Origin: Candidatus Enteromonas sp.
GTDB taxonomy: Bacteria; Bacillota_I; Bacilli_A; RFN20; CAG-826
Assembly (NCBI GenBank): GCA_034089705.1
Contig: JAXDTZ010000014.1
Span: 28,819 to 92,818 of the forward strand
Reading direction: 5' to 3'
Length of the DNA stretch: 64,000 bases
The notes under the pieces were generated by a model. That model was given only the letters and a program-made list of their open reading frames with translations. It was not told the origin of the DNA and made no database searches. A program made the position numbers and the translations under genes. Positions 1-64,000 of the stretch are shown here, one piece after another (within the stretch, counting starts at the first letter, position 1; each line of letters begins with the position of its first letter).

Positions 1-127
1 TCCCATATCCCAGAATCCATGCCCAAAGGTAGGTCGTGCGTTCGACCGCCCCTTCTTTTAATCCAAGTAGCGAAGAAGCGAGGGCGACGAGGGTGATCCC
101 CGCCCCGATAAGGACGGAGACGCCCAT
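1..127 (-). CDS. N-terminal fragment of a hydrophobic (membrane/secreted) protein, truncated by window start
   Basis: ATG at 127..125 on minus strand opens an unbroken frame to position 1 (MGVSVLIGAGITLVALASSLLGL...); hydrophobic N-terminus; no clear RBS; missed by the >=60 aa ORF track. Confidence 0.25.
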   Translation of the reverse strand, partial: MGVSVLIGAGITLVALASSLLGLKEGAVERTTYLWAWILGYG

Positions 128-180
128 GGTTTTGGAGAGAGAAAGCGCGGAAGAGCGCGGAGAAGAGTCGCGACTGGGGT

Positions 181-2289
181 TCATATGGCCTCCTTTGCGG
201 CGGAAACGAGAGTGCTGCGGGCGGGAACAATGATTTTCCCTCCTTCCGAATGGGCCTCTTTTGTTGAAAGAAGGACGGTTTGGTTGCCTTCTAAGGTGAA
301 AGGAATGTCGTGGTCGGTGGGATTAAAGAAGAATTCCAAATGGGTGAAGGGCTCAATCAGGCACTTATGGGTCGCGATTAAGCGGACGCAGCCATCGAAA
401 TCGGTGACGATGATGCCCCCATCAATGACCTTCGGATCGTAAACGTGGAGGAAGCGGGTGCGTTTGCGGAACAAAATGAATTTCGAAAGGGTTTCGACCA
501 TGTCGTAGCGTTCGTCCACGAGGAGCCCGGAAAGTTTGTTGTAGTCGTCCCCTTTGTTGTAGGTGTTTTCTTCCCCCCATTTGGAAGCAGCGATCTCTTG
601 CCCCATGTGGAGGAAAGGAACCCCGAAACTGAGCAAAACGGCGGCGCTGGCAGCCAAGACGAGTTCTTTTTTCTCTTGCTCGCCGAGGTCTTTCCTTCGG
701 GAAGAAAGAATGTCGAAATAGGTTCCGTTATCGTGGCATTCGATGTAATTGATGCTTTGCCTCGCGTCGAGGAACATCGGATTTTGGAAAAAGGGAAGCG
801 AAGAAGAAACGAGGGAGAATTTGAATTCGGGAATCGAATAGAAATCCCCGGAGAAGAAGCGTTTCGTGGCTTCGCGGTACGTATCGTTGAAGAAACCATA
901 CCCGGGAAGGAGCTTATAATTTTGCATTCTGCCGAGAGGAATCTTGGTTTCACCCCCCATGTTCCAACCTTCCCCGTATAACAAGAAATTGGGTTTGATC
1001 GCTTTGGCTTTCGTTTCGATTTCTTGGAGGGTTTTGACATCGATGATCCCCATGAGGTCGAAACGGAACCCATCCACGCGATAGAACTTCACCCACCAGA
1101 GGGCGCTATCGACGATGAGTTTCCTCACCATCGGGCGTTCGGTGTCGAGGTCATTCCCGCATCCGCTGGTATTGGCCCTTCTCCCGTCGCTGTTTCTTCG
1201 GAAATAGTAGTTCGGAACGGCTTTTTCGAAGATGCTGCGGGTGCTTTCGTAAACGTGATTGTACACCACGTCCATCACGACTCCGATGCGCGTATCGTGC
1301 AAAACGGAAATCATCCGTTTGCATTCCTCAATGCGGGAATAAGGATCGCGGGGATCGGTCGCGTAACTGCCTTCCGGGACAAAATACTGCATGGGGTCAT
1401 AACCCCAGTTGTAACGGGAGGAAGGATGCAGTTCGTCGACGGTCTGATAATCGTAGATCGGGAGGAGTTGGACGTGGGAGGGCCCAAGGGTTTTGAGATA
1501 ATCCAAAGCCGCAGGATGGCCTCCGATGGTCTTTCTGCCTTTTTCCACGAAGCCGAGGAACTTCCCCTTGTGCTCGATGTCCGTTTTCAAGGAAATCGTG
1601 AAATCGCGGACATGGGTTTCGTAAATCACCGCATCGGTGGGGGAAGGAATCACGGGAAGGGCGTCTTCGTTGTTTTGGATATGGTCAAAACGGGAGAAAT
1701 CAACGACCGCGGAAGCGCGCCCGTTTTCGACGCTCGCTTTGGCGTAGGGATCGGGGATTAGGTGCATCGTTTCGCTGTTGAGGACCGCGTATAGGTATTC
1801 ATACCCGTCCAAATCGCCTTCGATTTCCGCCACGAAAACCCCGCAATCGAGGCGCGTCGCTTCTTTGGCGAGGTAGGTTTCCTTGCTCCCGGCCTTGCGG
1901 AAACGGACTTCCACGAAACTCGCGACCGGGGCGAAAATTTTAAACACCGTTTTTTCTTTGGAGTAATTAGCGCCCAAATCATCGCCTTCGTAATGGTAAC
2001 GTTCGTCGAATCCTTCAAAGCTCGGGAATTCGTTCACGTCGAGATTCACCAATCCGAAGGGTTCGAGGCCAACAAAATAATGGTGGCCGAGTTCCAGGGG
2101 CTTGGCCAAATCGTAATCCCGAACGTAAAGCAGACCAAGGGAGGTTGATTTGGAAGGGGTCAACGCGATGGGTTCCTGCGAATCGATGATCAAGCAAGGC
2201 TTGGCGGAAGACAAAGGAAGGGAAGTAAAGGCCGCGATTCGGATTTTGTTGGGAGCGACGAGTTTGGCTCCGAGAAAAGAATTCTTCAT
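181..2289 (-). CDS. pulA: type I pullulanase (GH13 debranching enzyme)
   Basis: 702-aa ORF with GH13 catalytic-region motifs (YNWGYDP, DGFRFDLMG, GEGWN, VYNHV, ECHDN) and N-terminal CBM41/48-like region. Confidence 0.85.
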   Translation of the reverse strand: MKNSFLGAKLVAPNKIRIAAFTSLPLSSAKPCLIIDSQEPIALTPSKSTSLGLLYVRDYDLAKPLELGHHYFVGLEPFGLVNLDVNEFPSFEGFDERYHYEGDDLGANYSKEKTVFKIFAPVASFVEVRFRKAGSKETYLAKEATRLDCGVFVAEIEGDLDGYEYLYAVLNSETMHLIPDPYAKASVENGRASAVVDFSRFDHIQNNEDALPVIPSPTDAVIYETHVRDFTISLKTDIEHKGKFLGFVEKGRKTIGGHPAALDYLKTLGPSHVQLLPIYDYQTVDELHPSSRYNWGYDPMQYFVPEGSYATDPRDPYSRIEECKRMISVLHDTRIGVVMDVVYNHVYESTRSIFEKAVPNYYFRRNSDGRRANTSGCGNDLDTERPMVRKLIVDSALWWVKFYRVDGFRFDLMGIIDVKTLQEIETKAKAIKPNFLLYGEGWNMGGETKIPLGRMQNYKLLPGYGFFNDTYREATKRFFSGDFYSIPEFKFSLVSSSLPFFQNPMFLDARQSINYIECHDNGTYFDILSSRRKDLGEQEKKELVLAASAAVLLSFGVPFLHMGQEIAASKWGEENTYNKGDDYNKLSGLLVDERYDMVETLSKFILFRKRTRFLHVYDPKVIDGGIIVTDFDGCVRLIATHKCLIEPFTHLEFFFNPTDHDIPFTLEGNQTVLLSTKEAHSEGGKIIVPARSTLVSAAKEAI

Positions 2290-2302
2290 GAGATCACCTC
2301 AA

Positions 2303-5089
2303 TTATTCGTTATCCCCGGGAAGGGTCAATCGGTCCTTCGGGGCAGGAGTTTCATCTAGATTGTGACGGAGAACGGGGCAGCCTTTGGCACTGTTTCCTT
2401 GGCTTGGCCCGATGATGCCTTCTTCTCGCAGCCTTCGGAAGAGCTTGGAAGCCCGGGGATAGCCGACGTTGAAAGCCTGGGTGATTTGGGAAATCGAGGT
2501 GGAATCCCTCGCCATCACGTATTCCCTCACCCGACGGTAAATGCTCTCCTCGGTCATCCCATTGGCGTTCATGGATGGAGGAGTTTCTTCGGCAAGGGGC
2601 GCATCCGGGGTTTCTTCCTCTTCCTCGAGATTCAAGAAACGATCAAAGAATTGCTGGGGCCGTTTGGAGGCCGCGTCGTTGACGATGCGGTGGATTTCGG
2701 AGACTTCGATCAAGCATCCTTGGGCCCTGGTGAAGCCTTGGGCGCTCACTTCCCCCGAAGAAATCAGCATATCTCCGTATTTTAAGAGGGTTTCGGCTCC
2801 TCCTTGGCCTAAAATCGTCATGGAATCGACGACGCTTTGGACTTTTAAGGCGACGCGGGTCGTGAAGTTGGCCTTGATCGTTCCGTTGATGACTTTGGAA
2901 TCGGGGCGTTGGGTCGCGATGATCAAATGGATGCCGGCGCTTCGGGCTTTGGAAGCGAGGCGCAGCACCGGAGAAGTGACCTTCTCTTTTTGGGTTTCGA
3001 CGAGGTCGGCGAATTCGTCGACGATGCAAATCAGATACGGCATCGGGGGGAGGCCATGCTCCTTGCAATAATAGCCGTTATAGGATTCCACGTCGCGCAC
3101 TTCCGCTTCTTGGAAGATTTTGTTGCGCTCCTCCATTTCGTCCACGAGCCTCCCCAAGGCCGCGCCCGCTTGGGCGACGTCGCTGATGAGCGGGCAGGCG
3201 AGGTGGGGGTCTTTCCGATACATCGTGGTTTCCGTGCCTTTGGGGTCGATGAGGATCAAGCGCAAGGCATCGGGGGAATTCCGCATGAGCAGGGCGCAAA
3301 TGATCGAATGCATGAAAATGGATTTGCCGCTTCCGGTGGCCCCGCAAACGAGCATGTGGGGGAATTTGCGCAAATCCCCTTGGACCAGGCGGTTCTTGAT
3401 GTTGATGCCAAAAGGAATCATCAAGGGCGATTTGGTGGAAAGCTGCTCCATTATTTCGCGGAAAGGCACCGTGCGTCTCGTGGAATTGGGCACTTCCACC
3501 GCATAATTGTCCGTTCCGATGACGCGGTCGTTAAACCGGCAGAATTCCCCATAGAGTTTGCGGTCCAAGTTGGGGATGATCCGCGTGATGGAAGAAAGGG
3601 GAAGGCCCGGGCCGGGTTTGATTTCGTATAAGGTGACGGAAGGGCCGATCGAATAATCGACCACGTGGACGTCGAGACCGAATTCTTGGAAGAAAGAGTC
3701 GATGATTCCGGCGGTTTTGTTGCATTCTTCCGCCAAAGTGGCTTCCGTTTCTTCCGCGGTGGTGCTCTTCGGTTCGGTCAAATCCAATCCCGGAAGGGCG
3801 TAGGCCATTTGTTGAGCGAGTTCTCCATAACCGGCGAACGGCGTGTAACGGAATAACGGTTCGGGAGTCGGGGTGAAATGAGGCGCTTCTAAAGAAGGGG
3901 TAGGAACGCTTACCGAAGCGGGCGGAGGAGGAAGAGGAGTCTCTTCCTTCGTCGAGGTGGGCGCGAACGTAGCTTCCGGGGCTTCTTCAGGAGTAGGAAG
4001 GGGAGAAGGCACGGGGTCTAGCAAGGGGATTTCTTCCATCTCCGGAGCAAAAGAATCCGGTTCTTCTGCTTCAGAAGGAGAAGGGAGGGGAGTCGAAGGA
4101 ACTTCTTCTACCGGAAGAGTTGGCGAAGGAACGGCGATTTCTTCTTCGCTATCTTCTTCGCTCAAATAAGCGGGGATCAAGCCGCTGCGACGGGGAGGAA
4201 GGTCGTGCATGTAAGCCGGAGGCAAACCGCTTCCCTCTCCCAAAGGACTGTACCGTGGGGGTTCTGGACGAGAAAGGGGCATCGTCTCCGTAGATCGATA
4301 TGGGGCGGAGGAGGCGCGGACGAAACCCCCGAATTCCTTTCGGGGGGAATCCTCCGTTTCCACAAAGGGAGAAGCGGGCTCTTCCTCTTCTTCGGGAGGG
4401 AGGGGAGGCATCACGAAAACTTCTTTCTTTTCTTCCATAGGAGGCATATCGGGCTCACTTTGCAAGAAAGGAGGAAGGGTTTCTTCGGGTTCTTCTTCCT
4501 CTTCCGCGCTTTTTCTGGCTTTGGACAAGGCCTTACGGGCGGACAGGTAGGCGAAAAGTTTCCGAAGCAATGGCGAAAAATAAACCGTCAAGGAAAAAAT
4601 GAAGAGTAGGGTCACCGTCAAGACGGTCAAGAAAACCAAATCGGCTTGCTGGAGGGAAACCGCGAAAAGGAACCCGAGCATCCCCGTTCTGGTTTCGGGG
4701 GAAACAAAGAGCCCAAATGGGGTCTTTCCGGCCTCGAAAAACCCTTCCATAAAGGAAGGAAGGCTCGTCGGATCCTCATAAGCCCATGGGCCAATGAGGC
4801 CGAATAAGCCCGAAAGGGCGAGGCTAAGCAAGATGGTTCCAAGCCAAAACGGAAGGGGCAAACGGGCGTTTCCCCGTTTTTCTTTGGCAAACAAAGCGAT
4901 GCCCTGGGCAAAAAGGAAGGAAGGAACCAAAAGGTAACTCCCCATCCCGAAAAGGAGCATCAGCAGATAGCCAACCCCGTAAAACCGGGAGAAGGGGGCG
5001 AGAAGGAAGAACAAAGAAAGCAGCAATAGGAAAATCCCGCCCATTCGGGTCAAAGACGTTTTGCTTGGCTTCCCTTTTCTTTCCTTCAT
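2303..5089 (-). CDS. ftsK: DNA translocase FtsK/SpoIIIE
   Basis: 928 aa; N-terminal multi-TM region, long P/E-rich linker, C-terminal motor with Walker A (GATGSGKS), Walker B (IVDEFADL) and winged-helix gamma domain. Confidence 0.9.
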   Translation of the reverse strand: MKERKGKPSKTSLTRMGGIFLLLLSLFFLLAPFSRFYGVGYLLMLLFGMGSYLLVPSFLFAQGIALFAKEKRGNARLPLPFWLGTILLSLALSGLFGLIGPWAYEDPTSLPSFMEGFFEAGKTPFGLFVSPETRTGMLGFLFAVSLQQADLVFLTVLTVTLLFIFSLTVYFSPLLRKLFAYLSARKALSKARKSAEEEEEPEETLPPFLQSEPDMPPMEEKKEVFVMPPLPPEEEEEPASPFVETEDSPRKEFGGFVRASSAPYRSTETMPLSRPEPPRYSPLGEGSGLPPAYMHDLPPRRSGLIPAYLSEEDSEEEIAVPSPTLPVEEVPSTPLPSPSEAEEPDSFAPEMEEIPLLDPVPSPLPTPEEAPEATFAPTSTKEETPLPPPPASVSVPTPSLEAPHFTPTPEPLFRYTPFAGYGELAQQMAYALPGLDLTEPKSTTAEETEATLAEECNKTAGIIDSFFQEFGLDVHVVDYSIGPSVTLYEIKPGPGLPLSSITRIIPNLDRKLYGEFCRFNDRVIGTDNYAVEVPNSTRRTVPFREIMEQLSTKSPLMIPFGINIKNRLVQGDLRKFPHMLVCGATGSGKSIFMHSIICALLMRNSPDALRLILIDPKGTETTMYRKDPHLACPLISDVAQAGAALGRLVDEMEERNKIFQEAEVRDVESYNGYYCKEHGLPPMPYLICIVDEFADLVETQKEKVTSPVLRLASKARSAGIHLIIATQRPDSKVINGTIKANFTTRVALKVQSVVDSMTILGQGGAETLLKYGDMLISSGEVSAQGFTRAQGCLIEVSEIHRIVNDAASKRPQQFFDRFLNLEEEEETPDAPLAEETPPSMNANGMTEESIYRRVREYVMARDSTSISQITQAFNVGYPRASKLFRRLREEGIIGPSQGNSAKGCPVLRHNLDETPAPKDRLTLPGDNE

Positions 5090-5092
5090 GGC

Positions 5093-6763
5093 TTATTCCA
5101 CTTCTACGAGCAAGGGGATGACGAGGGGGTCTTTTCCCAGTTGCCGCCTGGCGGCGCGGGAAATGCGTTCATGCATGTTTTGGCGGAGTTCGGAGATGTT
5201 GTATCCGCCGGGACGCATGAATTCGGCGATGGTGGCTTCGAAAACCCGGATGAATTCCCGTTCGACGGATTCGAGTTCGCGCCCCATCGGGAACCCTTTG
5301 ATCTGCAAATCGGGCCCCGCGACGACGTCGTTGGCGCTCCGAGAGAGGGTCGCGGCCAAAATGACCAATCCTTCTCCCAAGCGTTGGCGGTCGCTTAAGA
5401 CTTCTTTGGAGACATCCCCGATGCCGGAGCCGTCAATCATGATGTCGCCATGAGGAACCGCTCCATCGAGAAGTTTGGCGCCTTTTTCATCGATCTGCAG
5501 AGTGAGCCCATTTTCGAGGACGAACACGGAATTGTGGTTCAAATTGATGCCCATTTCGAGGGCGAGGGAGGCGTTGGCGAGCAAATCCTTGAAGAGGCCT
5601 TTGACCGGAATGTAATATTTCGGCTTCAAAATCGAGGCCATCATTTTGAGGTCTTCTTCCGAAGCGTGCATCTTGAGGAACGCTTTCTTGGGGACGATCG
5701 TCACCTTGGCCGGGGAACGATAGAGTTCATCCGCCGCGTCGACGTATTCGATTTCGGTATTGTCGTTGGAGGGATTGGCCATAATGAAATGGTCGGTTTC
5801 CTTCAGGCGAACGCGGCGATCTTCGTTTTGCCCGGAAGCGAGCAAGGCGATTCGGTTGAACAGCTTCGATCCATACCCAAGCATGATGATGACGAGTTCG
5901 GGATCGCGGATGCGGAGAATGTCATCCAAAGAAGCGTAATTGGTCGGGGGAATGATGAGCTGCCCAGCGCTTGCCATTTCGTCGATCGCGGATTTGGTGG
6001 AAGCGTCATAGCAAATGACTTTTTTGCCATAGGCTTTCGACAAACGGATGATTTCCTCGAGGTTGTAGAGGTTGGCTTGGGACAAGGAGACGAATATGCG
6101 CCCTTCCGCGTTTTTGAAAATGGAATCGATGTGCGGCGTCAGTTTGTACAAAGGGGCTGTGTACCCGGCTTTTGACGCGTAAAGGGATTCGCTAAGAAGC
6201 GCAAGGGTGGGGACTTCGGCGAGGTTGGCTATGGCGTTCATGTCGCACAAATAGGCCGGGTCGGCGCTATTTTCAATCACGAAATCGCCGGTGAAAACGA
6301 TGTTTCCCAGGCTCGTTTCGATCGCGAGCCCCGAAGAGTGCGCGATATTGTGCGCGGTATGGAAGAAATGAAATTTCCGGCCTGCGATTTTGAATACGTC
6401 CGTCGCTTTAACCGGGCGAAGATCGTAATGGATATCCTTCTTTACGTGGAGGGTGAAAATCTCCAAAAGCTTCAAAGTGACCGAGCTTCCGTAGATCGGA
6501 GCGGGCACTTCTTCGTAAATGAAAGGCAACGCCCCGATTTCGTCGTCGTGGCCATGGAGCAAGATGTAAGCTTTCACGCGCTCCTTGTTTTCGATCAAGA
6601 AGTCGATACGGGGGATCACGTAATCCACTCCAGGCATCGTTTTATCCGGAATGAGGGCTCCGGTTTCCACGACGAAAATGTCGTCGTTGATGCAAACGCA
6701 GGTCATGCATTTGCCAATTTCATCTAACCCGCCGAGGGGGATAATTCGAATGGTATCGTTCAT
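5093..6763 (-). CDS. rnj: ribonuclease J (metallo-beta-lactamase/beta-CASP RNase)
   Basis: 556 aa; GGLDEIGKNC-like start, HGHDDEIGALP zinc motif, beta-CASP and C-terminal domain; 3 nt from ftsK. Confidence 0.9.
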   Translation of the reverse strand: MNDTIRIIPLGGLDEIGKCMTCVCINDDIFVVETGALIPDKTMPGVDYVIPRIDFLIENKERVKAYILLHGHDDEIGALPFIYEEVPAPIYGSSVTLKLLEIFTLHVKKDIHYDLRPVKATDVFKIAGRKFHFFHTAHNIAHSSGLAIETSLGNIVFTGDFVIENSADPAYLCDMNAIANLAEVPTLALLSESLYASKAGYTAPLYKLTPHIDSIFKNAEGRIFVSLSQANLYNLEEIIRLSKAYGKKVICYDASTKSAIDEMASAGQLIIPPTNYASLDDILRIRDPELVIIMLGYGSKLFNRIALLASGQNEDRRVRLKETDHFIMANPSNDNTEIEYVDAADELYRSPAKVTIVPKKAFLKMHASEEDLKMMASILKPKYYIPVKGLFKDLLANASLALEMGINLNHNSVFVLENGLTLQIDEKGAKLLDGAVPHGDIMIDGSGIGDVSKEVLSDRQRLGEGLVILAATLSRSANDVVAGPDLQIKGFPMGRELESVEREFIRVFEATIAEFMRPGGYNISELRQNMHERISRAARRQLGKDPLVIPLLVEVE

Positions 6764-6776
6764 GAAAGCCTCCTAA

Positions 6777-7337
6777 TCAGTACAAATCGAGAGTCGCCAA
6801 GGGCAAATCGTCATCGAGTTTTCGGATCTCGAGCCGAAGCCCATCCATCACCCCGTACGTCGGGGGGTTCCCGTTTTTGGGGAAAGAGGGGGATCCGGGA
6901 TTGAAATAGACGACGCCGTCGGCTTTTTTTAACATATAGACATGGGTGTGCCCGAAGAAGAGGATGTCTCCCCGTTGCACTTCGAGCAAATCGCTCGTGA
7001 GCAAATCCCCATGGATCAAATCGCAGCGAAAACCGTTGAGGTAATGCACTTTCGAATCGCTGGAAATATCGAAGTGCAAGAGGGTTTGGTCCACCCTGGA
7101 ATCGCAATTGCCCCGCACGGCGATGATGCGGCGGGACCATTTGTTGAACAAGGCGGCGCAACCCATGGGATCGTAATCGAGGGGCACGCCGTTTCGGGGT
7201 CCGTTATTGAGAGCGTCCCCCAAAAAGAGAATCTGGTCGGGTTGGAAGGTGGCGAAAAGAGTATCGAGCTTTTTCAAAACTTCGATACGTCCATGGGTAT
7301 CCGAAATGATCAGGGCCCTCAACGCTTCTTCCTCCAA
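6777..7337 (-). CDS. YfcE/MJ0936-family metallophosphoesterase
   Basis: 186 aa; motifs ISDTHG, GDALNNG, VRGNCDS, GHTHV typical of calcineurin-like phosphodiesterases. Confidence 0.75.
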   Translation of the reverse strand: MEEEALRALIISDTHGRIEVLKKLDTLFATFQPDQILFLGDALNNGPRNGVPLDYDPMGCAALFNKWSRRIIAVRGNCDSRVDQTLLHFDISSDSKVHYLNGFRCDLIHGDLLTSDLLEVQRGDILFFGHTHVYMLKKADGVVYFNPGSPSFPKNGNPPTYGVMDGLRLEIRKLDDDLPLATLDLY

Positions 7338-7349
7338 AATACGGGCGGA

Positions 7350-7721
7350 TCATTCTAACAAATCCCGCGTAGCGACCAAGTCTACGCCCGTACCGCCGAT
7401 ATTATGCACAATGACGTCGCCCAAATGAATGGGAACGTGAACAAATTGGCGGTTGACCTCGTGCATCAAATGGAGTTGGGATTCTTTGGGGATCGGCCCG
7501 GTCGTCTTGACGGGGCAAACCCGAAATACCACCGAATCGCATTTCACGGTGGTGGTGAGGGTGCGCATGGGGTGCGTTACTTCTTGGCGCCCATAGGCCG
7601 CCCCACGAGGGCAGAAATTGCCCGTGACGTTTCCGTTTTCGTCCACGACGAGGGAACACCCCCGCGGGCAAACGATGCAAGTTAATTCGGTTTTCATTGG
7701 ACCTCCTCCTTGCTCAGGCAT
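7350..7721 (-). CDS. DUF1667 domain protein (Cys-rich partner of GlpA-like dehydrogenases)
   Basis: 123 aa; CxxC pairs (CIVCPRGC, CPRGAAYG); overlaps the upstream oxidoreductase by ~28 nt as in clostridial glpA clusters. Confidence 0.65.
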   Translation of the reverse strand: MPEQGGGPMKTELTCIVCPRGCSLVVDENGNVTGNFCPRGAAYGRQEVTHPMRTLTTTVKCDSVVFRVCPVKTTGPIPKESQLHLMHEVNRQFVHVPIHLGDVIVHNIGGTGVDLVATRDLLE

Positions 7722-8947
7722 TCGACGATGAGGTCGCCTTCTTTGGAAAGGAGTTTCTTCGGCAAGCGGAAGATTTCCATTTCGCTAGGAACCATCGCGA
7801 GTTTCGGCGTCTTCTTAAGGATGGTCCCGTTTTGGGAATAGGTGATGACGACGTTGCGGCAAGGCTTTCGGACGCGGAATTTGATGGGGACCGTCCCTTC
7901 TTCTCCTATGGCGATCCGGCCAGGAACCACGTAAGAGATCCCTTTTCCGGGCTTGGCGGAAATATAGGTTTTCTCTTCCAATCCGTTCAAAAGATAAGAT
8001 GCGGCGGCTTTCCCTGCTTCTTTCCCTTCTTCCACCACGTAATCGACGAGGTCGTGGACGTGGAGGACGTTCCCGCAGCTGAAGACGCCGGGGATCGTCG
8101 TTTGGAGGGAATCGTCGACTTCCGAACCGCGGGTGGGGGATTTTTTTGCCCCCATCTTGTTGAGGAGGCCGTTATTGGGGAGTAGGCCCACCGAAAGCAG
8201 GAGGGTATCGACGTCGAAGCGCTTTTCCGTTCCGGGAATCGGCTTCAGGGATTCGTCCACCTGGCTGATTTCCACCCCTTCGAGGTGGCGTTTGCCATAA
8301 CAATTGGTGACGGTGTGGGAAAGGTACAAGGGGATGTCGAAATCCTTGAGGCACTGCTGGATGTTGCGGGCGAGGCCGTTGGAATAGGGCATGAGTTCCG
8401 CGACCCCCAAAACCCTGGCCCCTTCGAGAGTCATCCTTCGGGCCATGATGAGGCCGATGTCCCCCGATCCGAGGATGAAAACGCGCTTGCCGACCATATA
8501 GCCGTATTCATTGAGGTAAAGTTGGGCTTGGCCGGCGGTGATGATGCCCGCGGGGCGTTCCCCCGGGATGCCGATCGCCCCGGCGCTGCGTTCCAAGCAT
8601 CCGCTCGCCATGATGATGGCTTTGGCTTGGACTTCTTCCGCTCCTTTGGGGGAGATGTAGGTCACCACTTTGGTAGGGGAGATGGCGACGACGCTGGCTT
8701 TGGTTTCGCAGCGAATATCGCGTTTTTTGGCTTCGCGGACGAAACGGGTCAGAAATTCTGGGCCGGTCAGCTCTTCTTTGAATTCGTGGAGGCCGAAGCC
8801 GTTATGCACGCATTGGTTCAGGATGCCGCCGAGCACCTTTTCCCGCTCGAGGACCAGAATATCGCGGACGCCTTGGTCGAATGCGGATACCGCCGCGGAA
8901 AGGCCGGCCGAGCCGCCTCCGACAATCAGCAAATCAACGGTTTTCAT
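7694..8947 (-). CDS. FAD/NAD(P)-binding pyridine nucleotide-disulfide family oxidoreductase
   Basis: 417 aa; two Rossmann dinucleotide-binding motifs (VGGGSAGLSAA; ILGSGDIGLIMA); 4-nt overlap with upstream gene. Confidence 0.8.
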   Translation of the reverse strand: MKTVDLLIVGGGSAGLSAAVSAFDQGVRDILVLEREKVLGGILNQCVHNGFGLHEFKEELTGPEFLTRFVREAKKRDIRCETKASVVAISPTKVVTYISPKGAEEVQAKAIIMASGCLERSAGAIGIPGERPAGIITAGQAQLYLNEYGYMVGKRVFILGSGDIGLIMARRMTLEGARVLGVAELMPYSNGLARNIQQCLKDFDIPLYLSHTVTNCYGKRHLEGVEISQVDESLKPIPGTEKRFDVDTLLLSVGLLPNNGLLNKMGAKKSPTRGSEVDDSLQTTIPGVFSCGNVLHVHDLVDYVVEEGKEAGKAAASYLLNGLEEKTYISAKPGKGISYVVPGRIAIGEEGTVPIKFRVRKPCRNVVITYSQNGTILKKTPKLAMVPSEMEIFRLPKKLLSKEGDLIVECLSKEEVQ

Positions 8948-10383
8948 TCTTTGGACTCCTCCGCTAAAACATGGGATCCCGCTCGGGAATAGAGGACTTC
9001 GAGAGGCGAAATATGGAAGTGCTTAGCCAACAATAAAAGCACCTTGGGTTGGCAGAAGCCGCCTTGGCATTTGCCGAATCCCGCCCGCGTCCTCTTTTTG
9101 ATGGCGCGGATGGAACGGGCAGGAACGGAACGGGAAAGCACGTCTTCGATTTCTCCGAGGGTCACTTTTTCGCAATGGCAAATGACTTCGCCATAATGGG
9201 GATTCGATTCAATGAGGGCGTCGCGTTTTTGCTTGTTGAGCTTCAGCGGATGGACGTAGGGACGGACGCAGGGGTTCCAATCCAGCTTCTTTTGGAGCCC
9301 AAGAATCGGGGCGACGAGCGTTTCGGCCACGTATTGCCCAATCGCGGGGGCGGAAGCCAAACCCGGGGATTCGATGCCGGCGACATTGATGAATCCGGGG
9401 ACTGCTTTCGATTCCTCGATGATAAAGTCATGGGTCGTGGGAGTGGCACGAAGGCCCGAGAACACGCGAATCTGTTCGGGGAAGGGGATGGAGGGAATCA
9501 TTTTCAAAGCCGACGCCTTGATTTTCCCAAGCGTCGCCGTGTCGGTGGAAAGGTCTTCGGCTTCCATCGTAAGTTCGCTCGAAGGTCCTACGAGGTAATT
9601 GCCCGAAGTGGTCATCGTGACGAGAACGCCTTTCCCTTTCTTGGTGGGGAGAGGGAACACCACGTGGCGCACGAGGCCCGGGGCATAATGGTCGAGAACG
9701 AAATATTCCCCTTTCCTCGGGGTAATATCCCAAGGGACTTTTTCCACCATGGTGGCGATGCGGGCGCTTCCTAAGCCCGCGCAGTTGATGACCATTTTGG
9801 TTTCGTAAGAACCCCGTTCGGTCGTCACGGTGAAGGTTTCCCCGCGTTTTTCAATGGAAACCACTTCCTCGCTCAAATGGAGTTTCACCCCGTTGTCCAC
9901 GGCGTTTTCCATCGCGTGGATCGTGAGGGTGAAGGGATTGACGATGCCGGCGGTTGGGCAAAGCAGCGCCCCGGCGATTTCGGGGTTCAAGTTCGGTTCG
10001 ATCGCGAGGGCTTCTTCTTTGGAAAGAAGTTGGGTCGGAACACCGTTTTTCGCCCCGTTTTCGGCCAAGGCTTGCAGCCCAGGCAAATCTTCGGGATTCA
10101 TTGCGACGTTGAGGGACCCGACGTTCCCGTATTCAAAGTCGAGTTCTTTGGACAGGGCGGCAAACATCGCGCAGCCCTTGACGTTGAAATAGGCTTTTTT
10201 GGTGCCGGGGACGGGATCCACCCCGGAATGGACGATTGCGCTATTGGCCATCGAAGTCACGTCGCATACGTCGCATTCTTTTTCGAGGACCAAGATTTTA
10301 GCGGAATACTGGGAGAGATATCGGGCCACGAAAGCGCCGATGACCCCACCACCTACGATAATGATGTCTTTCATATGTGCCAT
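8944..10383 (-). CDS. FAD-dependent glycerol-3-phosphate dehydrogenase-like oxidoreductase with C-terminal BFD-like [2Fe-2S] domain
   Basis: 479 aa; N-terminal GGGVIGAFVA FAD motif, DAO-family core, C-terminal CHCEKVTLGEIED...CQGGFC BFD motif; alternative start ATG at 10374. Confidence 0.8.
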   Translation of the reverse strand: MAHMKDIIIVGGGVIGAFVARYLSQYSAKILVLEKECDVCDVTSMANSAIVHSGVDPVPGTKKAYFNVKGCAMFAALSKELDFEYGNVGSLNVAMNPEDLPGLQALAENGAKNGVPTQLLSKEEALAIEPNLNPEIAGALLCPTAGIVNPFTLTIHAMENAVDNGVKLHLSEEVVSIEKRGETFTVTTERGSYETKMVINCAGLGSARIATMVEKVPWDITPRKGEYFVLDHYAPGLVRHVVFPLPTKKGKGVLVTMTTSGNYLVGPSSELTMEAEDLSTDTATLGKIKASALKMIPSIPFPEQIRVFSGLRATPTTHDFIIEESKAVPGFINVAGIESPGLASAPAIGQYVAETLVAPILGLQKKLDWNPCVRPYVHPLKLNKQKRDALIESNPHYGEVICHCEKVTLGEIEDVLSRSVPARSIRAIKKRTRAGFGKCQGGFCQPKVLLLLAKHFHISPLEVLYSRAGSHVLAEESKE

Positions 10384-10488
10384 TATTATACATTAGTCTT
10401 TGACTAATAACAGCACCATCCCTCTCCTTTTTCTTTCTTTTTTCTAACAAGGCGGATAACATCAATAGCAACGGCTTCATTTCCCATT

Positions 10489-11553
10489 ATGGCAAGCATC
10501 CCAACCAAGAAATTCTTCGAAGCCATTGTTAAAGCAATGGAAGAAAACATCGATTCCGACGCCTTTTTCAACGAAATCCTCTTTCGCCTGGAAGAAAACG
10601 AGCGCGATGAAATCGCGTTAAAAAGCAAAACCGGCCAGAATCCGGGAATTTCCGCGAAAGAAGTCTTGTATCCCCTTCTTGGGAAAACGGAAAGGCAGAT
10701 TCTTAAAACCGCGCTTGGCTTTTCGGGGCTTTCGGAAGTTCAAACCCTCTCTGCCAAAGAACTCGGCAAAGACCCTTATTTTTCATTGCTTTCGAAAGTG
10801 GAGGAGGCCTCCTTGGGATCCATTCGCTTCGGTTGGGAAACCTTGGAGGCGAATCGCTTTTTCCTCGCGGGAGATAAGCGCTCCGCGGACGAAGTTTTTC
10901 ACGAATATTCTCCTCTTGGAATCTTAGATGAACCCCTGGACTATCCGGTTTTGGAAAAAGACGGCGTCCCTTGGATGAGCCTTGTCCCCCACGAACTGTT
11001 GACGATGAAAGAGCCAATCCGCGAAGCGAAGGGGAAGGTCGCGACCTGCGGGCTCGGGCTTGGCTATTTTGCCTTTTCCGCATCCCAAAAAGAAGACGTT
11101 TCGGAAGTCCACGTTTACGAACTGGACCCCGAAATCATCGACTTTTTCCAAACGCGTCTTCTTCCCTTGTTCCCTCATAAAGAAAAGATCGTCATCCATC
11201 AAAAAGACGCCTTCTCTTATGTAGAAGACGGGCCTTACGATTTCGTTTTCGTTGACACCTACCATAACGCGGATGACGGGACGCCCCAATACCTCCGTTA
11301 TTTGGCGTTAGAAAACGGAAAAACTCCCGTTGCTTATTGGATTGAAGGGACGCTTCTTTGCTATTTCCGGAGAGCGGTCATTTATTCCCTCGCTTGTTGG
11401 GGCGAAAGCGAATCGTTCCTGAAAGAAGAGATTCCCCTCATCTATGCCTCTTGGCGTGCCTTAAAAGCGACCGGGATTCCCAAAAACCTCGGGCGTTTCC
11501 TGTCCGATGATGGTCTCAAGGAATTCGCCCAATTAGTAGCGAGCAAAATATAG
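10489..11553 (+). CDS. spermidine synthase-like class I SAM-dependent transferase family protein (function uncertain)
   Basis: 354 aa; GLGLGYFA (GGGDGG-like) motif, VYELDPEIIDF and DFVFVDTYHN blocks resembling the polyamine aminopropyltransferase fold; no obvious RBS. Confidence 0.5.
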   Translation: MASIPTKKFFEAIVKAMEENIDSDAFFNEILFRLEENERDEIALKSKTGQNPGISAKEVLYPLLGKTERQILKTALGFSGLSEVQTLSAKELGKDPYFSLLSKVEEASLGSIRFGWETLEANRFFLAGDKRSADEVFHEYSPLGILDEPLDYPVLEKDGVPWMSLVPHELLTMKEPIREAKGKVATCGLGLGYFAFSASQKEDVSEVHVYELDPEIIDFFQTRLLPLFPHKEKIVIHQKDAFSYVEDGPYDFVFVDTYHNADDGTPQYLRYLALENGKTPVAYWIEGTLLCYFRRAVIYSLACWGESESFLKEEIPLIYASWRALKATGIPKNLGRFLSDDGLKEFAQLVASKI

Positions 11554-11597
11554 AAGAAAAGAAAATGGCAACCAAATGGCTGCCATTTTTTGTTGAA

Positions 11598-13829
11598 TTA
11601 TCGCTTCCCGTTGCGACGGTCATTTCCGCGGGGGTGGGAGGTAAACTTCCCTCCGCGACGATCGTTGCTGTTATGGGGGCGGGATTCGCGTTCCGGGCGT
11701 TCGACGTAGCCTTCGGGCTTCTCCTCGAATTCGCGGTGCGAGACTTTGACCTTGCCTTTTTCGTCAAGTCCGATGACGACGACTTTGAGCTTGTCTCCGA
11801 CGGAAACGAGGTCGCTGGCGTTATCCACGTAATCCCATTTGAGGCGGGAAACGTGGCAGAGGCCGTCGCAATCTCCGAAGAGGTTGACGAAGCATCCGTA
11901 ATCTTCCACGCGGGTGACGGTTCCTTCGAAGATCTCCCCGACATGGGCTTCGCGGGTGATTTCGTCGATCATGGCTTTCGCCTTCTCGATCATCTTGCGG
12001 TCGCTGTGGTAAATGGTGATGGTTCCATCTTCTTCCACGTCGATCGCGGCGCCGCCGCATTCGCGGACCATGCCTTGGATGGTTTCTCCGCCTTTGCCGA
12101 TGACATCGCGGATCTTATCGGTCGGAATCTTGAAGGTGACCATCTTCGGAGCGTATTCCGAAACTTCCTTGCGGGGTTCAGGAATGGCTTTGGCGATGGC
12201 GGCGCGGATTTCCGCACGGGCGCGCTTGGCTTGCTCGAGGGCTTCAGAGAGGACTTCGCGGGTGACGCCGTGGATCTTGATGTCCATTTGAAGGGCGGTG
12301 AGGCCTTTCGCGGTGCCGGCACATTTGAAGTCCATGTCGCCGAAGTGGTCTTCTAAGCCTTGGATATCGGTGAGGATGGTGTAGGGGTGATTGCCATCAA
12401 AGGGGCCCGAGGAGATGAGGCCCATGGCGATGCCGGAAACGATGCCCTTGATGGGGACGCCCGCCGCCATGAGGGACATGCAGTTGGCGCAGATGGAGGC
12501 TTGGGAAGAGGAACCGTTGGATTCGACGACGTCGGCGACGCAGCGGATCGTGTAGGGGAATTCCTCTTCGCTCGGAAGGACGTAGCTAAGGGCGCGCTCG
12601 CCGAGTTTCCCGTGTCCGATTTCGCGGCGGCCGGGGCTTCCCATGCGTCCGATTTCGCCCACCGAATAAGGCGGGAAATTGTAATGGTGCATGAAGCGGC
12701 GCTCTTCTTCGCTCGTGAGGTTGTCGATGAGTTGCTTGTCGGCGAGAGGCCCAAGGGTGGTCGTTCCGATGACTTGGGTTTGGCCGCGGGTGAACATGGC
12801 GGAACCATGGGCGCGGGGAAGGAGGTCGACTTGGCAATCCAGCGGGCGGATTTCGTCGACTTTGCGTCCGTCGGGGCGGATCTTTTCTTCCGTGATGAGG
12901 CGGCGGACTTCAGCGGCGACCATGCCTTCGAGGATGTCGAAGACCATGAGCATCGACATCTTGTGGTCGTGTTCGTCTTCGTATTCGCGGTGGTCGTAAT
13001 CGTCGATGATTTCCTTCTTCAAAGCGTCGACCGCGTCTTGGCGTTCGAGTTTATCGACGATGGAAATGGCCTTCTTGAGGCGTTCTCCAATGCGGGATTC
13101 GATGTCGGCTTTGATGACGGGATCGGCGGAATAGAGTTGGATTTCGCGCTTGGGCTTGCCGATTTCGGCGATGATGGTCTTTTGCCAGGCGCAGAGTTTC
13201 TTGATGGCTTCGAAGCCGAACATGATGGCGTCGAGCATCTCTTCTTCCGGGACTTCCGCGGCGCCGGCTTCGACCATCATGATGGCCTCTTCGGTACCGG
13301 CGACGGCGAGGTCGATGTCGGAAACCTTCTTTTGCTCTTCGGTCGGATCGATGATGAGTTGCCCATCGACGCGTCCGACGTAGACTCCAGCCACCGGCCC
13401 GTCAAAGGGGATGTCGGAGATGCAGAGGGCCAAGGAGGCGCCGAGCATGCCGGTCATTTCCGGGGTGTTGTCGCGGTCGCAGGACATGACCGTGGCGACG
13501 ATTTGGACTTCGTTGCGGAAGCCATCGGCGAACAAGGGGCGAATCGGCCGGTCAATCAAACGGGCTGAAAGGGTCGCGTGTTCTCCAGGGCGGCCTTCGC
13601 GGCGGAGGAAGGATCCGGGGATTTTGCCAACGGCGTAGGATTTTTCTTCGTAGTTGACGGTAAGGGGGAAGAAGTCCCCTTCTTTGGGTTCATCGGCGCA
13701 GCAGGCGGTGGCTAGGACCACGGTGTCGCCGAAACGCACGAAAACAGAACCGTCGGCCTGTTTCGCGATTTCGCCGGTTTCGACGGAAAGCTTCCGTCCG
13801 GCGAATTCGGTTTCAAAAACTTTTTTCAT
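11598..13829 (-). CDS. pnp: polyribonucleotide nucleotidyltransferase (PNPase)
   Basis: 743 aa; two RNase PH domains, KH and S1 domains; unusual basic C-terminal tail (RESRPHNSNDRRGGKFTSHPRGNDRRNGKR). Confidence 0.95.
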   Translation of the reverse strand: MKKVFETEFAGRKLSVETGEIAKQADGSVFVRFGDTVVLATACCADEPKEGDFFPLTVNYEEKSYAVGKIPGSFLRREGRPGEHATLSARLIDRPIRPLFADGFRNEVQIVATVMSCDRDNTPEMTGMLGASLALCISDIPFDGPVAGVYVGRVDGQLIIDPTEEQKKVSDIDLAVAGTEEAIMMVEAGAAEVPEEEMLDAIMFGFEAIKKLCAWQKTIIAEIGKPKREIQLYSADPVIKADIESRIGERLKKAISIVDKLERQDAVDALKKEIIDDYDHREYEDEHDHKMSMLMVFDILEGMVAAEVRRLITEEKIRPDGRKVDEIRPLDCQVDLLPRAHGSAMFTRGQTQVIGTTTLGPLADKQLIDNLTSEEERRFMHHYNFPPYSVGEIGRMGSPGRREIGHGKLGERALSYVLPSEEEFPYTIRCVADVVESNGSSSQASICANCMSLMAAGVPIKGIVSGIAMGLISSGPFDGNHPYTILTDIQGLEDHFGDMDFKCAGTAKGLTALQMDIKIHGVTREVLSEALEQAKRARAEIRAAIAKAIPEPRKEVSEYAPKMVTFKIPTDKIRDVIGKGGETIQGMVRECGGAAIDVEEDGTITIYHSDRKMIEKAKAMIDEITREAHVGEIFEGTVTRVEDYGCFVNLFGDCDGLCHVSRLKWDYVDNASDLVSVGDKLKVVVIGLDEKGKVKVSHREFEEKPEGYVERPERESRPHNSNDRRGGKFTSHPRGNDRRNGKR

Positions 13830-13919
13830 TCCAAATTCCTTTTTTCAAACGCGATTAGTCTACCACGGCTGTTGCGATAGTCCTAGGGCGAAATTGAAAC
13901 TTTATGAAATAAAGCAAAG

Positions 13920-13949
13920 AAAAAACCTCCCGGATGTCCCAGGGAGGTT
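13920..13949 (-). terminator. rho-independent terminator / rpsO-pnp intercistronic hairpin
   Basis: minus-strand transcript AACCUCCC-(10 nt)-GGGAGGUU followed by U6, 8 nt downstream of the rpsO stop. Confidence 0.6.
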
Positions 13950-13956
13950 CGCCGTC

Positions 13957-14226
13957 TTATTTGCGGAGACCAAGCTTCGCGATGAGGGCCGAATAGCGTT
14001 CGGCGTCGTTTTCGCGGAGGTAGTCAAGAAGGCTGTGACGCTTGCCGACCAAGATGAGCAGAGCGCGGCGGGCGCCGGCGTCTTGCTTGTTGGCTTGGAG
14101 GTGGGCGGTGAGATCTTTGATGCGAGCGGTGAGAAGGGCGATTTGGACTTCGGACGAACCGGTGTCTTTTTCGTTCTTGCCGTACTTCTTGATGATCGCG
14201 GAGGTCTCGGCTTTCGAGAGTGCCAT
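13957..14226 (-). CDS. rpsO: 30S ribosomal protein S15
   Basis: 89-aa [16 protein letters not shown]...; AAAGGAG RBS 9 nt upstream of ATG at 14226 (longer track ORF starts further upstream). Confidence 0.95.
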
Positions 14227-14310
14227 GGTGAATTTCTCCTTTCTTTGGACTTGGCGAATCCCACGCGGAATCAAGGAGATTGGTGTCCGCGACGGATTGC
14301 TGCAGGTGTA

Positions 14311-14339
14311 ACAATAGTGGAAAGCGAGGCGTTTGACAA
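14311..14339 (-). promoter_or_regulatory. candidate sigma-A promoter for rpsO (-35 TTGTCA, 17-nt spacer, -10 TATTGT)
   Basis: minus-strand reading of 14339..14311; ~77-nt leader to the rpsO start. Confidence 0.35.
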
Positions 14340-14450
14340 GCGAAAATCGCCGAAATGGTAACGAAATTGGTAAGAGGACTCCATTTGGTGGTTGCGAGCG
14401 CGCATGCGGGGGACTAAAATTTGCCCCGGCTAACCCAGGAGGTCCCTATT

Positions 14451-16277
14451 ATGAACATGAGAAACATCGCCATCATCGCCCACGTCGACCATGGCAAAAC
14501 CACCCTCGTCAACGCCCTTCTCACCAAATCCGGGACCTTCCGCACCAACGAGGAAGTCGCCGACCGCGCGATGGACAGCAATCCCCAAGAGAGGGAACGC
14601 GGCATCACCATTTTGGCCAAGACCACCTCGGTCATGTACCGCGACACCAAAATCAACATCGTGGACACCCCGGGGCACGCGGATTTCGGCGGGGAAGTCG
14701 AACGCATCATGCACATGGTCGATGGGTGCTTATTGCTCGTCGACGCGTTCGAAGGGACGATGCCCCAAACCCGTTTCGTTTTGAAAAACGCCCTGGAAAA
14801 CCACATCAAGCCGATCGTCGTCATCAACAAAGTCGACCGCCCGAACGCCGACCCCCAAAAAGCCGTCGACGAAGTCCTCGACCTCCTTATTCAACTCGGA
14901 GCCCCCGATGACTTGCTCGAATTCCCGGTCGTCTACACGAGCGCGCTGAACGGAACTTCTTCTTATTCTCCGGACCCCGCGAGCCAAAAGGAGGGGATGG
15001 ACCCCGTCTTCGAGACGATTCTAAAAGAGATTCCGGAACCCACCTGCGACCCAAGCGCCCCCTTCTGCTTCCAACCCGCGCTTCTAGATTACAACGGATT
15101 CGTCGGGAGAATCGGCATCGGCACCATCCGGGGAGGCAAAGCCAAAGTCGGCGACACCATCCAAGACATCGATGAAAATGGGCAAACCCACGACTTCAAA
15201 ATCATGAAGCTCTTCACCTTCCACGGCCTTCGCCGAGTCGAGGTGGACCACGTCGATTGCGGCGACATCTGCGCGATCGCCGGTTACGACCAAATGAACG
15301 TCGGGGACACCTTCTGCGCCCGGGGAGGCACCGCGCTGCCCCGTCTTCGCGTCGACGAACCGACCCTCCAAATGGAATTCGGGACCAATTCTTCCCCCCT
15401 TCGCGGGCAAGATGGGAAATTCGTGACCGCCCGCGTCATCGAGGACCGCCTCTTCCAGGAAGTCCAACGCGACGTCTCCCTCCGTTTCCGCCGCATCCCC
15501 AACACCGAAACCTGGGTGGTCTCGGGCCGGGGCGAACTCCATCTCGGGGTTTTGATCGAAACCATGCGGAGAGAAGGGTACGAACTCGAGGTTTCCAAAC
15601 CCCACGTCATAATCAAGGAAATCGATGGGCAAAAATGCGAACCTTACGAAGATTTGCAAATCGACGTCCCCAGCGAATACGTCGGGGACATCATGCAGAC
15701 CCTCGGGGAACGGGGTGCTTCCCTCCTCGACATGCTGGAAGCCAACGGCCAAAGCCGCCTGACCTACGTCATTCCTTCCCGCGGCCTCCTTGGCTTTGTC
15801 AACAACTTCCTCACCCTCACCAAGGGATATGGCATCATCAACCACACCTTCAAGGAATACCGGCCCATGTACGCCAAATCCGTCGGGGAACGCCAAATCG
15901 GGGTCCTCGTTTCGGTGGATAACGGGGCCAGCACCCCGTATTCGATCGAAAAAGTCGAAGAGCACGGGACGATGTTCATCCTTCCCGGGACCATTTGCTA
16001 CGAGGGGATGATCGTCGGGGAGCACCGTTACCCGACCGACCTCGCGGTCAACGTCACGGCCGCCAAACCGCAAACCAACATCCGTTCCTCCAACAAGGAC
16101 CAAACCGTGGTCTTGAAATCCCCCCGCAAGATGTCGTTGGAGGCTTGCCTCGACTACATCAATTCCGATGAACTCGTGGAAGTCACCCCGACCGCCTTCC
16201 GCATGCGCAAACGCATCCTTTCCACCCCGGAACGGAAGAAATTCGACGCGAAGAAAAAAGCCGAAGCGGCGAACTAA
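14451..16277 (+). CDS. typA: translational GTPase TypA/BipA
   Basis: [20 protein letters not shown]1 motif, [13 protein letters not shown]; AGGAGG RBS 8 nt upstream; track ORF starts earlier at a TTG. Confidence 0.93.
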
Positions 16278-16280
16278 CGA

Positions 16281-16310
16281 AAACGGCAGCAACCCGCTGC
16301 CGTTTTATTT
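16281..16310. terminator. bidirectional rho-independent terminator between convergent typA and ribF
   Basis: AAACGGCAGC-AACCC-GCUGCCGUUU hairpin flanked by A-run and U-run; overlaps the ribF stop codon. Confidence 0.7.
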
Positions 16311-17204
16311 ACCAAGCAAATCCAGGCTTCTTAGCCAGGCTTCGTCGGTTTGGAGTTGCGTTTTCAATTCTTCCAATCCGGAGAATTTCTTTTCGCCCCT
16401 TCCCGAAGCAACAAACGACAAATAGACCGTTTTCTCGTAGCAATTCCCGGAATAACCGAGCAAATGGGCTTCCACCAAAACTTCGTCCAATTCCCCGAAC
16501 GTGGGATTTTTGCCCACGTTGATGAGGGCTTCGTAGGGTTTGCCCAGCAGATAGCAGATCCCTCCGTATATCCCTTCTTTTGGCAAAAGATAGGGAGCTT
16601 TGAGGCGGAGGTTCACCGTGGGGTATCCGATGGTTCTTCCCCGGGCTTTCCCATGCACCACCGTTCCGCAGATTTCGTAAGGGCGGCCCAGCAATGCGGC
16701 GGCTTCTTCGACTTTTCCTTCGCGAATGAGGGTTTTGAGCCGCGTGGAAGAGATTTTAGTTCCGTCTTCGAGAACGAGCGGGAGGACAAAAGTCCGGAAG
16801 TGGCGCTTCAGGTCTTCCGGAGTCCCTTTCCCCTGGGCCCCGAAAGCGTAATCTTCCCCGACGACCGTTTGGCTCACTCCGAGGGGAAGGAGGAAATCCG
16901 TTATGAATTCTTCGGGGGAAAGGGCGAAGAATTCGGGGGTGGTGTCCAACACATAGGCAAAATCGATCCCCGTGCCGTAAAGAAACCGAATCTTGTCTTC
17001 GAGGGACATCAAGCAGCTCCCCCCCTCCCCTTTAAAGGGCATGGAGGAAAATAACAACACGGCGCTATCGCCGGTCGCGCAATACCGGGCCTTATTTAGC
17101 AGGGCCTGGTGGCCGCGGTGCATCCCGTCGAAAAACCCGAGAACCATCGTGAGGTTCTTCCGTTTTTCCGGGAGATTTGGATAAGTGAAACGAACGATTT
17201 CCAT
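16305..17204 (-). CDS. ribF: bifunctional riboflavin kinase / FMN adenylyltransferase
   Basis: 299 aa; GFFDGMHRGH nucleotidyltransferase motif and C-terminal riboflavin kinase domain; start overlaps truB stop by 1 nt (TGATG). Confidence 0.9.
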   Translation of the reverse strand: MEIVRFTYPNLPEKRKNLTMVLGFFDGMHRGHQALLNKARYCATGDSAVLLFSSMPFKGEGGSCLMSLEDKIRFLYGTGIDFAYVLDTTPEFFALSPEEFITDFLLPLGVSQTVVGEDYAFGAQGKGTPEDLKRHFRTFVLPLVLEDGTKISSTRLKTLIREGKVEEAAALLGRPYEICGTVVHGKARGRTIGYPTVNLRLKAPYLLPKEGIYGGICYLLGKPYEALINVGKNPTFGELDEVLVEAHLLGYSGNCYEKTVYLSFVASGRGEKKFSGLEELKTQLQTDEAWLRSLDLLGK

Positions 17205-18064
17205 CAGAAGAGTCCTCGGAAAGCGACATAGAGGTCCTTTTCCTTTTTGGTATAAACCGCGACGGCCTCGCCGCGATGGGTCAATAGTACTTCTTTTTCT
17301 TCCTTGGGAAGAGACAAGGCAACCCCGTTTTTGGCTTTACGGTAGTCCTCTTCCCCGAGTTCCACTTGGGGGAGGTGGGCAAGATAAGGAAGCGGGTTTT
17401 TGAGCGCTTGGAAGTCCACTTTCGAGAGGGGGATGGCATCTTTTACGTCGTAATAGCCGACTTTGGTTCGGCGAAGGGAAAAAAGATAGCCTAGCGTTCC
17501 AAGGGCTTTGGCGATGTCTTCCCCCAGCACGCGGATATAAGTGCCTTTGCTCACTTTGGCTTCGAATCGAAGGAAGGTATCCCCCAGTTCCAGCAAACGG
17601 AGGGAATCGATATGGACGGGGCGGGGGGCGCGTTCGATCTCTTGGCCTTTATGGGCCAAAACGTAGAGGGCTTGGCCTTGCACCTTGATGGCGCTTGTCA
17701 TCGGGGGAATCTGTTCCCCATCCCCCAAAAAGGAAGAAAAGACCGCTTCCACGGATTCTTGGGACAAGGCCGGAATGGGCTTTTCCCCGTTCTTTTCCCC
17801 GTCTTTGTCCCCCGTGGTCGTGGAAGTTCCGAGTTCCAACCTCGCTTCGTAGGTTTTTTCCCCATCATCGAGGAAAGCGAGGGTTTTGGTGGCCTTGTTG
17901 ACCGCGACGATGAGCAAACCCGTGGCGAAAGGGTCGAGCGTCCCGAGGTGCCCGACTTTTTTGGTGCGGAACATCTTTTGCATCGCGTTATCGATTTTGC
18001 GGGAGGAAATGCCTTCTTCTTTGTCGATGAACAAGAGGCCAGAAGGGGAGGAAAGGGAATTCAT
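17204..18064 (-). CDS. truB: tRNA pseudouridine(55) synthase
   Basis: GLLFIDKEEGISS ... HLGTLDPFATGLL catalytic Asp motif; ATG at 18064 preferred, in-frame GTG at 18100 possible. Confidence 0.88.
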   Translation of the reverse strand: MNSLSSPSGLLFIDKEEGISSRKIDNAMQKMFRTKKVGHLGTLDPFATGLLIVAVNKATKTLAFLDDGEKTYEARLELGTSTTTGDKDGEKNGEKPIPALSQESVEAVFSSFLGDGEQIPPMTSAIKVQGQALYVLAHKGQEIERAPRPVHIDSLRLLELGDTFLRFEAKVSKGTYIRVLGEDIAKALGTLGYLFSLRRTKVGYYDVKDAIPLSKVDFQALKNPLPYLAHLPQVELGEEDYRKAKNGVALSLPKEEKEVLLTHRGEAVAVYTKKEKDLYVAFRGLF

Positions 18065-18153
18065 GGAACATAATATACCCGATATTGCTTCTCTTTTCAC
18101 CCATTCGAGTCTTGAGAAGACTTCGAAAACGGGTATGATTTTACGGAATCATT

Positions 18154-19284
18154 ATGCGAAGCATTCGAAAAGTTTTGGCGGCCCTTCGAAAAGCGGATGA
18201 ACTCTTCTCCTTGATCGACGAGAAGGACCGCATCGCCTTGGGCATCTCGGGAGGAAAGGATTCCTTGGCCTTGCTTTTGGCCATGAGCCTCTATTCCAAA
18301 TTCTCCAAGAAGGATTTCACCATCGTCCCCATCACCCTCGATTTGGGGTTCGACGGGTTCGACGCGGATCCTCTTTTGGAATATTGCCAAAGCCTCGGCA
18401 TCTCCCTGCACGTGGAAAACTGCCAGGAGGTCTATCCGATTTTGAAGGCCAACACGAAGCCGGGGGGCCATATCCCTTGCTCCATCTGCTCCCGGATGAA
18501 AAAAGCCGCGATCAACGAAGCGGCGAAGAAATACGGTTGCAACAAAGTGGCCTTCGCCCATCACAAGGACGACGCGATCGAAACCCTGTTCATGAACATG
18601 ATCCACGGGGGTAGGGTCGCGACCTTCGAACCCAAGATGCACCTTGACCGCGCGGGGATCACCTTCATTCGTCCCTTGGTTTTGGCGGAAGAGAAGGATC
18701 TTGCCTCCCTTGCGAAAGAAGAATCTCTCCCGGTGGTCAAAAAAACCTGCCCCGCGGACGGGTTCACCGAACGGGAATGGACGAAACAGCTGCTGGCTTC
18801 GATTTACCAAAGCCGACCCGAAGCGGTCGCGAACTTGTCCAAAGCCTTATACAATTACCAGGATTTCGGCCTCTATTTTTCCCATATCGAAACCAAGGAA
18901 AACGACGGGAGCCCCTATTCTTTGAAACCTTGTTTGTCCGCCAACGACGCCTTGGATTACGAACATTTCGCCCAGAAAAACGGGTTAAAAGGGCTCGTCC
19001 CGGGCTGCGTCCACGTTTTGCTCTTGAAGGCTCACCGCCTCATGGGGGCGATTTCCTATTCTTCCCCTCGCCACCACGAGATCGAAATCGTAGCCTGCGA
19101 CGCGATCGACAAGAACGACCTGAAGGAATTCCTCCTTCGGTTCGAAACTTCCCTCGCCAAAAAAGAAAACCCCTTGGACATCCAATTCCTCGGATACAAG
19201 AACAAGGGGGTTTTCGAGCGCTTGGGGTACCAAAAATTCTCGCGGAACGGCAAGAACGCTTATCGGAAGAAAATCATTCGCTGA
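18154..19284 (+). CDS. TtcA-like PP-loop ATPase (tRNA 2-thiocytidine synthetase family) with C-terminal extension
   Basis: 376 aa; SGGKDS PP-loop, CSICS and CPADG cysteine pairs in N-terminal ~240 aa; ~130-aa C-terminal region of unknown fold. Confidence 0.7.
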   Translation: MRSIRKVLAALRKADELFSLIDEKDRIALGISGGKDSLALLLAMSLYSKFSKKDFTIVPITLDLGFDGFDADPLLEYCQSLGISLHVENCQEVYPILKANTKPGGHIPCSICSRMKKAAINEAAKKYGCNKVAFAHHKDDAIETLFMNMIHGGRVATFEPKMHLDRAGITFIRPLVLAEEKDLASLAKEESLPVVKKTCPADGFTEREWTKQLLASIYQSRPEAVANLSKALYNYQDFGLYFSHIETKENDGSPYSLKPCLSANDALDYEHFAQKNGLKGLVPGCVHVLLLKAHRLMGAISYSSPRHHEIEIVACDAIDKNDLKEFLLRFETSLAKKENPLDIQFLGYKNKGVFERLGYQKFSRNGKNAYRKKIIR

Positions 19285-19723
19285 GGAAAGCGAGGGCGTG
19301 CGACGCCGCTTCCTTGGGTTTGCTGGAGATTTCGCGGTATACGAGGATTCCTTCCTCGTTGATGATAAAGGTGCTGCGGAGGACGCCGGGCTTAAAAACG
19401 CCAAGGGTTTTCTTTTCCCCATACGCCCCGAGGTAACGGATGAGTTCCTTCTCCGTGTCCAAAAGAAGGGAGAAGGGCAAGGCGTATTTGTCCTTAAACC
19501 GGAGGTGGGACGCCTTGGAAGAAGGGCTGACTCCATAAACTTCGTAGCCGAGTTTTTTGAATTCCTCGTAATGGGCGGCGAAATCTTGGGCTTCGATTGT
19601 GCACCCGGGGGTTAAATCCGCGGGATAAACGTAAATGACGGATTTGCGAAAAGACGCGACCTCCCGTTCGGCTTGGTTTTTCACACTCGGGAACTCAAAA
19701 CGATCACCAATCGAAATTGACAT
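19274..19723 (-). CDS. bcp: thioredoxin-dependent thiol peroxidase (Bcp/PrxQ-type peroxiredoxin)
   Basis: 149 aa; AhpC/TSA fold with peroxidatic Cys context VYPADLTPGCTIEAQDF; convergent 11-nt overlap with the TtcA-like gene. Confidence 0.8.
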   Translation of the reverse strand: MSISIGDRFEFPSVKNQAEREVASFRKSVIYVYPADLTPGCTIEAQDFAAHYEEFKKLGYEVYGVSPSSKASHLRFKDKYALPFSLLLDTEKELIRYLGAYGEKKTLGVFKPGVLRSTFIINEEGILVYREISSKPKEAASHALAFLSE

Positions 19724-20504
19724 GTTTTTTCTCCTTTTCTGGTTCTTCTTTCAGTATAAAGACCCAATGGGAATTTGTCGAAGAAAACGGATCGTAAACT
19801 AGTCCACTAGGAGTGAGGGAAAGGATTTCTTCTTTGGTTTGCGCCTGCCTTAGAGCGATCTCCCTCGCCATGGCTCCGCGGCATTGCTTGGAAAAGACGG
19901 AGGAAGAAACCCGTTTACCGCCCTTTTCAAGGAAAAAAGAAACGTCGATCACTTCGCTGGGGTCGAGGTATTTCCGGAGGGGCTCGAAGTATTCTTGGCT
20001 CGCGAGGTTGAGGTAAGGTCCGGGGGCATCGATTAGCGTTGCGATTTTCTCTCCAAAATAACGGGCTAAGGATTGGCCCTCCACCTTGTAAGGGTCTCCA
20101 TAATCCAGGCGATAAAAAGGGATGCCATCCATCGGGAGCAATAACCCATAAGCAGCGGAGAAGATCCGGAGGTGCTCTTGGAGGAAAGACAGGCTAACTT
20201 GGGGCAATGTTTCGGGGCTTAAGGAAACGTAGGCCACCCCGTCGTAACGGAAAATCGCGGGGCATAAACCAGGGTTTTGGAACCGCGACACGACGGAGGA
20301 AGCGATGGCGTCCGAGCAACGATAAAACCGTTTCGCCTCGGGCACGTCCATGGCGCGAAGTTTGGCCAAAATGGCGTTCCCTTCTTTTAGTAGCGCCGGG
20401 AGAGAAGAGTAGGGGAAGGAAGATTCCTTCATGGATTTGGCGGGGGATAAAAATAGCAGCATAATTGTGAAAAACCCAGGACCGAAAGGCCCTGGGGGAG
20501 TCAT
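19704..20504 (-). CDS. yaaA: peroxide stress protein YaaA (DUF328/UPF0246)
   Basis: contains the YaaA N-terminal signature MLLFLSPAKSM after a 14-aa extension; ATGA overlap with the rbfA stop supports the 20504 start (alternative ATG 20462). Confidence 0.78.
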   Translation of the reverse strand: MTPPGPFGPGFFTIMLLFLSPAKSMKESSFPYSSLPALLKEGNAILAKLRAMDVPEAKRFYRCSDAIASSVVSRFQNPGLCPAIFRYDGVAYVSLSPETLPQVSLSFLQEHLRIFSAAYGLLLPMDGIPFYRLDYGDPYKVEGQSLARYFGEKIATLIDAPGPYLNLASQEYFEPLRKYLDPSEVIDVSFFLEKGGKRVSSSVFSKQCRGAMAREIALRQAQTKEEILSLTPSGLVYDPFSSTNSHWVFILKEEPEKEKKHVNFDW

Positions 20505-20872
20505 TCTTCGCCTTCTTCCTTCGGGAAAGAAGCGATTTGGGCGCTTTCCCGGGCGAGGGCTTCTTCGATGCGCGAAGCCGAGAGGGAGGTTTCGTCGAGG
20601 ACGAAGCGCACTTTCGGGACCTTGTAAATCGAGAGTTTCTTCGCGAGGGAAGAACGGACGAACCCCTCGGTTTTCTTGAGTTCGGCGATCTTTTGATGGG
20701 GGTATTTCTCCCCCAAGAAGGTGACGTAGACGTCCGCGTAAGAATAGTCGTCGCTGACGATGACTTCGTTGACGCAGACGAGGCCGATGCTCGGCTTTTT
20801 GAGCTCGCCGCGGACGATTTCGGCGATATAACGGGAGATTTCCGATTTGATTCGGCCGGATTTGTTCGCCAT
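20501..20872 (-). CDS. rbfA: ribosome-binding factor A
   Basis: 123 aa with the RbfA KH-like core; immediately downstream of infB with 1-nt overlap. Confidence 0.9.
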   Translation of the reverse strand: MANKSGRIKSEISRYIAEIVRGELKKPSIGLVCVNEVIVSDDYSYADVYVTFLGEKYPHQKIAELKKTEGFVRSSLAKKLSIYKVPKVRFVLDETSLSASRIEEALARESAQIASFPKEEGEE

Positions 20873-22743
20873 TAAGCGGCTCCCTTCTCCACCATCTCGT
20901 AGCCTTCGACGATGTCGCCGGCCTTGATGTCGTTATACCCTTCGACCATGAGTCCGCATTCGTAACCTTCCTTGACTTCCTTCACGTCGTCTTTGTAGCG
21001 GCGAAGGGAGGCGAGTTTGCCATCGTAAACGACGACGCCGTCGCGGATCAAGCGGATCTTCGAGGAGGATTTGATGCAGCCGCTCGTGACGTAGCTGCCC
21101 CCGATGGTGCCGACTTTGTCCATCTTGAAGATGTGGCGGATTTCGGCTTGGCCGGTCACTTGTTCGGTGACTTCCGCCTTCGCCATGCCTTTCATCAGGG
21201 CTTCCATGTCGTCGAGGAGTTCGTAAATGATCTTGTGGAGGCGGATTTCCACGTGGTTCTCTTCCGCTTTTTGGCGGACGCGGGCGTCGGGGCGGACGTT
21301 GAACCCGAAAATCAAGGCGCGGGAGGCCGAAGCGAGCAAGACGTCGTTGTCGGAGATCGCTCCGGCGGAAGCCATGAGGACGTGGACGTGGATGGTGTCG
21401 CTCGACATCTTCTCCAAATTGACCTTCAAGGCTTCGGCGGTGCCGTCGCTGTCGGCTTTCACGAGGATGTTGATGTCGGTGATTTTGCCCGCGTTAACGA
21501 GGTTATTGAGGTCGGCGAGGGTCATCGCGGCGGTTCCGCTGCGCTCCTTTTCCTGTTTGGAAAGGGCGCGCTTTTCGGCGATTTCCTTGGCTTGCCGCTC
21601 TTCGGGGAAGGCCATGAATTTGTCTCCGGCTCCCGGAACGGCGCTCAATCCGATGACGGAAACCGGGGTGCCCGGTCCGGCGGATTTCAAGACTTGGCGG
21701 AATTCGTTGGTCATGCGGCGGATTTTTCCATACGTCTCGCCGACGACCACGTAATCCCCGGCGGTCAAGGTTCCGTTTTGGACAAGAAGGGTGGCTTTGG
21801 GCCCTTCTCCGCGGGAGAGTTCGGATTCAAGGACCGCTCCGATCGCGTAACGGCTGGGGTTGGCCTTGAGTTCGAGCATTTCGGCTTTTAAGAGAATCAT
21901 GTCGAGCAAATCGTCGATTCCCATGCCTTTTTTGGCCGAAATCTCGACGCACATGACGTCTCCCCCGTATTCTTCGGCGATGACGTCGTGCTGCATGAGT
22001 TCCTCTTTGACGCGATGGGGGTCCGCGCCCGCCTTATCCATTTTATTGATGGCGACGATGATGGGGACGCCCGCGGCTTTGGCGTGGTCGATGGCTTCGA
22101 TCGTTTGCGGCATGACCCCATCGTCGCCGGCGACCACGAGGACGACGATGTCGGTGACGGAAGCCCCACGAGCGCGCATCGCGGTGAACGCGGCGTGCCC
22201 CGGGGTATCGATGAAGGTGATCTTCTTTCCGTGGACTTCCTTTTGGTAGGCGCCGATTTCTTGGGAAATGCCTCCGGCTTCGGTGTCGACGATGTGGGAG
22301 GAGCGGATCGCGTCGATCAACGTGGTTTTGCCATGGTCGACATGGCCCATGATGGTGACGACCGCGGGGCGTTCGCGCAAATCCTCTTCGGCGTCTTCGA
22401 CTTCGAGGTCTTCGAAATGCTCTTCATCGACGATCTTCTCTTTTTTGAAGTCGTAACCGAATTCCAAGCAGATGGTGCCGATGGCTTCGTCGTCGAGGAT
22501 TTGGTTGATCGTGACGGCCTTTCCGTTCAAGAAAAGGAATTTGATAATCGCGGGAGTCGGGACGTTGATGGCTTTGGAAAGCTCCGCGACGGTCAGGGGT
22601 TTGGAATAAACGAAAACCCCTCCGTTCACTTTCGCGTATTGGTCTTTCTTCTGGCGGGGTTGGAAATTCGACACGCGGGAATTGCCGCTAGGCTTCCCTT
22701 TCTTTTGGTCGCTTTTCTTGGCTCCGTAATTCGGTTTTTTCAT
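20872..22743 (-). CDS. infB: translation initiation factor IF-2
   Basis: GTPase G-domain ([19 protein letters not shown]), domains II-IV; AAAGGAG RBS before ATG 22743, ATGA overlap with the L7Ae stop; track ORF extends 7 codons upstream. Confidence 0.95.
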
Positions 22744-23039
22744 TCGTCTTCTCCTTTCTTCCATTTTGCTTCAAGGGCCCGGCTTGCTTTCCGGTCCTTG
22801 ACGTAAACGGCGGTGAGTTCGGGGTAGCCTAGGGCGCTCCCGAGCTCGGATTTGCTCACCCCTCGGAGGATGGTCGTTTTGGCGCGGAGGGCTTTTTCCT
22901 CTAGCCGCTTGGCGGTGGCAGAGTTTCCACTAGCCAAAATCAAGACTTCCCCTTCTTTGAGGTGATGGAGGATCGTTTCCCCGATGAGCGTCTTTCCTCC
23001 GCGGTTCAGAAGGCCAAGGAAGAGCAAGGCTTCATTCAT
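22740..23039 (-). CDS. ylxQ: L7Ae-family ribosomal-protein-like protein (YlxQ)
   Basis: ~100 aa L7Ae/L30e fold between ylxR and infB, the conserved Bacillota position; start ATG 23039 overlaps the ylxR end (ATGAATGA). Confidence 0.78.
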   Translation of the reverse strand: MNEALLFLGLLNRGGKTLIGETILHHLKEGEVLILASGNSATAKRLEEKALRAKTTILRGVSKSELGSALGYPELTAVYVKDRKASRALEAKWKKGEDE

Positions 23040-23286
23040 GGATGAGTTCCTCCAACTGGGCAAGGACTCCTTCTTGGAGCGGGGGGAGTTTCTTTTTCAA
23101 AAGCAGCCTCCCATCCCGCAACGCCCGGATGGTTTCCGCGGTTTTGGCCACGTAATACCCTCTTCCGGGGAGGTTTTGGGAAAGATCCAGAAGAAGAAAC
23201 CCGTCTTGGGCGACCAGACGGAAAAGAGAGGATTTCGCCTCCTTTTTCCGCGTGATGAAGTCGGTGCGCAAAACGGGTTTTTCCAT
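23032..23286 (-). CDS. ylxR: YlxR/DUF448 RNA-binding protein
   Basis: 84-aa protein immediately downstream of nusA (2-nt gap), conserved operon position. Confidence 0.78.
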   Translation of the reverse strand: MEKPVLRTDFITRKKEAKSSLFRLVAQDGFLLLDLSQNLPGRGYYVAKTAETIRALRDGRLLLKKKLPPLQEGVLAQLEELIHE

Positions 23287-23288
23287 GC

Positions 23289-25145
23289 TTATTTCTCGTC
23301 GTCGTAATATTCGTCGTAATCTTCGTAGTCGATGTCATCGTCCGGCAAGTCGGAATCGAGGGAGGCATTGCGGTCCTCTTCTTCCATTTGGGCGAGTTCT
23401 TGCTCGGTGTAGATTTCCATTCCGCTGCCGGGGATTTTCGGGGCGGCTTCGCGTTTGACTTCTTCTTCGGAAATCTTGCGCGGGCGCTTAGAACCCTTGG
23501 AGTAGGAAGGCTTGGAGGAAGAATGGCGGCTGCTTTCGAGCTCCTCTTCGAGGGCGGAAAGGGTGGTCGTGGTTTTGACTTCGCGCTTTTCTTCGACCGG
23601 TTCGGGGATCGGCGCAGCTTCGGGAGCAACCGGCGCGCCTTCTTCCGGGGTCGCCTCTTCGGTAGCGGCATCGCGAGCTTGGGCGGCCAAGGCGCGTTGG
23701 CTTTGGAGGGCGGCGAGGGCGGCGGCGGCGGGGTTGATGGCTTCCGCGGGGAAGTCGCTTTCGCTGGCGCTGGCCTTCGGGGTGACCGCGGGCATCTCGG
23801 GAAGGGGTTCGACGCGGGCGAGGCGGGAAGCGCGTTCGGCTTCTTCCTTCTTGCGGCGTTCTTCTTCGAGGGCGGCGAGGCGTTCGGCTTCTTTGCGTTC
23901 CGCTTCCGCGCGGGCTTCTTCCTCGCGCTTCTTCGCTTCTTCGGCGGTCTTGCGGCGGTATTCCTCTTCCGCGGCCGCCTTCTTCAAGCGGGCCTCTTCT
24001 TCTTCGGCTTCCTTGACGGTGATGAAGGAGATGCCGCTTGCGAGGGCTTCGTTCAAGCCAATGAGCTCAATGCGATACCCGGTGAGGCGGGAAGCGAGCG
24101 GGAGGTTTTGGCGATAACGGCCCATTTGTTGGCGGTAAACTTCTTCGGCGAGGACCACTTTGGCGAACTTGTTTTCTTCGTCGATCGAAACCCCGAGGGC
24201 GAGGATCGGGCGAACCGAATCCATGATGAATTTCGGGGCGTAATCGCTCCATTCGATGATGTCGATCTTTTCCTTGTTGCGGGAATTGCCGAGCTGGTTG
24301 ACGATCTTCGTGATGCGGCTTCCGCCCGGACCGATGCAGGCGCCGGTGGCGTCCACCCCTTCTTTGGTGGAGGTGACGGCGATTTTGGACCGAATGCCCG
24401 CGGCGCGACTGATGCCTTTAATGACGACCGATCCGTCGTAAATTTCGTGGATTTCCTCTTCGAACAAGCGCTTGAGGAAGCCTTCGGAGGCGCGGGTGGC
24501 TTCGATCATCGGCCCGCGTTTTTTGCCATTGACGTCTTCGCTGGGGCGAACTTCTTGGATGTAAACCTTGATGGGGTCGCCTTGCTTGAAGTATTCGTCG
24601 CGGATGAGTTCGCGGCGGGTCATTTCGATTTGGGCGCGTCCGATGTCGACGACGACCGTGCGATCATCGGCTTTGAGGACGGTTCCGGTCACCATTTCCC
24701 CGATGTGATCTTTGTAGATGTCGTAGAGTTCGGCGCGTTCGGCTTCGGCGAGGGAACCGCGGAAATAGTTCATCATCGCTTTGGTCGCGGCGTTGGAGAT
24801 GTCGTCGAAATCCGCGGGGATCGCAAAGCGGTCTCCGGGGGCGTAGGTGACGCCTTCCGGGGCCATTTCGTTGGCTTCGGATTCTTCGATCTGCAAATAA
24901 TCGTCTTCGACTTCGTCGTCTTTGCGGACTTCCTTGATTTGGGCGAGGAAAAGTTCGCCGGTTTCCGGGTTGATGTGGCATTCGACGACGGCGTCATCGC
25001 CTCCGCCGAGCACGCGAATGTAACCTTTGATGAGCGCGCTTTCCAAAGCGGAGAGGACGGCGTCGAGGGGAAGGTGTTTTTCCAGGGCGACGGCCTTGGC
25101 GGCGCTGAGCAAGTCGATTTGCTCGTCCTGTTTCTTCTTGGGCAT
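23289..25145 (-). CDS. nusA: transcription termination/antitermination factor NusA with long charged C-terminal extension
   Basis: N-terminal domain, S1 and KH1/KH2 core, then ~250 aa of E/K/R/A-rich and acidic low-complexity tail ending DDIDYEDYDEYYDDEK; AAGGAG RBS 8 nt before ATG 25145. Confidence 0.93.
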   Translation of the reverse strand: MPKKKQDEQIDLLSAAKAVALEKHLPLDAVLSALESALIKGYIRVLGGGDDAVVECHINPETGELFLAQIKEVRKDDEVEDDYLQIEESEANEMAPEGVTYAPGDRFAIPADFDDISNAATKAMMNYFRGSLAEAERAELYDIYKDHIGEMVTGTVLKADDRTVVVDIGRAQIEMTRRELIRDEYFKQGDPIKVYIQEVRPSEDVNGKKRGPMIEATRASEGFLKRLFEEEIHEIYDGSVVIKGISRAAGIRSKIAVTSTKEGVDATGACIGPGGSRITKIVNQLGNSRNKEKIDIIEWSDYAPKFIMDSVRPILALGVSIDEENKFAKVVLAEEVYRQQMGRYRQNLPLASRLTGYRIELIGLNEALASGISFITVKEAEEEEARLKKAAAEEEYRRKTAEEAKKREEEARAEAERKEAERLAALEEERRKKEEAERASRLARVEPLPEMPAVTPKASASESDFPAEAINPAAAALAALQSQRALAAQARDAATEEATPEEGAPVAPEAAPIPEPVEEKREVKTTTTLSALEEELESSRHSSSKPSYSKGSKRPRKISEEEVKREAAPKIPGSGMEIYTEQELAQMEEEDRNASLDSDLPDDDIDYEDYDEYYDDEK

Positions 25146-25173
25146 GGGTGTGTACTCCTTAATGTGTTGATGA

Positions 25174-25629
25174 TCAGAATTCAATGGCGAGGCGGGCCTC
25201 GTCGATGGTCGAATAGGGGAAGGAACGCTCGACCACGCGCGTTTTTACCTTTTGGGTCAAGACGACGGTTTCCCCGACGCTTTTTAAGGTTCCTTCGAGG
25301 ATGTTGTCCCCTTGGACCGGGGTCGAGAGGTGCAGGTGGACGTACCGCCCGAGGTAAGCGGGCAATTCTTCGAGGGCGATGCGTTTTTCCGCCCCCGCGC
25401 TGGAGAGGTCAAGGGTGTAGGCCCCGGGAATGGGGTCCTTTTCATCGAGCAAGGCGCTCACGAAGGAACTGAGTTCCACGATGTCTTCCAGCCCGATGGG
25501 GGCGGGACGGTCCACGACGACTTCGAGGACGGATTCCTTGGCTTGTTTGAATTTAACTTCGTAAAGGGAATAGCCTTTTTGCTTCAAAGGCTCGGTCAGA
25601 ATCTCAGAGACGACTTTCGCTTCGTTCAT
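25174..25629 (-). CDS. rimP: ribosome maturation factor RimP
   Basis: ~150 aa RimP (YlxS) fold directly upstream of nusA; GGAGG RBS before ATG 25629/25632. Confidence 0.85.
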   Translation of the reverse strand: MNEAKVVSEILTEPLKQKGYSLYEVKFKQAKESVLEVVVDRPAPIGLEDIVELSSFVSALLDEKDPIPGAYTLDLSSAGAEKRIALEELPAYLGRYVHLHLSTPVQGDNILEGTLKSVGETVVLTQKVKTRVVERSFPYSTIDEARLAIEF

Positions 25630-25657
25630 CATTACCTCCTGGGAAACCATCAAGAAA

Positions 25658-25676
25658 GGGTGGTTTGCAACCACCC
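25658..25676 (-). promoter_or_regulatory. perfect stem-loop in the rimP-nusA leader (candidate attenuator/terminator-like element)
   Basis: GGGUGGUU-UGC-AACCACCC (8-bp GC-rich stem) on the minus strand, followed by CUUUCUU, ~25 nt upstream of the rimP start. Confidence 0.45.
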
Positions 25677-25757
25677 AAAAGTTTTCTTGGCTTTACGGAA
25701 CCGCGACGGGATTTCCGCAACGAAAGTATACCGAATCCTTTTCCCTTTGGGAAGAGG

Positions 25758-26672
25758 TCAATTTCGCTTCTTTTGCTGGTGGAACAAGGTGGCCAAAAGA
25801 TAAGCCATCGGGGGAAGGATGTTGATGAGGTAGAGAAGAATTGGGCCAATGGGCAAGGAAACCAAAAAATCCAAAGGGAAGGCGAAGGTGAGGGATTCGG
25901 CGATCGCTTGGGGGTCATAGGCGGAAGCAAAATAGCCATAAATCGAGAACGCAAGCCCTAGGAGCAAGAAAATCGATCCGGCCTTCATGGTGACTTGGAA
26001 ATGGCGGAAGCCATCGAGTTTCCGCAAGAAAAATTCGTAAAAGGCGAGTTCCACGAGGGGCAAGAGCATGAGCATGTACCAGGGGAGGGTCGCGAAGAAA
26101 TGGGCGAAAGTGAAGTCGTAAGTGAGGAAAAAGAGGGTGATGGGGACGGAGAAAAAGGCGGCGATTCCGCAATACAGGGGAATCAATAGATCGAGGATTA
26201 CGATTCGCTTCCAAAGGGGGATGGGAAGGAATTCCACTTCGTCGTTCTTCGCCTTTTTGATGCCATAGAGGAACCAAAAGAGGCCAACAAAATCAAATAA
26301 GAAACCAAAAATCATGCTGTCGAGGGGGTAAATCCAGGTGATTCCGCCCTCCACCAAAGAATCGAAGGTTCCGTTAGCGAACAAAAGAATCGAAGAAATG
26401 GCGCTTCCGGCCCCAAATAGGCAAGTGAGGGCCCCACCAAGGACAAAGGCTAGGCGATAGGTGGTCTTGCTCCTTGGATGGAGGGCGACGTGCACGGAAA
26501 CCCCAAAGGAAAGCAAGGCGAAAGTGATGAAAAACAAAGGAAGGTAACGAAGGAAGACCGGGGCGTCGCTCGCGAGTTGGCTCACTAGCCCGGGAAGAGA
26601 AACCGAAAGGGCCATTCCTCCCAAAGCAAAGAAGATGGCTTCGAGAACCTCCAACACCCATTTCCGTTTCAT
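25758..26672 (-). CDS. polytopic integral membrane protein (unknown function)
   Basis: ~304 aa with ~9 hydrophobic segments; start ATG 26672 forms an ATGA overlap with the upstream metallophosphoesterase stop. Confidence 0.6.
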   Translation of the reverse strand: MKRKWVLEVLEAIFFALGGMALSVSLPGLVSQLASDAPVFLRYLPLFFITFALLSFGVSVHVALHPRSKTTYRLAFVLGGALTCLFGAGSAISSILLFANGTFDSLVEGGITWIYPLDSMIFGFLFDFVGLFWFLYGIKKAKNDEVEFLPIPLWKRIVILDLLIPLYCGIAAFFSVPITLFFLTYDFTFAHFFATLPWYMLMLLPLVELAFYEFFLRKLDGFRHFQVTMKAGSIFLLLGLAFSIYGYFASAYDPQAIAESLTFAFPLDFLVSLPIGPILLYLINILPPMAYLLATLFHQQKKRN

Positions 26673-27796
26673 GCGAACACCTCCTCTTGGGAAAACCCGT
26701 TCCCCCCTTCGTAAGAATCTTGGTAACTTTGGTAGCAACGGGTGAAATGGACGCTGCCATCCACGGCGATTTCGCTTAAGGTTCCTCCGATCATCCCTTC
26801 TTGGAAGTAGAGGCCATCCCCGGTTTTTAAGCCGTATCCAATGGCGATTTTGGGGGAAGTCTCCTCCAAGGAATATTCGGCGATGAAATCGTTGACGTGA
26901 TCATGGCCGAAGAAGACCCCTTTCCCGTTATGCTCGCTCATTTTGGCGAACATCGAGGTCCTCTTGTATCCGACGTAGCTTCGGGAAACCCCGAGTTCTT
27001 CGCTGGAAATGCTGTCTTTTTCGAGCATCACCCCCGAATAACGCGACAAGAATCCCGGGGCGCTCCCCGTTCCCGGGCGTCCCTTTCCTTCTTCGAGGCT
27101 TTCCCCTTTGTCTCCGGCGAGGCGGAAGGCGAATTCGAGTTCGTGCAGAGGGATATGGCAATAGACCAGGTTCGGAACGTTTTGGGCTTCTTCTTGAACT
27201 TCTTCGTACCAGCGGATTTGGTCATCGTGGATGACGTCGTAATCGTAACGGGAGGCTTGGAGTTGGGTATAGGAATTGCTGTCGATCAAAACGATGTTCC
27301 ATTTGGTTTCCTCCCCTTTTGTGAGGGAGATGGCGAAATTGGAATCTCCGGAGAGTTCGTCGTCGACTTCTTTGCAGATCGCGTATTCGCTTTTTAAGAA
27401 GGCGTCCCTCCAAGCGTTGCGGTGGTAAAAGCCTTGCCGATCATGGTTGCCATAGGTGGTCGCGTAACGAAAATGGTGCTTTTTGGCGAGTTCGTCCATC
27501 GTGGAGACGAAGGAAGAGATCGTTTTGGTGTTGGCGAGCATCGAGTTGTCGCCGGTAAAGACGACGAGGTCCGGGGAAGAGTTCGTCAGCAAGGCGTCGA
27601 GATAGGCTTTTTGGCGGGGAACATCCGTCCCGTAGGTCCAATGCAAATCGGTGAGTTGGAGCACCTTCGCGGTGTCTTTGCCCGAAAAGACATCCAACGT
27701 TTCTATATAAGAAGATAAAGGGATTTCGCCTTTGCCGCAGGAAGCAAGCAATAAGGGGAAAGCGCCCAATAACAATGCGATGGTTCGGCGTTTCAT
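26669..27796 (-). CDS. lipoprotein calcineurin-like metallophosphoesterase
   Basis: 375 aa; lipobox LLLASCG; metallophosphoesterase motifs (TDLHW, GDNS, GNHD, GHDH); ATGA overlap with the upstream gene. Confidence 0.75.
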   Translation of the reverse strand: MKRRTIALLLGAFPLLLASCGKGEIPLSSYIETLDVFSGKDTAKVLQLTDLHWTYGTDVPRQKAYLDALLTNSSPDLVVFTGDNSMLANTKTISSFVSTMDELAKKHHFRYATTYGNHDRQGFYHRNAWRDAFLKSEYAICKEVDDELSGDSNFAISLTKGEETKWNIVLIDSNSYTQLQASRYDYDVIHDDQIRWYEEVQEEAQNVPNLVYCHIPLHELEFAFRLAGDKGESLEEGKGRPGTGSAPGFLSRYSGVMLEKDSISSEELGVSRSYVGYKRTSMFAKMSEHNGKGVFFGHDHVNDFIAEYSLEETSPKIAIGYGLKTGDGLYFQEGMIGGTLSEIAVDGSVHFTRCYQSYQDSYEGGNGFSQEEVFA

Positions 27797-28716
27797 GAAA
27801 GATCCTCCGTATTGGTCTTGACCGAGCAGTGGCGTTTGGCCAAGAAGGTTTCGATGGCCCGTTCAGTATAGGGCTTGGAATACAAAGAGTCGAGGTATTG
27901 GGAAAGCGCGATGCGTTCGCCCCGGGTTTTCTCATCGAAAGCAAGACCGCGGAGAAGCGGGGTGAGTTGGTCTTTTCCATAATAGCAAGGCGCGTCGAAG
28001 AAAAAGGAACGGTACGCGGGGTTGTTCGGAAGGAACAAGGGCTTATGGAAGCGAATGGCGAAAAACGCCGACAAGGGGAAATCGGAAAAACTCGGCAAGG
28101 GGAGGATGGCGTCGCTATGGATGGCGTAAGGCAAAACCTCGTCCAAAGACTTCGCGGGGACGAGGGAAAAGTTGGCTTTCTTTTTGGGTTCTTTGGCCAA
28201 GGGGTTAAAAAGAACCAATTGGAAATCGGGGTTTTCTTTGGCCAAATCCATGGCGAAATCTTCCCCTTCCCCGTATTCGCTAAAAAGGAACACGCGGAAC
28301 CGGGCGGAAGAGTTTTGGAATAAAGAGGGGATTTCGCAGGAAGAGTTGACGGGAAAATCCAAGAAAGGTGGGATGAAAACCACTCTTTTTCGGTTCTCCC
28401 GGGTGATAAGCTCTTGGCTTAAGACCATGGCGAAGGCGGAACGTTGGAGCCTCACCCAATCCCAAAGCCGGCGAAATCGGTTTTTCGAAGATCGGGAAGA
28501 GACGAGGAAACTGATACGATCTTTCTTGGATGGGATCCGCTTCGATCCTTCCTCTTTGACAACCAAGGCACGGGAAGAGGATTTCGGGGTCATTTTTTCA
28601 TAAGCCCCATCCAGAAAGTGAGCATATTCTTGAAGCGCCAAATCCCCCAAAAAACGGGAAGCTTTGTTTCCGCGGATGGGGTAGATGGAGAAAAAAGGCG
28701 AGTTCGGCATACCCAT
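27793..28716 (-). CDS. hypothetical protein, first gene of a translationally coupled 3-gene operon
   Basis: 307-aa ORF with no motif I recognise; codon usage like neighbours; upstream region carries promoter-like and palindromic elements. Confidence 0.5.
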   Translation of the reverse strand: MGMPNSPFFSIYPIRGNKASRFLGDLALQEYAHFLDGAYEKMTPKSSSRALVVKEEGSKRIPSKKDRISFLVSSRSSKNRFRRLWDWVRLQRSAFAMVLSQELITRENRKRVVFIPPFLDFPVNSSCEIPSLFQNSSARFRVFLFSEYGEGEDFAMDLAKENPDFQLVLFNPLAKEPKKKANFSLVPAKSLDEVLPYAIHSDAILPLPSFSDFPLSAFFAIRFHKPLFLPNNPAYRSFFFDAPCYYGKDQLTPLLRGLAFDEKTRGERIALSQYLDSLYSKPYTERAIETFLAKRHCSVKTNTEDLS

Positions 28717-28725
28717 ATTATCCCC

Positions 28726-28771
28726 GATTTTCCCCGAATGGGGAAGATGGGGAAAATCCTTGAATGTTCAA
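28726..28771 (-). promoter_or_regulatory. pair of palindromes in the upstream region of the 27793-28716 operon
   Basis: GATTTTCCCC-(13 nt)-GGGGAAAATC perfect 10-bp inverted repeat (28726..28758) followed by TTGAATGTTCAA (28760..28771). Confidence 0.35.
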
Positions 28772-28950
28772 TATTGGATGGCAAGAAAAGTTTCGGCCCC
28801 CGCAAAAAAATCAAAAAAATTAACCTGGGACTGTCCAAAAGTTACTGATTCGCCGCGACTTGTTCCTAGTTCCGTTGGAAATATGCTAAATTAAGCGGGC
28901 AAAAAGGGGAACGGGAAAGGAAACTTTCTCGTTATGCTTCGCAAAAAAGG

Positions 28951-28990
28951 GGAGCAAAAAGGTCACCGCGAATGGGGTGACCTTTTTGCA
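28951..28990. terminator. rho-independent terminator downstream of the nucleotidyltransferase gene
   Basis: A5-GGTCACC-GCGAATGG-GGTGACC-T5 hairpin; A-run and T-run on both sides. Confidence 0.7.
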
Positions 28991-29002
28991 TGAATGAATC
29001 GG

Positions 29003-29914
29003 TTATTTGTCCCAAAGCGGACGGGGGTATTCCCCGCGGTCGACGAGGGCTTTGATGGAGGCGACCACTTCCGGCTTGTCTTCGCGATAGGTGACTCCAT
29101 ACCAAACGGCGGAGGTGTCAAGGACGGCGACTTGGGCGCCTTTTTCCTTCATGGCATCGCTTACGAGGGAAGGGAGGAGGTATTCGCAATCGTTGAGGTG
29201 GTCTTTGTTGGCCTCCAAGAATGGGGCGAAGCCTTCTTCGATGTGCTGCATGATGTCGCTTGTGAAGCAGAACATATTCATGGAAACGAGGGAATCGGGA
29301 TCGATGTAATGCTTGGTTCCGCCTTCTAACGGGGTCGCGGCGATCAATCCATTCTCGTGTTCGAGCTTGGATTCGACGAGTTCCACGAGGCGGTTGTTTT
29401 CATCCATGACGAGGACTCCGCGCTTGACGGAACCGTTCTCGGTCATGGTGTTTTTGGCGCGATATCCGATGTTCGCGTAGACGTTCTTGCTGCCTTTGGG
29501 CAGGGAAGAGAGGAATTTCGCGGCGACTTCAAACGCATCGCGGCCATAGAAATCGTCCGAATTGATCATGACGAAGGAATCCGAGCCGACGACGTCTTTG
29601 CAGGCCAGAATCGCTTGGGCGGTGCCAAGGGGTTTCACGCGTCCCTCGGGGAGGGTATAGCCTTCCGGCAAGAGGGAGAGTTTTTGGAAAACGTAATGGG
29701 TTTCGATCTTGTCTTCGACCCGTTTGCCGATGGTGCTTTTGAAAATTTCGAGGTTCTCTTCTTTGATAATGAAGATGACTTTGTCAAAACCGGCTTTTTT
29801 GGCGTCGTATATCGAATAGTCGATAATGAAATTTCCCGCTTCGTCGATCGGTTCGATTTGTTTGAGTCCGCCGAAGCGGCTGCCCATTCCGGCAGCAAGG
29901 ATAACGAGGTCCAT
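29003..29914 (-). CDS. sugar-phosphate nucleotidyltransferase (NTP_transferase family, LicC/GlmU-N-like)
   Basis: 303 aa; N-terminal LAAGMGSRFGGLKQ pyrophosphorylase signature, GTAQAIL motif. Confidence 0.72.
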   Translation of the reverse strand: MDLVILAAGMGSRFGGLKQIEPIDEAGNFIIDYSIYDAKKAGFDKVIFIIKEENLEIFKSTIGKRVEDKIETHYVFQKLSLLPEGYTLPEGRVKPLGTAQAILACKDVVGSDSFVMINSDDFYGRDAFEVAAKFLSSLPKGSKNVYANIGYRAKNTMTENGSVKRGVLVMDENNRLVELVESKLEHENGLIAATPLEGGTKHYIDPDSLVSMNMFCFTSDIMQHIEEGFAPFLEANKDHLNDCEYLLPSLVSDAMKEKGAQVAVLDTSAVWYGVTYREDKPEVVASIKALVDRGEYPRPLWDK

Positions 29915-29986
29915 GATGAATTGCTCCTAAACGTCATCATTGTACGCGCAAAATACGAGCGCGCAAAGTTCAAAAATGCCCTATGA

Positions 29987-30799
29987 CTATTTCTTTTTGC
30001 CCTTTGGGGCGAATCGTTCTTTCCAGGCGGAACGCCGGCGTTCCTTTCGATGGATTTTTTCGGCTTGGGCGCTTGCGGTTCTCTCTTCGCCCAGCTTCTT
30101 TTTCTTGGCTAGGAATTCTTCGTGGGCTTCGTCGAGTTCCTTCCGGAGCTTGGTCTCGTAAGGGCCCGCTTCTTTGGGGAGTTCCACGGTGGGAACGTAA
30201 CCCGCGAAGCTGTCGGCGACTTTGGAAATTCCGGATTTCCATTTGTTGGAAATGGATTCTTTGACGTAATCGACGACGAGGTTTTTCACGTCATCCCCCA
30301 AGGTTTTCCGATCTTCTTCTAAGGATAAGCGAAACAGATCGATATAATGGAACACGAAGGATTTGAGCAGTTCGAAGCCGATTTGGACGACGACGAGGAC
30401 CACCATCCCGATAGCGAGGAAGCGCTCGGCGTCATGGACTTCGAGGAAGCAAATGCTCACGAGGGAAATCATCGCGGCGATGAAGCGGAGCCCGATGATG
30501 CAATAGGACAAAAAAGCCCGGACTTGCTCATGGGAATAGCGGCGTTCCAGTTCCCGATTCGATTTCCCCGAAAGGTAAACGGCGAACACCGCGACGGAAA
30601 TGCCGGCGATCAAAGAATAGATGCTGAGGCGAACCCAATGGGCTTGGGTCGCGTGGATGAAAATCGAATAACCGAAAAATAAGAGGGAAACGCAAAAGGA
30701 AATGATTCCGATCGCGAATACGATTTGGGCGATGTTTTTCTGGAGTTTGTCTAGCAAGGCTCGCGTGTAAGTTAGAGGTTCGTTTCCCATCCTTATCAT
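29987..30799 (-). CDS. membrane protein with 4-5 TM segments and a charged K/E/R-rich C-terminal tail
   Basis: 270-aa ORF; hydrophobic helices in first 160 aa, then coiled-coil-like charged tail ending RFAPKGKKK. Confidence 0.55.
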   Translation of the reverse strand: MIRMGNEPLTYTRALLDKLQKNIAQIVFAIGIISFCVSLLFFGYSIFIHATQAHWVRLSIYSLIAGISVAVFAVYLSGKSNRELERRYSHEQVRAFLSYCIIGLRFIAAMISLVSICFLEVHDAERFLAIGMVVLVVVQIGFELLKSFVFHYIDLFRLSLEEDRKTLGDDVKNLVVDYVKESISNKWKSGISKVADSFAGYVPTVELPKEAGPYETKLRKELDEAHEEFLAKKKKLGEERTASAQAEKIHRKERRRSAWKERFAPKGKKK

Positions 30800-30942
30800 T
30801 ATATTGCTTCTTGCTCATTTTGGGGAAACGCAATTCCGCCTTAAATTAAGGGAGAACGGGGTCGAATTCGGGGGATTCGATGGCTCTTTAAAAAGTTAGC
30901 GACGTCATTCATTTCGGGGATAGCGGCTTCCGTCAATCCAGG

Positions 30943-30948
30943 TATAAT
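30943..30948 (+). promoter_or_regulatory. consensus -10 box (TATAAT) placed 7 nt before the ABC ATPase start codon, implying a leaderless mRNA
   Basis: CCAGGTATAATCTAAACCATG; no Shine-Dalgarno between the -10 and ATG 30956. Confidence 0.45.
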
Positions 30949-30955
30949 CTAAACC

Positions 30956-31957
30956 ATGATTGAAGTAAAACACGTCAAAAAGTATTTCTCGCGCCCTTTT
31001 CGCGAACCGGGGTTGATTGGCGCCGTCAAAAGCCTTTTCACCCGCAAGAAAATCATCACGAAAGCCGTCGATGACGTGTCATTCGCCATCACGGACGGGG
31101 AGATCGTCGGTTACATTGGCTCCAATGGGGCGGGGAAAAGCACCACCATCAAAATGATGACGGGGATCTTAACCCCAAGCGAAGGGGAAATCCTTTACGA
31201 CGGCAAGCGCCCTTATGACCATCATGACCGCCGCTCCTTGCTCAAAGACATCGGCGTCGTTTTCGGGCAGAGAACCCAGCTTTGGTGGGATTTGCCCTTG
31301 CGCGATTCCTTCGATCTTTACCGAGATATCTACGAAATCCCCAAGGACGAATACGAGGCGCGCGTCCAATATCTCAGCGAATTGCTCGGGCTAGAGCCCC
31401 TATGGATGTCCCAGGTCCGGACCATGTCCTTGGGCCAACGGATGCGAGCCGATTTGGCGGCGAGTTTGATCCATCGCCCGAAAGTTTTGTTCTTGGACGA
31501 ACCGACCATCGGCCTCGATGTGCTCGTCAAAGACAAAATCGTCGAAGCCATCCATTCCATCAATCGGGATTTCGGGACCACCGTCATCTTGACCACCCAC
31601 GACATGAAGGACATCCAGAACCTTTGCGAGCGAATCATCATCCTCGATGAAGGGAAAATCCTCTATGACGGGCCGCTTTCCACCATCAAGGAACGCTTTG
31701 GCGACATTCGGAAACTCCGCCTTTTGACCGAAGATGAAATCGATCTTTCCGCCCTCCAAGGGGCTTTCCCTGGAGTGCAGGAAATCAAAAAGAGCGAGGA
31801 CGGGTATTCGGAAATCGCTTATAACGCCTCAAAAGTTTCCCCCGAGGACTTGCTCCAATACCTCATCGGCAAGATTCATTTTACCGACATCAAAATGGAG
31901 GAAACGAGCCTCGCCGATATCGTCAAGCGCATCTACGCGACCAAGGAGATCGGATGA
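30956..31957 (+). CDS. ABC transporter ATP-binding protein (DrrA/ABC-2 type with C-terminal accessory domain)
   Basis: Walker A GSNGAGKST, signature LSLGQRMR, Walker B LFLDEPT; ~90-aa C-terminal extension. Confidence 0.9.
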   Translation: MIEVKHVKKYFSRPFREPGLIGAVKSLFTRKKIITKAVDDVSFAITDGEIVGYIGSNGAGKSTTIKMMTGILTPSEGEILYDGKRPYDHHDRRSLLKDIGVVFGQRTQLWWDLPLRDSFDLYRDIYEIPKDEYEARVQYLSELLGLEPLWMSQVRTMSLGQRMRADLAASLIHRPKVLFLDEPTIGLDVLVKDKIVEAIHSINRDFGTTVILTTHDMKDIQNLCERIIILDEGKILYDGPLSTIKERFGDIRKLRLLTEDEIDLSALQGAFPGVQEIKKSEDGYSEIAYNASKVSPEDLLQYLIGKIHFTDIKMEETSLADIVKRIYATKEIG

Positions 31958-32808
31958 GAAAATACCGCGGATTCATCAAAGCGAGCTTCCTTGAGGTTTT
32001 TGCGTTCCGCTTCGACATTTGGAGTTGGATCGTCCAAGACATTTTGACGGTCATCTGCACGGTTTTCCTTTGGCTCGCGATTTACGCCCAACAAGATTCC
32101 GGGGCGTCGATTTCCGGGTACAAGGAAGCCGAATTGATTGGGTATATGGTCTTCATTTCCCTCAGCCTCACTTGGAGCGGGGCCACCAACACATTCCGAA
32201 ACGTCGGGGACGACATTTACCAAGGCAACATCGCCAACAGTTTGACCAAGCCGATCCATTACCGGAGATGGCAATTCTTCAACGCGATTGGGCAAATGCT
32301 CGCGAACTTCACCCTCTTTTTCCTTCCGATGTTAGTGGCGAGCGCGCTATTTTTGCAGTTGATCTTCGCTTCTAGCGGAGGGCTTGGGGCGATCTTCTCC
32401 TCCTTTTCTTGGTGGAACGTCCCTTTCTACCTCATCGCTGGGCTCCTCGCCCTCGTCATTACCGACAGCCTCGATTTCATCATCGCCCAACTCAGTTTCC
32501 TCACCAAATCGGTTTTCGGATTGATGATCATCAAATCCACCATCTTCGCGTTTTTAAGCGGGGGAATGATTCCTTTTTCCTTCTTCCCCAAAGGCGTTCA
32601 AGAAGCCCTTGCCTATTTGCCGTTTGCCTCTTTGGCTTCCACCCCCGTCAACCTGCTTTTGGGGCGATATAGCCTGACGAGTTCCGTTCCTTTGCAAAAC
32701 GCTTGGTTCGTTTTGGGGCTGAGCGCCTTATACGCGATTGCCCTCTACGCGGCAAGCGAGATGGCGTGCGCGAAAATGATCCGCCACGTCGAAAGCGCGG
32801 GAGGTTAG
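31954..32808 (+). CDS. ABC-2 family transporter permease
   Basis: 284 aa, 6 predicted TM helices; ATGA overlap with the ATPase stop. Confidence 0.8.
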   Translation: MRKYRGFIKASFLEVFAFRFDIWSWIVQDILTVICTVFLWLAIYAQQDSGASISGYKEAELIGYMVFISLSLTWSGATNTFRNVGDDIYQGNIANSLTKPIHYRRWQFFNAIGQMLANFTLFFLPMLVASALFLQLIFASSGGLGAIFSSFSWWNVPFYLIAGLLALVITDSLDFIIAQLSFLTKSVFGLMIIKSTIFAFLSGGMIPFSFFPKGVQEALAYLPFASLASTPVNLLLGRYSLTSSVPLQNAWFVLGLSALYAIALYAASEMACAKMIRHVESAGG

Positions 32809-32809
32809 C

Positions 32810-33664
32810 ATGATCCGGAAATACTTCAAACTCTACCCGCATTACCTCGCGATGGCGGTGAAAAGCAAACTGATTTACCGCCTCGATGCGGCCCTTGGCA
32901 TCATCGGGTTCTTCTTCAGCAACGGGGCGACCTTCCTTTCCCTTTATTTGGCCTTGAGCTCCATCGGCGGGCTCGGGAAATGGAGTTTCATGCACATCAT
33001 TTTCCTCTATGGGTTCTTGATGATTCCGATGGGCATCGACCACATGCTGACCGACCGGCTTTGGAATTACGGAGGCTGGCTCATCCATAATGGCGAACTC
33101 GATCGCATTTTGATGAAGCCGTTGAATCCCCTCTTCCAAATGTGCGCGGAATTCTTCCAAGAAGGGGGCATCGGGGAGATTGTCCTCGGCGTGGCCTTCA
33201 TCGCCATCAGCGCCCCCAACATCTCGGTGACCATCTCCTTCTCGAGCGTCATGGCTTTGATCGTCGGGGGATTTTTCTCGATCTTCATCTATTTCGCCAT
33301 CAAACTTGGGTCAATGAGCGTCGCTTTCTACACCCATCGTTCCATCTCCTTGATGTCGGCGCTTTACAACGTCAAGGATTTCGGGCGTTACCCCGGGAGC
33401 ATCTACCATTCGTCCCCCAAGAAAGTTATCGGCAACGTCTTCTACAATATCTTGCTGTTCCTCTTGCCTTTTGGCTTAGTTGGATATCTGCCGGTATCCT
33501 GCATTTTGTTCCCCGGCGACCCCATTCCCTTCTTGTGGTTCTCCATTCCCCCTTCTTCTTGGCTCGTCGCCGGCATCATCGCCGTGGTGGCGATCGCTCA
33601 CTTCTCCTTTGCCTATTGGTTGTTCCGGCGAGGCATTCGCCGTTATGGCTCCGCCGGGTCGTGA
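32810..33664 (+). CDS. ABC-2 family transporter permease (second subunit)
   Basis: 284 aa, 6 TM; GGGAGG RBS; 1 nt after the previous stop. Confidence 0.8.
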   Translation: MIRKYFKLYPHYLAMAVKSKLIYRLDAALGIIGFFFSNGATFLSLYLALSSIGGLGKWSFMHIIFLYGFLMIPMGIDHMLTDRLWNYGGWLIHNGELDRILMKPLNPLFQMCAEFFQEGGIGEIVLGVAFIAISAPNISVTISFSSVMALIVGGFFSIFIYFAIKLGSMSVAFYTHRSISLMSALYNVKDFGRYPGSIYHSSPKKVIGNVFYNILLFLLPFGLVGYLPVSCILFPGDPIPFLWFSIPPSSWLVAGIIAVVAIAHFSFAYWLFRRGIRRYGSAGS

Positions 33665-33684
33665 TTGTTTTTGGGTTAGTTTCC

Positions 33685-33715
33685 TTGCAAAATTTCAGGG
33701 TTACTATATAGTAAC
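33685..33715 (+). promoter_or_regulatory. sigma-A-like promoter (TTGCAA-16 nt-TATAGT) with a perfect 16-bp palindrome GTTACTATATAGTAAC over the -10 box
   Basis: -35 at 33685..33690, -10 at 33707..33712, palindrome 33700..33715, ~25 nt upstream of the first lipoprotein gene. Confidence 0.5.
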
Positions 33716-33741
33716 TGGGTTTGAAAAGGAAAAGATGTCGT

Positions 33742-35661
33742 ATGAAAAAATATTCTTCTGCCTTATTTGCGTTAGCGGCTTCTGCGTTGCTGCTCGTTTC
33801 TTGTAGCGTCGGGAACTCCGCTTCTTCGCTTGATTCTATTGCCCCGTCGAATTCGGAAACTTCGAAGGAGCCAACCCCCGACTCCTCGAAAGAGACGAGT
33901 TCGGAGGATTCCGAATCGCTGGTTTCTTCCGAAGAAGAGAGCAAAAGCGAAACGGTCACCGAACCGAGCGAAGAGCCCCAGGAATTCACGATTTCCCTCG
34001 TGGGGGATCCTTCTTCCGTAGGCGTCGAGGTGCAAGCCCCTTCTTCCGCGATCGAAGGGTCGACGGTCACTTTGGAAGTCACCGTTAGTGAGGGCCATAT
34101 CCTCGAATACATCCGTCTTTACGCCCCAACTAGCGCCGGTGGCGGGGTGCGCGTGAGCCCGGACGAAAAGGGAGCCTATACGTTTGTGATGCCTTCCCAA
34201 AATCTCACGATTTATTACAAAGGCGTCGTGGGATACACCGTCTCATTTGCCAGTGACCACGCGAGCGCCGTTTTGGCGGAAGATTCCGCGCCTTATGACC
34301 TTTTTGGGGAAGGCTATCCCGTCTACGTCATGAAAAACACCGTGGAAGAAGGGTATTCCTTCACCGGCTTCACCGTGGAAGATGAAAACGGGAATTCCAT
34401 CGAAACTTGGAACGACCGCATCGACCAAGTGGGATTCCTCATGCCCGCGGGCAACGTGACCGTCACTGCCCACGCGGTGGCGGTGGACGCCGTTTTCGTC
34501 GAACTGGCCGAGACCTATTCCAACGGATGGGCCATTGACATGAACGAACCCGCGAGCGGATTCGAACTTCAGATCGACATCGACGGGCGCATCACCCTCA
34601 AGACCGACTGGGCGGATCCCTATTGGACGGGCATCGCGACCTATTCGGGGGGAGTTCTTTCCGCTGACCTTTGCCATTTGACGGGCGATGGGTATTATAC
34701 CGACGCGTTCCGCCATTTCGACGCGACCTTCCATCAGGACCGCGATTACGTGACTGCAAAACTCTCGAGCGGGGAAACCGTTTACAACTACCTCTTCGCC
34801 AGAACGAGCGAAGCGATGGTGGTGAAGAAGATCTTCGCTTCCGATGCCTTGGATGGGGGATACGTCTTGAAGCACCGCATCGCCCTGGTAAGCGCCGCCA
34901 GCGGCGACTTCTTCTGCTATACGACCCCAGACCGCAAGGCCAGCTATTCCTTCTTGCGCGCTTTCGAAGCCTCGAGCGGCGAAGAAGTCCATAACCTCTT
35001 TAAAGGCGGGAACTACGTCTTAAAGGACGCTAGCGGCAACGAAGTCGTCGCGGTGAGCTATGACGGAAGCAAAATCTCCGTTTCGGGGCTCGAAAGGGGG
35101 ACCTACGCGGTCGATGAGTCCACCTCCATCTCCTTGGACGGGTTCGGAAATTACTCCAAAGGCGAAGAAACGGGAACCTACGTGCTCAAAGGCGACCAAT
35201 TGAAGCTCTCAAGCGGGGAAGAATACACGATCGACCGCGAAGCAAAAACGGCCACGCGCGTAGAAAAAACCGCTGCCCATCCTTTTTCAGGCAAAACTTA
35301 CGCGACAAGCGAAACCAATCCCATCAAGATTTTCGAAGAGAGCTATGACGATTACGCACCCAACGATTTCCAATTCCTCATCCAATTCGGACTCGGGGAA
35401 GGGGAGATCGAACAAGTCTCCTTCTTGCGGCTAGGAGACCCCTGGCCCCAAGTGGGCAGCACGAAAACCCTCACGACCAACATTTCCTACACCTATAGCG
35501 AAACCACCGGGCGTTTGACGGCAAGGCTGGGAAACGACACCGCGACGATGGTCTACGACGCGGAGAGCGATTCCTTCCGTTATTCCGGCACGATCTGGTA
35601 TTCCAATCAAGGGGATTACCAGACGAACAACAAAGACCTCACCTTGACCCTTAAGGCATAA
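33742..35661 (+). CDS. lipoprotein (640 aa) with S/E-rich linker and two copies of a recurrent ~85-aa module
   Basis: signal peptide with lipobox LLVSCS; AGGAAA RBS; modules ending TFVMPSQNLTIY and FLMPAGNVTVTAHA. Confidence 0.8.
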   Translation: MKKYSSALFALAASALLLVSCSVGNSASSLDSIAPSNSETSKEPTPDSSKETSSEDSESLVSSEEESKSETVTEPSEEPQEFTISLVGDPSSVGVEVQAPSSAIEGSTVTLEVTVSEGHILEYIRLYAPTSAGGGVRVSPDEKGAYTFVMPSQNLTIYYKGVVGYTVSFASDHASAVLAEDSAPYDLFGEGYPVYVMKNTVEEGYSFTGFTVEDENGNSIETWNDRIDQVGFLMPAGNVTVTAHAVAVDAVFVELAETYSNGWAIDMNEPASGFELQIDIDGRITLKTDWADPYWTGIATYSGGVLSADLCHLTGDGYYTDAFRHFDATFHQDRDYVTAKLSSGETVYNYLFARTSEAMVVKKIFASDALDGGYVLKHRIALVSAASGDFFCYTTPDRKASYSFLRAFEASSGEEVHNLFKGGNYVLKDASGNEVVAVSYDGSKISVSGLERGTYAVDESTSISLDGFGNYSKGEETGTYVLKGDQLKLSSGEEYTIDREAKTATRVEKTAAHPFSGKTYATSETNPIKIFEESYDDYAPNDFQFLIQFGLGEGEIEQVSFLRLGDPWPQVGSTKTLTTNISYTYSETTGRLTARLGNDTATMVYDAESDSFRYSGTIWYSNQGDYQTNNKDLTLTLKA

Positions 35662-35667
35662 CCATTT

Positions 35668-37500
35668 ATGAAAAAACAAGCATTATTTCTCTTATCTCTT
35701 TCCTTTTTGCTCGCTTCTTGCGGGCTAAACGCTTCCAGTTCTTCTTCCGATTCCATCGAGGAATCGCCCGTTTCCAGCGAATCCCTCCCTTCGAGCGAAT
35801 CGGTGGATTCTTCCCTTTCAAGCGATGAGCCGTTTTACCCTTCCATCCCCGGGACTCCCGAGATGGACGATGAAGCGGAGCACGACGCGGGAGGCCTGAG
35901 CGAACTCGACGTCCGCGAGGCGCTTCTCGAAGCTTACGAATCCAAGAAGACCCTGCGTTCCAACGTGGTAAGGAGCCAAGTCTACCTTCGGGGCAACACC
36001 GAAGGGTATGGGGTGGAACTCACCGAAACCCATTACGACTTCTACGAATCCCCGACCTATGGGACCATCATGACCGGTCGGGCCGAATATCGAAAGGGAA
36101 GCGGGGTTTATTCCCCCGTGATCGACCAAGATAGCGGCTACGGGTACCACATCCAAAGCTACGTGGACGGGGGATACCTCCATTACCTCGAAAAGGCCGA
36201 CGAGGGGGTCACTAGCCGCGTCAGTTACGACAACGTTTCGAAGAACAACCGCTACAACAACCTTTACACGATTTATTCGGCGAACCGCGACCTCGCCATC
36301 ATGGAAGACGTGCTCGATGCGATCGACAAGCAATACGGTTCCGCTTCCGAAACCGCAAGGTACATCGACACGATTGGGGATTCGATCATCTTCAAAATCA
36401 CGACTCACGAATACTCGCCCTACACCTACTACAATTACGACGATTTCTTCTATGTCCACCTCGACAAAACGACGAAAAAAGTCACCCGGGTGGATAGCGG
36501 ATTCCTCGTCTACGACCTCGGCGGGGATTTGAAAAACGAAGAGGCGATCCAAGCCATGCGAATCGATTCCGTTTCCCAATTCGATTACGAGAAACGGCCC
36601 GAGTTCCAAGGGACGCTCTACAACGAAAACGACGTGGAGAAGGTCTATGGACTCGCTCCCCAGCACAAAGTGGACTACTCCTCTTGGGAAGATGGGGTCT
36701 TGAGCACCGATCGTAGCGTCGAGATTCTCCAAAACCTCCAAACCTTCGCCGAAGGCACGACTTCTTCTACGGCGACCTTCCATTACGGCGGTTTCGTCGA
36801 TCCCCAATCCCAAGCCGACGAAGACAGCGGGGAATACGCCATCTTAGGCGAAGCTAGCGGCACCGCCACGACCACCCTCTACGAAGGGGATTTCGCCGAA
36901 ATCCAAGGACAGATCTCGCTCGTCAACAAAGAGGGAACCAAGGAAATCTCGATGGTTTCCCAAACAATCGCCGACGACGAAGGGATGCGCATCGCGACGG
37001 CGTATTCGGATGTGTTAAAGAGCCATAAACACGTTTTCAAAGCCAGCGAAGTCTCCGACACCGACCCGTATTTGGGCATCTCTCCCATCTATCGTCCGGA
37101 AGTCTTCCATCCTTTTGAAATCGCCGCCGGATGCGGGCTCAATTGCGACAAGAATTCCCCGATCAACGACGACAGCAACACCTACACTTCCGCGGGGGCC
37201 TTGAGCAAATCCGGGAATGTGATCACGGGCAAACTCACCAAGGTGTACCACAAGAACGTCTGGACGCCTTATTGGACTTACAGCGCTTCCTTTACCATCG
37301 AAGATGGCTTCTTGAGTTCCATCACTTTGGACGTTTCTACCTACCGCGAAAGCGATACCGCGCATTACGAATTCGATTCTTCCTTTGCCTTCGCGATGAA
37401 AAAAGGCGAGCCGGTTCTCCCCTTCTCTGGGGACATCCTTGATGTTTCTTCGTTAAAAGAAGGATCGGTCATGGCCAAGAACGAATGGATTTACATGTAA
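35668..37500 (+). CDS. lipoprotein (610 aa), unknown function
   Basis: MKKQALFLLSLSFLLASCG lipobox followed by S/E/D-rich low-complexity linker; 6 nt after the previous gene. Confidence 0.8.
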   Translation: MKKQALFLLSLSFLLASCGLNASSSSSDSIEESPVSSESLPSSESVDSSLSSDEPFYPSIPGTPEMDDEAEHDAGGLSELDVREALLEAYESKKTLRSNVVRSQVYLRGNTEGYGVELTETHYDFYESPTYGTIMTGRAEYRKGSGVYSPVIDQDSGYGYHIQSYVDGGYLHYLEKADEGVTSRVSYDNVSKNNRYNNLYTIYSANRDLAIMEDVLDAIDKQYGSASETARYIDTIGDSIIFKITTHEYSPYTYYNYDDFFYVHLDKTTKKVTRVDSGFLVYDLGGDLKNEEAIQAMRIDSVSQFDYEKRPEFQGTLYNENDVEKVYGLAPQHKVDYSSWEDGVLSTDRSVEILQNLQTFAEGTTSSTATFHYGGFVDPQSQADEDSGEYAILGEASGTATTTLYEGDFAEIQGQISLVNKEGTKEISMVSQTIADDEGMRIATAYSDVLKSHKHVFKASEVSDTDPYLGISPIYRPEVFHPFEIAAGCGLNCDKNSPINDDSNTYTSAGALSKSGNVITGKLTKVYHKNVWTPYWTYSASFTIEDGFLSSITLDVSTYRESDTAHYEFDSSFAFAMKKGEPVLPFSGDILDVSSLKEGSVMAKNEWIYM

Positions 37501-37515
37501 ACGAGGTTTTCCGAC

Positions 37516-39042
37516 ATGAAAAAACGCATTTTGTTCCTTTCTTCTCTCCTCTCCCTCGCTTCTTGCAGCGCGGGGGGAATTTCTTCGAGCAAACCCCAAG
37601 AAAGCGGCCTTTCTACCTTCGATAGCGCCCTTTCCAGCGAATCGGCGGAAGAATCTTTGAAAGAAGAAACTTCTTCCCTTTCCGAGAAAGAGCAATTCCT
37701 TTCTTATTTGACTTCCTTGAATGAAACCCATCGCTACACCGCTCGCCTTTCCTATTCCGTCCTTTCGGAAGACGGGGAAGAGCACATGTTCCCGTATGGG
37801 ATTCAAGAGCAATACGGCGATCAGGCCCTTCTTTGGTTGGACGAAGAGAGGGCCATCAATTCCGGGGTCCTCATCAACGGGGAACAAGGGGTGTTCGATT
37901 TCTCGATCGTAAACGGCGAGTTGGTCTTAGGGAACTTCTCTTTCTTCGATGCCGGAGAGCCCATGGGAGAGCTCTACAGCACCCCCATCGACTTCGCCAA
38001 CCCCCGTTATTGGGTGGAAGACGAGGAAGGCGGATTCCACAGCAATTCCCGCCAAGTTTCTAGCGCCCTGGCTTCCTTAAGCGGCCTTCAGGACTTGGAG
38101 AACTACTATGGCGTCGAATTCAGCGCCGGGACAGCGTTCGCCTCCCTTTCCGACAACGGATTCTCCGTGCGGATGGATGCCTTGCTCGAAGGCGAAGTGG
38201 CCGCAAGAGGCTATATTGAGGTCGTGGATATCGGCGAAACGAGCAACCAAATCGTGGAGGATTATTTGAAGAATCCCCGCGTCGTTACCGCGAGAACGCA
38301 GTGGAGCGACGACGATCTGACCACCATCTCCCACTACTTTGCGGGCGATCTTCCCTTTCCCGAAGGGGCGAGCTACACCTTGTCGGTGAATTCGCTCGAC
38401 GATTACCTCGAAGTCATCATCGCCGATTGCGCTTCCGGGGACCTATCCGCCTCTTATAAAGCGCAGCTCGAAGCTCTCGGATACCACGTCGAATTTAAAT
38501 CCGAACATAGCCAATACGTCGCGGAGAAGGAAACCGTCGGGGAGAAGGAAATCGCCACCGACCTCGTGATTTTCTCCTATTTTTCCCAAAGCGAGATCGA
38601 ACAAGCCTATGGCAAAGAAACCGCGGAATTCTATCCTTATGGGCGCTTCCAAATCGAAGCCTACACCGACACCGTGGAAATCCACACCTACGAAGAAGGA
38701 ATCGCCGCGTTAGCAAAATACAGCCAATTCCCCACGCCGAGTTTTTCTGACGTGAGCCACACGGTCATCAATGACCTCACCGAATCCTTCGGGGCGTATC
38801 TGAGCGCCTACGTCACCGTTTCCTTCTATTGCGAGAACCAAACCGTCGCCACCGCCAACCTCAACGCTTACGCCGAGGTTTTGAAGGAAGCCGGTTTTAC
38901 GCTCGATGCCGATTCCACCGAAACCCACATCGCCTTGACGAGCAGCACCGGAGAAAAGGCGAAATACGTCGACCTCAACTTGGCATTGACGGAAGATAAT
39001 TCTTACCTTGGATATTTTGAGGTCACGTATATCGCGGAGTAA
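37516..39042 (+). CDS. lipoprotein (508 aa), unknown function
   Basis: MKKRILFLSSLLSLASCS lipobox, S/E-rich linker. Confidence 0.8.
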   Translation: MKKRILFLSSLLSLASCSAGGISSSKPQESGLSTFDSALSSESAEESLKEETSSLSEKEQFLSYLTSLNETHRYTARLSYSVLSEDGEEHMFPYGIQEQYGDQALLWLDEERAINSGVLINGEQGVFDFSIVNGELVLGNFSFFDAGEPMGELYSTPIDFANPRYWVEDEEGGFHSNSRQVSSALASLSGLQDLENYYGVEFSAGTAFASLSDNGFSVRMDALLEGEVAARGYIEVVDIGETSNQIVEDYLKNPRVVTARTQWSDDDLTTISHYFAGDLPFPEGASYTLSVNSLDDYLEVIIADCASGDLSASYKAQLEALGYHVEFKSEHSQYVAEKETVGEKEIATDLVIFSYFSQSEIEQAYGKETAEFYPYGRFQIEAYTDTVEIHTYEEGIAALAKYSQFPTPSFSDVSHTVINDLTESFGAYLSAYVTVSFYCENQTVATANLNAYAEVLKEAGFTLDADSTETHIALTSSTGEKAKYVDLNLALTEDNSYLGYFEVTYIAE

Positions 39043-39044
39043 CC

Positions 39045-40826
39045 ATGAAAAAGAAAACATTCGCTATTTGCAGCATTTCCTTCCTTCTTCCGCTTGCTTC
39101 TTGTGGCCCTGCCGCTAGTGAAATCTCTTCTTCCAGCAAGTCAGAGATCCCTTTTGTCATGCCCCAGGGCTTGTTTCTCCGTTTGGAGATTGGGGAAGCC
39201 AAGGCCGTGGATTTGGCCGAAACGATTCAAGGGGATTTCACCCTGGCAAGCGAATCGCCCAACATCCTTCTTTCCGGGACCAAAGTCATCGGAATGGATT
39301 ACGGACCTTTCGAGGTGAAAGTCTTGCACAACGATGAACAGCACCGGATTTCCGGAGAAGTCATCACCAAGCAATCCAAGGAAATGGAAATCTACCTTAG
39401 CGATCTGCAATCGACTTACGTCGCGTTCGATTCCTTTTCCGGGGTCACCTTAAGCGGGGACGATTATTATGCCTTCATGATCGGGCAAGACGAGAATTCG
39501 GGAGCCTATCTTTATTCCGGCGGAATCCAGGATCCTTCTTCTTCCCTCTATATTCCTTTTTATCTGGGGTCCACCCCACTCCAGGAACTCGGGGAGGAAA
39601 TGGTTTTCTCCAAGGCCAGTTATTACGCGGGCTATGAACGGAGCAAAGAGAGCCTCTCCATGGAAGGATGGACTTTGTCGTTCTATGAACTCGAGGAACA
39701 GCATGACGGGAGCGGGGATTCCACCGGGGAATTCGTCTACCTTCCCGAAGACCCTTCCCTCGTTTATTCCCTTTACCGTTCGTTGCTTGGGTCAGAAAAC
39801 CCCTTGCCCAACTTGATTTTTTCTTATGGGGGCGCTGCTGGCCTCAGCTTGAAGCTCACCCCTTCCTCCTTGCGGATTTTGCCAATAGACCAAAAGAAAA
39901 ACCCGATTTCTTCCGTTTCGGTCTCGGGGTATAGCATCCCCACCGAAATCCATCTTTGGGGGAGCGATCTCATGATTCCCGCTTTCGAGGAGTGGCGGAA
40001 CAAACCCACGATTCCCCCGCAATTCCCACGAAACGAATTGCCGGAATATTTCCAATCCCTCCAAAAGGCGGATTCCTTTACTTACACCATCGATGCGAGC
40101 TGGCAAAACCCCGAAACGGGGGCCAAGACGGCTTCCCCATCCACTTTCGTATTCTCCGACACGGGGACGACCATGTTCAGTTCCTTTGCCCTAAAAGGGG
40201 TTTATCAGGGTTCGGCATTAGAAAAAACCGTGGTGGAAATCGAAGAAAAAGCCACCTCTTTGTCGGGGCATCTCCCCAAGAAAAGGGATCGAACCTTGGA
40301 ACGCATTTCCTCTTCCGCCGTTGGGAAAAGCTTTCAGACGTGGAAGGGCGAAGAAACCGAAGAAGGGTTCCTTTACGGGAACCGGAGCTCGGTTCCTTCC
40401 CGTTATTCCGATTTCTTTTCCGCGAACATCCTCCCCGGGGCACTAGCCGCCTCTTCGTTATGGGACCAAGCCTCGATCGTGGCCAAAACAAGCGAAGAAG
40501 ACGGAACCATTCGCTTCGTTTACACCCCGAATGGGTCCGACTTCTCTTCCTATTCCTACAACTCTTTCCTCGGGGGAATCCCTTACGCCTTCCATGGCAT
40601 GGATTACGGGGATCTGAGTTTATGCGGATTGCTTTATCTCTATTATTTGGAATTCGCCTGGACGAGTTGCGCGTTTGAACTTGCGGTGAACCCCCTCTCC
40701 CAAGAGTTCTCTTTCTTAGTCGAATTCCAGTATTCTTCCGAGCTCGTTTACCGTTATTCCTTGTCCATTTTCGGCATCAATTCTTCTTCCTTATCCCCCG
40801 AAGCCCTCCAGGCGATCGAGGGGTAA
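39045..40826 (+). CDS. lipoprotein (593 aa), unknown function
   Basis: MKKKTFAICSISFLLPLASCG lipobox; 2 nt after the previous stop. Confidence 0.75.
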   Translation: MKKKTFAICSISFLLPLASCGPAASEISSSSKSEIPFVMPQGLFLRLEIGEAKAVDLAETIQGDFTLASESPNILLSGTKVIGMDYGPFEVKVLHNDEQHRISGEVITKQSKEMEIYLSDLQSTYVAFDSFSGVTLSGDDYYAFMIGQDENSGAYLYSGGIQDPSSSLYIPFYLGSTPLQELGEEMVFSKASYYAGYERSKESLSMEGWTLSFYELEEQHDGSGDSTGEFVYLPEDPSLVYSLYRSLLGSENPLPNLIFSYGGAAGLSLKLTPSSLRILPIDQKKNPISSVSVSGYSIPTEIHLWGSDLMIPAFEEWRNKPTIPPQFPRNELPEYFQSLQKADSFTYTIDASWQNPETGAKTASPSTFVFSDTGTTMFSSFALKGVYQGSALEKTVVEIEEKATSLSGHLPKKRDRTLERISSSAVGKSFQTWKGEETEEGFLYGNRSSVPSRYSDFFSANILPGALAASSLWDQASIVAKTSEEDGTIRFVYTPNGSDFSSYSYNSFLGGIPYAFHGMDYGDLSLCGLLYLYYLEFAWTSCAFELAVNPLSQEFSFLVEFQYSSELVYRYSLSIFGINSSSLSPEALQAIEG

Positions 40827-41139
40827 AAAGGCCGAAATCCAATTTGTCGACCGATACCTGAAAGCGCTTTCAAAAGTACGTGTTATTTTTTGGCGTTTAT
40901 TCTGTCAATGAAAAACGGAAATTTCTTCAATCATCCTGACGAATAACCAAAATTTATTTGAAACCGCGCATTATTCAACGTTTTTAAATTTGAAGGGAAG
41001 TTCGTCAATTCTAACTTGATAAATTAGAAAGAGCGAAAAATGTCAGTCAAAACCGTTTTTCACGCAGGTACGCGTAAAAAAACCCTTGACCGATTTCAAA
41101 CGGCTTTTATTGTAAATTTGTTACTCTCAGGAGGATTCC
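40827..41139 (+). promoter_or_regulatory. 313-bp AT-rich intergenic spacer; probable internal promoter/regulatory region for the giant lipoprotein genes
   Basis: GC far below flanks; TTGACC (41086..41091)-16 nt-TATTGT candidate; AGGAGG RBS 7 nt before ATG 41140; small palindrome GAAAGCGCTTTC near 40858. Confidence 0.4.
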
Positions 41140-44100
41140 ATGAAAAACAGAAAAACCATGTTGTTTGTCCTCTCCACGGTGGCTCTTCTCGGCCTTGCCG
41201 CCTGTGGTACTCCAAACAGCAGCCTAACCCCCTCTGAGGAAGAATCGTCGACGATTAGCTCTGACGTCGAAGAAAGCGTTGGCTCGGAATTCGTATCCGA
41301 ATCCGATTCCGAACCTCAAGTTCGAAAATACGCCATCATCGACGATGCCGGGGACCACGTCTTCCTCAAAAACCTCCCCAGCGAAGCCGCGATGGGAGAA
41401 AAGATCACTTTCTCCATTGAAGCGGCCGAACCGGGATACGCCTTCACGGGAACCGTAAAAGGCACCTTCTTCGACAAATCGGCGGAGTTCCCCATCGCGA
41501 AGAACGAAGATGGAACTTACAGCTTCAAAATGATTTCCGCCGACGTCACAATCGTCGCCGAAACCGAGCCGATGGTCGTCCGTCTCAACTACGACCTCCC
41601 CGCGAACCGGGATCTCGCGGTCGACTTCTACCAAAAGGTCGATTTGCACACCTATGCGACCGCCGAATACCGCGCGGTTGCCGGCGTTTACCAGGGCGCC
41701 TGCAAAGACGGGACCTACGATCGTTTCTTCCGCCTCACCCTTGGCTACGACCGCACGTTTGTCATCGTGCGCGCCTCTTCGGAAGCCAACTTGGAGCAAT
41801 CCCCGGAAGTCACTTTCACCGGGACATATGTTTCCGAAGACCGCGGAGATGGTAACTACATCATCACCGTTCAGTACGAAACCTGCGATTCCGGCTATTA
41901 TTCCTCGCTCACTGGGGAAATCTACGTTACCTCGAACGCGGAAGGGCGCGCGGTCACCGCGATTGACCTGATCACCTCCGCCAGCGGAAGCTACCGTTAT
42001 GGTTTCCAAACCGGAAGCGGCGCTTTCATCGAAGGAGCCAAAGAATTCGAAGAAGGGACTTATCGTTACATCAAATGCGACGGGAAGCCCCAATACGGCT
42101 ACTACCAAGACGCGCTCTACGTGAAGCCGATCGCCAACAATTATTACGAAGAATCCGTCGTCATGGTCGATGACACGGTCTGCGAGAAGAACGAGGACGG
42201 ATACTATGTGGCCTCGCTTCCCTTCCATACCGCCACGATCAAAGTCGACAAACGCGTCCGTTATTCGCCCATCGTCATCCAGAAAGACAGCGAATATGTT
42301 AATGTTCGCGCCTATACCCGCGCGGAAGCCAAGGTGGACGGGGAAGTTGTCAAAGACGAATCTGGCAACACCGTTTACGAATACACCGAGGTCACGGAAG
42401 CCAAATACCAAGACGAAATCTACTTCAAGATCGAAGTGGACGAAGTGGAAGGATTCAAATTCAACGGCATGCGCGTCCGTTACGGCAGCAAGGCCTCCGA
42501 TTTCGTTGACACCCTGACCCACGCCTCCCAATTCACTCAAAACGCGGATGGCTATTATCACGCCTCTTGGACCAAGATGACCGACATGGACTATGGCATG
42601 ATCGCCACCGTCCAAACCGCCACCGCCTGGGCCACGGGGGATGACGCCGCCTTTGTCGTCACCGGGCAATCCCGCCAATTCGGCAGCACCCTCACGAGCG
42701 AATTCTCCGTGAACGAATACGGCGAAGCGGCCTTCGGAACCAAGAAATTCTTCTTCGGGAAAGACGATTATGACCCCGCCACCGGAAAAGTGGCTTGGCA
42801 CGCCTACCAAGAATCCGTCACCTACGACGGATATTACGAAGGCGGCCTTTACGTGGTCAGCGCCGTCAATACCTCAACTTCGATCAACAACGTTTATTTC
42901 GGCGTCAAGAACCTCTATGACGAAGAAGAAGCCGCGCTTCCCATCACTTACACCGAAACCAAAACGGCGGCCGGAGATTTCGCGATTGTCGACATCGCCC
43001 AAGGCGAATCCACCAAGACCGTCGTTCTCGGCGACTTCGATCCGGAAACCGGAACCGATGATAACGGCGTTTTCCACGATGCCATCACGGTTCATGGGAA
43101 CTACGAACTTCGCGTCCTCAATGGCGCGGAGAGCTACACCACTCCGGGCGCGGTTGTCGATGTTATGGACGGCGAAACCGTCCTCGCGACGTACAAGAAT
43201 TACAACTCGGTCCTCAAACCGTTCGTCAAAGGAACCGCGGGAACCTTTACCGCGGAAGGCCTTCCGACCATCGTTACGGACGGCTTTGGCGGCGTGACCA
43301 TCACCGCCAACCCCGGATCGGAAGAAGAAACGGTTGTGAACGCCTTCTTGACCTCCAGCGAAGCCACGGAAGAAGGCAAGGAAAACCTTTCGGTCTTGGC
43401 TACCAACGCGGACGGACACGTGGTCCTCTACGCCGTGACCCTCGACGTGGAAGCAAAAACCTATGTCGCTGGGAAAACCTTCGGCACCGTCATTTCGGGC
43501 AAAAACTATCGCGGCGTTTCCATCAATAACACCACTGCAGGAGTTTCCGGAGGCAGCGTCTACCTTCTCACCATCGGGGAAGGGGACAAACTTGGCACCG
43601 CCGTCTTCTATCAAGGGTCTTCGAGCACCGCTTACAAAGACATGGCCCTTTCTTCGGATGGCTCCATCACCGTCACGACCCCGGATTCCACGAATTATAA
43701 GGTGAATTTCACCGCCGACGGATCCTCGGTCATCGCCCGTCACAGCAATCCGAATAATTCCTCCGTCATCCTCACCGACAAGATCACCGCCACCTATGCG
43801 AGCTACTTTACCTTTAATAAGGTGAACGTCGCTGGCGGCGTCTTGGTGGAATTCACCCCATCCTATTCGAGCTATGGCACGCGAACCGGGCATCCGTTCT
43901 TCGTCCGGGAACTCGGCAACAACTGGGACATCGAATTCGTTGACGTTACCTACGCCGAAGGAAGCGAACAAGCCTTCGAAAAGGAAGGCGCGCGCTTCTC
44001 CTTGACTTTGGATGGCGAAGAATACGGGCCGTATTACAATACCGGCACCGCCATCGTCGCCGACGTTTCGGGAACCTATGTCATCGACGAAACCACCAAT

Positions 44101-44706
44101 TTGGAGATTGTCGGCGATAAGGTGACCTACAACGGGATGACCAAGACCTTCACCTTCGACACGACGACCAATACCGGTTCCTTCACGAATTTGGAAACCA
44201 CCGAGGAAGGCTCTTTCTTCAAAACCTATGAATTCGTTTTGGATACGGAAGCCATGACCGCCACCATTGAAGTGGTCAGCTCCGTTGCCATGGTGATTCC
44301 GACCATCGCCGACGAAGGATCCCTCTCTGGCTATGTCTGGACGCAGCAAGAGGATGGTTCTTGGGTTTCCCCGGGCGCCTTCAAATCCAACACCGCATGG
44401 CTCAACATCACCTGCGATACTTCCGGAACCTTGACGTTCGATTATCAAATCGGTTCTGAAGCCGGTTACGATTACCTCACCATCCAAACCAAGGTTGGCG
44501 ATGGATCCTGGACGACTCTCTCGGGATATTCTACCAGCGACAAATCCAGCAATTCCGGCGTTGTTTCCGGCTCGATCACTTTGGAAGTCGAAGCTGGGAC
44601 CGTGGTCCGCGTTGGCTATTACAAAGATAGCAGCGGGGATAAAAACGGCGACACAATCGTCGTTTCCAACGTCCTCATTGCCCCTTCGGCCGTGACCGAA
44701 GAGTAA
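41140..44706 (+). CDS. giant surface lipoprotein (1,188 aa), paralog A
   Basis: lipobox LGLAACG, S/E-rich linker, N-terminal recurrent module (…DGTYSFKMISADVTIVAETEP), long beta-rich body, conserved C-terminal ~115-aa domain (…DYLTIQTKVGDGSWTTLSGYS…). Confidence 0.85.
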   Translation: MKNRKTMLFVLSTVALLGLAACGTPNSSLTPSEEESSTISSDVEESVGSEFVSESDSEPQVRKYAIIDDAGDHVFLKNLPSEAAMGEKITFSIEAAEPGYAFTGTVKGTFFDKSAEFPIAKNEDGTYSFKMISADVTIVAETEPMVVRLNYDLPANRDLAVDFYQKVDLHTYATAEYRAVAGVYQGACKDGTYDRFFRLTLGYDRTFVIVRASSEANLEQSPEVTFTGTYVSEDRGDGNYIITVQYETCDSGYYSSLTGEIYVTSNAEGRAVTAIDLITSASGSYRYGFQTGSGAFIEGAKEFEEGTYRYIKCDGKPQYGYYQDALYVKPIANNYYEESVVMVDDTVCEKNEDGYYVASLPFHTATIKVDKRVRYSPIVIQKDSEYVNVRAYTRAEAKVDGEVVKDESGNTVYEYTEVTEAKYQDEIYFKIEVDEVEGFKFNGMRVRYGSKASDFVDTLTHASQFTQNADGYYHASWTKMTDMDYGMIATVQTATAWATGDDAAFVVTGQSRQFGSTLTSEFSVNEYGEAAFGTKKFFFGKDDYDPATGKVAWHAYQESVTYDGYYEGGLYVVSAVNTSTSINNVYFGVKNLYDEEEAALPITYTETKTAAGDFAIVDIAQGESTKTVVLGDFDPETGTDDNGVFHDAITVHGNYELRVLNGAESYTTPGAVVDVMDGETVLATYKNYNSVLKPFVKGTAGTFTAEGLPTIVTDGFGGVTITANPGSEEETVVNAFLTSSEATEEGKENLSVLATNADGHVVLYAVTLDVEAKTYVAGKTFGTVISGKNYRGVSINNTTAGVSGGSVYLLTIGEGDKLGTAVFYQGSSSTAYKDMALSSDGSITVTTPDSTNYKVNFTADGSSVIARHSNPNNSSVILTDKITATYASYFTFNKVNVAGGVLVEFTPSYSSYGTRTGHPFFVRELGNNWDIEFVDVTYAEGSEQAFEKEGARFSLTLDGEEYGPYYNTGTAIVADVSGTYVIDETTNLEIVGDKVTYNGMTKTFTFDTTTNTGSFTNLETTEEGSFFKTYEFVLDTEAMTATIEVVSSVAMVIPTIADEGSLSGYVWTQQEDGSWVSPGAFKSNTAWLNITCDTSGTLTFDYQIGSEAGYDYLTIQTKVGDGSWTTLSGYSTSDKSSNSGVVSGSITLEVEAGTVVRVGYYKDSSGDKNGDTIVVSNVLIAPSAVTEE

Positions 44707-44718
44707 AGGAGAACCCCA

Positions 44719-47700
44719 ATGAAACCATCGAAATTTCTTCTTGTTTTATCGGCGCTCGGGGCGATGACTCTCGCCTCCTGCTCCGTCGGGACGGATCCGG
44801 CTCCCAGTTCTTCTGAGCCGGTTTCCTCCCTTCCTAGCGACGTTAGCTCCGAAAGTTCGGTTTCCAGCGAATCGAGCGAACCGAGCGAACCCGAGGTCGA
44901 AAAATTCGACATCGTCGACGCCGTTGGCGACCACATCTTCGTCCATGGCCCCGTCCAGGCAGCCGAAGGCGAAGCCGTTTCCTTCCGCATCGACGTCGAG
45001 ATCGGGTATTCCTTCAGCGGAGTTATCGTGGCGAAGGATTCGGAACAAAACGTCCTCGACCTCGCCTTGAACGATGGGGAATACACGTTCACGATGCCGG
45101 CCTCCGCGGTCACCATTTCCGCCGAAACCATGGCCGCTTCTTACCTCCTCTCCTACTCTACTCCGGAAGAGCTTTCCCTCTCTGCTTATGAAATCGTGAA
45201 GGAAACCGAACTCGCGACGGAGGACCGGGAAGCCGTCGCCGGCGTTTACACCGGAACCCTCCAATATTACGACTATGGTTACGCGAATTGTGGACCCCTC
45301 ACCATCACCCTCGGGTACGATGGCTCCATCCACTTTGTGGAAGCCACCAGCGCCAGCGACTCCAGCGTGAAGTATGAAGCCGAAGGCGTTTATGAAGTCG
45401 AATGCCTCGGCGACGATACCTACGTCGTTCGTTTCGACCTCAAAACCGAAACCGGGGTTGCCGTGACTGGAAAGATGAAAATCGTCTCCAAAGTCGTTCC
45501 CGAAAGCGAGGTAGAAGGCGTTAATGTCCCCGAACACCGCGAAAGGACCTACACCGCCTCTTCCACTTACTACCTTGAAGTCAGCGGCAAGAAATACAAC
45601 CAAGGCAGCATTTCCGCCACGGGCGAAGCCGCGGAACTCGATCCGGAAAAAGACGTCTACCGCAAACTCGATGCCCTTCCCCAAGTTTGGGACTATTTGG
45701 ACCACTTCTATCTGAAGTCTTCCATCACTGACGAATACGTCGCCGGCTCCCTTTCGCTGAACGGGGAAGTGCTCGAAGCCAACGAAGAGGGTTATTACCG
45801 CATCGACATGCCGCATCACGCTTCGCGGATCGAATTGACCAAAGCCACCCGTTACGCTCCGATCGTTTCGGAAACCGATTGCCCGGGGCTCGAACTCAAA
45901 TCCTACGTCAAAGTGGTGGACGAACCGGTGGAGGAAGGCGGAGAAGCCACCTACCATTACGAAGAGGTCACCCAAGCCAAATTCAACGACCAAATCTATT
46001 TCAAAGCCGTGGATAAGGCCGACAGCGAAGTCCGTTATGGCTTAATCGGCATGACGGTCACCTATGGCCCGGGTTCGAGCAATTCCGTCAACTCCGTCTA
46101 CTCCATCAAGCTGAACGCCGATGGGTATTACGAATCCACTTGGCTCAAAATGTCCAATATGGATTTCGGCATGAGCGTTTCCTTCGTCGCGAATCCGGAA
46201 CTCCCGGAAAGCGAAGAACGTTTCGCCCTCGGTGCCGCCCTCACGGGTTTCGACTCCTATTCCTCCACAAAGGATTTCGCCGTGAACGAATTCGGCAAAG
46301 TCCTCTTCAACGGTTCGGAATATTACTACTCCACCGATGACATCGCCGAAGACGGCAGCGTCACCATGCACCGCTATACCTATGACGCCAGCCACGACAT
46401 CAAAGCCTACCGTCATAACGGCACCTGGGTTTTCCTCAAAGATTTGTCCAGCAACAAGCTCTCCTACTACGCCATCGGCGAAGCGGGAATTCCCGGCGCA
46501 GAGGGGGAAGAAGACCAAAAACCGTCCTTCTCCTTCTTGATGGATGCCTCGAGCGCTTCTAACGCTTCGACCGCCTTGGTGAACGTCACCCATGCCGACG
46601 GAACCTCTTCTTACGTCCAAATCGCCGACCTCGATCCGGAAACCGGCAAGGATTCCGAAACCGGCGTCGATCACGATGCCAAAACCATCCTCTGGGACGT
46701 AGACGTCGAGATCCTCAACGGGAAAGCGAGCATCGCCGACAAGGATGCCATCTTCGACATCAAGAAGGATGGCGAGATCGTGAGCACCCACATCAATGAA
46801 GGCGGCGTCATCGCCTCCTACGAAAAAGGGCCGAGCGGCACCTTCACCCGCGGTGAAGACGTGATCGTTTCTAACGGTGCGGGCCTCGTCACCTTCAACG
46901 GAGTCAATGTCCTGAGCTCCGCTTATGGCAATAGCGACGAAGGGAAAACCATCTCCTTCCTCGCCAAAGATGGCAATGTCGTTCGCCTCTACACGGTCGT
47001 CGTGGACGAAACCGCGAACACTTTTGCCCCGGCGAGCGGCAAGTCTTATGGAACCCCGGTCACGGGCGTTCGTCGCGGCGGATATTACAGCACCAGCGCC
47101 ACCATCAACTCTTCTAGTTATACGGTGAACCTCGGCGCGACCACCGAAACGGGAGAATTCGCTGAAGAAACCGCCGATGGATGCTATGTAAAAGTCGGTT
47201 GGACCGCTTATATTGGCACCTACAAGGTCAACTCCGATGGAAAAGTCGTCGCAAGCGTCGACGCTTCCGGAAGCACTTACAACTATGTCTTCGACTTCTC
47301 GGATGACGGTGAACTCGCCTTCTTCTACAAAGATGGCGATTCCTCCAAGTTCTACCTCTACTCCACCTTGGCGACGAGTGCCATGTCCTCGTCCAACACC
47401 AAACTCCTCGTTTCGAACTTCGGTTCGAAGAAGGTCTTCGCCTTGGTGCAAAACGGTTCAACCGCCGGCATCAGCGAATCGACCAACGTCCTCGTGCAAA
47501 ACGGATCGGAATACGCGCTCGGTAAGGTAACGCTTAGCGGCGAATTCGCTTCCTGGCATACCGAAGGAGCCACCTTCACTCTCACCGTCAACGGCGCGAC
47601 GAGCGGAGAACTCTCCTATGTCGGCGGGGAAATAAAGGCCAACATCACCGGCGATTACACCGTGGAAGGACACGACAACCCCGTTCACATCGACAATACG

Positions 47701-48273
47701 GGGACGATCACCGTCGATGGAGTGGATTACGTCTTCACGATGAAGGATGATGGGACTTTGAGTTACACCATCATGGATATTCAAGAGGAAGCGGGCAAAA
47801 TCGTGTTCACGACTTACACGGTGACCTACGATGTGGAAGCGAAAACCGCGACCATTGCCCAAACGGGCGTCCGCGAAACCGGGCTCTTCATTCCTTCCGA
47901 TGCCGGAAGCGATACGAGCAAGGTTTGGACGGAATCCGAAGGCGTTTGGACCTCTCCGAGTGGATTTAGCAGCAAAGCCATCTACCTCAACGTCGAATTC
48001 TTCGGCGCGGGGACCTTCTCCTTCCACGCCAAGATTTCTTCCGAGTCCGGGTGGGATTACCTCACCATCCAGACGAAGGCGGCCGGAGCCACTTCCTTCA
48101 CCACCCTTTCTGGATACTCCTCTTCCGAAAAGAAAGCGAATTCCGGGGAAAAGGAATTGGACATCACCATCGAAGTCACCGCTGGCATGGTGGTCCAAAT
48201 CGGCTACTACAAAGATGGCAGCGGAAATTCCGGTTCCGACTGCATCGTCGTCTCCAACATGGTTCTTGCTTAA
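44719..48273 (+). CDS. giant surface lipoprotein (1,184 aa), paralog B (tandem duplicate of 41140..44706)
   Basis: lipobox MTLASCS; collinear similarity to paralog A (KFDIVDAVGDHIFV / KYAIIDDAGDHVFL; AVAGVY; RYAPIV / RYSPIV; WDYLTIQTKAAG…VVSNMVLA); AAAGGAG RBS. Confidence 0.85.
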   Translation: MKPSKFLLVLSALGAMTLASCSVGTDPAPSSSEPVSSLPSDVSSESSVSSESSEPSEPEVEKFDIVDAVGDHIFVHGPVQAAEGEAVSFRIDVEIGYSFSGVIVAKDSEQNVLDLALNDGEYTFTMPASAVTISAETMAASYLLSYSTPEELSLSAYEIVKETELATEDREAVAGVYTGTLQYYDYGYANCGPLTITLGYDGSIHFVEATSASDSSVKYEAEGVYEVECLGDDTYVVRFDLKTETGVAVTGKMKIVSKVVPESEVEGVNVPEHRERTYTASSTYYLEVSGKKYNQGSISATGEAAELDPEKDVYRKLDALPQVWDYLDHFYLKSSITDEYVAGSLSLNGEVLEANEEGYYRIDMPHHASRIELTKATRYAPIVSETDCPGLELKSYVKVVDEPVEEGGEATYHYEEVTQAKFNDQIYFKAVDKADSEVRYGLIGMTVTYGPGSSNSVNSVYSIKLNADGYYESTWLKMSNMDFGMSVSFVANPELPESEERFALGAALTGFDSYSSTKDFAVNEFGKVLFNGSEYYYSTDDIAEDGSVTMHRYTYDASHDIKAYRHNGTWVFLKDLSSNKLSYYAIGEAGIPGAEGEEDQKPSFSFLMDASSASNASTALVNVTHADGTSSYVQIADLDPETGKDSETGVDHDAKTILWDVDVEILNGKASIADKDAIFDIKKDGEIVSTHINEGGVIASYEKGPSGTFTRGEDVIVSNGAGLVTFNGVNVLSSAYGNSDEGKTISFLAKDGNVVRLYTVVVDETANTFAPASGKSYGTPVTGVRRGGYYSTSATINSSSYTVNLGATTETGEFAEETADGCYVKVGWTAYIGTYKVNSDGKVVASVDASGSTYNYVFDFSDDGELAFFYKDGDSSKFYLYSTLATSAMSSSNTKLLVSNFGSKKVFALVQNGSTAGISESTNVLVQNGSEYALGKVTLSGEFASWHTEGATFTLTVNGATSGELSYVGGEIKANITGDYTVEGHDNPVHIDNTGTITVDGVDYVFTMKDDGTLSYTIMDIQEEAGKIVFTTYTVTYDVEAKTATIAQTGVRETGLFIPSDAGSDTSKVWTESEGVWTSPSGFSSKAIYLNVEFFGAGTFSFHAKISSESGWDYLTIQTKAAGATSFTTLSGYSSSEKKANSGEKELDITIEVTAGMVVQIGYYKDGSGNSGSDCIVVSNMVLA

Positions 48274-48288
48274 TTCCCATTAAGCAGC

Positions 48289-48323
48289 AAAGCCGAGTCC
48301 TTCGAGGCTCGGCTTTTTCTTTT
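48289..48323 (+). terminator. rho-independent terminator after the giant lipoprotein pair
   Basis: AAGCCGAGUC-CUUCGA-GGCUCGGCUU 10-bp stem followed by UUUUUCUUUUCUU. Confidence 0.75.
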
Positions 48324-48451
48324 CTTCGATATTTGCTTCCTTATTTTCCATTGACGTGAATTTTTCAAAACGATATTCCATATTTCTCGCGCGCGTGTAT
48401 GATATTTTTCGTGCGCCCGTTTTGAGCGCTTGTCCATAATCGAGGTCACTT

Positions 48452-49675
48452 ATGAAACGAACTCCATTTCCTTATCTCCTTCTTGCCGGCTTATTGCTTG
48501 TTGGCTGCAACGCTTCTTCCGGGAAAGATAACAATTCCCAATCTTCCGAATCGGTTTCTTCCCTCGTTCCCAGCGTTAGCGAAGAAGAGAGCGCCTCTTC
48601 TGTAGAAGAAACTTCTTCTAATGCGGAAATCCCTAGCGTTTCTTCTTCGCAAGAAGAGAGCGCTGAGATTTCCTCCGAAGAAATCGCTTCTAGCGAAGAA
48701 GCCTCTTCGTCCATGGAAGAAAGCAGCGAAATCACCACTTTCGCCATCGCCAAGAAAACCGCCGGTTTTTCCATCGTCTTCTTGGGCGAAGGATTTGATC
48801 CAAATAAGGTCCAGCTTGGAGAAACCGTTCGTTTTACCTTGAGCGCTTTGGCGGATTATTACGAACTGAGCAAAGTCTATTACGCCACTTCGGACAACCT
48901 CAAAATCGATATCGGCCAAAATGAAGGGGTGTACTCCTTCCCCATGCCAAGCGGGAATATCACCATTCACGTGGAAAGCATCCGGAAATACGGATTAACC
49001 GTCGACTCGCCTTTCGCGACCCTCACCTTCTTGAACGAAGAGGAAACTTATTACAAAAGCGGAACGCGGATTTCCTTCTCGGTTGCCCCCATGGAAGGCT
49101 ATAGCCTCCGCAAAATCGAATACCGGTTCGACACTTCCTCTTTCGAATTGAACCCCACGGAAGAAGGGAACTACTCCTTCTCGATGCCGAGCGCCAACGC
49201 GACCATCGTCGTCACCGCGACCGAAATCATCGATGCCTCCCAAGATCCTTGGGCGGGAAAAGACGTGACTTACGGGGCTGAATTGATCCGAACTTACGAC
49301 CAAAAACTGATATGGACCCTTCATTTCAAGGGAGATGGAACGCTGGATTATCAGTCCCTCCTTTACGTAGATTATGGCGATTATGGCGATTATTACGAGG
49401 CTCCGAACGGGCAATTTGGGCCGGGAAGCATCCTTAGGGCGTGGGAATTCAACAAAATCGCGGCCGAGGAAAAAAACGCGACCTACTCGATCAACGAGGA
49501 AACCGGGTATTGCGAAGTGAGCCTTCCTACCGGTTATGCGCAGAACATGGCCACCGCGTCCTTTGAACTTTCTTCCGAACTTACCAACGGAGTCCCTTCG
49601 AAAATCACCTTGAAGAATTCCTTCTCGAACCACGATTTCGCCCCAGTCAAAGGAACGGTGTTCACCATCCAATAA
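48452..49675 (+). CDS. lipoprotein (407 aa) with two copies of the recurrent ~85-aa module
   Basis: lipobox LLLVGCN; S/E-rich linker; modules ending VYSFPMPSGNITIHVES and NYSFSMPSANATIVVTAT; own promoter-like region (TTGACG … TATGAT) at 48352..48400. Confidence 0.8.
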   Translation: MKRTPFPYLLLAGLLLVGCNASSGKDNNSQSSESVSSLVPSVSEEESASSVEETSSNAEIPSVSSSQEESAEISSEEIASSEEASSSMEESSEITTFAIAKKTAGFSIVFLGEGFDPNKVQLGETVRFTLSALADYYELSKVYYATSDNLKIDIGQNEGVYSFPMPSGNITIHVESIRKYGLTVDSPFATLTFLNEEETYYKSGTRISFSVAPMEGYSLRKIEYRFDTSSFELNPTEEGNYSFSMPSANATIVVTATEIIDASQDPWAGKDVTYGAELIRTYDQKLIWTLHFKGDGTLDYQSLLYVDYGDYGDYYEAPNGQFGPGSILRAWEFNKIAAEEKNATYSINEETGYCEVSLPTGYAQNMATASFELSSELTNGVPSKITLKNSFSNHDFAPVKGTVFTIQ

Positions 49676-49687
49676 GGAGATGCCCCC

Positions 49688-52600
49688 ATGAAAAAAACCA
49701 TTTTATTTTCTTTAGCCGCCGCTTCATTGCTCCTTCTTGCTTCTTGCGGAGGAAACAAGCCCGAAGCGCCTTCTAGCGAAGATTCTTCTTCCGAATCCAT
49801 CGTGAAAAAATACACCGTCCATTTCGACTTGAACGGAGGGGTGTTGCCAAGTGGAACGACCATCGAAGACCAACTCGTGGAAGAGGGGCATTGGGCGACC
49901 AAACCCTTGATTTCCCCGAGCAAAGCCCACAGCACCTTCTTGGGTTGGTTCACGGAGGACGGGTTCCAATGGAACTTCATGTCCCCCGTCATGGGCAACC
50001 TCAACTTGTTCGCCCATTATTCGGTGAACGAGGAATCCAAAGTCACCTTGACCTTCAACCCGAATAACGGCGAATCCTCTTACACGGTCGATACCTTCAT
50101 CGGGGATACCATTTCCACGAAGATCCCCTCCAAAGAAGGATTCGTCTTCAAAGGTTGGTATTACGGGGAAGGGAACCGCTTCACCGGTTACGTTTCCGAA
50201 GAAGTGGCCAAAGCCAAAACGTTGACGGCCCAATACGTCCAACAGGATTTCAACTACTATTTCGAGGTGAACGAAGACGACACGGTGACCATCACGGGCA
50301 TCCGCGACGTCAACTCCGTCGTCGTGTCCTTCCCGAACCAAATCAACGGGCGCGCGGTTACCCGAATCGGGAAAACCGCCCTCCAAAGTCGGATTTACGT
50401 CGAATCGGTCACCATTCCCGCCTCCGTGAAAGAGATCGAACCCCAATTTTGCAATGGGGCGAGGAGAATGGCGAGTTTCGAAGTCGAAGCCGGGAATACG
50501 GCGTACAAAGCGGAAAACGGAATTTTGTACAATGCCGATTTCACCGTGCTCGTCCGCGTGCCGGCGAAAGCCTTTTTGAGTTCTTCTTGCGTCATCCGTT
50601 CCTCGGTCAAGGAAATCGGGGCGTATGCCTTCTACGACCAAAAAGACGAAGGCATCAATAACGTCACCTTCCCCGAAACCTTAGAAACCATCGGGGAATA
50701 CGCCTTCTATGGCTGGAACAAAGCCACGAACCTCGCCTTCCCGGATTCCCTGAAAACCATCGGAAGCCACGCCTTCTGCGCGTTTGACACCGCCGAAAAG
50801 CTCACGATCAAGTGGGGAAATGGGCTAGAGGAAATCGGGGAGGCCGCCTTCTTCGGCCAATACGTCCACGACATCCTCGTCCTTCCCGAGGGATTAAAAA
50901 AAATCGGGGTCCACGCGTTCTCTTGCACGAATGGGGGCAACGCCATCACGAGCGTCGTCTTGCCTTCGAGCCTTGAAACCTTCGAAGGCGGGGTCTTCGC
51001 CAATTGCTATGGCATCGCCAAAGTCTCGATGAACGGGGAAAGCCCCGCCTACAAAGTCGAGGACAACATGCTGCTTAGCAAAGACGGCAAAAAACTCGTT
51101 TGGGTTCCTAGCGACCACAAGGGCAACATCGTCATCCCCGAGGGCGTGGAAGAAATCGGGGAATACGCCTGCGGGGAAATCCGGTACTACGATTCCCTGA
51201 CCTTCCCTTCCACCTTATCCAAAATCGCCCCTTACGCCTTCTTCTACAACGCGACCCTCACCAGCATCGAAATCCCTTCTTCGGTCAAAGAGATCGGGGA
51301 AAGCGCCTTCGACCGTTGCGAAAAGCTCGCTTCGGTCCAATTGAACGAAGGGCTCCAGCGCATCGGGCGGTACGCCTTTGCCGAGATTTCCGCTTCGAGC
51401 ATCTCCTTCCCCTCAAGTTTGAAAACGATCGGGGAGAACGCGTTCTTCGGATGCCGTTTCTCTTCCATCTCCTTCGCGGAAGGACTAGAAGAAATCCAAG
51501 ACGGGGCCTTCTATTTCCTCACCTCGAGTTACGAAGAAGATTCCTACGATTCCTATACTTCCTCTTTGGTGAATCTCTCCTTCCCCAATAGTTTGGTTTC
51601 CATCGGCGACCGCGCGTTTGCTAACCACGAAGCCCTCAAATCCATCACCTTTGGGAATGGATTGACCCACTTGGGGAGCGAAGCCTTCAGCGGGGCGAAG
51701 CCCACCCAATTGAGCGTTGCTTCGGGAGGAAACCTCGTCGTGAAAGACCTCGGGCTCTATTCGAGCGACTTCTCGACCCTCTTCTACGAATCTCCGGGAA
51801 AAACCGGCGAACTCTCCTTGCCTAGCGGCTTGAAGACGATCGCCCCCTACGCGTTAAGCAAAGTCGAAGTCACGGGAATCACCCTCCCGAATACCTTGGA
51901 AATCATCGGGGAAGGGGCGTTCTATGGCGCGTTTGACCGTAGCAGCGACATCTCTTTGACCTTCCCTTCTTCCTTGAAAGAAATCGGGGAAGGGGCGTTC
52001 TATGGCGCGAAAACCGATTCCATCGATTTCTCCACCGCCACCTCCTTAGAGACCATCGGGGCTTCCGCGTTCGAAATGAACGACGGCATTCAGGATCTCC
52101 ATTTCGCTTCCTCCTTGAAGGAAATCGGCAAAGATGCTTTCTATGCCTGCCCTACCACGAGCCTGCATTTCTCCGAAGGCCTCCTTTCGATCGGGGAATC
52201 CGCCTTCTTCGGGAACAAAAACTTGGGAGGGGAAGTCGTCCTCCCCGCCTCCTTGACTTCTTTGGGCGATTCGGTCTTCGGATCTTGGGGGAACACGACC
52301 GCTTCGGGGAACGAAATCACTTCCTTGCGGGTCGCGGAAGGATCTTCTTCCTTCTTTAGCGAGAACAACGTTGTCTACAACGCTTCGAAAACCGATGTTT
52401 ACGCGGTTGCGGGAAAGGCTAGCGGAACCATCTCCTTGCCTAGCACCGTGACGACCATCCATCCCTTCGCCTTGGCCGACGCGACTTTGGTCAGCGGCTT
52501 CTCTTTGCCCGAAGGCCTCCTCCACATTGGGGATTACGCCTTCTCCGGGGACGTGAGCGTTTCCCTCCTCACCCTTCCTTCGACCGTTTTGACCATGGGC

Positions 52601-52732
52601 GAACGCCTCTTCCATTCCTGGGGGACGAACCAAACGGTCAAAATCCCCCATAGCCTCGATTATTGCGAACGGCATTACCAATCCTATTGGAGGGATTCGA
52701 GCCGGGCGAACTTCGTATACGACGGGGAATGA
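49688..52732 (+). CDS. BspA-like leucine-rich-repeat (LRR_5) surface lipoprotein with two N-terminal Listeria-Bacteroides (Flg_new) repeats
   Basis: lipobox LLLASCG; YTVHFDLNGG…GWF…W.F and TLTFNPNNG…GWYY repeats; >20 tandem ~23-aa IG.YAF…SL repeats. Confidence 0.85.
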   Translation: MKKTILFSLAAASLLLLASCGGNKPEAPSSEDSSSESIVKKYTVHFDLNGGVLPSGTTIEDQLVEEGHWATKPLISPSKAHSTFLGWFTEDGFQWNFMSPVMGNLNLFAHYSVNEESKVTLTFNPNNGESSYTVDTFIGDTISTKIPSKEGFVFKGWYYGEGNRFTGYVSEEVAKAKTLTAQYVQQDFNYYFEVNEDDTVTITGIRDVNSVVVSFPNQINGRAVTRIGKTALQSRIYVESVTIPASVKEIEPQFCNGARRMASFEVEAGNTAYKAENGILYNADFTVLVRVPAKAFLSSSCVIRSSVKEIGAYAFYDQKDEGINNVTFPETLETIGEYAFYGWNKATNLAFPDSLKTIGSHAFCAFDTAEKLTIKWGNGLEEIGEAAFFGQYVHDILVLPEGLKKIGVHAFSCTNGGNAITSVVLPSSLETFEGGVFANCYGIAKVSMNGESPAYKVEDNMLLSKDGKKLVWVPSDHKGNIVIPEGVEEIGEYACGEIRYYDSLTFPSTLSKIAPYAFFYNATLTSIEIPSSVKEIGESAFDRCEKLASVQLNEGLQRIGRYAFAEISASSISFPSSLKTIGENAFFGCRFSSISFAEGLEEIQDGAFYFLTSSYEEDSYDSYTSSLVNLSFPNSLVSIGDRAFANHEALKSITFGNGLTHLGSEAFSGAKPTQLSVASGGNLVVKDLGLYSSDFSTLFYESPGKTGELSLPSGLKTIAPYALSKVEVTGITLPNTLEIIGEGAFYGAFDRSSDISLTFPSSLKEIGEGAFYGAKTDSIDFSTATSLETIGASAFEMNDGIQDLHFASSLKEIGKDAFYACPTTSLHFSEGLLSIGESAFFGNKNLGGEVVLPASLTSLGDSVFGSWGNTTASGNEITSLRVAEGSSSFFSENNVVYNASKTDVYAVAGKASGTISLPSTVTTIHPFALADATLVSGFSLPEGLLHIGDYAFSGDVSVSLLTLPSTVLTMGERLFHSWGTNQTVKIPHSLDYCERHYQSYWRDSSRANFVYDGE

Positions 52733-52734
52733 TT

Positions 52735-53880
52735 ATGAAATGGTTTTCTTTTCTTCCTAGCCTCGCCTTGCTCCTTTCTTCTTGCGAGCAGCCCTCTTCT
52801 CCTTCTTTCACCACCTTTCACCAAAACATCGTTTCGGGCGATTCCACGGTTCTTTTCGAGGTGAAAAAAGACGCAGAAGGCAAGATAACGGCCCCCGCGG
52901 TCCCTTTATACAAGAACTACGTATTCGACGGATGGTACCCCTCCCCCAAAGGCGGGGAGCGATTCGATTTTTCTACCCCAGCCCCGAGCGATTTGTACGC
53001 CCATTGGGTCGTCTACAGTGATTTGAGCGACGGAGAGAAACTCACCCGTTACATCTCCCGCATCCAAGACCTCTGCCCTTTGGTTTCCTCGACCCGAGGG
53101 TATGTGGAAACCGCCGTCCAATACAGCACCGCGGAAGGGATTTTCACTTCCGTCGACATCTTGCGCGCGAAGCGGTACCAAGACATCACGGTCATCGACC
53201 ATTATTACCCGAAAGTCTGCGATTCTTCGAGCGATCTTTCTAACGAGGAGATCCAAGCCGGATACACCCCTGAGCAAATCAACGAAAAGAACCGCACCCT
53301 CACCGAGCAAGACTTTTTCGAGAATGGGAATTTCTACACCATCTTCGATTACAACGAAACCCATCCCAACTTCGACTCCGGCTCCCAAGACGGGAAATAC
53401 GTGAGCAAAGGAAAAGAAGATGAAGTCGACGCTTTCTTGAACATCGATTTCTCCAGTTATTTCATGGGATACCTCTCCCGCCTTGCGGGGCTAGTGAACG
53501 CGGAAGATTCCCCCATGGCCCCCGTTTCCTCCTTAAACGAGGAATTCGGGAACAACAGCTACTGGATCTCCGAAGTCAACGTCTCCGCCTTGGACGAGAC
53601 CAAGGAAAGTGGGGCTTTTGCCTTCGCTTACACCTCTTCCGCCCAAATGACCAGCGGAAACCTTTGGACCGAGCTCATCCAATCAAGCGTCGAATTCGCT
53701 TTGGTGAAAGGGAAAATCCTCCACGCGCAGGTGTCCAAAATGGTTTCCTATTACGTCGATGGGGATTGCATGATGTACTCCAACAGCCTCTCCGTCTTCG
53801 ATTTCGAAGCCTGCGAGGCCTACCTCCCCTTCGAAGGGGAACGCTTCTCCCCCGCCTCTTACCCCACCTACGAAGAATAA
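52735..53880 (+). CDS. lipoprotein (381 aa) with one Listeria-Bacteroides-type repeat
   Basis: MKWFSFLPSLALLLSSCE lipobox; …YVFDGWYPSP…LYAHWV repeat; 2 nt after the LRR protein stop. Confidence 0.72.
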   Translation: MKWFSFLPSLALLLSSCEQPSSPSFTTFHQNIVSGDSTVLFEVKKDAEGKITAPAVPLYKNYVFDGWYPSPKGGERFDFSTPAPSDLYAHWVVYSDLSDGEKLTRYISRIQDLCPLVSSTRGYVETAVQYSTAEGIFTSVDILRAKRYQDITVIDHYYPKVCDSSSDLSNEEIQAGYTPEQINEKNRTLTEQDFFENGNFYTIFDYNETHPNFDSGSQDGKYVSKGKEDEVDAFLNIDFSSYFMGYLSRLAGLVNAEDSPMAPVSSLNEEFGNNSYWISEVNVSALDETKESGAFAFAYTSSAQMTSGNLWTELIQSSVEFALVKGKILHAQVSKMVSYYVDGDCMMYSNSLSVFDFEACEAYLPFEGERFSPASYPTYEE

Positions 53881-53990
53881 GCCATTCGTTTTGCTGTTTC
53901 TTCGCTCCAATCATCCTTCCATTCTTTTTCCAAAGAAATGCGGTTTGGTTTTCGGAAAGAACCCATTCGATTAAGAGGTTTTGACGAAAG

Positions 53991-54027
53991 CAAAAGACGA
54001 ATCCCCATTCGGAATTCGTCTTTTTTG
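53991..54027. terminator. bidirectional rho-independent terminator between the lipoprotein array (+) and the Hpt gene (-)
   Basis: CAAAAGACGAAU-(11-nt loop)-AUUCGUCUUUUUUG. Confidence 0.7.
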
Positions 54028-54067
54028 TTGATGCGTAAAGAATGGAGGGTTGTTTGGCAAACGAGGC

Positions 54068-54415
54068 TCAATCGAGTTGCTCGATCGCCCGTTCGGTTCT
54101 TTGGAATTCTTCGACCAATGCCCGATAGGCATCTTGGTAACCTACTAAAACCCGAGGACGGAGGATTTCGGTGAGCTCGATCGCTTTTTTCGAGAGTTCG
54201 TCCAGGTGGAGGTTGAGCGACACGCCTTTTAGGGTATGCGCGGCGCGGAAGGCGGTTTCGGGGTCGCTTTCGGCAATGCCTTTGGCGAGGTTTTTCATCG
54301 ATTCGTCCTTCTGGAGCATCTTTAAGAGGCGGGCGATCACCGCGTCGCTGCGGACGGCGGAGAAAATCGCGTTGTAGTCTCCGTGGAGTTCTTCGTAAAC
54401 TTGTTTCGGCGTCAT
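54068..54415 (-). CDS. stand-alone histidine phosphotransfer (Hpt) domain protein
   Basis: 115 aa; four-helix Hpt with AAHTLKGVSLNL phospho-His motif; ATGA overlap with the upstream response regulator. Confidence 0.8.
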   Translation of the reverse strand: MTPKQVYEELHGDYNAIFSAVRSDAVIARLLKMLQKDESMKNLAKGIAESDPETAFRAAHTLKGVSLNLHLDELSKKAIELTEILRPRVLVGYQDAYRALVEEFQRTERAIEQLD

Positions 54416-56808
54416 GCTTCTTCTCCTTCGTCGATGATGTGGAAGGTCCCTTTGCTTTCCTTGGCGAGGTAGAGGGCGGAGTCGGCTTTTTCGAATAGCT
54501 CGGCGACTCTTCCTCTCCCACGGACGGCTCCCGCGGAGGCCTTCAAGGCGAGCCCTTGGACGGACTCGGCGCGGATATGGGACAAGATGGATTCGAGTTT
54601 GGTTTCTAGGACGCGTCGCGGCATGTCCTCGAATAAGAGGAGGAATTCATCCCCGCCATACCGGATGATCTCGTCTTCCGCGCGAACGCAGGAGCGGATC
54701 GCGTCCACGACTTTTTTGAGGGCTTCGTCCCCGGCTTCGTGGCCGTAAGTGTCGTTGATTCTTTTGAAGTCGTCCATGTCGAGGATGGCAAGGCAATAAT
54801 TTCCGATCCGGTCCTTGGCTTTTTCGTCGTAAAACCGGCGGGTTTTGCATCCTAGCGTAGAATCGCGGTATAAGGCATAGGAAAGCGCGGCGACCGAATA
54901 GAGGCCTTCGTCTTCCTTAGAGAAGGAAGCGACGGAATCTTCGTCGATCCGCGAAATCATTTCCAGGGTGTAGGGCGCATTGAGGATCGTCAAAGGACGG
55001 GAAACCACGAAATAGAGTTCCCGGGCGTGGAGACGGAAGGCGCGGGTGGTTTTCTTGGGAATGAGCACGGGCTTGCCTTTGATGGCTTGATCATCCCAGA
55101 AGGGGGTGAAATCCATCGTGGCGAGGAATTTCCCTTCTTCGAGGCGGTACTCCTTCTTGAGTTCGTAGGAAATCAAACGGACCAAATCGAAGTTCTGTTG
55201 TTCCGCGTGGAGAAGGCTTTCGGCCTGCTCGAGGCTCAGATTCTCTTCGTCGAGAAGAGTTGGGGAATCGATGCGGGAAGAACGGGAAGAGAGTTCGTCG
55301 AAAGCGTGGACGATTTCGGAAGCGTCGGCGATTCTGCCGATGGCGAGGTAGGCCGAGCGGCGTTCGGAGAAAATGGCTTCCCCGATGACGTGGAACCATT
55401 TTTCCCCATGGGAGAAATGCAAGAGGAGATCAAATTCGAAGGAGGGCTCTTCCGGGGTCGTTTGCTGAATCGCTTTTTCCACGGTTCGGGCGGCTTCTTG
55501 GTTGCGGGAACCGAAAACCGAAGAGACCGAGAAGGGGTCGTTGATGGTCAAGGGGAAGCCGAACTTCTTTTGGGAAGCGCGGTTGAAGGTGATGGTTTGG
55601 TGGTCTCCGAGTTCGAACCGGAACCACGCTTCGTCGGTGAGGTTCGCGAATCGGTCGCGGAGTTGGCGTTCTTGCAAAAGCAAGGAGGCATCCCGTTCGT
55701 CGCTTACGGAAGCATCCGAAGACCAAGCGGAAGCGTCTTCCTCTCCGGAAGCGTCGAGTTGAGCGATGATTTCGGGAATCTTGTCCTGAATGGCTTCGAA
55801 GCATTGGAGCAAGAAGGGGGAGAATGCCCCGCATTCCCCGTTTTTGATCATGGCGATGGCTTCTTCGTGAGAGAAGGCGCGCTTATAGCAACGGACGCTG
55901 GTGAGGGCGTCGTATACATCGGCGAGGCCCACGATTTGGGCCCAAACGGGAATGGCGTCGCCTTTCAGGCCGTCGGGATATCCCCTTCCGTCGTAGCGTT
56001 CGTGGTGATGGAGGCAGATATCGTGGGCGAAACGGACCAATTTCTCGTTTTGGAAGGCCCCGAGGCTTTCGAGGAGCTCCGCGCCTTTGCGGGAATGGGT
56101 CTTTATGATTTCGAATTCCTCTTGGGTCAGACGGCCCGGCTTATTGAGGATCTCTTCGGGGATGGAAATCTTCCCGATGTCGTGGAGGGAAGAAGCCATC
56201 TTGATCAAGGGGATGTCCCCACGAGAAAAGGGATATGCTTGGGTGGATTGGAGGACTTGCTCGCAAAGGAGCTCGGTCAAAGCGTTGATGTGCAAGACGT
56301 GGAGCCCGCTTTCGGCGTTGCGGAATTCGACGATGTGGGAAAGGATCGCGATCATGAGTTCGTTGTCCTTTTTCCTCGCGGCGAGTTGGGCGTTCACTTC
56401 CTCCATGAGAGCTTTTTGCTTGGCGAAGAGGAGAATGGTGTTTTGGATGCGGCGGAGAACGATTTCGCGTTCATAGGTGGAACGGGGGATGTAATCCACC
56501 GCCCCGAGGTCATAGGCCCGTTTCATGGTTTCGCTGCCGGTTTCGGCGGAAATCATGATGACGGGGGTTTCTTCGATATAGCCTCTCTCCCTCATGAGGC
56601 GCAGGACTTCTAGGCCGTCGCATCTTGGCATGATGATGTCGAGCAAGATGACCGAGATTTCCTCTTTGTGGGCTTCGTAGACTTCCAGGGCCTCTTGGCC
56701 GTCTTTCGCCTCAAGCACCCCAAAACCGCCTTCGAGCATGGTCGAAAGAATGACGCGATTGATTTCTTCGTCGTCTACGATTAACACGGTTTTTCGATTG
56801 CTGGCCAT
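54412..56808 (-). CDS. response regulator with REC, HD-GYP phosphodiesterase and GGDEF diguanylate cyclase domains
   Basis: 798 aa; REC (VLIVDDEEINR…LLDIIMPRCDG), HD-GYP (HDIGKI…HHERYDGRGYPDGL), intervening sensor-like region, GGDEF (RYGGDEFLLLF). Confidence 0.85.
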   Translation of the reverse strand: MASNRKTVLIVDDEEINRVILSTMLEGGFGVLEAKDGQEALEVYEAHKEEISVILLDIIMPRCDGLEVLRLMRERGYIEETPVIMISAETGSETMKRAYDLGAVDYIPRSTYEREIVLRRIQNTILLFAKQKALMEEVNAQLAARKKDNELMIAILSHIVEFRNAESGLHVLHINALTELLCEQVLQSTQAYPFSRGDIPLIKMASSLHDIGKISIPEEILNKPGRLTQEEFEIIKTHSRKGAELLESLGAFQNEKLVRFAHDICLHHHERYDGRGYPDGLKGDAIPVWAQIVGLADVYDALTSVRCYKRAFSHEEAIAMIKNGECGAFSPFLLQCFEAIQDKIPEIIAQLDASGEEDASAWSSDASVSDERDASLLLQERQLRDRFANLTDEAWFRFELGDHQTITFNRASQKKFGFPLTINDPFSVSSVFGSRNQEAARTVEKAIQQTTPEEPSFEFDLLLHFSHGEKWFHVIGEAIFSERRSAYLAIGRIADASEIVHAFDELSSRSSRIDSPTLLDEENLSLEQAESLLHAEQQNFDLVRLISYELKKEYRLEEGKFLATMDFTPFWDDQAIKGKPVLIPKKTTRAFRLHARELYFVVSRPLTILNAPYTLEMISRIDEDSVASFSKEDEGLYSVAALSYALYRDSTLGCKTRRFYDEKAKDRIGNYCLAILDMDDFKRINDTYGHEAGDEALKKVVDAIRSCVRAEDEIIRYGGDEFLLLFEDMPRRVLETKLESILSHIRAESVQGLALKASAGAVRGRGRVAELFEKADSALYLAKESKGTFHIIDEGEEA

Positions 56809-56897
56809 TGTCTTCCCCTAACCTTTGCTAATGATACAACAATTCATGGGAAAACCCCAATTTTCGGTGTCATATCCCTCGCAGTCTCCCGAAAGTG

Positions 56898-56906
56898 TGC
56901 TATATT
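56898..56906 (+). promoter_or_regulatory. extended -10 promoter element (TGcTATATT) upstream of rubredoxin
   Basis: TGCTATATT 33 nt upstream of ATG 56939; AAAGGAA RBS 7 nt before the ATG. Confidence 0.4.
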
Positions 56907-56938
56907 TACTTTGTGGCAATGCCAGAAAGGAATCGACC

Positions 56939-57097
56939 ATGAAATACGTTTGCCCGATGTGCGGTTGGGAATACGACGAGGAAGCCGGGGCTCCGGAATA
57001 CGGAATCGCCCCCGGAACCAAGTTCGAAGACCTTCCCGAAGACTTCTCCTGTCCCCTTTGCGGGGCGCCGAAAGATTCGTTCGGAGCCGCCGAATAA
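56939..57097 (+). CDS. rub: rubredoxin
   Basis: 52 aa [14 protein letters not shown]…[11 protein letters not shown] with two CxxCG knuckles. Confidence 0.9.
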
Positions 57098-57103
57098 GGA
57101 AAC

Positions 57104-57128
57104 GGACCCCGGAAGGGGTCCTTTTCTT
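57104..57128. terminator. bidirectional rho-independent terminator between rubredoxin (+) and tcdA (-)
   Basis: GGACCCC-GGAA-GGGGUCC followed by UUUUCUU; A-rich on the opposite side. Confidence 0.8.
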
Positions 57129-57143
57129 ATGTTCGATTCATTA

Positions 57144-57845
57144 CTATTTCATTAATTTTTGAATGGCGTACGTGGCCAGCAAGATGCCCGCGGAAGCCGG
57201 GGCGAAGGGATTGGAAGCCGGGGTGCGGGGGTTATTGTCCACGGGATGGACCGGGGTGAGGGGCGGTTCTTCGGAATAAACGACCGGATAGAAAGGGAGG
57301 TTCCTTTCCTTGGAGAGTTTCCGCATCACCTTGGCGAGGGGATCCCCTTTCGTGGAATAGATGTCCCCCACCACAAAACGTTCGGGATGCTCTTTGTTCC
57401 CGGCCCCCATGCAGGAAATGATGGGGACGCGGTGTTCCAAACAGGTTTGGATGAGCAACAATTTGCTGGATACCGAATCGATCGCGTCGAGGACGAAATC
57501 GAAGGAAGAGAAATCGAATTCCCCGATGGTGTCTTCCGAAAAGAAGAGGGAATAAGGATGGACGATCGTTTCGGGGAAGATATCTAGGACTCTTTGACGG
57601 GCCACTTCGGCTTTCTTGCAAGACAAGGTCTTCCGCGTAGCGAGGATTTGGCGGTTTAAGTTGCTTGGCTCGAAAGAGTCAGCGTCCACCAAGGTCAATT
57701 CCCCGATTCCAGCGCGGGCGAGGATTTCCAGGGCATATCCCCCGACTCCCCCTAGGCCGAAAAGGGCCACGTGGGCGGAACTCAGTTTCTGCAACGCCTC
57801 TTCCCCGTACAAAGCGAGGGTTCTTTCCTTCCCTAGCGATTCCAT
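57144..57845 (-). CDS. tcdA: ThiF/MoeB-family tRNA threonylcarbamoyladenosine dehydratase (TcdA/CsdL-like)
   Basis: GLGGVGGYALEILARAGIG Rossmann motif; start at M24 (ATG 57845) with GGAGG RBS; first codons overlap the end of the upstream gene. Confidence 0.78.
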   Translation of the reverse strand: MESLGKERTLALYGEEALQKLSSAHVALFGLGGVGGYALEILARAGIGELTLVDADSFEPSNLNRQILATRKTLSCKKAEVARQRVLDIFPETIVHPYSLFFSEDTIGEFDFSSFDFVLDAIDSVSSKLLLIQTCLEHRVPIISCMGAGNKEHPERFVVGDIYSTKGDPLAKVMRKLSKERNLPFYPVVYSEEPPLTPVHPVDNNPRTPASNPFAPASAGILLATYAIQKLMK

Positions 57846-60673
57846 GGTTCCTCCAAGAAGAGGAGAGCGCAAAGGCCGACGGCTTTGCTGGAGAGTAGCC
57901 TCCCGGAAGCGCAAAAGGCCTTCATTTCTCCGGATTTGGATTTTAAAGAAAGGTCAAACGCGTCGAATTCTTCCGTTTTCCCTTCCGGGACCTCCTTCTT
58001 TTGGAGGCGCGAAAGAATCTCTTTCCCTTGTTCTGGGCAAAGGGAGAGGAAGTCTTCGTTGCGTTGGAGGAAATCGGATTCCCCTTCAAATCCAAGAGCG
58101 GTCCAAAGGTATTCGTTGGAATAGATGATCGATCCATCCCCTAGAGCGGAGAAATAGAGGATTCCTCCGGGGATGTTGGAAAGGAAATCCGCGCGTTCGT
58201 AGACCGAAGATACGTCGCGGAACAAAGCGAAATAAACCTCGGATTCCCCTTCGTTTTTGAGGTAATGGGTTTCCACGTTCAACACGATGGGCTTTTTCGG
58301 GGTTTGGAAGCGGATGGCGGCGGATCTCCCATTCTGGAAGAAGAGAGAAGCGAACTGCTCGCGGTCTTCTTCGCTGCAGCCGATTTTCGAGAAATCCCCA
58401 ATCGAAGGATCCCCTTCGTTCCAATCAAGGGAAAGGAGGCGCACGAAGGTGAGATTGGCGCTGGTTAGGCGGACTTCCCCTTCCCGTTTTTCGAAGAAGG
58501 CGATGGGGCCAACGAGGGAAGCCACCGCTTCGTCGGGATAATCGACGTCGATGAGGATTCTCGCCACGTCGCTTCGGCGGAGGCGGTGGAAGGGCAATTC
58601 AAACAGAGCGTTTTTCCTCGGTTCGTAGGCTTCCATCAAGGCCTCGAATTCGTTTTCGGGCAAAGGGAGGGAGAAATAGAACCCTTGGATAACGTCGCAC
58701 CCGCTGCCGCGGAGGAAGAGGAATTGTTCGCGGGTTTCCACCCCTTCGGCGATGACCGTCATCCCCAAATCCTGAGCCAAATCCATGACGTGGGTCAACG
58801 TGATTTCCGCGCGGGGGTTTCCGATCAAATCGATGAGGGATTTGTCGATTTTGATCACGTCGAAATGGAGGATGTCCATGGAGTAGAGCGAAGAATACCC
58901 GGCTCCGAAATCGTCCATGTCGAGGACGAATCCTTTTTGGTAGAGGGCATCCGCAAAATCCTTGACGTCTCGAGAAGAGATGGCCGCGGTTTCGGTGATT
59001 TCCAAGGGGACGAGGTTCAGCGGGACCCCATATTCTTTGGCGATTTGGCTATAGACTTCCGCGACGGGAAATTGGAACAAGGTGTTTCGCGACAGATTGA
59101 CCGAGATGGGAAAGAGTTTTCTCCCCAAGGCGATGTTCTTGGCTTGGAAAGCGCAGACGGCGGAGAAGACATAACGATCCATCGCGATGATTCGTTCGTC
59201 GCGTTCGAATACCTTGATGAATTCGGTCGGGGAGAGGATTTCCCCGTTCTTGATCCAGCGAACCAAGGCTTCCGCGCCAAAGAGTTCTCCTGTTTTGGCG
59301 GTGTATTTCGGTTGGTAATACAAAACGAATTCTCGGTTTTCGATGCCGGATTCGAAATCCTCTTGGAATTTGAGTTCGCGAAACAGATCGTCTTGCATCG
59401 TCGGGGAATACACCGCGGCGGCAATGGGGGTTTTCCCGTTCAAGGAAGAAAGGGCCAAACGCCCCCGATTGATGGCTTCGTTGAGGGAAATGCCTGCGGG
59501 GAGGCTCTTCACGATGCCGAACCGGAAATGGAGGTTCCGCAAGGGGGCGTGAAGGGTTATTCGATCTTTGGATTCTTCGATGGTTTGGAGCGAGATGCGG
59601 TCATTGGAATGGGCCAACAGGCAAATCCGATCCCCTTCGTAGCGCCCGACGAAGATGGCTCCGGGGGTGAGGTAGCAGCATTTGGCGAGGTATTGGATCA
59701 CCGCGTCTCCGCTAGAAAGGCCGTAGACGTTATTGATCGTTTTGAGATCCACGATGTCGGCGAGGATCAAATCCAACGCCTCGTCTTTGGCGGAAGAGAG
59801 ATAGTGTTCCGCTTTCGTGACGAAAGCTTGGCGGGTGAGGATTCCCGTGAGTTCGTCCCGTTCGAGGGAAGTGATCTTGTTCTCCTCTTGTTGGATCAGC
59901 ACGATATTGCGGGCGAATCGAACGATGGCCTCTTCGCTTCGGGAAGAGGGTTCGGCGCAGATGGCCCCGAAAGAAGAAAGGAGAGAAACTTGTTCTTCGG
60001 TTTGGGAATCCAAATAGCAAAGGACAGGCAGGTTATTTAGTAGCGGGCATTGGCTTTTGTGGCGGATGAAGCGATAGATGTCCTCGGTAAGGGAAGGGGC
60101 GAAGAAAAGGAAGGCGGAATATTTGTTGTGGTCTTTTTCGATTTGACGGAAGGACTCCTGGGTGAGTTCGAAGGGAGTCACTTCAAAGGATTGCTTCAAA
60201 AAAGAACTGACGGGGACGAGATGGGAGTCATAGACGAGCAGGGATTGTTCGTTTCCCCCAAAGCCGGTGAGGCGGCTGAGGGAACGCGAAAGGACGTAGG
60301 AATCTTCATAGCCGAAACCCACGATCGCCTTTTTGGAGTCGTCTCCTTTCCGGACGGCTTTGGCCTTGATGAAATGGATGCCGTCATCTTTTACAATGCG
60401 GTAATGCAGGGTGAAGGTGGGGACTTCGGAGATCAGGGCTAGGCAGTTCTTGGGATCGAACGAAGCGAGGAATTTTTCCTTGTCCCCGGGATAGACGATG
60501 CGTTCCGCGTATTCGTAAACGAAGGAAGAGAGGTCGCTTTTTTGGCCATCTTGGTGCAAGGGGCTTTGATTTCCTTTCACAAAAGTGAACGAAAGCGTCT
60601 CGAAATCGACTTCGACGACATCCTCGAAATCCAACGAGAGATAACAAGAAGGGGACATGTTCTGGGAATCCAT
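57833..60673 (-). CDS. PAS - degenerate GGDEF - EAL - PAS-PAS c-di-GMP phosphodiesterase
   Basis: ~946 aa; GGDEF motif degenerated to RYEGDRI; intact EAL signatures (AEALVRW, EITETAA, DMDDFGAGYSS, EGVETREQ, QGFYFS); PAS-like segments at both ends; track ORF starts at upstream TTG 60691. Confidence 0.85.
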   Translation of the reverse strand: MDSQNMSPSCYLSLDFEDVVEVDFETLSFTFVKGNQSPLHQDGQKSDLSSFVYEYAERIVYPGDKEKFLASFDPKNCLALISEVPTFTLHYRIVKDDGIHFIKAKAVRKGDDSKKAIVGFGYEDSYVLSRSLSRLTGFGGNEQSLLVYDSHLVPVSSFLKQSFEVTPFELTQESFRQIEKDHNKYSAFLFFAPSLTEDIYRFIRHKSQCPLLNNLPVLCYLDSQTEEQVSLLSSFGAICAEPSSRSEEAIVRFARNIVLIQQEENKITSLERDELTGILTRQAFVTKAEHYLSSAKDEALDLILADIVDLKTINNVYGLSSGDAVIQYLAKCCYLTPGAIFVGRYEGDRICLLAHSNDRISLQTIEESKDRITLHAPLRNLHFRFGIVKSLPAGISLNEAINRGRLALSSLNGKTPIAAAVYSPTMQDDLFRELKFQEDFESGIENREFVLYYQPKYTAKTGELFGAEALVRWIKNGEILSPTEFIKVFERDERIIAMDRYVFSAVCAFQAKNIALGRKLFPISVNLSRNTLFQFPVAEVYSQIAKEYGVPLNLVPLEITETAAISSRDVKDFADALYQKGFVLDMDDFGAGYSSLYSMDILHFDVIKIDKSLIDLIGNPRAEITLTHVMDLAQDLGMTVIAEGVETREQFLFLRGSGCDVIQGFYFSLPLPENEFEALMEAYEPRKNALFELPFHRLRRSDVARILIDVDYPDEAVASLVGPIAFFEKREGEVRLTSANLTFVRLLSLDWNEGDPSIGDFSKIGCSEEDREQFASLFFQNGRSAAIRFQTPKKPIVLNVETHYLKNEGESEVYFALFRDVSSVYERADFLSNIPGGILYFSALGDGSIIYSNEYLWTALGFEGESDFLQRNEDFLSLCPEQGKEILSRLQKKEVPEGKTEEFDAFDLSLKSKSGEMKAFCASGRLLSSKAVGLCALLFLEEPWNR

Positions 60674-60705
60674 AGCACAAGAAAAATCCAACGATAAAAG
60701 TATAC

Positions 60706-60724
60706 CCTATATTTCAAATATAGG
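60706..60724. promoter_or_regulatory. perfect 19-bp palindrome CCTATATTT-C-AAATATAGG in the divergent promoter region
   Basis: 9-bp arms around a single central C; 33-51 nt upstream of the GGDEF-EAL ATG; contains TATA-like -10 candidates on both strands. Confidence 0.4.
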
Positions 60725-60893
60725 AATTCGAAAATGATTCTTTTTTCTTGCGCCGAGGAATCCAAAACCCTTCTCCTTTTCGAAACAGAGGATCGATTCA
60801 TTGCCAAAAAACAAAAAAGAATGGGGACAGGTATGCGAATTCGGGGGATTTTGGCAAACGAAAGAAGAAAGGAATAATGAAACGGAAAGGAAA

Positions 60894-61400
60894 ATGGATT
60901 ACAATCCTTGCATGTTCCACATCGTCCTCGTTGAACCGGAAATCCCGCAAAACACCGGGAATATCATTCGCTCCATCGCCGCGACGGGCGCAATGCTCCA
61001 TTTGATTGAACCCTTGGGATTCCAAATGGACGAAAAGCACCTAAGACGCGCGGGACTCGATTATTTCCCTTTGGCGAAAATCCTCATTCACCCTAGTTTT
61101 GAAGAATACGAGGCGCGTTATCCGGAATCCCGGAAGTTCTTCTTCTCTTCTCACGCGACCCAAAGTTTTACGGAAGTGTCTTACCAAGACGGCGACCATT
61201 TGGTGTTTGGTAAGGAATCCGTGGGATTGTCCAAAGAAATCGTGGAACGTTATTCATCAAATCTCGTTCGCATCCCCATGAAAAAGGAAGCCCGTTGCAT
61301 CAACCTCTCGAACGCGGTCGCGGTGGGTTTGTTTTTCGCTTTGTATCAAAATGGGTTTCCAGGCCTAGAATCTTCTTCCCCTGACCCTTATTTGCCCTAG
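60894..61400 (+). CDS. trmL: tRNA (cytidine/uridine-2'-O-)-methyltransferase TrmL (SpoU-TrmD class)
   Basis: MFHIVLVEPEIPQNTGNIIRSIAATG closely matches the TrmL N-terminus; ATG 60894 (or 60912) preferred over the long TTG-initiated track ORF. Confidence 0.85.
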   Translation: MDYNPCMFHIVLVEPEIPQNTGNIIRSIAATGAMLHLIEPLGFQMDEKHLRRAGLDYFPLAKILIHPSFEEYEARYPESRKFFFSSHATQSFTEVSYQDGDHLVFGKESVGLSKEIVERYSSNLVRIPMKKEARCINLSNAVAVGLFFALYQNGFPGLESSSPDPYLP

Positions 61401-61729
61401 TCCCCTCGATGAAGGGAAACTTCTTTGGAAAATCCGTTCGGGAATCGATGAGATAGTTTTTCGATGTTTTTATCGAAGATTTCCTCCAAGGGAATCTCCA
61501 AATAGGTGGCGAGTTCGGCGAGATACCAAGCGACGTCTCCGAGTTCTTCCACTATTTTTTCTTTTGAAAGAGGATGGCCCTGCGCGAGGTGTTTTTTCAC
61601 GAGGTCGATCACCTCGCCGGATTCCCCGCATAACCCCATGACCCCGTTGATGAGCAGGTCGTTCCCGGTGAGTTCGGGGTTGATGAATTTTTTGGCTTCT
61701 TCTTGGTACTTATTGGGTTTCATTGGCAT
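61397..61729 (-). CDS. small MazG-like nucleotide pyrophosphohydrolase
   Basis: 110 aa; EELGDVAWYL EExxE/D metal-binding helix typical of the MazG/YpjD all-alpha NTP-PPase fold; convergent CTAG stop overlap with trmL. Confidence 0.72.
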   Translation of the reverse strand: MPMKPNKYQEEAKKFINPELTGNDLLINGVMGLCGESGEVIDLVKKHLAQGHPLSKEKIVEELGDVAWYLAELATYLEIPLEEIFDKNIEKLSHRFPNGFSKEVSLHRGD

Positions 61730-61862
61730 TCCTCATCGAAATTTTGATTCTTCTTCCCCTTGGATGCAAGGGGATATGGGGAAAAGGCAATAGCCAAACA
61801 ACCAAAGGAAGGCAACTCGATAAAGGAGATGTCGAAAAGGAGCCTCAGGTAAAAGAGAATGC

Positions 61863-62792
61863 CTAGTTGCTTAAGCGATATGTACCAAATTTGAAAACTT
61901 TATCTTCCACATTCGTTTGGCTTTCGCCATGATGGTACAGTCCATCGATGACTATTGCCCCATCCGTTAATTCAAAATTGCCTCGTAGATAAAAAACTGG
62001 CGGGTAATCGCTAGAAAACGTCATATCGTATTTGTCGCGGTCTTCGCGCCTTATGTGCTCATAGGGGTCATGGTCAATATAAAGATATATTGTCTTTTTA
62101 TCAGCGGAAGTCCAGTAGACTCCTTCCACCACTTCATCTCCGTTTTTATATTGAAATAAAGCGTGAATATAGGGTTTCGGTATGACGCATGTCATAGATA
62201 CATTTTCATCTAATGAATATGTTCCTTCCGGGATCTGATATTGTTTTGCGTATTTGTAATTATCTTGATCCCGTTTATGTTCTTTGCCTTCTAGAACATA
62301 GGTTCCCAGTTTATAGGGGAGCTCGCTGATTCTATATACATGCGTATAGATTCTCCCATCATTCATGCCTTCGTATCTTTCTTCTTTGATGGTCGTAAAT
62401 TGGGTGAAATCGGTCTCGAAATCATCTACATAGGTATAAAGCCAGTCTTTCTTTTCCGCGCCGTCTCTAGATAAAACAAAATTGACCGTAAAAGTATTTG
62501 CGCCATCATTTGGGTCATAAACGACTCGATAATGGCCTTCATATTTATCTTGACCATCTTCCACATATTTAAATGACATGGCGTCTTTGCTTCCGTCAAA
62601 TTCAAAGAAAGTATCCGATTGATCTTTCAATATCCATTTGCCGGTTGATGAATCAAGCTCTTCATCGTATTCGATGGTGCTATCGCTTTGATTTGCAGTT
62701 CCGTTAAATAAGCCGCATGCGGTTAATGAAAAGCTAGTCAAAAGGCAAAAAGCAGAAGAGAGAATAGTTACTACCTTATTACGCACAATCAA
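61863..62792 (-). CDS. lipoprotein (309 aa) encoded in a low-GC segment
   Basis: signal peptide with lipobox SLTACG; AT-rich codon usage unlike the rest of the window; no linker or module shared with the main lipoprotein array. Confidence 0.7.
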   Translation of the reverse strand: MIVRNKVVTILSSAFCLLTSFSLTACGLFNGTANQSDSTIEYDEELDSSTGKWILKDQSDTFFEFDGSKDAMSFKYVEDGQDKYEGHYRVVYDPNDGANTFTVNFVLSRDGAEKKDWLYTYVDDFETDFTQFTTIKEERYEGMNDGRIYTHVYRISELPYKLGTYVLEGKEHKRDQDNYKYAKQYQIPEGTYSLDENVSMTCVIPKPYIHALFQYKNGDEVVEGVYWTSADKKTIYLYIDHDPYEHIRREDRDKYDMTFSSDYPPVFYLRGNFELTDGAIVIDGLYHHGESQTNVEDKVFKFGTYRLSN

Positions 62793-63091
62793 AGCCTCCT
62801 TCTTTTGGCTTTCATTTTAAATTTTCAATGCCGTTTTTACTACTCTTATTCCATGAGTGTCTTTGTCTTCCGACGCAGCGGACGCGTGGAAAGGAATCGA
62901 GCCAATGGCAATCCCTCTTTTTTTCGGCCGTATGCGCTAAAAAAAGAAAAGTCGTGGCTTTGGGCGGAATAAGCCCCTGATTTCCGTATCAAGGGCTAGA
63001 TTCTAAAATTGTTTGTAAATAACAATATAAAATAGATAGGCTAAATGCCCTAGGTGTAACAACAAATTTGATCCACTGGTGGAAGATAAGA

Positions 63092-63520
63092 TTAAATTAG
63101 GGTTAATAAATAGCCCAGTATTGGTCCAATGAATATTGCGATATAGATTAGAGTGATCCATGGTTGATATTCAACGTAGAATTGCTTGAATGTCAAACTC
63201 CACGGATGCTTGATAATCACCCAGCCAAAAACATCGAATACAATACAAATCGAAACCCATATTGCTCCAGTAATGAATGCTTCTGCTATTGTTGGATTGG
63301 ATAATCCGTTCATGTAGATGAATCCAAACACTGTGAAAATGACAATATTGTACAAAGGATGCCATGGTTTGGTTTTCTCATATCCTTCTCCCATGGACTC
63401 TTTATCCATTGGTTTCATATGGAGAACGTAAATATTGAATATTGTATGAAGCATTCCAATTAATGTGACAATGATATAGGCAATCCAAAACCATAGCATT
63501 GAGAGTCCGAAATCTTGCAT
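63092..63520 (-). CDS. small integral membrane protein (142 aa, 4 TM), low-GC
   Basis: GGGAGG RBS 9 nt upstream of ATG 63520; four hydrophobic helices. Confidence 0.6.
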   Translation of the reverse strand: MQDFGLSMLWFWIAYIIVTLIGMLHTIFNIYVLHMKPMDKESMGEGYEKTKPWHPLYNIVIFTVFGFIYMNGLSNPTIAEAFITGAIWVSICIVFDVFGWVIIKHPWSLTFKQFYVEYQPWITLIYIAIFIGPILGYLLTLI

Positions 63521-63561
63521 TATTTACAACCTCCCGATAGCCATTTTATTTACCCAGTGTT

Positions 63562-63894
63562 TTATAGTCCCGTCATTTTCCAAGATGCGAATATATTTTT
63601 GAATTGAAGTTTATTTAAGCCTAGAATTGCGATTAACTCCATAGTCGTAATATTAGGATTATTTCTCATTTCCGATACAATTCTATTCATATTTAATCGC
63701 GACTTGTTCACTTTTTGCTCACTTTCTTGCTCGCTTTCTTGCTCGCTTTTGGATGTTTTGCGAGCAACAACACGATTATATTTTATCGAAACTTTTATAT
63801 AATCGGGTCCAAAATAGAAAGCGTCTTTGCCATAAGCGTCAACAATTAGACTTGACCGTCTCGGAATGGCATTCCGAAAAGTACCGGAAACCAA
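63562..63894 (-). CDS. hypothetical protein with C-terminal winged-helix/HTH-like segment and internal SEQE repeat
   Basis: 110-aa ORF; C-terminal NPNITTMELIAILGLNKLQ resembles a wHTH recognition region; start codon uncertain. Confidence 0.45.
   Translation of the reverse strand: MVSGTFRNAIPRRSSLIVDAYGKDAFYFGPDYIKVSIKYNRVVARKTSKSEQESEQESEQKVNKSRLNMNRIVSEMRNNPNITTMELIAILGLNKLQFKNIFASWKMTGL
63715..63750 (-). repeat. three tandem copies of a 12-nt unit (TTGCTCRCTTTY) inside the 63562..63894 ORF
   Basis: ttgctcactttc / ttgctcgctttc / ttgctcgctttt on the + strand; encodes SEQESEQESEQK in-frame. Confidence 0.6.
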
Positions 63895-64000
63895 CGGTTT
63901 ATTGTTTTTTGAAAAAATTAATCATTGCTCTTTAATGCTGCATATTCCTCTTCCAAACTTAAAACAAAGGACTCATTAGGGTAAAGATGTAAATCAAAAT

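Follow-up and report, generated by a model that had tools for sequence, protein, structure and literature searches.

Duplicated lipoproteins A and B of Candidatus Enteromonas: a tandem pair of putative surface ligand-binding proteins kept by purifying selection

Several described protein families resemble parts of the locus analysed here, two adjacent genes of Candidatus Enteromonas that we call A and B. The closest known are the C-terminal (third) domain in the Vibrio cholerae serine protease VesC (PDB 6BQM, "VesC-CBM") and the eukaryotic MAM (RPTP mu/kappa, meprin, neuropilin) and CUB domains. Elsewhere, MAM/CUB/CBM-like jelly rolls also have protein-protein or purely structural roles. Unlike in VesC, the domain here forms the end of a lipoprotein, not of a secreted protease, and bears an invariant E...D...KD...D motif. 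Another relative is found among the InlB B-repeat (Flg_new_2, PF18998) proteins of Firmicutes and Bacteroidetes. The N-terminal module aligns to PF18998 most clearly in the ortholog P0004, and it typically occurs together with Flg_new and BspA-LRR. However, A and B each contain one clear copy and two degenerate B-repeat-like domains, A scores below the threshold, and the predicted anchor is lipid, not LPXTG, GW or T9SS. Compared with SusE/SusF and the Bacteroides SGBPs, A and B lack a PUL context (no SusC/D, no hydrolases), are three times longer and belong to a monoderm host predicted to be wall-less; sequence homology to SusE/SusF was not detected. The Vlp, Vsa, Vsp and MBA proteins of Mycoplasma and Ureaplasma are alike in being clustered paralogous lipoproteins of wall-less, Mycoplasmatales-related Bacilli with a Ser/Glu-rich tether (PMC10868615), whereas A and B, which are under purifying selection, contain neither tandem repeats in their coding sequences nor homopolymeric switches nor invertase sites. 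No homology to these proteins was detected in a profile search of 1.84 billion representative proteins, run without the signal peptide and linker. We read A and B as duplicated surface lipoproteins with a putative ligand-binding role, both kept by purifying selection, and assign this reading a probability of roughly 0.6.

The host is a small-genome gut bacterium of the order RFN20 and the family CAG-826, and its genus bears the GTDB name UBA733 (PMC8035907). Since the family is predicted to be peptidoglycan-deficient and srtA/B are absent from RFN20 (PMC10868615), lipid anchoring is the expected display route for surface proteins. Both A and B have a basic n-region, a hydrophobic h-region and a lipobox of the form [LVI][ASTVI][GAS]C (MKNRK-TMLFVLSTVALLG-LAAC(22) in A and MKPSK-FLLVLSALGAMT-LASC(21) in B), and the lipobox cysteine is invariant in 7/7 aligned homologs. 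These signals agree with the lipoprotein nature claimed in the earlier note and predict A and B to be lipid-anchored substrates of the Lgt/Lsp type, probably exposed at the surface; lgt and lsp themselves were not found among the window ORFs scanned with Pfam. By "window" we mean the whole 64-kb stretch of DNA that was analysed. A and B belong to nine consecutive lipobox ORFs, including BspA-LRR and Flg_new proteins. Around them (30956-53880) lie further lipoprotein genes and an exporter-type ABC-2 system, and no glycoside hydrolase or importer genes. A functional tie to the upstream ABC-2 transporter was rejected because the linkage is not kept in the relative L003, where an inversion is also seen. 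The window does contain an alpha-amylase/CBM48 gene, at a different location. The features of the locus are collected in Table 1.

Table 1. Features of the A/B locus, in window coordinates
Feature	Position	Strand	Description and basis
cre-like perfect palindrome TGAAAGCGCTTTCA	40859..40872	.	Exact match to Firmicute cre (CcpA/LacI-type operator) consensus
Sigma-70-like promoter	41086..41113	+	TTGACC, 16-nt spacer, TATTGT; consensus scan
RBS of gene A	41129..41134	+	AGGAGG, 5 nt 5' of ATG; sequence, invariant in 3-way alignment
Gene A	41140..44706	+	Predicted lipoprotein precursor, 1188 aa
Gene A signal peptide and lipobox	41140..41205	+	LAAC, Cys22; sequence, Cys invariant in homolog alignment
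Gene A tether	41206..41319	+	aa 23-60, Ser/Glu-rich, low-complexity; sequence, AF2 pLDDT <35
Gene A N-terminal module	41320..41568	+	aa 61-143, predicted divergent InlB B-repeat (Flg_new_2-like) Ig-like domain
Gene A core	41569..44310	+	aa 144-1057, predicted all-beta; two B-repeat-like domains (~aa 305-497) and small meander beta-barrels
Gene A C-terminal domain	44311..44682	+	aa 1058-1181, predicted MAM/CUB/CBM-like jelly roll
Intercistronic spacer	44707..44718	+	12 nt, AGGAGAACCCCA, with RBS of gene B; sequence
Gene B	44719..48273	+	Predicted lipoprotein precursor, 1184 aa
Gene B lipobox			LASC, Cys21
Gene B N-terminal module			aa 60-140, predicted B-repeat
Gene B C-terminal domain	47902-48270		~aa 1062-1184, predicted jelly roll
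Intrinsic terminator	48289..48326	+	11-bp stem (6 GC pairs), 6-nt loop, T-rich tail; stem and T-run also placed at 48289-48316

The two open reading frames appear to form a transcription unit of their own, as had been proposed. They are separated by 12 nt, and the pair is bounded on one side by a conserved promoter-like site and on the other by a strong terminator, which starts 16 nt after the stop codon of gene B. The 313-bp AT-rich spacer noted before gene A has a GC content of 35.8%, compared with 55% in the genes. L001, the species with 70% identity, retains the -35 block CTTGACCGATTT and the TATT of the -10 element, and most of its remaining spacer has diverged. The cre-like palindrome is the sole perfect match to TGWAANCGNTNWCA in the window. 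L001, L002, L004 and L005 all have it at the equivalent position, and it was not found at the loci of single-copy relatives. We consider it a candidate regulatory site that presumably belongs to the A/B unit and through which A and B may be under catabolite control. Known RNA elements in the 313-bp leader, riboswitches included, were rejected, as Rfam gave no match at the gathering score anywhere in the window; no tRNAs were found.

The domain assignments differ in their basis. At the position of the N-terminal module, PF18998 scores 26.0 bits in the ortholog P0004 and 19.5 bits (E=1e-3) in B and gives no hit in A, with a gathering score of 23.6. As A and B are themselves below the threshold, their module is assigned through homology to P0004, a family member, and would represent a divergent InlB B-repeat (Flg_new_2). 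This module is the best-matching part in about 110 of the 150 profile-search matches listed, where the stretches matched to it usually number 3-23 per protein. The core of ~900 residues corresponds to no known family in Pfam or NCBIfam, searched with the full proteins and nine sub-segments and even at permissive thresholds; searching PDB sequences with the profile of the full-length protein returned just a chance match, and Foldseek of the full-length model against the PDB gave low-TM matches only. The AF2 model of the core is of medium confidence (mean pLDDT 60), and the domains D1, D3 and D4 resemble one another weakly, at the profile level only.

For the C-terminal domain, a jelly-roll or lectin-like fold had been suggested, and the structure prediction produced one: the modelled domain superposes on solved beta-sandwich jelly-roll members of the MAM/CUB/VesC-CBM-like superfold. 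InhA-like_MAM scores 15.8 and 13.9 bits on the two domains against a cut-off of 26.9. Among the 37 family members, weak MAM matches occur in three and a CUB match in one; the Pfam models MAM, InhA-like_MAM and CUB stay below the gathering score save in one case, and NCBIfam gave no match. Residues E1107, D1111, K1162, D1163 and D1171 (A numbering) are invariant in the domain alignment, and the E, D, KD, D pattern, invariant in 37 sequences, is spaced unlike that of the calcium-binding CUB domains (cbCUB), whose Ca2+ site is a Glu/Asp/Asp triad in 3D. A metal site is conjectural, as the motif is not found in VesC; the acidic motif SSE-x3-D...KD...D may constitute a metal-assisted site, possibly for Ca2+, that receives a glycan or a host or partner ligand. 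The domain is found in 1-7 copies per protein, in Enteromonas-type lipoproteins and in a Kiritimatiellia-named protein, and occurs together with Flg_new or LRR_5.

The earlier note described A and B as tandem collinear paralogs with conserved ends and a heavily diverged middle. BLASTP aligns the two proteins collinearly over their full length (31% identity, E=1e-118), and every motif quoted there is present. Their divergence is not uniform. The C-terminal domain (~124 residues here) is identical at 66/123 positions (54%), clearly above the 239/852 (28%) of the core (p=3.7e-8, Fisher test), so its conservation is well founded. For the N-terminal module, the 33/79 identities (42%) also exceed the core (p=0.014, Fisher test), but the claimed conservation lies just marginally above background. 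The middle has indeed diverged to 28%, yet it can be aligned along its whole length and contains blocks near 40% (A residues 346-462). Even in the C-terminal domain, the dS of the A-B comparison has reached saturation (1.6), so the likeness of these domains does not stem from recent gene conversion; in line with this rejection, the four cross pairs with the orthologs A2 and B2 (A-B, A-B2, A2-B and A2-B2) all show about 47-53% identity in this domain.

A second strain (L004) encodes A with 98% protein identity (P0001) and B with 97%. In a second species (L001), the ortholog of A (P0002) is 71% identical (70% by BLASTP) and adjoins the ortholog of B (P0006, 64%). Both copies are intact in L004 and L001, and neither is a decaying pseudogene. 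The relatives P0001 and L005 are also named Candidatus Enteromonas. The full-length relatives fall into about six 50%-identity clusters, and every more distant relative outside the A/B clade whose context was read carries a single copy. In a neighbour-joining tree, the pairs (A, A2) and (B, B2) are sisters with 90.5% bootstrap support, and the single-copy clade lies outside. These data are best read as a tandem duplication that is old, specific to this lineage and traceable to the ancestor shared by the two Enteromonas species.

The earlier reader had taken A and B for surface proteins with variable middles shaped by diversifying selection; a related view would make them antigens subject to antigenic or phase variation, like the variable lipoproteins of Mycoplasma. 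Consistent with such ideas, A and B are lipoproteins and their host, which is related to the Mollicutes, is predicted to lack a wall (PMC10868615), their cores are far less alike than their C-terminal domains, and the family is taxonomically very narrow and fast-evolving. The suggested comparisons of dN/dS, strains and relatives, however, revealed purifying selection. Between strains, A has a dN/dS of 0.17 and B one of 0.21, like the 0.13-0.45 of four neighbouring genes compared (0.13-0.23 for two full-length ones); between species it ranges from 0.12 to 0.38 in every computable 100-column window, none being near 1. The cores of orthologs are about 64-71% identical (A/A2 70%, B/B2 67%), no worse than the ends, and in the B lineage the C-terminal domain has even evolved faster than the core (55% vs 67% identity). 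The protein differences between the two strains are conservative and scattered. Neither homopolymers of at least 8 nt nor SSRs occur in 40827-48451, no inverted repeats flank the promoter, the longest nucleotide repeat between A and B has 62 nt at 76% identity, and BLAST self-comparison found no internal repeats. Slipped-strand, invertible-promoter and cassette variation were rejected on these grounds. The low dN/dS, the conserved ortholog cores and the lack of switching repeats together indicate that the cores of A and B diverged long ago and have since been under purifying selection; ongoing diversification is not supported. A and B show no sign of antigenic variation and are ordinary for such bacteria, and we regard the antigen explanation as very improbable.

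Three other roles can be weighed on the same evidence. A and B might capture nutrients as SusE/SusF-like glycan-binding lipoproteins that keep polysaccharide at the surface for uptake, under carbon catabolite control. Their architecture recalls SusE/F, as these lipoproteins are tandem paralogs that have an Ig-like domain near the N-terminus and a CBM-like beta-sandwich at the distal end, and the perfect, conserved cre-type palindrome upstream and the alpha-amylase/CBM48 gene elsewhere in the window would fit as well. However, the block lacks glycoside hydrolases, importers of sugars and partners of the SusC/D type, and the sole transporter nearby is exporter-type (ABC-2) and unlinked in L003. 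In addition, the cre-like site lies ~215 nt 5' of the predicted -35, unusually far for repression, and the jelly roll is nearer to MAM and VesC than to any characterised CBM, which leaves nutrient capture unlikely. A hidden activity may exist in the core, given that it has no recognised family and its model is of medium confidence; it could be a glycosidase, protease or lyase with the jelly roll as a targeting module. Indeed, VesC, InhA and many GH enzymes, the closest solved relatives, join a jelly roll to a catalytic domain. An enzyme nonetheless seems quite improbable from the failure of Pfam, NCBIfam and PDB sequence searches, permissive thresholds included, to match the core, and from its invariant residues, mostly G, Y, D, N and T, which are typical of beta-turn and structural positions. 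The third role, a protective layer of A and B, possibly as a heteromer, that replaces the missing wall, would suit the wall-less state predicted for the host family (PMC10868615), the great length, all-beta make-up and co-transcription of the proteins at a presumed stoichiometry of roughly 1:1, and the strict retention of both copies. Nevertheless, we give such a coat hardly any credence, as the more distant relatives with a read context carry one copy and neither a self-assembly motif nor S-layer homology was found.

On our preferred reading of A and B as ligand-binding lipoproteins, the two would be co-transcribed and lipid-anchored at the surface of a wall-deficient cell. Outward from the membrane, each would consist of the lipobox cysteine, a flexible Ser/Glu tether, the InlB-type B-repeat, ~900 residues of beta domains and a membrane-distal jelly roll, which may bind an outside ligand via its acidic motif. 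The tandem duplication in the common ancestor of the two Enteromonas species would have been followed by early divergence of the cores to the present 28% identity. The retention of both copies by purifying selection suggests either two binding specificities that are not redundant or a surface structure made of two components. A more far-reaching proposal, which we put forward only tentatively and think doubtful, is that A and B represent a new family of very long surface lipoproteins, mostly devoid of recognisable domains, that substitutes in RFN20/CAG-826 for sortase-anchored adhesins; the C-terminal module would then define a new widespread bacterial domain family, and the pair might act as a heteromeric adhesin of two specificities under catabolite control.

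In other respects, A and B are ordinary: a tandem duplication of long standing with divergence under purifying selection, not an antigenic-variation system. The widespread C-terminal jelly roll with its strictly conserved acidic motif has no Pfam or NCBIfam model and is a good candidate for curation. For the biology of the host, the pair offers a checkable case of how a gut bacterium that is uncultured and predicted to have neither wall nor sortases displays proteins at its surface. Domains that are normally wall-attached, namely InlB B-repeats, BspA-LRR and MAM/CBM-like jelly rolls, are here found on lipoprotein signals in a 20-kb island. Against the genome size of ~1.2 Mb reported for a single species of the host genus, the island amounts to ~2%.

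The tandem genes A and B encode collinear paralogous lipoproteins, as the earlier note had described, with 31% identity from end to end (BLASTP, E=1e-118). Both N-termini consist of a basic n-region followed by a hydrophobic h-region and a lipobox (LAAC with Cys22 in A, LASC with Cys21 in B), directly after which we found a Ser/Glu-rich low-complexity stretch. All sequence motifs quoted in that note are present in A and B, and so are the AT-rich spacer upstream of A (35.8% GC vs 55% for the genes) and the strong terminator after the pair. The promoter-like site, the ribosome-binding sites, one of them inside the 12-nt gap between A and B, and the terminator together show the unit to be one bicistronic operon.

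Coordinates of the features in and around the A/B unit
Feature	Position	Strand	Length	Remark
Surface-protein island	30956-53880	+		opens with ABC ATPase and two ABC2_membrane_6 permeases
Nine lipobox ORFs in a row	33721..53880	+	646, 610, 508, 593, 1188, 1184, 407, 1014, 405 aa	
Flg_new_2-bearing neighbours	33721..35661; 48452..49675			
Palindrome TGAAAGCGCTTTCA	40859-40872		14 bp	perfect; exact match to cre/CcpA operator consensus
Promoter-like TTGACC-16-TATTGT	41086-41113	+		within 313-bp spacer upstream of A
AGGAGG				5 nt 5' of A's ATG
ORF A	41140..44706	+	1188 aa	
C-terminal domain of A	44311-44682			
ORF B	44719..48273	+	1184 aa	
C-terminal domain of B	47902-48270			
Terminator	48289-48316			11-bp stem + T-run
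BspA-type LRR_5 + Flg_new protein	49688..52732		1014 aa	
c-di-GMP signalling genes	54412-56808; 57833-60691	-		
ORF	61863..62792	-		no Pfam match
Low-GC segment	62001-64000			GC 37% vs window mean 53%

Word-indexed searching of 5.8 billion proteins returned five relatives for A and two for B. The closest, P0001 (98% identity to A), belongs to an NCBI MAG that bears the name Candidatus Enteromonas sp.; on its contig (L004, a second strain) the counterparts of both genes are intact, as A and B are in the window, and neither copy is a pseudogene. In a second species (L001), P0002 (A2, 70% identical to A) adjoins P0006 (B2, 64% to B), and synteny spans the entire island, including the transporter genes, four lipoprotein genes before the pair and three after it. 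The single-copy clade P0003-P0005 shows approximately 32% identity to A and to B alike. In a more distant relative, the gene of this clade, a single-copy homolog of 1209 residues (L003, 10001-13630), occupies the same slot in the lipoprotein island; it points the opposite way to every lipoprotein gene on either side, has about 800 bp of non-coding DNA upstream and is not adjacent to the ABC-2 transporter. Among the GTDB species representatives, a relative was found in one (L005, Ca. Enteromonas sp. SUG2460). When 1.84 billion representatives were scanned exhaustively with HMMER, there were 1277 matches at E<=1e-3, and only about six clusters among the matches listed were full-length (P0002, P0005, P0006, P0008, P0009 and partly P0010); P0009 is single-copy in an unrelated genomic context. 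A neighbor-joining tree with P0008/P0009 as outgroups placed (A,A2) as sister to (B,B2) with 90.5% bootstrap support and the single-copy clade outside. The duplication therefore took place a single time, in the ancestor of the two pair-carrying Enteromonas species and soon after the split from the single-copy lineage.

The palindrome is the only exact cre consensus in the 64-kb window. It is kept at the same position in every locus with the A/B pair (L001, L002, L004 and L005) and absent from the single-copy loci L003, L006 and L007, which hints at CcpA/LacI-type control of A/B through a candidate cre site. Such control, if true, would fit a carbohydrate-related ligand; a point against it is the distance of about 215 nt that separates the palindrome from the predicted -35 element downstream.

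In a seven-sequence alignment of A, B, their orthologs and the single-copy clade, the C-terminal domain is clearly the best conserved region between A and B (54%, 66/123; p=3.7e-8 against the core). The conservation of the N-terminal module is marginal (42%, 33/79; p=0.014), and the heavy divergence of the middle proposed earlier is relative, as the core (28%, 239/852) can be aligned over its full extent, with blocks near 40% (A residues 346-462).

The diversifying selection previously suggested for the middles is not borne out. Comparison of the two strains (98.3% and 97.5% nucleotide identity) puts dN/dS at 0.17 in A and 0.21 in B, alongside 0.13 and 0.23 for two full-length neighbours and 0.45 for a 489-nt piece of the gene upstream. 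Between species, the overall values of 0.22 (A/A2) and 0.23 (B/B2) are approximate because dS of ~1.1-1.4 is near saturation; computable 100-column windows range from 0.12 to 0.38, one B/B2 window being too saturated. The cores retain 70% (A/A2) and 67% (B/B2) identity. The B-lineage C-terminal domain (55%) evolves faster than its core, and the A lineage shows the reverse pattern (79%). Programmed variation is likewise unsupported: we found no homopolymers of at least 8 nt or SSRs in the A/B region and no inverted repeats flanking the promoter, and the longest A/B nucleotide repeat is 62 nt at 76% identity. In the C-terminal domain, as elsewhere, A and B have reached saturation in dS, and identity is 47-53% in all four cross-paralog pairings. 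The higher C-terminal similarity therefore reflects constraint rather than gene conversion.

The question whether the C-terminus is a jelly roll was answered positively. The domain resembles the third domain of V. cholerae VesC (11.8), Elapor1 (10.9), RPTP kappa/mu MAM domains (9.5-9.7), chondroitinase and hyaluronate-lyase binding modules (9.0-9.1), InhA MAM-like (8.5), C1s CUB1 (8.4), gingipain K1 adhesin (8.2) and many CBMs (7.5-8.7). The VesC domain is a concave β-sandwich nearest to MAM, reelin and CBM29 according to its authors (PMC7771236). VesC residues 378-484 also match the family profile by sequence (E=4.7e-5) but lack the acidic motif that is invariant in the 37-instance alignment (E, D, K-D, D; SSE-x3-D...KD...D). 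No Pfam or NCBIfam model covers this family. A local HMM built from the last ~125 residues detected 1-7 copies per protein in many other listed proteins, several also carrying Flg_new or BspA-type LRR_5; a Pfam CUB hit of 32.9 bits overlaps one of the copies in P0074. P0043 and P0074 contain seven copies each, and in the distant relatives P0029, P0032, P0041 and P0054 a two-domain unit, comprising the jelly roll and its preceding domain ('GTY...DG.G' motif), occurs twice.

Full-length A and B matched no Pfam or NCBIfam model. The N-terminal module alone scored 26.0 bits in P0004 (single-copy clade) and 19.5 bits in B against Flg_new_2 (divergent InlB B-repeat; gathering score 23.6 bits), and is weakly similar to the Flg_new_2-bearing neighbours. 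It was the best-matching part in most proteins listed from the exhaustive search, and as many as 23 stretches matched in a single protein.

Ca. Enteromonas corresponds to GTDB genus UBA733 (family CAG-826, order RFN20), one described species having a 1.2-Mb genome with 57% GC (PMC8035907). Peptidoglycan deficiency is predicted for CAG-826, and RFN20 is without srtA/B sortases (PMC10868615). Most of the nine lipobox ORFs matched no family. Surface proteins would thus be expected to be displayed by lipid anchoring, and domain types typical of wall-anchored adhesins appear here joined to lipoprotein signals. Beside the island lie two c-di-GMP signalling genes (REC + HD_5/HD-GYP-like + GGDEF; GGDEF + EAL + PAS), in a bacterium with a very small genome and a predicted lack of a cell wall. 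Elsewhere the window holds ordinary chromosomal genes (FtsK, RNase J, PNPase, RibF, TruB, IF-2, NusA, BipA).

A and B would be transcribed together and, once exported, would carry lipid on their lipobox cysteines; a disordered tether of Ser/Glu-rich sequence and a string of β domains would keep them at a distance from the membrane. The distal jelly roll would thereby be presented, its invariant acidic residues forming a putative binding site, possibly Ca2+-dependent. The ancient core divergence and the strict retention of both genes argue for non-redundant roles. The observation of the earlier note is confirmed and its interpretation half right, holding for surface lipoprotein paralogs with a jelly-roll C-terminus and failing for diversifying selection. 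A and B are unannotated modular surface lipoproteins/adhesins of a familiar kind from bacteria predicted to be wall-less, and their analysis brought to light, as a by-product, a widespread family of MAM/CUB-like domains that is still uncurated.

Follow-up and report, generated by a model that had tools for sequence, protein, structure and literature searches.

A conserved BspA-type leucine-rich repeat lipoprotein and its partner gene in Candidatus Enteromonas

The gut-associated bacterium Candidatus Enteromonas encodes a 1,014-aa lipoprotein, LP8, that probably serves as a lipid-anchored, BspA-type ligand-binding platform displayed at the cell surface, working with the neighbouring lipoprotein LP9 as a surface complex for attachment or ligand capture in the gut. 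Both genes lie in the window, the 64,000-nucleotide stretch of DNA that we analysed. In itself LP8 is unremarkable, one member of a protein family of great size, and it already carries the NCBI annotation "leucine-rich repeat protein". The new point is that it always directly precedes a small partner lipoprotein whose second domain, in structural models, appears to resemble lipid carriers.

The window belongs to a metagenome-assembled genome of Candidatus Enteromonas, a mollicute-like bacterium placed in the Bacilli and predicted to have no cell wall (PMC8035907, PMC10868615). Candidatus Enteromonas is GTDB UBA733 in order RFN20, family CAG-826 (PMC8035907), and the best sequence match of LP8, at 99% identity, is annotated Candidatus Enteromonas sp. 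Peptidoglycan deficiency is predicted for CAG-826 at the family level and RFN20 lacks srtA/B (PMC10868615); going by the published family-level prediction, Candidatus Enteromonas is probably wall-less. Since the lineage is predicted to lack both peptidoglycan and sortases, a lipid anchor is the expected route of surface display. The published RFN20/CAG-826 genome survey deduced "reduced surface protein expression" from the absence of sortases (PMC10868615). The organism is gut-associated, with metagenome-assembled genomes from pig, rumen and chicken, and the genomes of Candidatus Enteromonas are small, at about 1.2 Mb.

LP8 begins with the features of an exported lipoprotein. Its gene (49688..52732, plus strand, stop codon included), supported by the open reading frame, profile searches, orthologues and a structural model, starts at an ATG that an AAGGAG ribosome-binding site precedes by 8 nt. 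The N-terminus, MKKTILFSLAAASLLLLASC followed by GG, is a signal peptide in which KK and a hydrophobic stretch lead to the lipobox L-A-S-C (LLASC) at Cys20; we took as a lipobox the pattern [LVI][ASTVI][GAS]C in about the first 35 residues, after basic and hydrophobic regions. The initial annotation had described a 1,014-aa lipoprotein with a lipobox here, and its coordinates proved exact. Signal peptide and lipobox (aa 1-20) and a Ser/Glu/Pro-rich tether (aa 21-40) together occupy 49688..49807 on the plus strand; the tether is assigned as disordered from its sequence and from pLDDT values below 50 across residues 1-38 of the AlphaFold model. Two Flg_new / InlB B-repeat domains follow (aa 41-113 and 118-185; 49808..50242, plus strand). 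Pfam PF09479 matches them in 2 stretches at 64.5 bits (E=9.9e-18; gathering threshold 27), TIGR02543 and the B-repeat part of the internalin models also match the region, and the AlphaFold model contains two beta domains there with the beta-grasp B-repeat fold.

The rest of LP8, about 825 aa (aa 190-1014; 50255..52729, plus strand), is an LRR_5 solenoid, as judged by Pfam PF13306, repeat count, model and Foldseek. PF13306 matches in 7 stretches at 380.4 bits (E=2.1e-115; gathering cut-off 27.7). Some 25 IGxxAF-type repeat cores, 22-26 aa apart, are arranged in four blocks linked by beta-hairpin connectors of the form N..Y....G.LY..D...L...P, and the units, of about 23 aa with a ...P.S[VL]..IG..AF..C core, stand in multiple tandem copies that at the DNA level are diverged repeats with 69-78 nt spacing. 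The AlphaFold model (pLDDT 88.9, and above 90 for most 10-residue blocks of the LRR region) shows a stalk, then a solenoid of about 30 strands, and LP8 ends directly after the last LRR and its cap. The top Foldseek matches, 4gt6, 4h09, 4fs7, 4cp6 and 6mlx, each have a probability of 1.00. A Pfam scan of the whole protein returned LRR_5 and Flg_new, both above cut-off, and a sub-threshold LRR_8 match, with no Big_2 and no CTD; the two N-terminal Flg_new repeats and the more than 20 LRR_5 repeats that the initial annotation had read from the translation are both there.

This architecture is conserved across about 52 full-length orthologues (35-79% identity) in one fixed form, and because these orthologues exist the domain pattern is not a product of chance. 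A signal peptide followed by Cys is found in all 52; the Cys is of lipobox type by regular expression in 49 and sits in a near-lipobox in the other 3. Only the linker varies in length (41-153 aa), the Flg region measuring 152-163 aa and the LRR region 802-857 aa. Within the repeats, P, I, G, A and F at the scaffold positions show little or no variation across the orthologues. The exposed beta-strand positions are weakly conserved (majority frequency 0.2-0.5), so a single conserved ligand-binding face is not evident.

The same constancy bears on two other readings of the locus. A mollicute-like host, and the expansion of BspA-like families in Ca. Mycoplasma girerdii, would suit a variable surface antigen for immune evasion, comparable to mycoplasma Vlp/Vsp or to the Ca. 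M. girerdii families themselves. The BspA-like proteins of Ca. M. girerdii vary in length and are mostly anchored by a C-terminal transmembrane helix (PMC4206474), unlike the fixed-length LP8 orthologues. No tandem repeats, homopolymer tracts or invertible elements were found at the LP8 5' end or promoter, the LRR units are old and diverged (60-80% DNA identity), the window holds one LRR_5 gene, and repeat number is constant across orthologues. A variable antigen is already largely refuted by these observations, and we give it almost no credence. Fixed architecture, single-copy-like orthologues and no detected phase-variation signal, unlike typical variable adhesins, could also reflect a structural coat, in which LP7, LP8, LP9 and the rest of the surrounding lipoprotein array would build a layer that protects the cell or gives it shape in place of a wall, rather than acting mainly in specific ligand binding. 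The predicted wall-less state of the lineage and the run of nine consecutive lipoprotein genes fit such a coat, but LRR solenoids are classic binding modules and no self-assembly domains were detected, and we consider it very unlikely.

LP8 is the middle gene of a three-gene unit. The first gene encodes LP7, a 407-aa lipoprotein (48452..49675, plus strand; open reading frame and lipobox LLVGC) that ends 12 nt before LP8 and consists of a Ser/Glu-rich linker, a part with weak B-repeat-like similarity (Flg_new_2, 19 bits, below the Pfam cut-off) and an uncharacterised C-terminal part. Homologues of LP7 lie directly 5' of the LRR gene in at least ten related loci. Upstream, the unit is bounded by a strong intrinsic terminator after LP6 (48289..48316, plus strand) with an 11-bp G+C-rich stem and a T-run (MFE -17.2 kcal/mol, z = -2.8). 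Downstream, a terminator-like hairpin with T-runs on both strands (53992..54027) lies between the convergent genes LP9 and Hpt, within the MFE structure of 53878-54070 (z = -3.55). Because these terminator hairpins bracket the three genes, LP7-LP8-LP9 is a unit of its own, loosely tied to the array.

LP9, the third gene product, is a 381-aa lipoprotein (52735..53880, plus strand; lipobox LLSSC, Cys17) recognised from its open reading frame, Pfam match, lipobox and gene order. Its start codon lies 2 nt past the LP8 stop and its ribosome-binding site, GGGGAA, within the LP8 3' end; the two genes are probably translationally coupled. An LP9 homologue stands directly 3' of the LRR gene in all 15 related loci examined, with a gap of at most 3 nt, or an overlap, in the six that have called genes. 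LP9 carries one Flg_new / B-repeat domain (aa 25-93; 52807..53013, plus strand), as had been read from its translation, and a lineage-restricted C-terminal domain (aa 95-381; 53017..53877, plus strand) with no Pfam or PDB sequence match. What the initial annotation overlooked is that LP9 is more than a further repeat protein: it is tightly coupled to LP8 as an obligate partner.

In the model the LP9 C-terminal domain forms a beta-sheet, curved or open, together with helices, and Foldseek lists the open barrels of LolA, LolB, LppX and RseB together with the lipid-transfer beta-barrels of MTP, ApoB and vitellogenin. We took an unclosed antiparallel beta-barrel with a helical lid and a hydrophobic cavity to define a LolA-like domain. 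TM-scores to LolA-like proteins reach at most 0.41, at 5-11% identity, and outer-membrane beta-barrels score nearly as well; the modelled likeness may therefore be one of generic curved beta-sheet geometry. The domain is also about 100 aa larger than LolA, LolB, LppX or RseB, has no sequence similarity to them and, unlike the LolA/LolB systems, occurs in a monoderm without the Lol pathway.

These observations bear on a role in nutrient or hydrophobic-ligand capture. The LRR arm would dock on a supplier of the ligand, for instance a host membrane, a lipoprotein particle, a vesicle or a hemoprotein; through its LolA-like domain, LP9 would then acquire a lipid or another hydrophobic molecule for a cell that has no wall and a reduced genome. 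The Foldseek matches, the strict coupling of the LRR and LP9 genes and the small Candidatus Enteromonas genomes are consistent with this, as is the part that HupY, an LRR_5 protein, plays in heme utilisation (PMC6593403). We nevertheless regard it as improbable. In a more specific form, which we rate as a long shot, the strictly conserved, coupled pair of a long LRR_5 lipoprotein and a small lipoprotein with a B-repeat and then a LolA-like domain, often preceded by LP7, would be a two-lipoprotein machine: the LRR arm would attach to the surface of a host or microbe, and the partner would pull out or carry a hydrophobic ligand (lipid, sterol or acyl chains of lipoproteins). If true, such a machine would be previously undescribed, would operate in peptidoglycan-less RFN20 gut Bacilli and would parallel in function the surface proteins with which mycoplasmas scavenge lipids.

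By comparison with known systems, LP8 belongs with the BspA / LRR_5 family (PF13306, "BspA-type" or TpLRR), which includes T. pallidum TpLRR (6MLX), T. denticola LrrA and the BspA-like proteins of Ca. M. girerdii. It shares their repeat family (380 bits, 22-26-aa IGxxAF units) and solenoid fold class and is likewise a predicted surface protein, in a family of host-associated bacteria that include mollicutes. Tannerella forsythia BspA, from a diderm, carries Big_2 domains and a T9SS C-terminal sorting domain after its LRRs; LP8 instead bears a lipobox at the N-terminus, along with two B-repeats and a partner gene of its own. Attachment, co-aggregation and TLR2/gp340 binding are described for BspA-family proteins, fibronectin and fibrinogen binding is also reported for BspA, and BspA-like families occur in mollicutes (PMC4206474). 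The best matches of LP8 are structural-genomics LRR_5 proteins of fellow gut commensals: 4FS7 and 4FDW (Bacteroides ovatus), 4FD0 (B. caccae), 4GT6 (Faecalibacterium prausnitzii) and 4H09 (Eubacterium ventriosum), at E=9e-35 to 8e-19 by sequence and E=9e-14 to 4e-7 in Foldseek. They are uncharacterised single blocks of about 380-400 aa that give no mechanistic help, whereas LP8 chains four blocks.

Also comparable are PcpA (S. pneumoniae choline-binding protein A, 4CP6) and streptococcal HupY/LrrG (NF047961), LRR_5 solenoids on a monoderm surface and documented adhesins, HupY acting in heme utilisation as well. PcpA is held by choline-binding repeats and LrrG/HupY via LPXTG and sortase; LP8, in contrast, is a lipoprotein, and its lineage is reported to have no sortases. 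Curated models reject LP8 as a HupY/LrrG equivalog (230.1 bits against a cut-off of 1250; NCBIfam NF047961) and as a class 1 internalin (InlA/InlB/InlH; 46.2 against 1600 bits for the internalin_A model NF033189, 21.8 against 1050 for NF033188), and the internalin model matches are confined to the B-repeat portions. No ligand can be inferred for LP8. Compared with Listeria internalin B (B-repeat, PDB 2Y5P / 7PV9), the domain order is reversed, the B-repeats of LP8 preceding its LRRs; these are LRR_5 rather than the 22-aa internalin type, and lack the internalin cap and inter-repeat domain, and LP8 is lipid-anchored instead of held by GW modules or LPXTG. A comparison with BspA and InlB-class proteins, which the initial annotation had proposed, upholds the family shared with BspA and neither the BspA architecture nor the internalin models.

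A rival reading makes LP8 a host-specific adhesin or invasin that would bind host cells or extracellular matrix in the manner of BspA, InlB or LrrG, with the nine-gene array as a host-interaction locus. The resemblance to surface-binding proteins on which the initial annotation drew is legitimate, the nearest solved relatives being LRR_5 surface proteins of gut commensals, PcpA and TpLRR, and an adhesion role for LP8 would be reasonable; host-cell or matrix binding is an analogy at the family level. LRR_5 and B-repeat domains, the precedents of BspA, PcpA and TpLRR and the gut origin of the genomes all speak for a host adhesin. The failed curated models, an LRR type unlike that of internalins (the B-repeat alone matching InlA/InlB) and orthologues that come from very different hosts, yet vary at exposed residues, speak against it.

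The array adds little to that case. LP8 and LP9 are the last two of nine consecutive plus-strand lipoprotein genes (33721-53880), all nine with a lipobox, and this linkage had been taken to support adhesion for the whole locus. LP7, LP4 and LP5/6-family genes are indeed often near the LRR-partner pair in relatives, but profile searches of the other seven proteins gave no adhesin domains, only weak Flg_new_2 matches; the terminator at 48289-48316 separates LP5-LP6 from LP7-LP8-LP9; and two relatives have the pair without the array. Taken with the evidence above, we judge a dedicated host adhesin unlikely.

We favour instead a more general surface complex. LP8 would be produced from the LP7-LP8-LP9 transcription unit, exported by Sec, processed by Lgt and Lsp at Cys20, as the lipobox suggests, and tethered to the outer leaflet of the single membrane. 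Its disordered Ser-rich linker and two beta-grasp B-repeat domains would form a stalk holding out the rigid, roughly 825-aa LRR_5 solenoid as a binding platform for an extracellular ligand. LP9, with its one B-repeat and lineage-specific beta-rich domain, would most likely act with LP8 as a surface complex, a partnership suggested by gene order. In the gut LP8 would most likely serve to attach the cell or to capture a ligand; candidate targets are mucus or epithelium, other microbes, and particles. Two points weigh against this reading: the exposed LRR positions are weakly conserved, and the roles of LRR_5 proteins are diverse, heme utilisation by HupY among them (PMC6593403).

Apart from its partner cassette and its lipoprotein route, LP8 is an ordinary case in a family annotated by pipelines. 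The uncultured RFN20/CAG-826 bacteria, whose genomes are small, are common in animal guts. The locus shows a sortase-free route: big binding proteins, among them a conserved BspA-type LRR protein some 1,000 aa long, are apparently presented as lipoproteins. With its conserved cassette of LRR gene and partner, it offers a tangible and testable starting point for learning how these wall-less commensals make contact with what surrounds them.

The leucine-rich repeat (LRR) gene LP8 (49688-52732, + strand), called as an ORF with an ATG start, encodes 1,014 aa and follows an AAGGAG ribosome-binding site with an 8-nt spacer. Its N-terminus, MKKTILFSLAAASLLLLASC and then GG, reads as a typical lipoprotein signal peptide with Cys20. 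Against Pfam, LP8 scored 380 bits for LRR_5 (E=2e-115, 7 stretches) and 64.5 bits for Flg_new (2 stretches), with LRR_8 sub-threshold. We counted ~25 IGxxAF-type units in the protein at a spacing of 22-26 aa; in the DNA the repeats are diverged (60-80%) and lie 69-78 nt apart. ORF, Pfam matches and unit count agree with the initial annotation, which had described a lipobox protein with two Flg_new and more than 20 LRR_5 repeats, and both domains score above cut-off. Antisense ORFs over LP8 and its partner gene LP9, for example 49724-50641 (-, 305 aa) and 52046-52681 (-, 211 aa), were judged spurious because they translate into Arg/Gly-rich sequence, the expected outcome opposite a genuine gene at ~53% GC, and because the + frame is the conserved one.

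In an AlphaFold2 model of LP8 based on 52 orthologues (pLDDT 88.9, pTM 0.73), residues 1-38 are disordered, small beta domains occupy 41-113 and 118-185, and a solenoid of ~30 strands extends from ~residue 190 to the C-terminus. Four beta-hairpin connector segments (N..Y....G.LY..D...L...P), typical of the LRR_5 family, break the solenoid. By sequence and fold, the nearest solved LRR_5 proteins are structural-genomics entries from Bacteroides, Faecalibacterium and Eubacterium (4FS7, 4GT6, 4H09, 4FD0, 4FDW), along with pneumococcal PcpA (4CP6) and T. pallidum TpLRR (6MLX). LP8 corresponds to roughly four blocks of these proteins in a chain, and its sequence, repeat pattern and fold make it a bona fide LRR_5 member.

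More specific identities were rejected. LP8 does not have the architecture of BspA itself, being without its Big_2 domain or CTD. NCBIfam returned sub-threshold similarity only: to HupY/LrrG, at 230 bits against a cut-off of 1250, of which LP8 is not an equivalog; to Gli349; and to internalins, through the B-repeat (Flg_new) part alone. LP8 is not an internalin. The combination of Flg_new with LRR_5 is itself common in public data, and many database matches of LP8 carry both.

LP8 belongs to a stable orthologous group. We found ~52 full-length orthologues (35-79% identity, 94-100% coverage, 1,014-1,122 aa), all with Flg_new, LRR_5 and a signal peptide followed by Cys. The best database match, at 99% identity and already in nr, is labelled [quoted passage not shown]; other family labels are again Ca. 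Enteromonas sp., Bacilli or Bacillales bacterium, "uncultured Erysipelotrichaceae" (rumen RUGs) and Clostridium sp. CAG:568. In every member the Flg region measures 152-163 aa and the LRR region 802-857 aa; the one part that varies in length is the post-lipobox linker (41-153 aa). This is not an adhesin family that expands or contracts. Not every member of the lineage is limited to a single LRR_5 lipoprotein at such a locus: in one related locus (L005), the same lipoprotein array begins with a second LRR_5 + Flg_new gene (1-3645, +; 1,370-aa product), which extends over the locus start and lies ~6 kb 5' of the LP8 orthologue (41% identity).

A search for phase-variation and recombination features came up without notable tandem repeats, simple-sequence or invertible elements, or an invertible promoter, and a role as a variable antigen is essentially excluded. 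Exposed LRR strand positions vary among orthologues. Conservation is highest in the first B-repeat and first LRR block (mean majority frequency 0.60-0.62) and lower in later blocks (0.50-0.52). Analysis of the concave face across orthologues revealed no clear binding patch. A structural surface coat is very improbable.

Of all neighbourhood features, the pairing of the LRR gene with LP9 is the most consistent. In five neighbourhoods found via LP8 orthologues (L002/L003, L004, L005, L006 and L007), the LRR gene is followed, at a spacing of 3 nt or less or with overlap, by a lipoprotein gene whose 354-407-aa product aligns with LP9 over its full length. An LP9-first scan of species-representative genomes yielded 11 loci, and in 10 of the 10 with upstream DNA an LRR gene directly preceded the LP9 homologue. 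Immediately 5' of the LRR gene, at least 10 loci carry a homologue of LP7 (48452-49675, +), a 407-aa lipoprotein.

LP9 (52735-53880, +) is a 381-aa lipoprotein with the lipobox LLSSC. Its best start is the ATG at 52735, ~5 nt after a GGGGAA that lies within the LP8 3' end. Its single Flg_new repeat, expected from the initial annotation, scores 30.3 bits against a cut-off of 27; outside this B-repeat we found no Pfam and no PDB match. Sequence relatives of LP9 are solely 350-407-aa Flg_new proteins of the same kind of MAGs. An exhaustive HMM search with the full-length profile, B-repeat unmasked, gave 10,579 matches, mostly giant multi-Flg_new proteins, with ~11 full-length matches among the best 150. 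A word-indexed search with the C-terminal domain alone recovered nine proteins, which sets a lower bound on family size.

Foldseek comparison with PDB libraries offers a lead: the predicted structure of the LP9 C-terminal domain resembles LolA, LolB and RseB. If this model-based likeness extends to function, the locus might be a hydrophobic-ligand capture system employing LP9, a reading we consider distinctly unlikely. That LP8 and LP9 would form a two-lipoprotein machine for both docking and hydrophobic-ligand capture is more doubtful still. Our limited literature search found no description of the obligate LRR-LP9 (+ LP7) cassette in RFN20/CAG-826 or of the LolA-like look of the partner.

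How far does this linkage reach into the nine-gene array? A strong terminator follows LP6 (48289-48316), and a hairpin with T-runs on both strands follows LP9 (~53992-54027). Between them, only 12 nt separate LP7 from LP8 and 2 nt LP8 from LP9. Together with gene order in relatives, these signals indicate that the relevant unit is LP7-LP8-LP9 rather than the whole array. A consensus promoter scan of 48317-48451 gave nothing convincing. The initial annotation had tied the pair to the array and saw in this support for adhesion or host interaction by the whole locus. Linkage holds in that LP7 homologues often lie near, as do LP4 homologues (before LP7 in four loci) and LP5/LP6-family genes (close by in five, in either orientation); it fails in that the terminator splits LP6 from LP7-LP8-LP9 and that in L002 and L006 the pair otherwise stands between unrelated genes. 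We regard a specifically host-directed adhesin locus as unlikely.

The array is also not a paralogous family. In an all-against-all BLASTP of its nine proteins, the only clear paralogues were LP5 and LP6 (31% identity over full length), so the LRR gene is no diverged copy of a neighbour. The array proteins besides LP8 and LP9 matched no Pfam or NCBIfam family except weakly Flg_new_2, at 25.8 bits in LP1 (33739-35661; above cut-off) and 19 bits in LP7 (below). LP5 and LP6 (41140-44706 and 44719-48273, +) are tandem lipoproteins of ~1,185 aa, likewise without a family. Theirs is a large family, uncharacterised, that is linked to the cassette: homologues adjoin the LRR-partner pair in L002, L006, L004, L008 and L010, sometimes convergently. 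BLAST links the N-terminal parts of LP5 and LP6 to LP7, and from sequence the array members may share a design with a Ser-rich tether, then a B-repeat stalk and then a variable head.

Other features of the window adjoin this locus. Directly upstream of the first lipoprotein (gap ~56-74 nt), 30956-33664 (+) encodes an ABC ATPase (ABC_tran + DrrA C-terminal domain) and two ABC2_membrane_6 permeases, ABC-2 transporter genes that may be co-transcribed with LP1-LP4. Convergent with the array is a cyclic-di-GMP signalling cluster (54068-56808 and 57833-60691, both -): genes for an Hpt protein and for a response-regulator/HD-GYP (HD_5)/GGDEF protein, and after them one for a 952-aa protein with GGDEF/EAL-like motifs by eye. 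The 190-nt LP9-Hpt spacer (53878-54070) is strongly structured (MFE -60.1 kcal/mol, z = -3.55, 0/200 shuffles), and 21-nt inverted repeats (53907-53927 / 54037-54057, 86% complementary) enclose its terminator hairpin. The spacer has no Rfam match, and the 64-kb window contains no Rfam family or tRNA. G+C falls to 37% at 62001-64000, against 50-58% elsewhere. Besides small ORFs for membrane or unknown proteins, this segment carries a gene for a 309-aa lipoprotein (61863-62792, -), and it may be of foreign origin or reflect an assembly junction. The strongest AT skew (-0.298) lies at 22001-24000, where long ORFs overlap on both strands (23289-25184, -; 23388-25472, +).

The analysis shows the genes with their domains and lipoboxes, the fold class, the signals of an operon, the conservation of the gene pair and the taxonomic placement. 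The best-supported reading of LP8 is a lipid-anchored surface binding module. We infer that it is surface-exposed, forms a complex and binds a ligand. A flexible Ser-rich tether would carry a two-domain B-repeat stalk, which would bear the long rigid LRR_5 platform as the binding part. LP8 would be co-produced with LP9 and LP7 and would probably act jointly with both. By analogy with BspA, PcpA and LrrG/HupY, adhesion is its most likely role.

This reading suits the organism. Candidatus Enteromonas is GTDB genus UBA733 (order RFN20, family CAG-826), and the type genome of one species measures 1.2 Mb at 57% GC (PMC8035907). A genome survey predicted that CAG-826 bacteria are peptidoglycan-deficient and do not sporulate, and it reported RFN20 without srtA/B sortases (PMC10868615). 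In a cell that, by this family-level prediction, would be wall-less and sortase-less, a lipid anchor is the obvious surface hold for a large protein, a display route that fits the nine consecutive lipobox proteins of the window.

Follow-up and report, generated by a model that had tools for sequence, protein, structure and literature searches.

In the RpfC/RpfG system of Xanthomonas, which acts in DSF signalling, RpfC is a hybrid kinase to which an Hpt domain is fused. Phosphate passes from this hybrid kinase via the Hpt domain in a four-step His-Asp-His-Asp relay, and the locus described here would share that relay. RpfG and its family begin with a receiver at the N-terminus and continue with a complete HD-GYP domain, as does the regulator of this locus, and their phosphodiesterase activity depends on phosphorylation of the receiver (bioRxiv 10.1101/2021.11.05.467447). 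The same pairing of HD-GYP with GGDEF is known from the HD-GYP/GGDEF hybrids, which often contain PAS domains and for which both activities are predicted (Seshasayee et al. 2010, PMC2952852). According to the parts of this census drawn on here, 74 of 1034 HD-GYP proteins belong to the hybrid class, and nearly all hybrids retain both active sites. Those parts treat the class as a whole, and describe neither a receiver-first subfamily, nor an operon with Hpt and hybrid kinase, nor a receiver with Arg.

Similar make-and-break logic, with a balance set by sensors, is reported for bifunctional GGDEF-EAL enzymes, for example CdgB of Azospirillum, DcpA of Agrobacterium, and MSDGC-1 of Mycobacterium (PMC12943098). 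PleD and WspR likewise have a GGDEF domain with an RxxD inhibitory site (I-site) under two-component control. In the HptB branch of the Pseudomonas Gac/Rsm-biofilm network, a stand-alone Hpt also passes hybrid-kinase phosphate to a c-di-GMP/biofilm regulator; the output there is HsbR, a receiver protein with a PP2C/anti-sigma-antagonist module and without HD-GYP or GGDEF.

The locus reported here lies in the window, the whole 64,000-nucleotide stretch of Candidatus Enteromonas sp. DNA that was analysed. In contrast to RpfC/RpfG, the Hpt is a separate 115-aa protein whose gene follows that of the regulator and is not fused to a kinase; the regulator has an additional PAS-PAS-GGDEF tail and an Arg for the receiver Lys, and no kinase is encoded at the locus. 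The degrading domain is HD-GYP and not the EAL of the GGDEF-EAL enzymes, and GMP, not pGpG, is the expected product. Whereas the receiver of PleD and WspR drives GGDEF dimerisation directly, here an HD-GYP and two PAS domains intervene. We consider it likely that the regulator-Hpt operon is a bidirectional c-di-GMP switch in a hybrid-kinase phosphorelay, and that the adjoining genes are separate units.

Layout of the locus

The five genes of the region were found where the preliminary description had placed them, and are long open reading frames with strong domain matches, not chance ones. The features are as follows.

53992..54024, minus strand: intrinsic-terminator-like hairpin at the end of the regulator-Hpt operon, 14-bp stem, then a U run
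54068..54415, minus strand: stand-alone Hpt, 115 aa, Pfam Hpt (PF01627) match of 35.3 bits (cut-off 24.6), phospho-His in AAHTLKGV
54412..56808, minus strand: response regulator, 798 aa, REC / HD-GYP / PAS / PAS / GGDEF (translation, Pfam, AlphaFold)
54439..54876, minus strand: GGDEF, aa about 645-790, with D677, N685, D694, R716, GGDEF 718-722, K783, and I-site R709-x-x-D712
54925..55233, minus strand: PAS-like domain 2, aa about 526-628 (AlphaFold and Foldseek; no Pfam match)
55318..55656, minus strand: PAS domain 1, aa about 385-497 (AlphaFold and Foldseek; no Pfam match)
55774..56361, minus strand: HD-GYP, aa about 150-345, with E166, H170, H209, D210, H238, H268, H269, D297, and motif HHERYDGRGYP
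56449..56796, minus strand: receiver (REC), aa 5-120, with D12, D13, D57, and S87 present and Arg109 at the canonical Lys position
56939..57097, plus strand: rubredoxin, 52 aa, CPMC and CPLC, monocistronic, Pfam PF00301 80.1 bits
57104..57121, no single strand: bidirectional terminator-like hairpin GGACCCC/GGGGTCC, separating the convergent rubredoxin and tcdA genes
57144..57848, minus strand: ThiF-family protein, TcdA-like (tRNA ct6A37 synthase), Pfam ThiF 139.6 bits
57833..60673, minus strand: degenerate GGDEF-EAL protein, 946 aa (Pfam); the open reading frame extends back to a TTG at 60691

From strands, overlaps, and terminator hairpins, the region can be divided into three transcription units. 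The regulator and Hpt genes form a two-gene operon on the minus strand, with the regulator first. The ATGA coupling proposed earlier is present, the Hpt start codon overlapping the regulator stop (GAA GCA TGA / ATG ACG), and the hairpin at the end of the operon has an RNA fold of -19.6 kcal/mol (z -5.3). The tcdA and GGDEF-EAL genes share their own operon, separate from the regulator and Hpt; the tcdA start is preceded by a GGAGG ribosome-binding site and lies within a 16-nt overlap with the GGDEF-EAL gene upstream of it. The rubredoxin gene is transcribed from the opposite strand, with its own (shared bidirectional) terminator, and diverges from the regulator gene across a 130-bp intergenic region. 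Rubredoxin and TcdA do lie between the two c-di-GMP genes, as previously noted; that rubredoxin is divergent and on the plus strand had not been stated.

Domains of the regulator

At 100% identity, the regulator matches the NCBI entry MDY2913817.1, titled 'MAG: diguanylate cyclase [Candidatus Enteromonas sp.]'. Pfam matches cover Response_reg (aa 8-116), HD_5/HD (170-323), and GGDEF (670-786), and the mean pLDDT of the AlphaFold model is 78. No curated family name applies, as every NCBIfam equivalog falls below its cut-off: the best match, the PleD family, scores 134.6 bits, far below its cut-off of 474, and 127 bits are reached with the NosR-family receiver/HD-GYP model, whose cut-off is 400. 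As it combines the HD-GYP motif with a GGDEF domain, the regulator falls within the definition of the HD-GYP/GGDEF hybrid class. It departs from the two-domain RpfG plan in that HD-GYP is not C-terminal and is followed by PAS-PAS-GGDEF. It is a known type of protein, belonging to a signalling module common in gut bacteria.

Both catalytic domains had been described as intact, and alignment bears this out, with none of their catalytic residues missing. Across a 34-sequence alignment, the catalytic residues of REC, HD-GYP, and GGDEF are invariant with the exception of D12/D13, H269, and F722, which are conserved at 90% or more. The HD-GYP residues were assigned by alignment to PmGH (4MCW) and PA4781 (4R8Z). 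All eight PmGH-type metal ligands are present, the regulator residues aligning in order with PmGH E185, H189, H221, D222, H250, H276, H277, and D305; among them only H269 varies. The HD and HHExxDGxGYP motifs are found in 83/83 genome relatives. The domain is predicted to be of the trinuclear, Glu-containing type, and because the third-metal Glu is present, c-di-GMP is expected to be taken to GMP rather than to pGpG.

The Mg/GTP residues of the GGDEF domain match the equivalents of PleD D327, N335, D344, R366, and K442, and in the 34-sequence alignment only F722 is not invariant. The RxxD I-site, five residues before GGDEF, reads RAEDEIIRYGGDEF; R709 and D712 are invariant in the same alignment, and the site is kept in 58 of the 63 GGDEF-bearing genome relatives. 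The guanine-specificity position is occupied by Asp, which points to c-di-GMP rather than cGAMP as the product. Taken together, the regulator is probably able both to make and to break c-di-GMP. The N-terminal GGDEF motif reads DSTLGCKTRR in the window, compared to the canonical D-x-L-T-G-x-Y-N-R-R of distant homologues, and the Pfam GGDEF match begins at profile position 32/161.

HD-GYP is separated from GGDEF by two PAS domains, which had been overlooked previously. In the AlphaFold model of aa 372-668, pLDDT is 83-90 over PAS domain 1, and Foldseek searches of the PDB with the modelled middle region returned tandem-PAS proteins (LOV-PAS, FixL, DosP) at E 4.5e-9 to 1e-6. The PAS 2 domain is also found N-terminally in stand-alone GGDEF proteins of about 280 aa. 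A C-x9-C-x2-C motif of distant homologues is absent from PAS 2 of the window and its close relatives in the 34-sequence alignment. Because this Cys motif is lost and the N-terminal GGDEF motif is degenerate in the window and close relatives, the cyclase half may be weaker or less tightly regulated than in distant homologues. Redox or flavin sensing by the PAS domains, which would offer a link to rubredoxin, was considered and rejected: PAS 1 lacks the LOV-type NCRFL, the Cys motif is missing, and sequence inspection of both PAS domains revealed no flavin-binding or haem-binding motif.

In the receiver, the substitution of Lys by Arg had likewise escaped notice. By hmmalign tally, Arg occupies the canonical Lys site in 95 of 96 family receivers, while Lys occupies it in all 87 hybrid-kinase receivers from the same loci. 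All 96 family receivers retain D57 and D12/D13; at position 87, 92 of them have Ser and 4 have Thr. The T+1 residue after Ser87 in the receiver of the window is Ala. Under a strict definition, such a receiver is formally a 'pseudo-receiver', and K-to-R is the commonest substitution in pseudo-receivers defined computationally; substitutions of this Lys need not abolish phosphorylation (PMC12632262). Phosphorylation of the Arg109 receiver is plausible.

The predicted phosphorelay in relatives and the neighbouring genes

A survey of 83 related regulator genes in 80 species genomes indicates the usual setting of the regulator. The regulators of relatives are REC-HD-GYP-PAS, with or without a further PAS and with or without GGDEF, the last being present in 63/83. 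An Hpt gene is adjacent and on the same strand in 65/83 (59 downstream), and the H[TSA]xK[GS] motif, as H-T/S-L-K-G, is conserved in all 66 adjacent Hpt proteins. For at least 39/83 regulators, a lower bound since many contigs end nearby, a hybrid kinase is encoded on the same strand within 1.2 kb. The typical operon consists of regulator, Hpt, and a hybrid kinase with one or two receiver domains; at one locus (L007), the regulator, two hybrid kinases, and Hpt form one same-strand cluster. In another Candidatus Enteromonas species (L004), whose regulator is about 52% identical, the hybrid kinase directly follows Hpt. Judged from gene content, the regulator-Hpt pair is the local version of a phosphorelay cassette widespread in gut Firmicutes, and the earlier proposal of a distant hybrid kinase as the source of the phosphate passed on by Hpt is well supported by these operons, including the congeneric one.

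No histidine kinase is encoded in the window, in agreement with the preliminary description: no HisKA/HATPase domain was detected in Pfam scans of every non-overlapping open reading frame of about 105 aa or more, or with a custom kinase-core HMM against all those of 60 aa or more. To detect a remnant or pseudogene of a kinase after Hpt, the hybrid kinase of the congeneric species was used as a tblastn query; in the window and in the loci L001 and L013 it gave nothing below E=1.9. A protein database search for a relocated orthologue of this kinase returned orthologues of 94% and 79% identity, none of them evidently from the species of the window; its other matches were at most 42% identical over about half of the query (the kinase core). 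The kinase partner in this species may therefore have been lost rather than moved. Comparison with the 76%-identical relative, where no kinase is adjacent either, gave dN/dS values of 0.14 (regulator) and 0.18 (Hpt), which are rough because dS is saturated. They suggest that both genes are under purifying selection even without an adjacent kinase, and for this reason Hpt probably receives its phosphate from a kinase encoded at another place in the genome.

The neighbouring genes show a narrower distribution. The order GGDEF-EAL / ThiF / rubredoxin / regulator / Hpt is held in three more contigs at 76% regulator identity and, at 52%, in L004. Beside the regulators of four more distant metagenome homologues with called neighbours, no rubredoxin, ThiF, or GGDEF-EAL gene was found. 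Rubredoxin reaches 76.3 bits against the NCBIfam RubredRD cut-off of 90, and the best NCBIfam match of the ThiF-family protein is TcdA, at 135.8 bits against a cut-off of 304. As previously described, the 946-aa protein has a degenerate GGDEF (aa 278-377, RYEGDRI for RxGGDEF) and an EAL domain (aa 444-676, 180 bits). RYEGD(R/H) is conserved in its orthologues. Compared to MorA (4RNH), the EALVRW, N in SVNLS, EITE, DDFGAGYSS, KIDKS, EGVE, and QG residues are all kept, and the protein is a predicted c-di-GMP phosphodiesterase. Of the three PAS-like segments reported in it, only two weak matches were recovered: PAS_9 at aa 851-921 (E 1.7e-4, below gathering) and a PAS-like profile match at the N-terminus (hhalign probability 36%). 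Candidate c-di-GMP riboswitches upstream of neighbouring surface-protein genes were sought in Rfam; none reached the gathering score, and only four weak, unrelated matches appeared at E<=1.

The region had been presented as a compact functional cluster in which a redox protein is linked to a c-di-GMP regulator in an unusual arrangement. That reading is unsupported, because rubredoxin is on the opposite strand, the genes form three units, the neighbours are limited to Enteromonas relatives, and the HD-GYP/GGDEF architecture is common and was catalogued already in 2010 (PMC2952852). From gene content, rubredoxin, tcdA, and the GGDEF-EAL gene appear to be neighbours in Enteromonas relatives only, with no mechanistic tie to the module.

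Alternative readings, proposed mechanism and significance

The conserved gene order and the intergenic region from which rubredoxin and the regulator diverge could be taken to mean that all 6.6 kb make up one functional c-di-GMP island, in which the degenerate GGDEF-EAL phosphodiesterase, the regulator, and Hpt cooperate and rubredoxin gives redox input. We regard this as very improbable. Terminator hairpins split the block into three units, the four distant homologues lack these neighbours, the PAS domains have neither a flavin-binding or haem-binding motif nor the Cys motif, and such synteny is expected anyway in a single genus whose genomes are small (about 1.2 Mb). Slightly less credence still is given to a true pseudo-receiver that is never phosphorylated, with Hpt binding it or serving as a phosphate sink and not as phosphodonor. 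The near-universal Arg, the prevalence of this change among such receivers, and the lack of a kinase in the window would fit that reading. The phospho-Asp, acidic pair, and Ser/Thr are, however, kept in all 96 family receivers tallied, with Ala after Ser87 in the window, and the His motif is kept in every adjacent Hpt; the regulator occurs in operons with Hpt and hybrid kinases across many genera, and replacement of the Lys is not necessarily fatal to phosphorylation (PMC12632262).

A regulator that is effectively monofunctional has a somewhat better claim, although it too is unlikely. One catalytic domain would be active and the other a nucleotide-binding allosteric module, as is the case in many GGDEF-EAL hybrids; GGDEF could, for example, sense GTP or c-di-GMP on behalf of the HD-GYP phosphodiesterase. 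One activity usually predominates in hybrids (PMC12943098), 20/83 family members lack GGDEF, the conserved core being REC-HD-GYP-PAS, and in the window a degenerate DxLTGxxNRR is combined with an upstream sensor without its Cys residues. Set against this, the GGDEF motif, Mg/GTP ligands, and I-site are conserved across the 34 aligned sequences, and GG[DE]EF is present in 62/63 GGDEF-bearing genome relatives, as expected of a working cyclase and not of a mere binding module; the PAS2-GGDEF unit also occurs as stand-alone cyclase-type proteins.

In the bidirectional switch that we favour, a hybrid kinase would autophosphorylate and pass phosphate to its own receiver, then to the His of Hpt, and finally to the regulator at Asp57. 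If RpfG-family regulators are a guide, a phosphorylated receiver would turn on the HD-GYP phosphodiesterase, this being the activity presumed to be favoured. The GGDEF cyclase, with intact active and product-inhibition sites, would be gated by the tandem PAS domains through dimerisation, and the balance of making and breaking would be set by the phosphorelay plus whatever the PAS domains sense. In the species of the window, where the kinase gene is no longer beside Hpt, a remote kinase would supply the phosphate.

PGAP names the protein 'diguanylate cyclase'; a better description is an HD-GYP phosphodiesterase under receiver control, fused to a cyclase that is gated by PAS domains, and partnered with Hpt. 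Whether K-to-R 'pseudo-receivers' work in phosphorelays is a current question in the two-component field; in dozens of genera the Arg receiver occurs in tight association with Hpt and hybrid kinases, which is natural evidence that such receivers can serve in working ones. Candidatus Enteromonas is a predicted peptidoglycan-less, reduced-genome relative of mycoplasmas, and its c-di-GMP turnover genes are not mentioned in the two RFN20/Tenericutes genomics papers searched. The overall picture of c-di-GMP signalling is changed neither by the Arg receivers nor by c-di-GMP genes in Enteromonas.

A bolder and rather doubtful proposal is that Arg-for-Lys receivers constitute a large, Hpt-dedicated, phosphorylatable class in gut Firmicutes, and that the REC(R)-HD-GYP-PAS(-PAS-GGDEF)/Hpt/hybrid-kinase cassette is an undescribed, widespread bidirectional c-di-GMP switch. 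If this were true, Candidatus Enteromonas, which is wall-less and has a genome of roughly 1.2 Mb, may possess very few c-di-GMP controllers besides this cassette, and the cassette, no longer coupled to its ancestral kinase, might control the giant surface-protein genes that adjoin it.

Gene arrangement and transcription units

Five genes lie within 54068-60691, four on the minus strand and one on the plus strand, and the genes named in the preliminary description were all confirmed at its coordinates. The features are as follows.

57833-60673, minus strand: GGDEF*-EAL gene (degenerate GGDEF plus EAL), with an ORF reaching back to a TTG at 60691; 946 aa; GGDEF reads RYEGDRI; EAL scores 180 bits
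57144-57848, minus strand: ThiF/TcdA-like gene (tcdA); 234 aa; GGAGG before the ATG; 16-nt overlap with the GGDEF*-EAL gene
57104-57121, both strands: strong hairpin GGACCCC/GGGGTCC with a T-rich tail on either strand
56939-57097, plus strand: rubredoxin gene; 52 aa; converges on the hairpin at 57104-57121
54412-56808, minus strand: regulator gene; 798 aa
54925-55233: PAS2 domain of the regulator, without a Pfam model
54068-54415, minus strand: Hpt gene; 115 aa; ATGA forms the shared regulator stop and Hpt start
Closing the regulator-Hpt operon: terminator-like hairpin, 14-bp stem followed by a U run (-19.6 kcal/mol, z -5.3)

Because the GGDEF*-EAL and TcdA-like genes overlap (57833-57848), the GGAGG ribosome-binding site of the second lies within the first, and overlaps of 4 nt and 14 nt are also seen in the homologous loci L001 and L004. 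According to the layout of strands, overlaps and hairpins, the region is therefore divided into three transcription units. One comprises GGDEF*-EAL and tcdA, another only rubredoxin, and the third the regulator and Hpt genes. The rubredoxin gene, previously placed with the others, is on the opposite (plus) strand relative to the four other genes. Additionally, it is only in Enteromonas-level relatives that the regulator has rubredoxin, ThiF and GGDEF-EAL as neighbours, and among the called neighbours of four more distant metagenome homologues none of the three was found. The view that these genes form a compact cluster, unusual for its proximity to a redox protein, is thus not supported.

Comparison of the 946-aa protein with MorA (4RNH) indicates that no EAL catalytic residue is missing, and the 3 orthologues compared all have a degenerate GGDEF; the protein is predicted to be a phosphodiesterase of ordinary type. 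Its co-transcription with a tRNA-modification enzyme (TcdA-like) is an odd pairing, for which compaction of operons in a small genome is the simplest explanation. The window yielded no c-di-GMP riboswitch.

Architecture and catalytic residues of the regulator

A database entry with 100% identity to the regulator is NCBI MDY2913817.1, "MAG: diguanylate cyclase [Candidatus Enteromonas sp.]". Pfam assigns the receiver to aa 8-116, HD_5/HD to aa 170-323 and GGDEF to aa 670-786, and about 340 residues between HD_5/HD and GGDEF have no assignment. The AlphaFold model of aa 372-668 displays two β-rich lobes (pLDDT 80-90), for which Foldseek returned tandem-PAS proteins, including Brucella LOV-PAS, FixL and DosP (E 4.5e-9 to 1e-6). 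The full-length model (mean pLDDT 78) agrees with the tandem-PAS model and shows a long helix, aa 114-163, joining the receiver to HD-GYP. The architecture is REC, HD-GYP, PAS, PAS, GGDEF.

The preliminary description had reported intact HD-GYP and GGDEF motifs, to be refuted by an alignment lacking the catalytic residues; in our alignments none is absent. Residue-level alignment with PmGH (4MCW) reveals a complete trinuclear metal site in HD-GYP, with 8/8 ligands (E166, H170, H209, D210, H238, H268, H269 and D297) and the motif HHERYDGRGYP. The Glu ligand is the mark of the HD-GYP class able to take c-di-GMP to GMP (bioRxiv 10.1101/2021.11.05.467447). The GGDEF domain retains D677, N685, D694, R716, GGDEF and K783, and an RxxD site lies exactly 5 residues upstream of GGDEF, in RAEDEIIRYGGDEF. 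At the position that governs guanine specificity the residue is Asp (D694), which makes c-di-GMP a likelier product than cGAMP. This is the position that we take to distinguish the Hypr class. Hypr enzymes are a class of GGDEF enzymes one residue substitution apart (PMC12943098).

In an alignment of 34 sequences, down to 37% identity, the HD-GYP ligands, GGDEF residues and RxxD site show either no variation or conservation of at least 90%. The N-terminal GGDEF motif DxLTGxxNRR is weaker in the window (DSTLGCKTRR) and its three closest relatives. In the same four sequences PAS2 is without C-x(about 9)-C-x2-C (CYxxW...RCENCISAK), a motif carried by all more distant homologues in the alignment and conserved in the distant homologues P0005-P0111; its Cys residues were lost in the window and close relatives. 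PAS2-type domains are also N-terminal in many stand-alone, roughly 280-aa GGDEF proteins (P0334, P0359, P0399). When a PAS-PAS profile was compared with 50%-identity clusters, 266 clusters matched at E<=1e-30, many via PAS2 alone. The Cys-bearing PAS2 has the appearance of a sensor domain, for metal or redox state, that has not been described before.

The regulator-Hpt module and its hybrid kinase

A database search gave over 100 full-length proteins, 790-840 aa in length, which share the regulator's four Pfam domains at 37-41% identity, the named full-length members being Lachnospiraceae. When a single genome from each species was scanned, at least 598 stretches encoding relatives were detected. 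The best 80 of these were taken for synteny, with genes called by domain HMMs built from our own alignments. Going by record titles, most of these 80 loci come from Lachnospiraceae, Oscillospiraceae, Christensenellaceae and other Clostridia, and a few are labelled Coriobacteriia, Erysipelotrichaceae, Fibrobacter or Treponema.

The best 80 loci contain 83 REC-HD-GYP genes, all with the HD and HHExxDGxGYP motifs. GGDEF is present in 63 of the 83, and the other 20 end after PAS1; GG[DE]EF is found in 62 and RxxD in 58 of the 63. A same-strand Hpt gene is directly adjacent to 65/83 regulators, downstream in 59, and the His motif H[TSA]xK[GS] occurs in 66/66 Hpt proteins. At least 39/83 have a same-strand hybrid kinase, made up of a kinase core and one or two receivers, no more than 1.2 kb away; this is a lower bound since many contigs end nearby. 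The typical operon order is regulator, Hpt, hybrid kinase. It can be seen that the regulator-Hpt pair is a conserved module, and these neighbourhoods support the phosphorelay proposed from the adjacent Hpt. In three loci labelled Fibrobacter (L074, L089, L091), two paralogous REC-HD-GYP-PAS genes without GGDEF lie about 4-6 kb apart; both adjoin hybrid kinases, an Hpt accompanies just one of the two, and the pattern suggests that the cassette was duplicated.

The window was reported to encode no histidine kinase, and this was borne out: scans with Pfam (non-overlapping ORFs of at least about 105 aa) and with a custom kinase-core HMM (ORFs of at least 60 aa) detected no HisKA/HATPase, further receiver or PilZ. 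L004, from another Candidatus Enteromonas species according to its protein-cluster name, encodes a regulator about 52% identical to the window's. Its gene order matches that of the window (GGDEF-EAL, ThiF, opposite-strand rubredoxin, regulator, Hpt), and a hybrid kinase directly follows Hpt at L004 positions 10355-12355 (P0150/P0151), cut by the contig end; full-length orthologues have 783 aa. This kinase is probably cytoplasmic, because its N-terminal region does not look hydrophobic. Its database search returned orthologues at 94% and 79% identity, and the remaining matches, at 42% identity or less, cover about half of the query, corresponding to the kinase core. In the window and its 76%-identical relatives L001 and L013, convergent surface-protein genes follow Hpt instead of a kinase, and tblastn detected no remnant of the L004 kinase in any of the three. 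As the kinase is present in L004 and absent from this locus in the window's species and a 76% identical relative, its loss or relocation is a recent event within the genus. For the window compared with L001, neither with an adjacent kinase, dN/dS is about 0.14 (regulator) and 0.18 (Hpt), values that are rough since dS is saturated; both genes are nonetheless under continuing constraint. Such constraint without an adjacent kinase favours a kinase encoded elsewhere in the genome of the window's species.

An atypical receiver in a reduced-genome host

In the receiver, Asp57 is present as phospho-acceptor, D12 and D13 form the acidic pair, and Ser87 is followed by Ala. The canonical Lys position (CheY K109) is occupied by Arg109, encoded at 56482-56484. 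In hmmalign tallies of L001-L092, Arg is found at this position in 95/96 receivers of REC-HD-GYP genes, and Lys is kept in 87/87 receiver domains of hybrid kinases from the same loci. Therefore, a formally "pseudo" receiver is located within an obvious Hpt/hybrid-kinase phosphorelay. Among computationally defined pseudo-receivers K-to-R is the commonest change at the conserved Lys, and changes there need not stop phosphorylation (PMC12632262).

The closest system is RpfC/RpfG, in which a REC-HD-GYP regulator is fed by a hybrid kinase; RpfC is a hybrid kinase with a fused Hpt. In characterised RpfG-family proteins, receiver phosphorylation switches on the HD-GYP phosphodiesterase (bioRxiv 10.1101/2021.11.05.467447). 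Here phosphate would pass from a hybrid kinase via Hpt His60 to Asp57 and, by analogy, activate the regulator's HD-GYP. The tandem PAS and coiled linkers would control GGDEF dimerisation, and the RxxD site would cap c-di-GMP output by product inhibition, so that one protein could push c-di-GMP up or down. The scheme builds on gene structure, domains, residues and synteny, all of which the analysis shows; which way phosphate travels, reciprocal control of the two activities and a distant kinase are what we infer.

HD-GYP/GGDEF hybrids were noted already in 1999, when the domain was defined (bioRxiv 10.1101/2021.11.05.467447). In a 2010 census they represent 74 of 1034 HD-GYP proteins, with GGDEF intact in nearly all and PAS domains often present (PMC2952852). 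No NCBIfam equivalog covers the present subfamily, and our literature search found no paper describing its Hpt/hybrid-kinase operon or Arg receiver.

Candidatus Enteromonas is GTDB genus UBA733 of order RFN20, family CAG-826. For one species described in it, Ca. E. pullicola, the genome size is about 1.2 Mb (PMC8035907), and the family as a whole is predicted to be without peptidoglycan (PMC10868615). The window's flanks carry housekeeping genes (PNPase, IF-2, TruB, RibF, BipA, FtsK, RNase J). A 20-kb plus-strand run of very large ORFs (33721-53880; 508-1188 aa), most without a Pfam match, converges on the Hpt gene. Its final genes encode BspA-type LRR and Listeria-Bacteroides-repeat surface proteins, which may be adhesins in this bacterium, itself predicted to be wall-less; the DNA upstream showed no c-di-GMP riboswitch. 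GC falls from about 0.53 to 0.37 over the last 2 kb (62001-64000), where ORFs 61863-62792, 63092-63520 and 63562-63894 have no Pfam match; this may be foreign or intergenic-rich DNA. Oxidative-stress genes (AhpC/TSA peroxiredoxin, YaaA peroxide-stress protein and rubredoxin) are dispersed at 19274-20504 and 56939-57097, consistent with an anaerobe, and none is linked to signalling genes.

The regulator belongs to a large, largely unstudied gut-Firmicute subfamily. Its chief points of interest are the Arg-substituted receiver in an obvious phosphorelay and the reduced-genome host.
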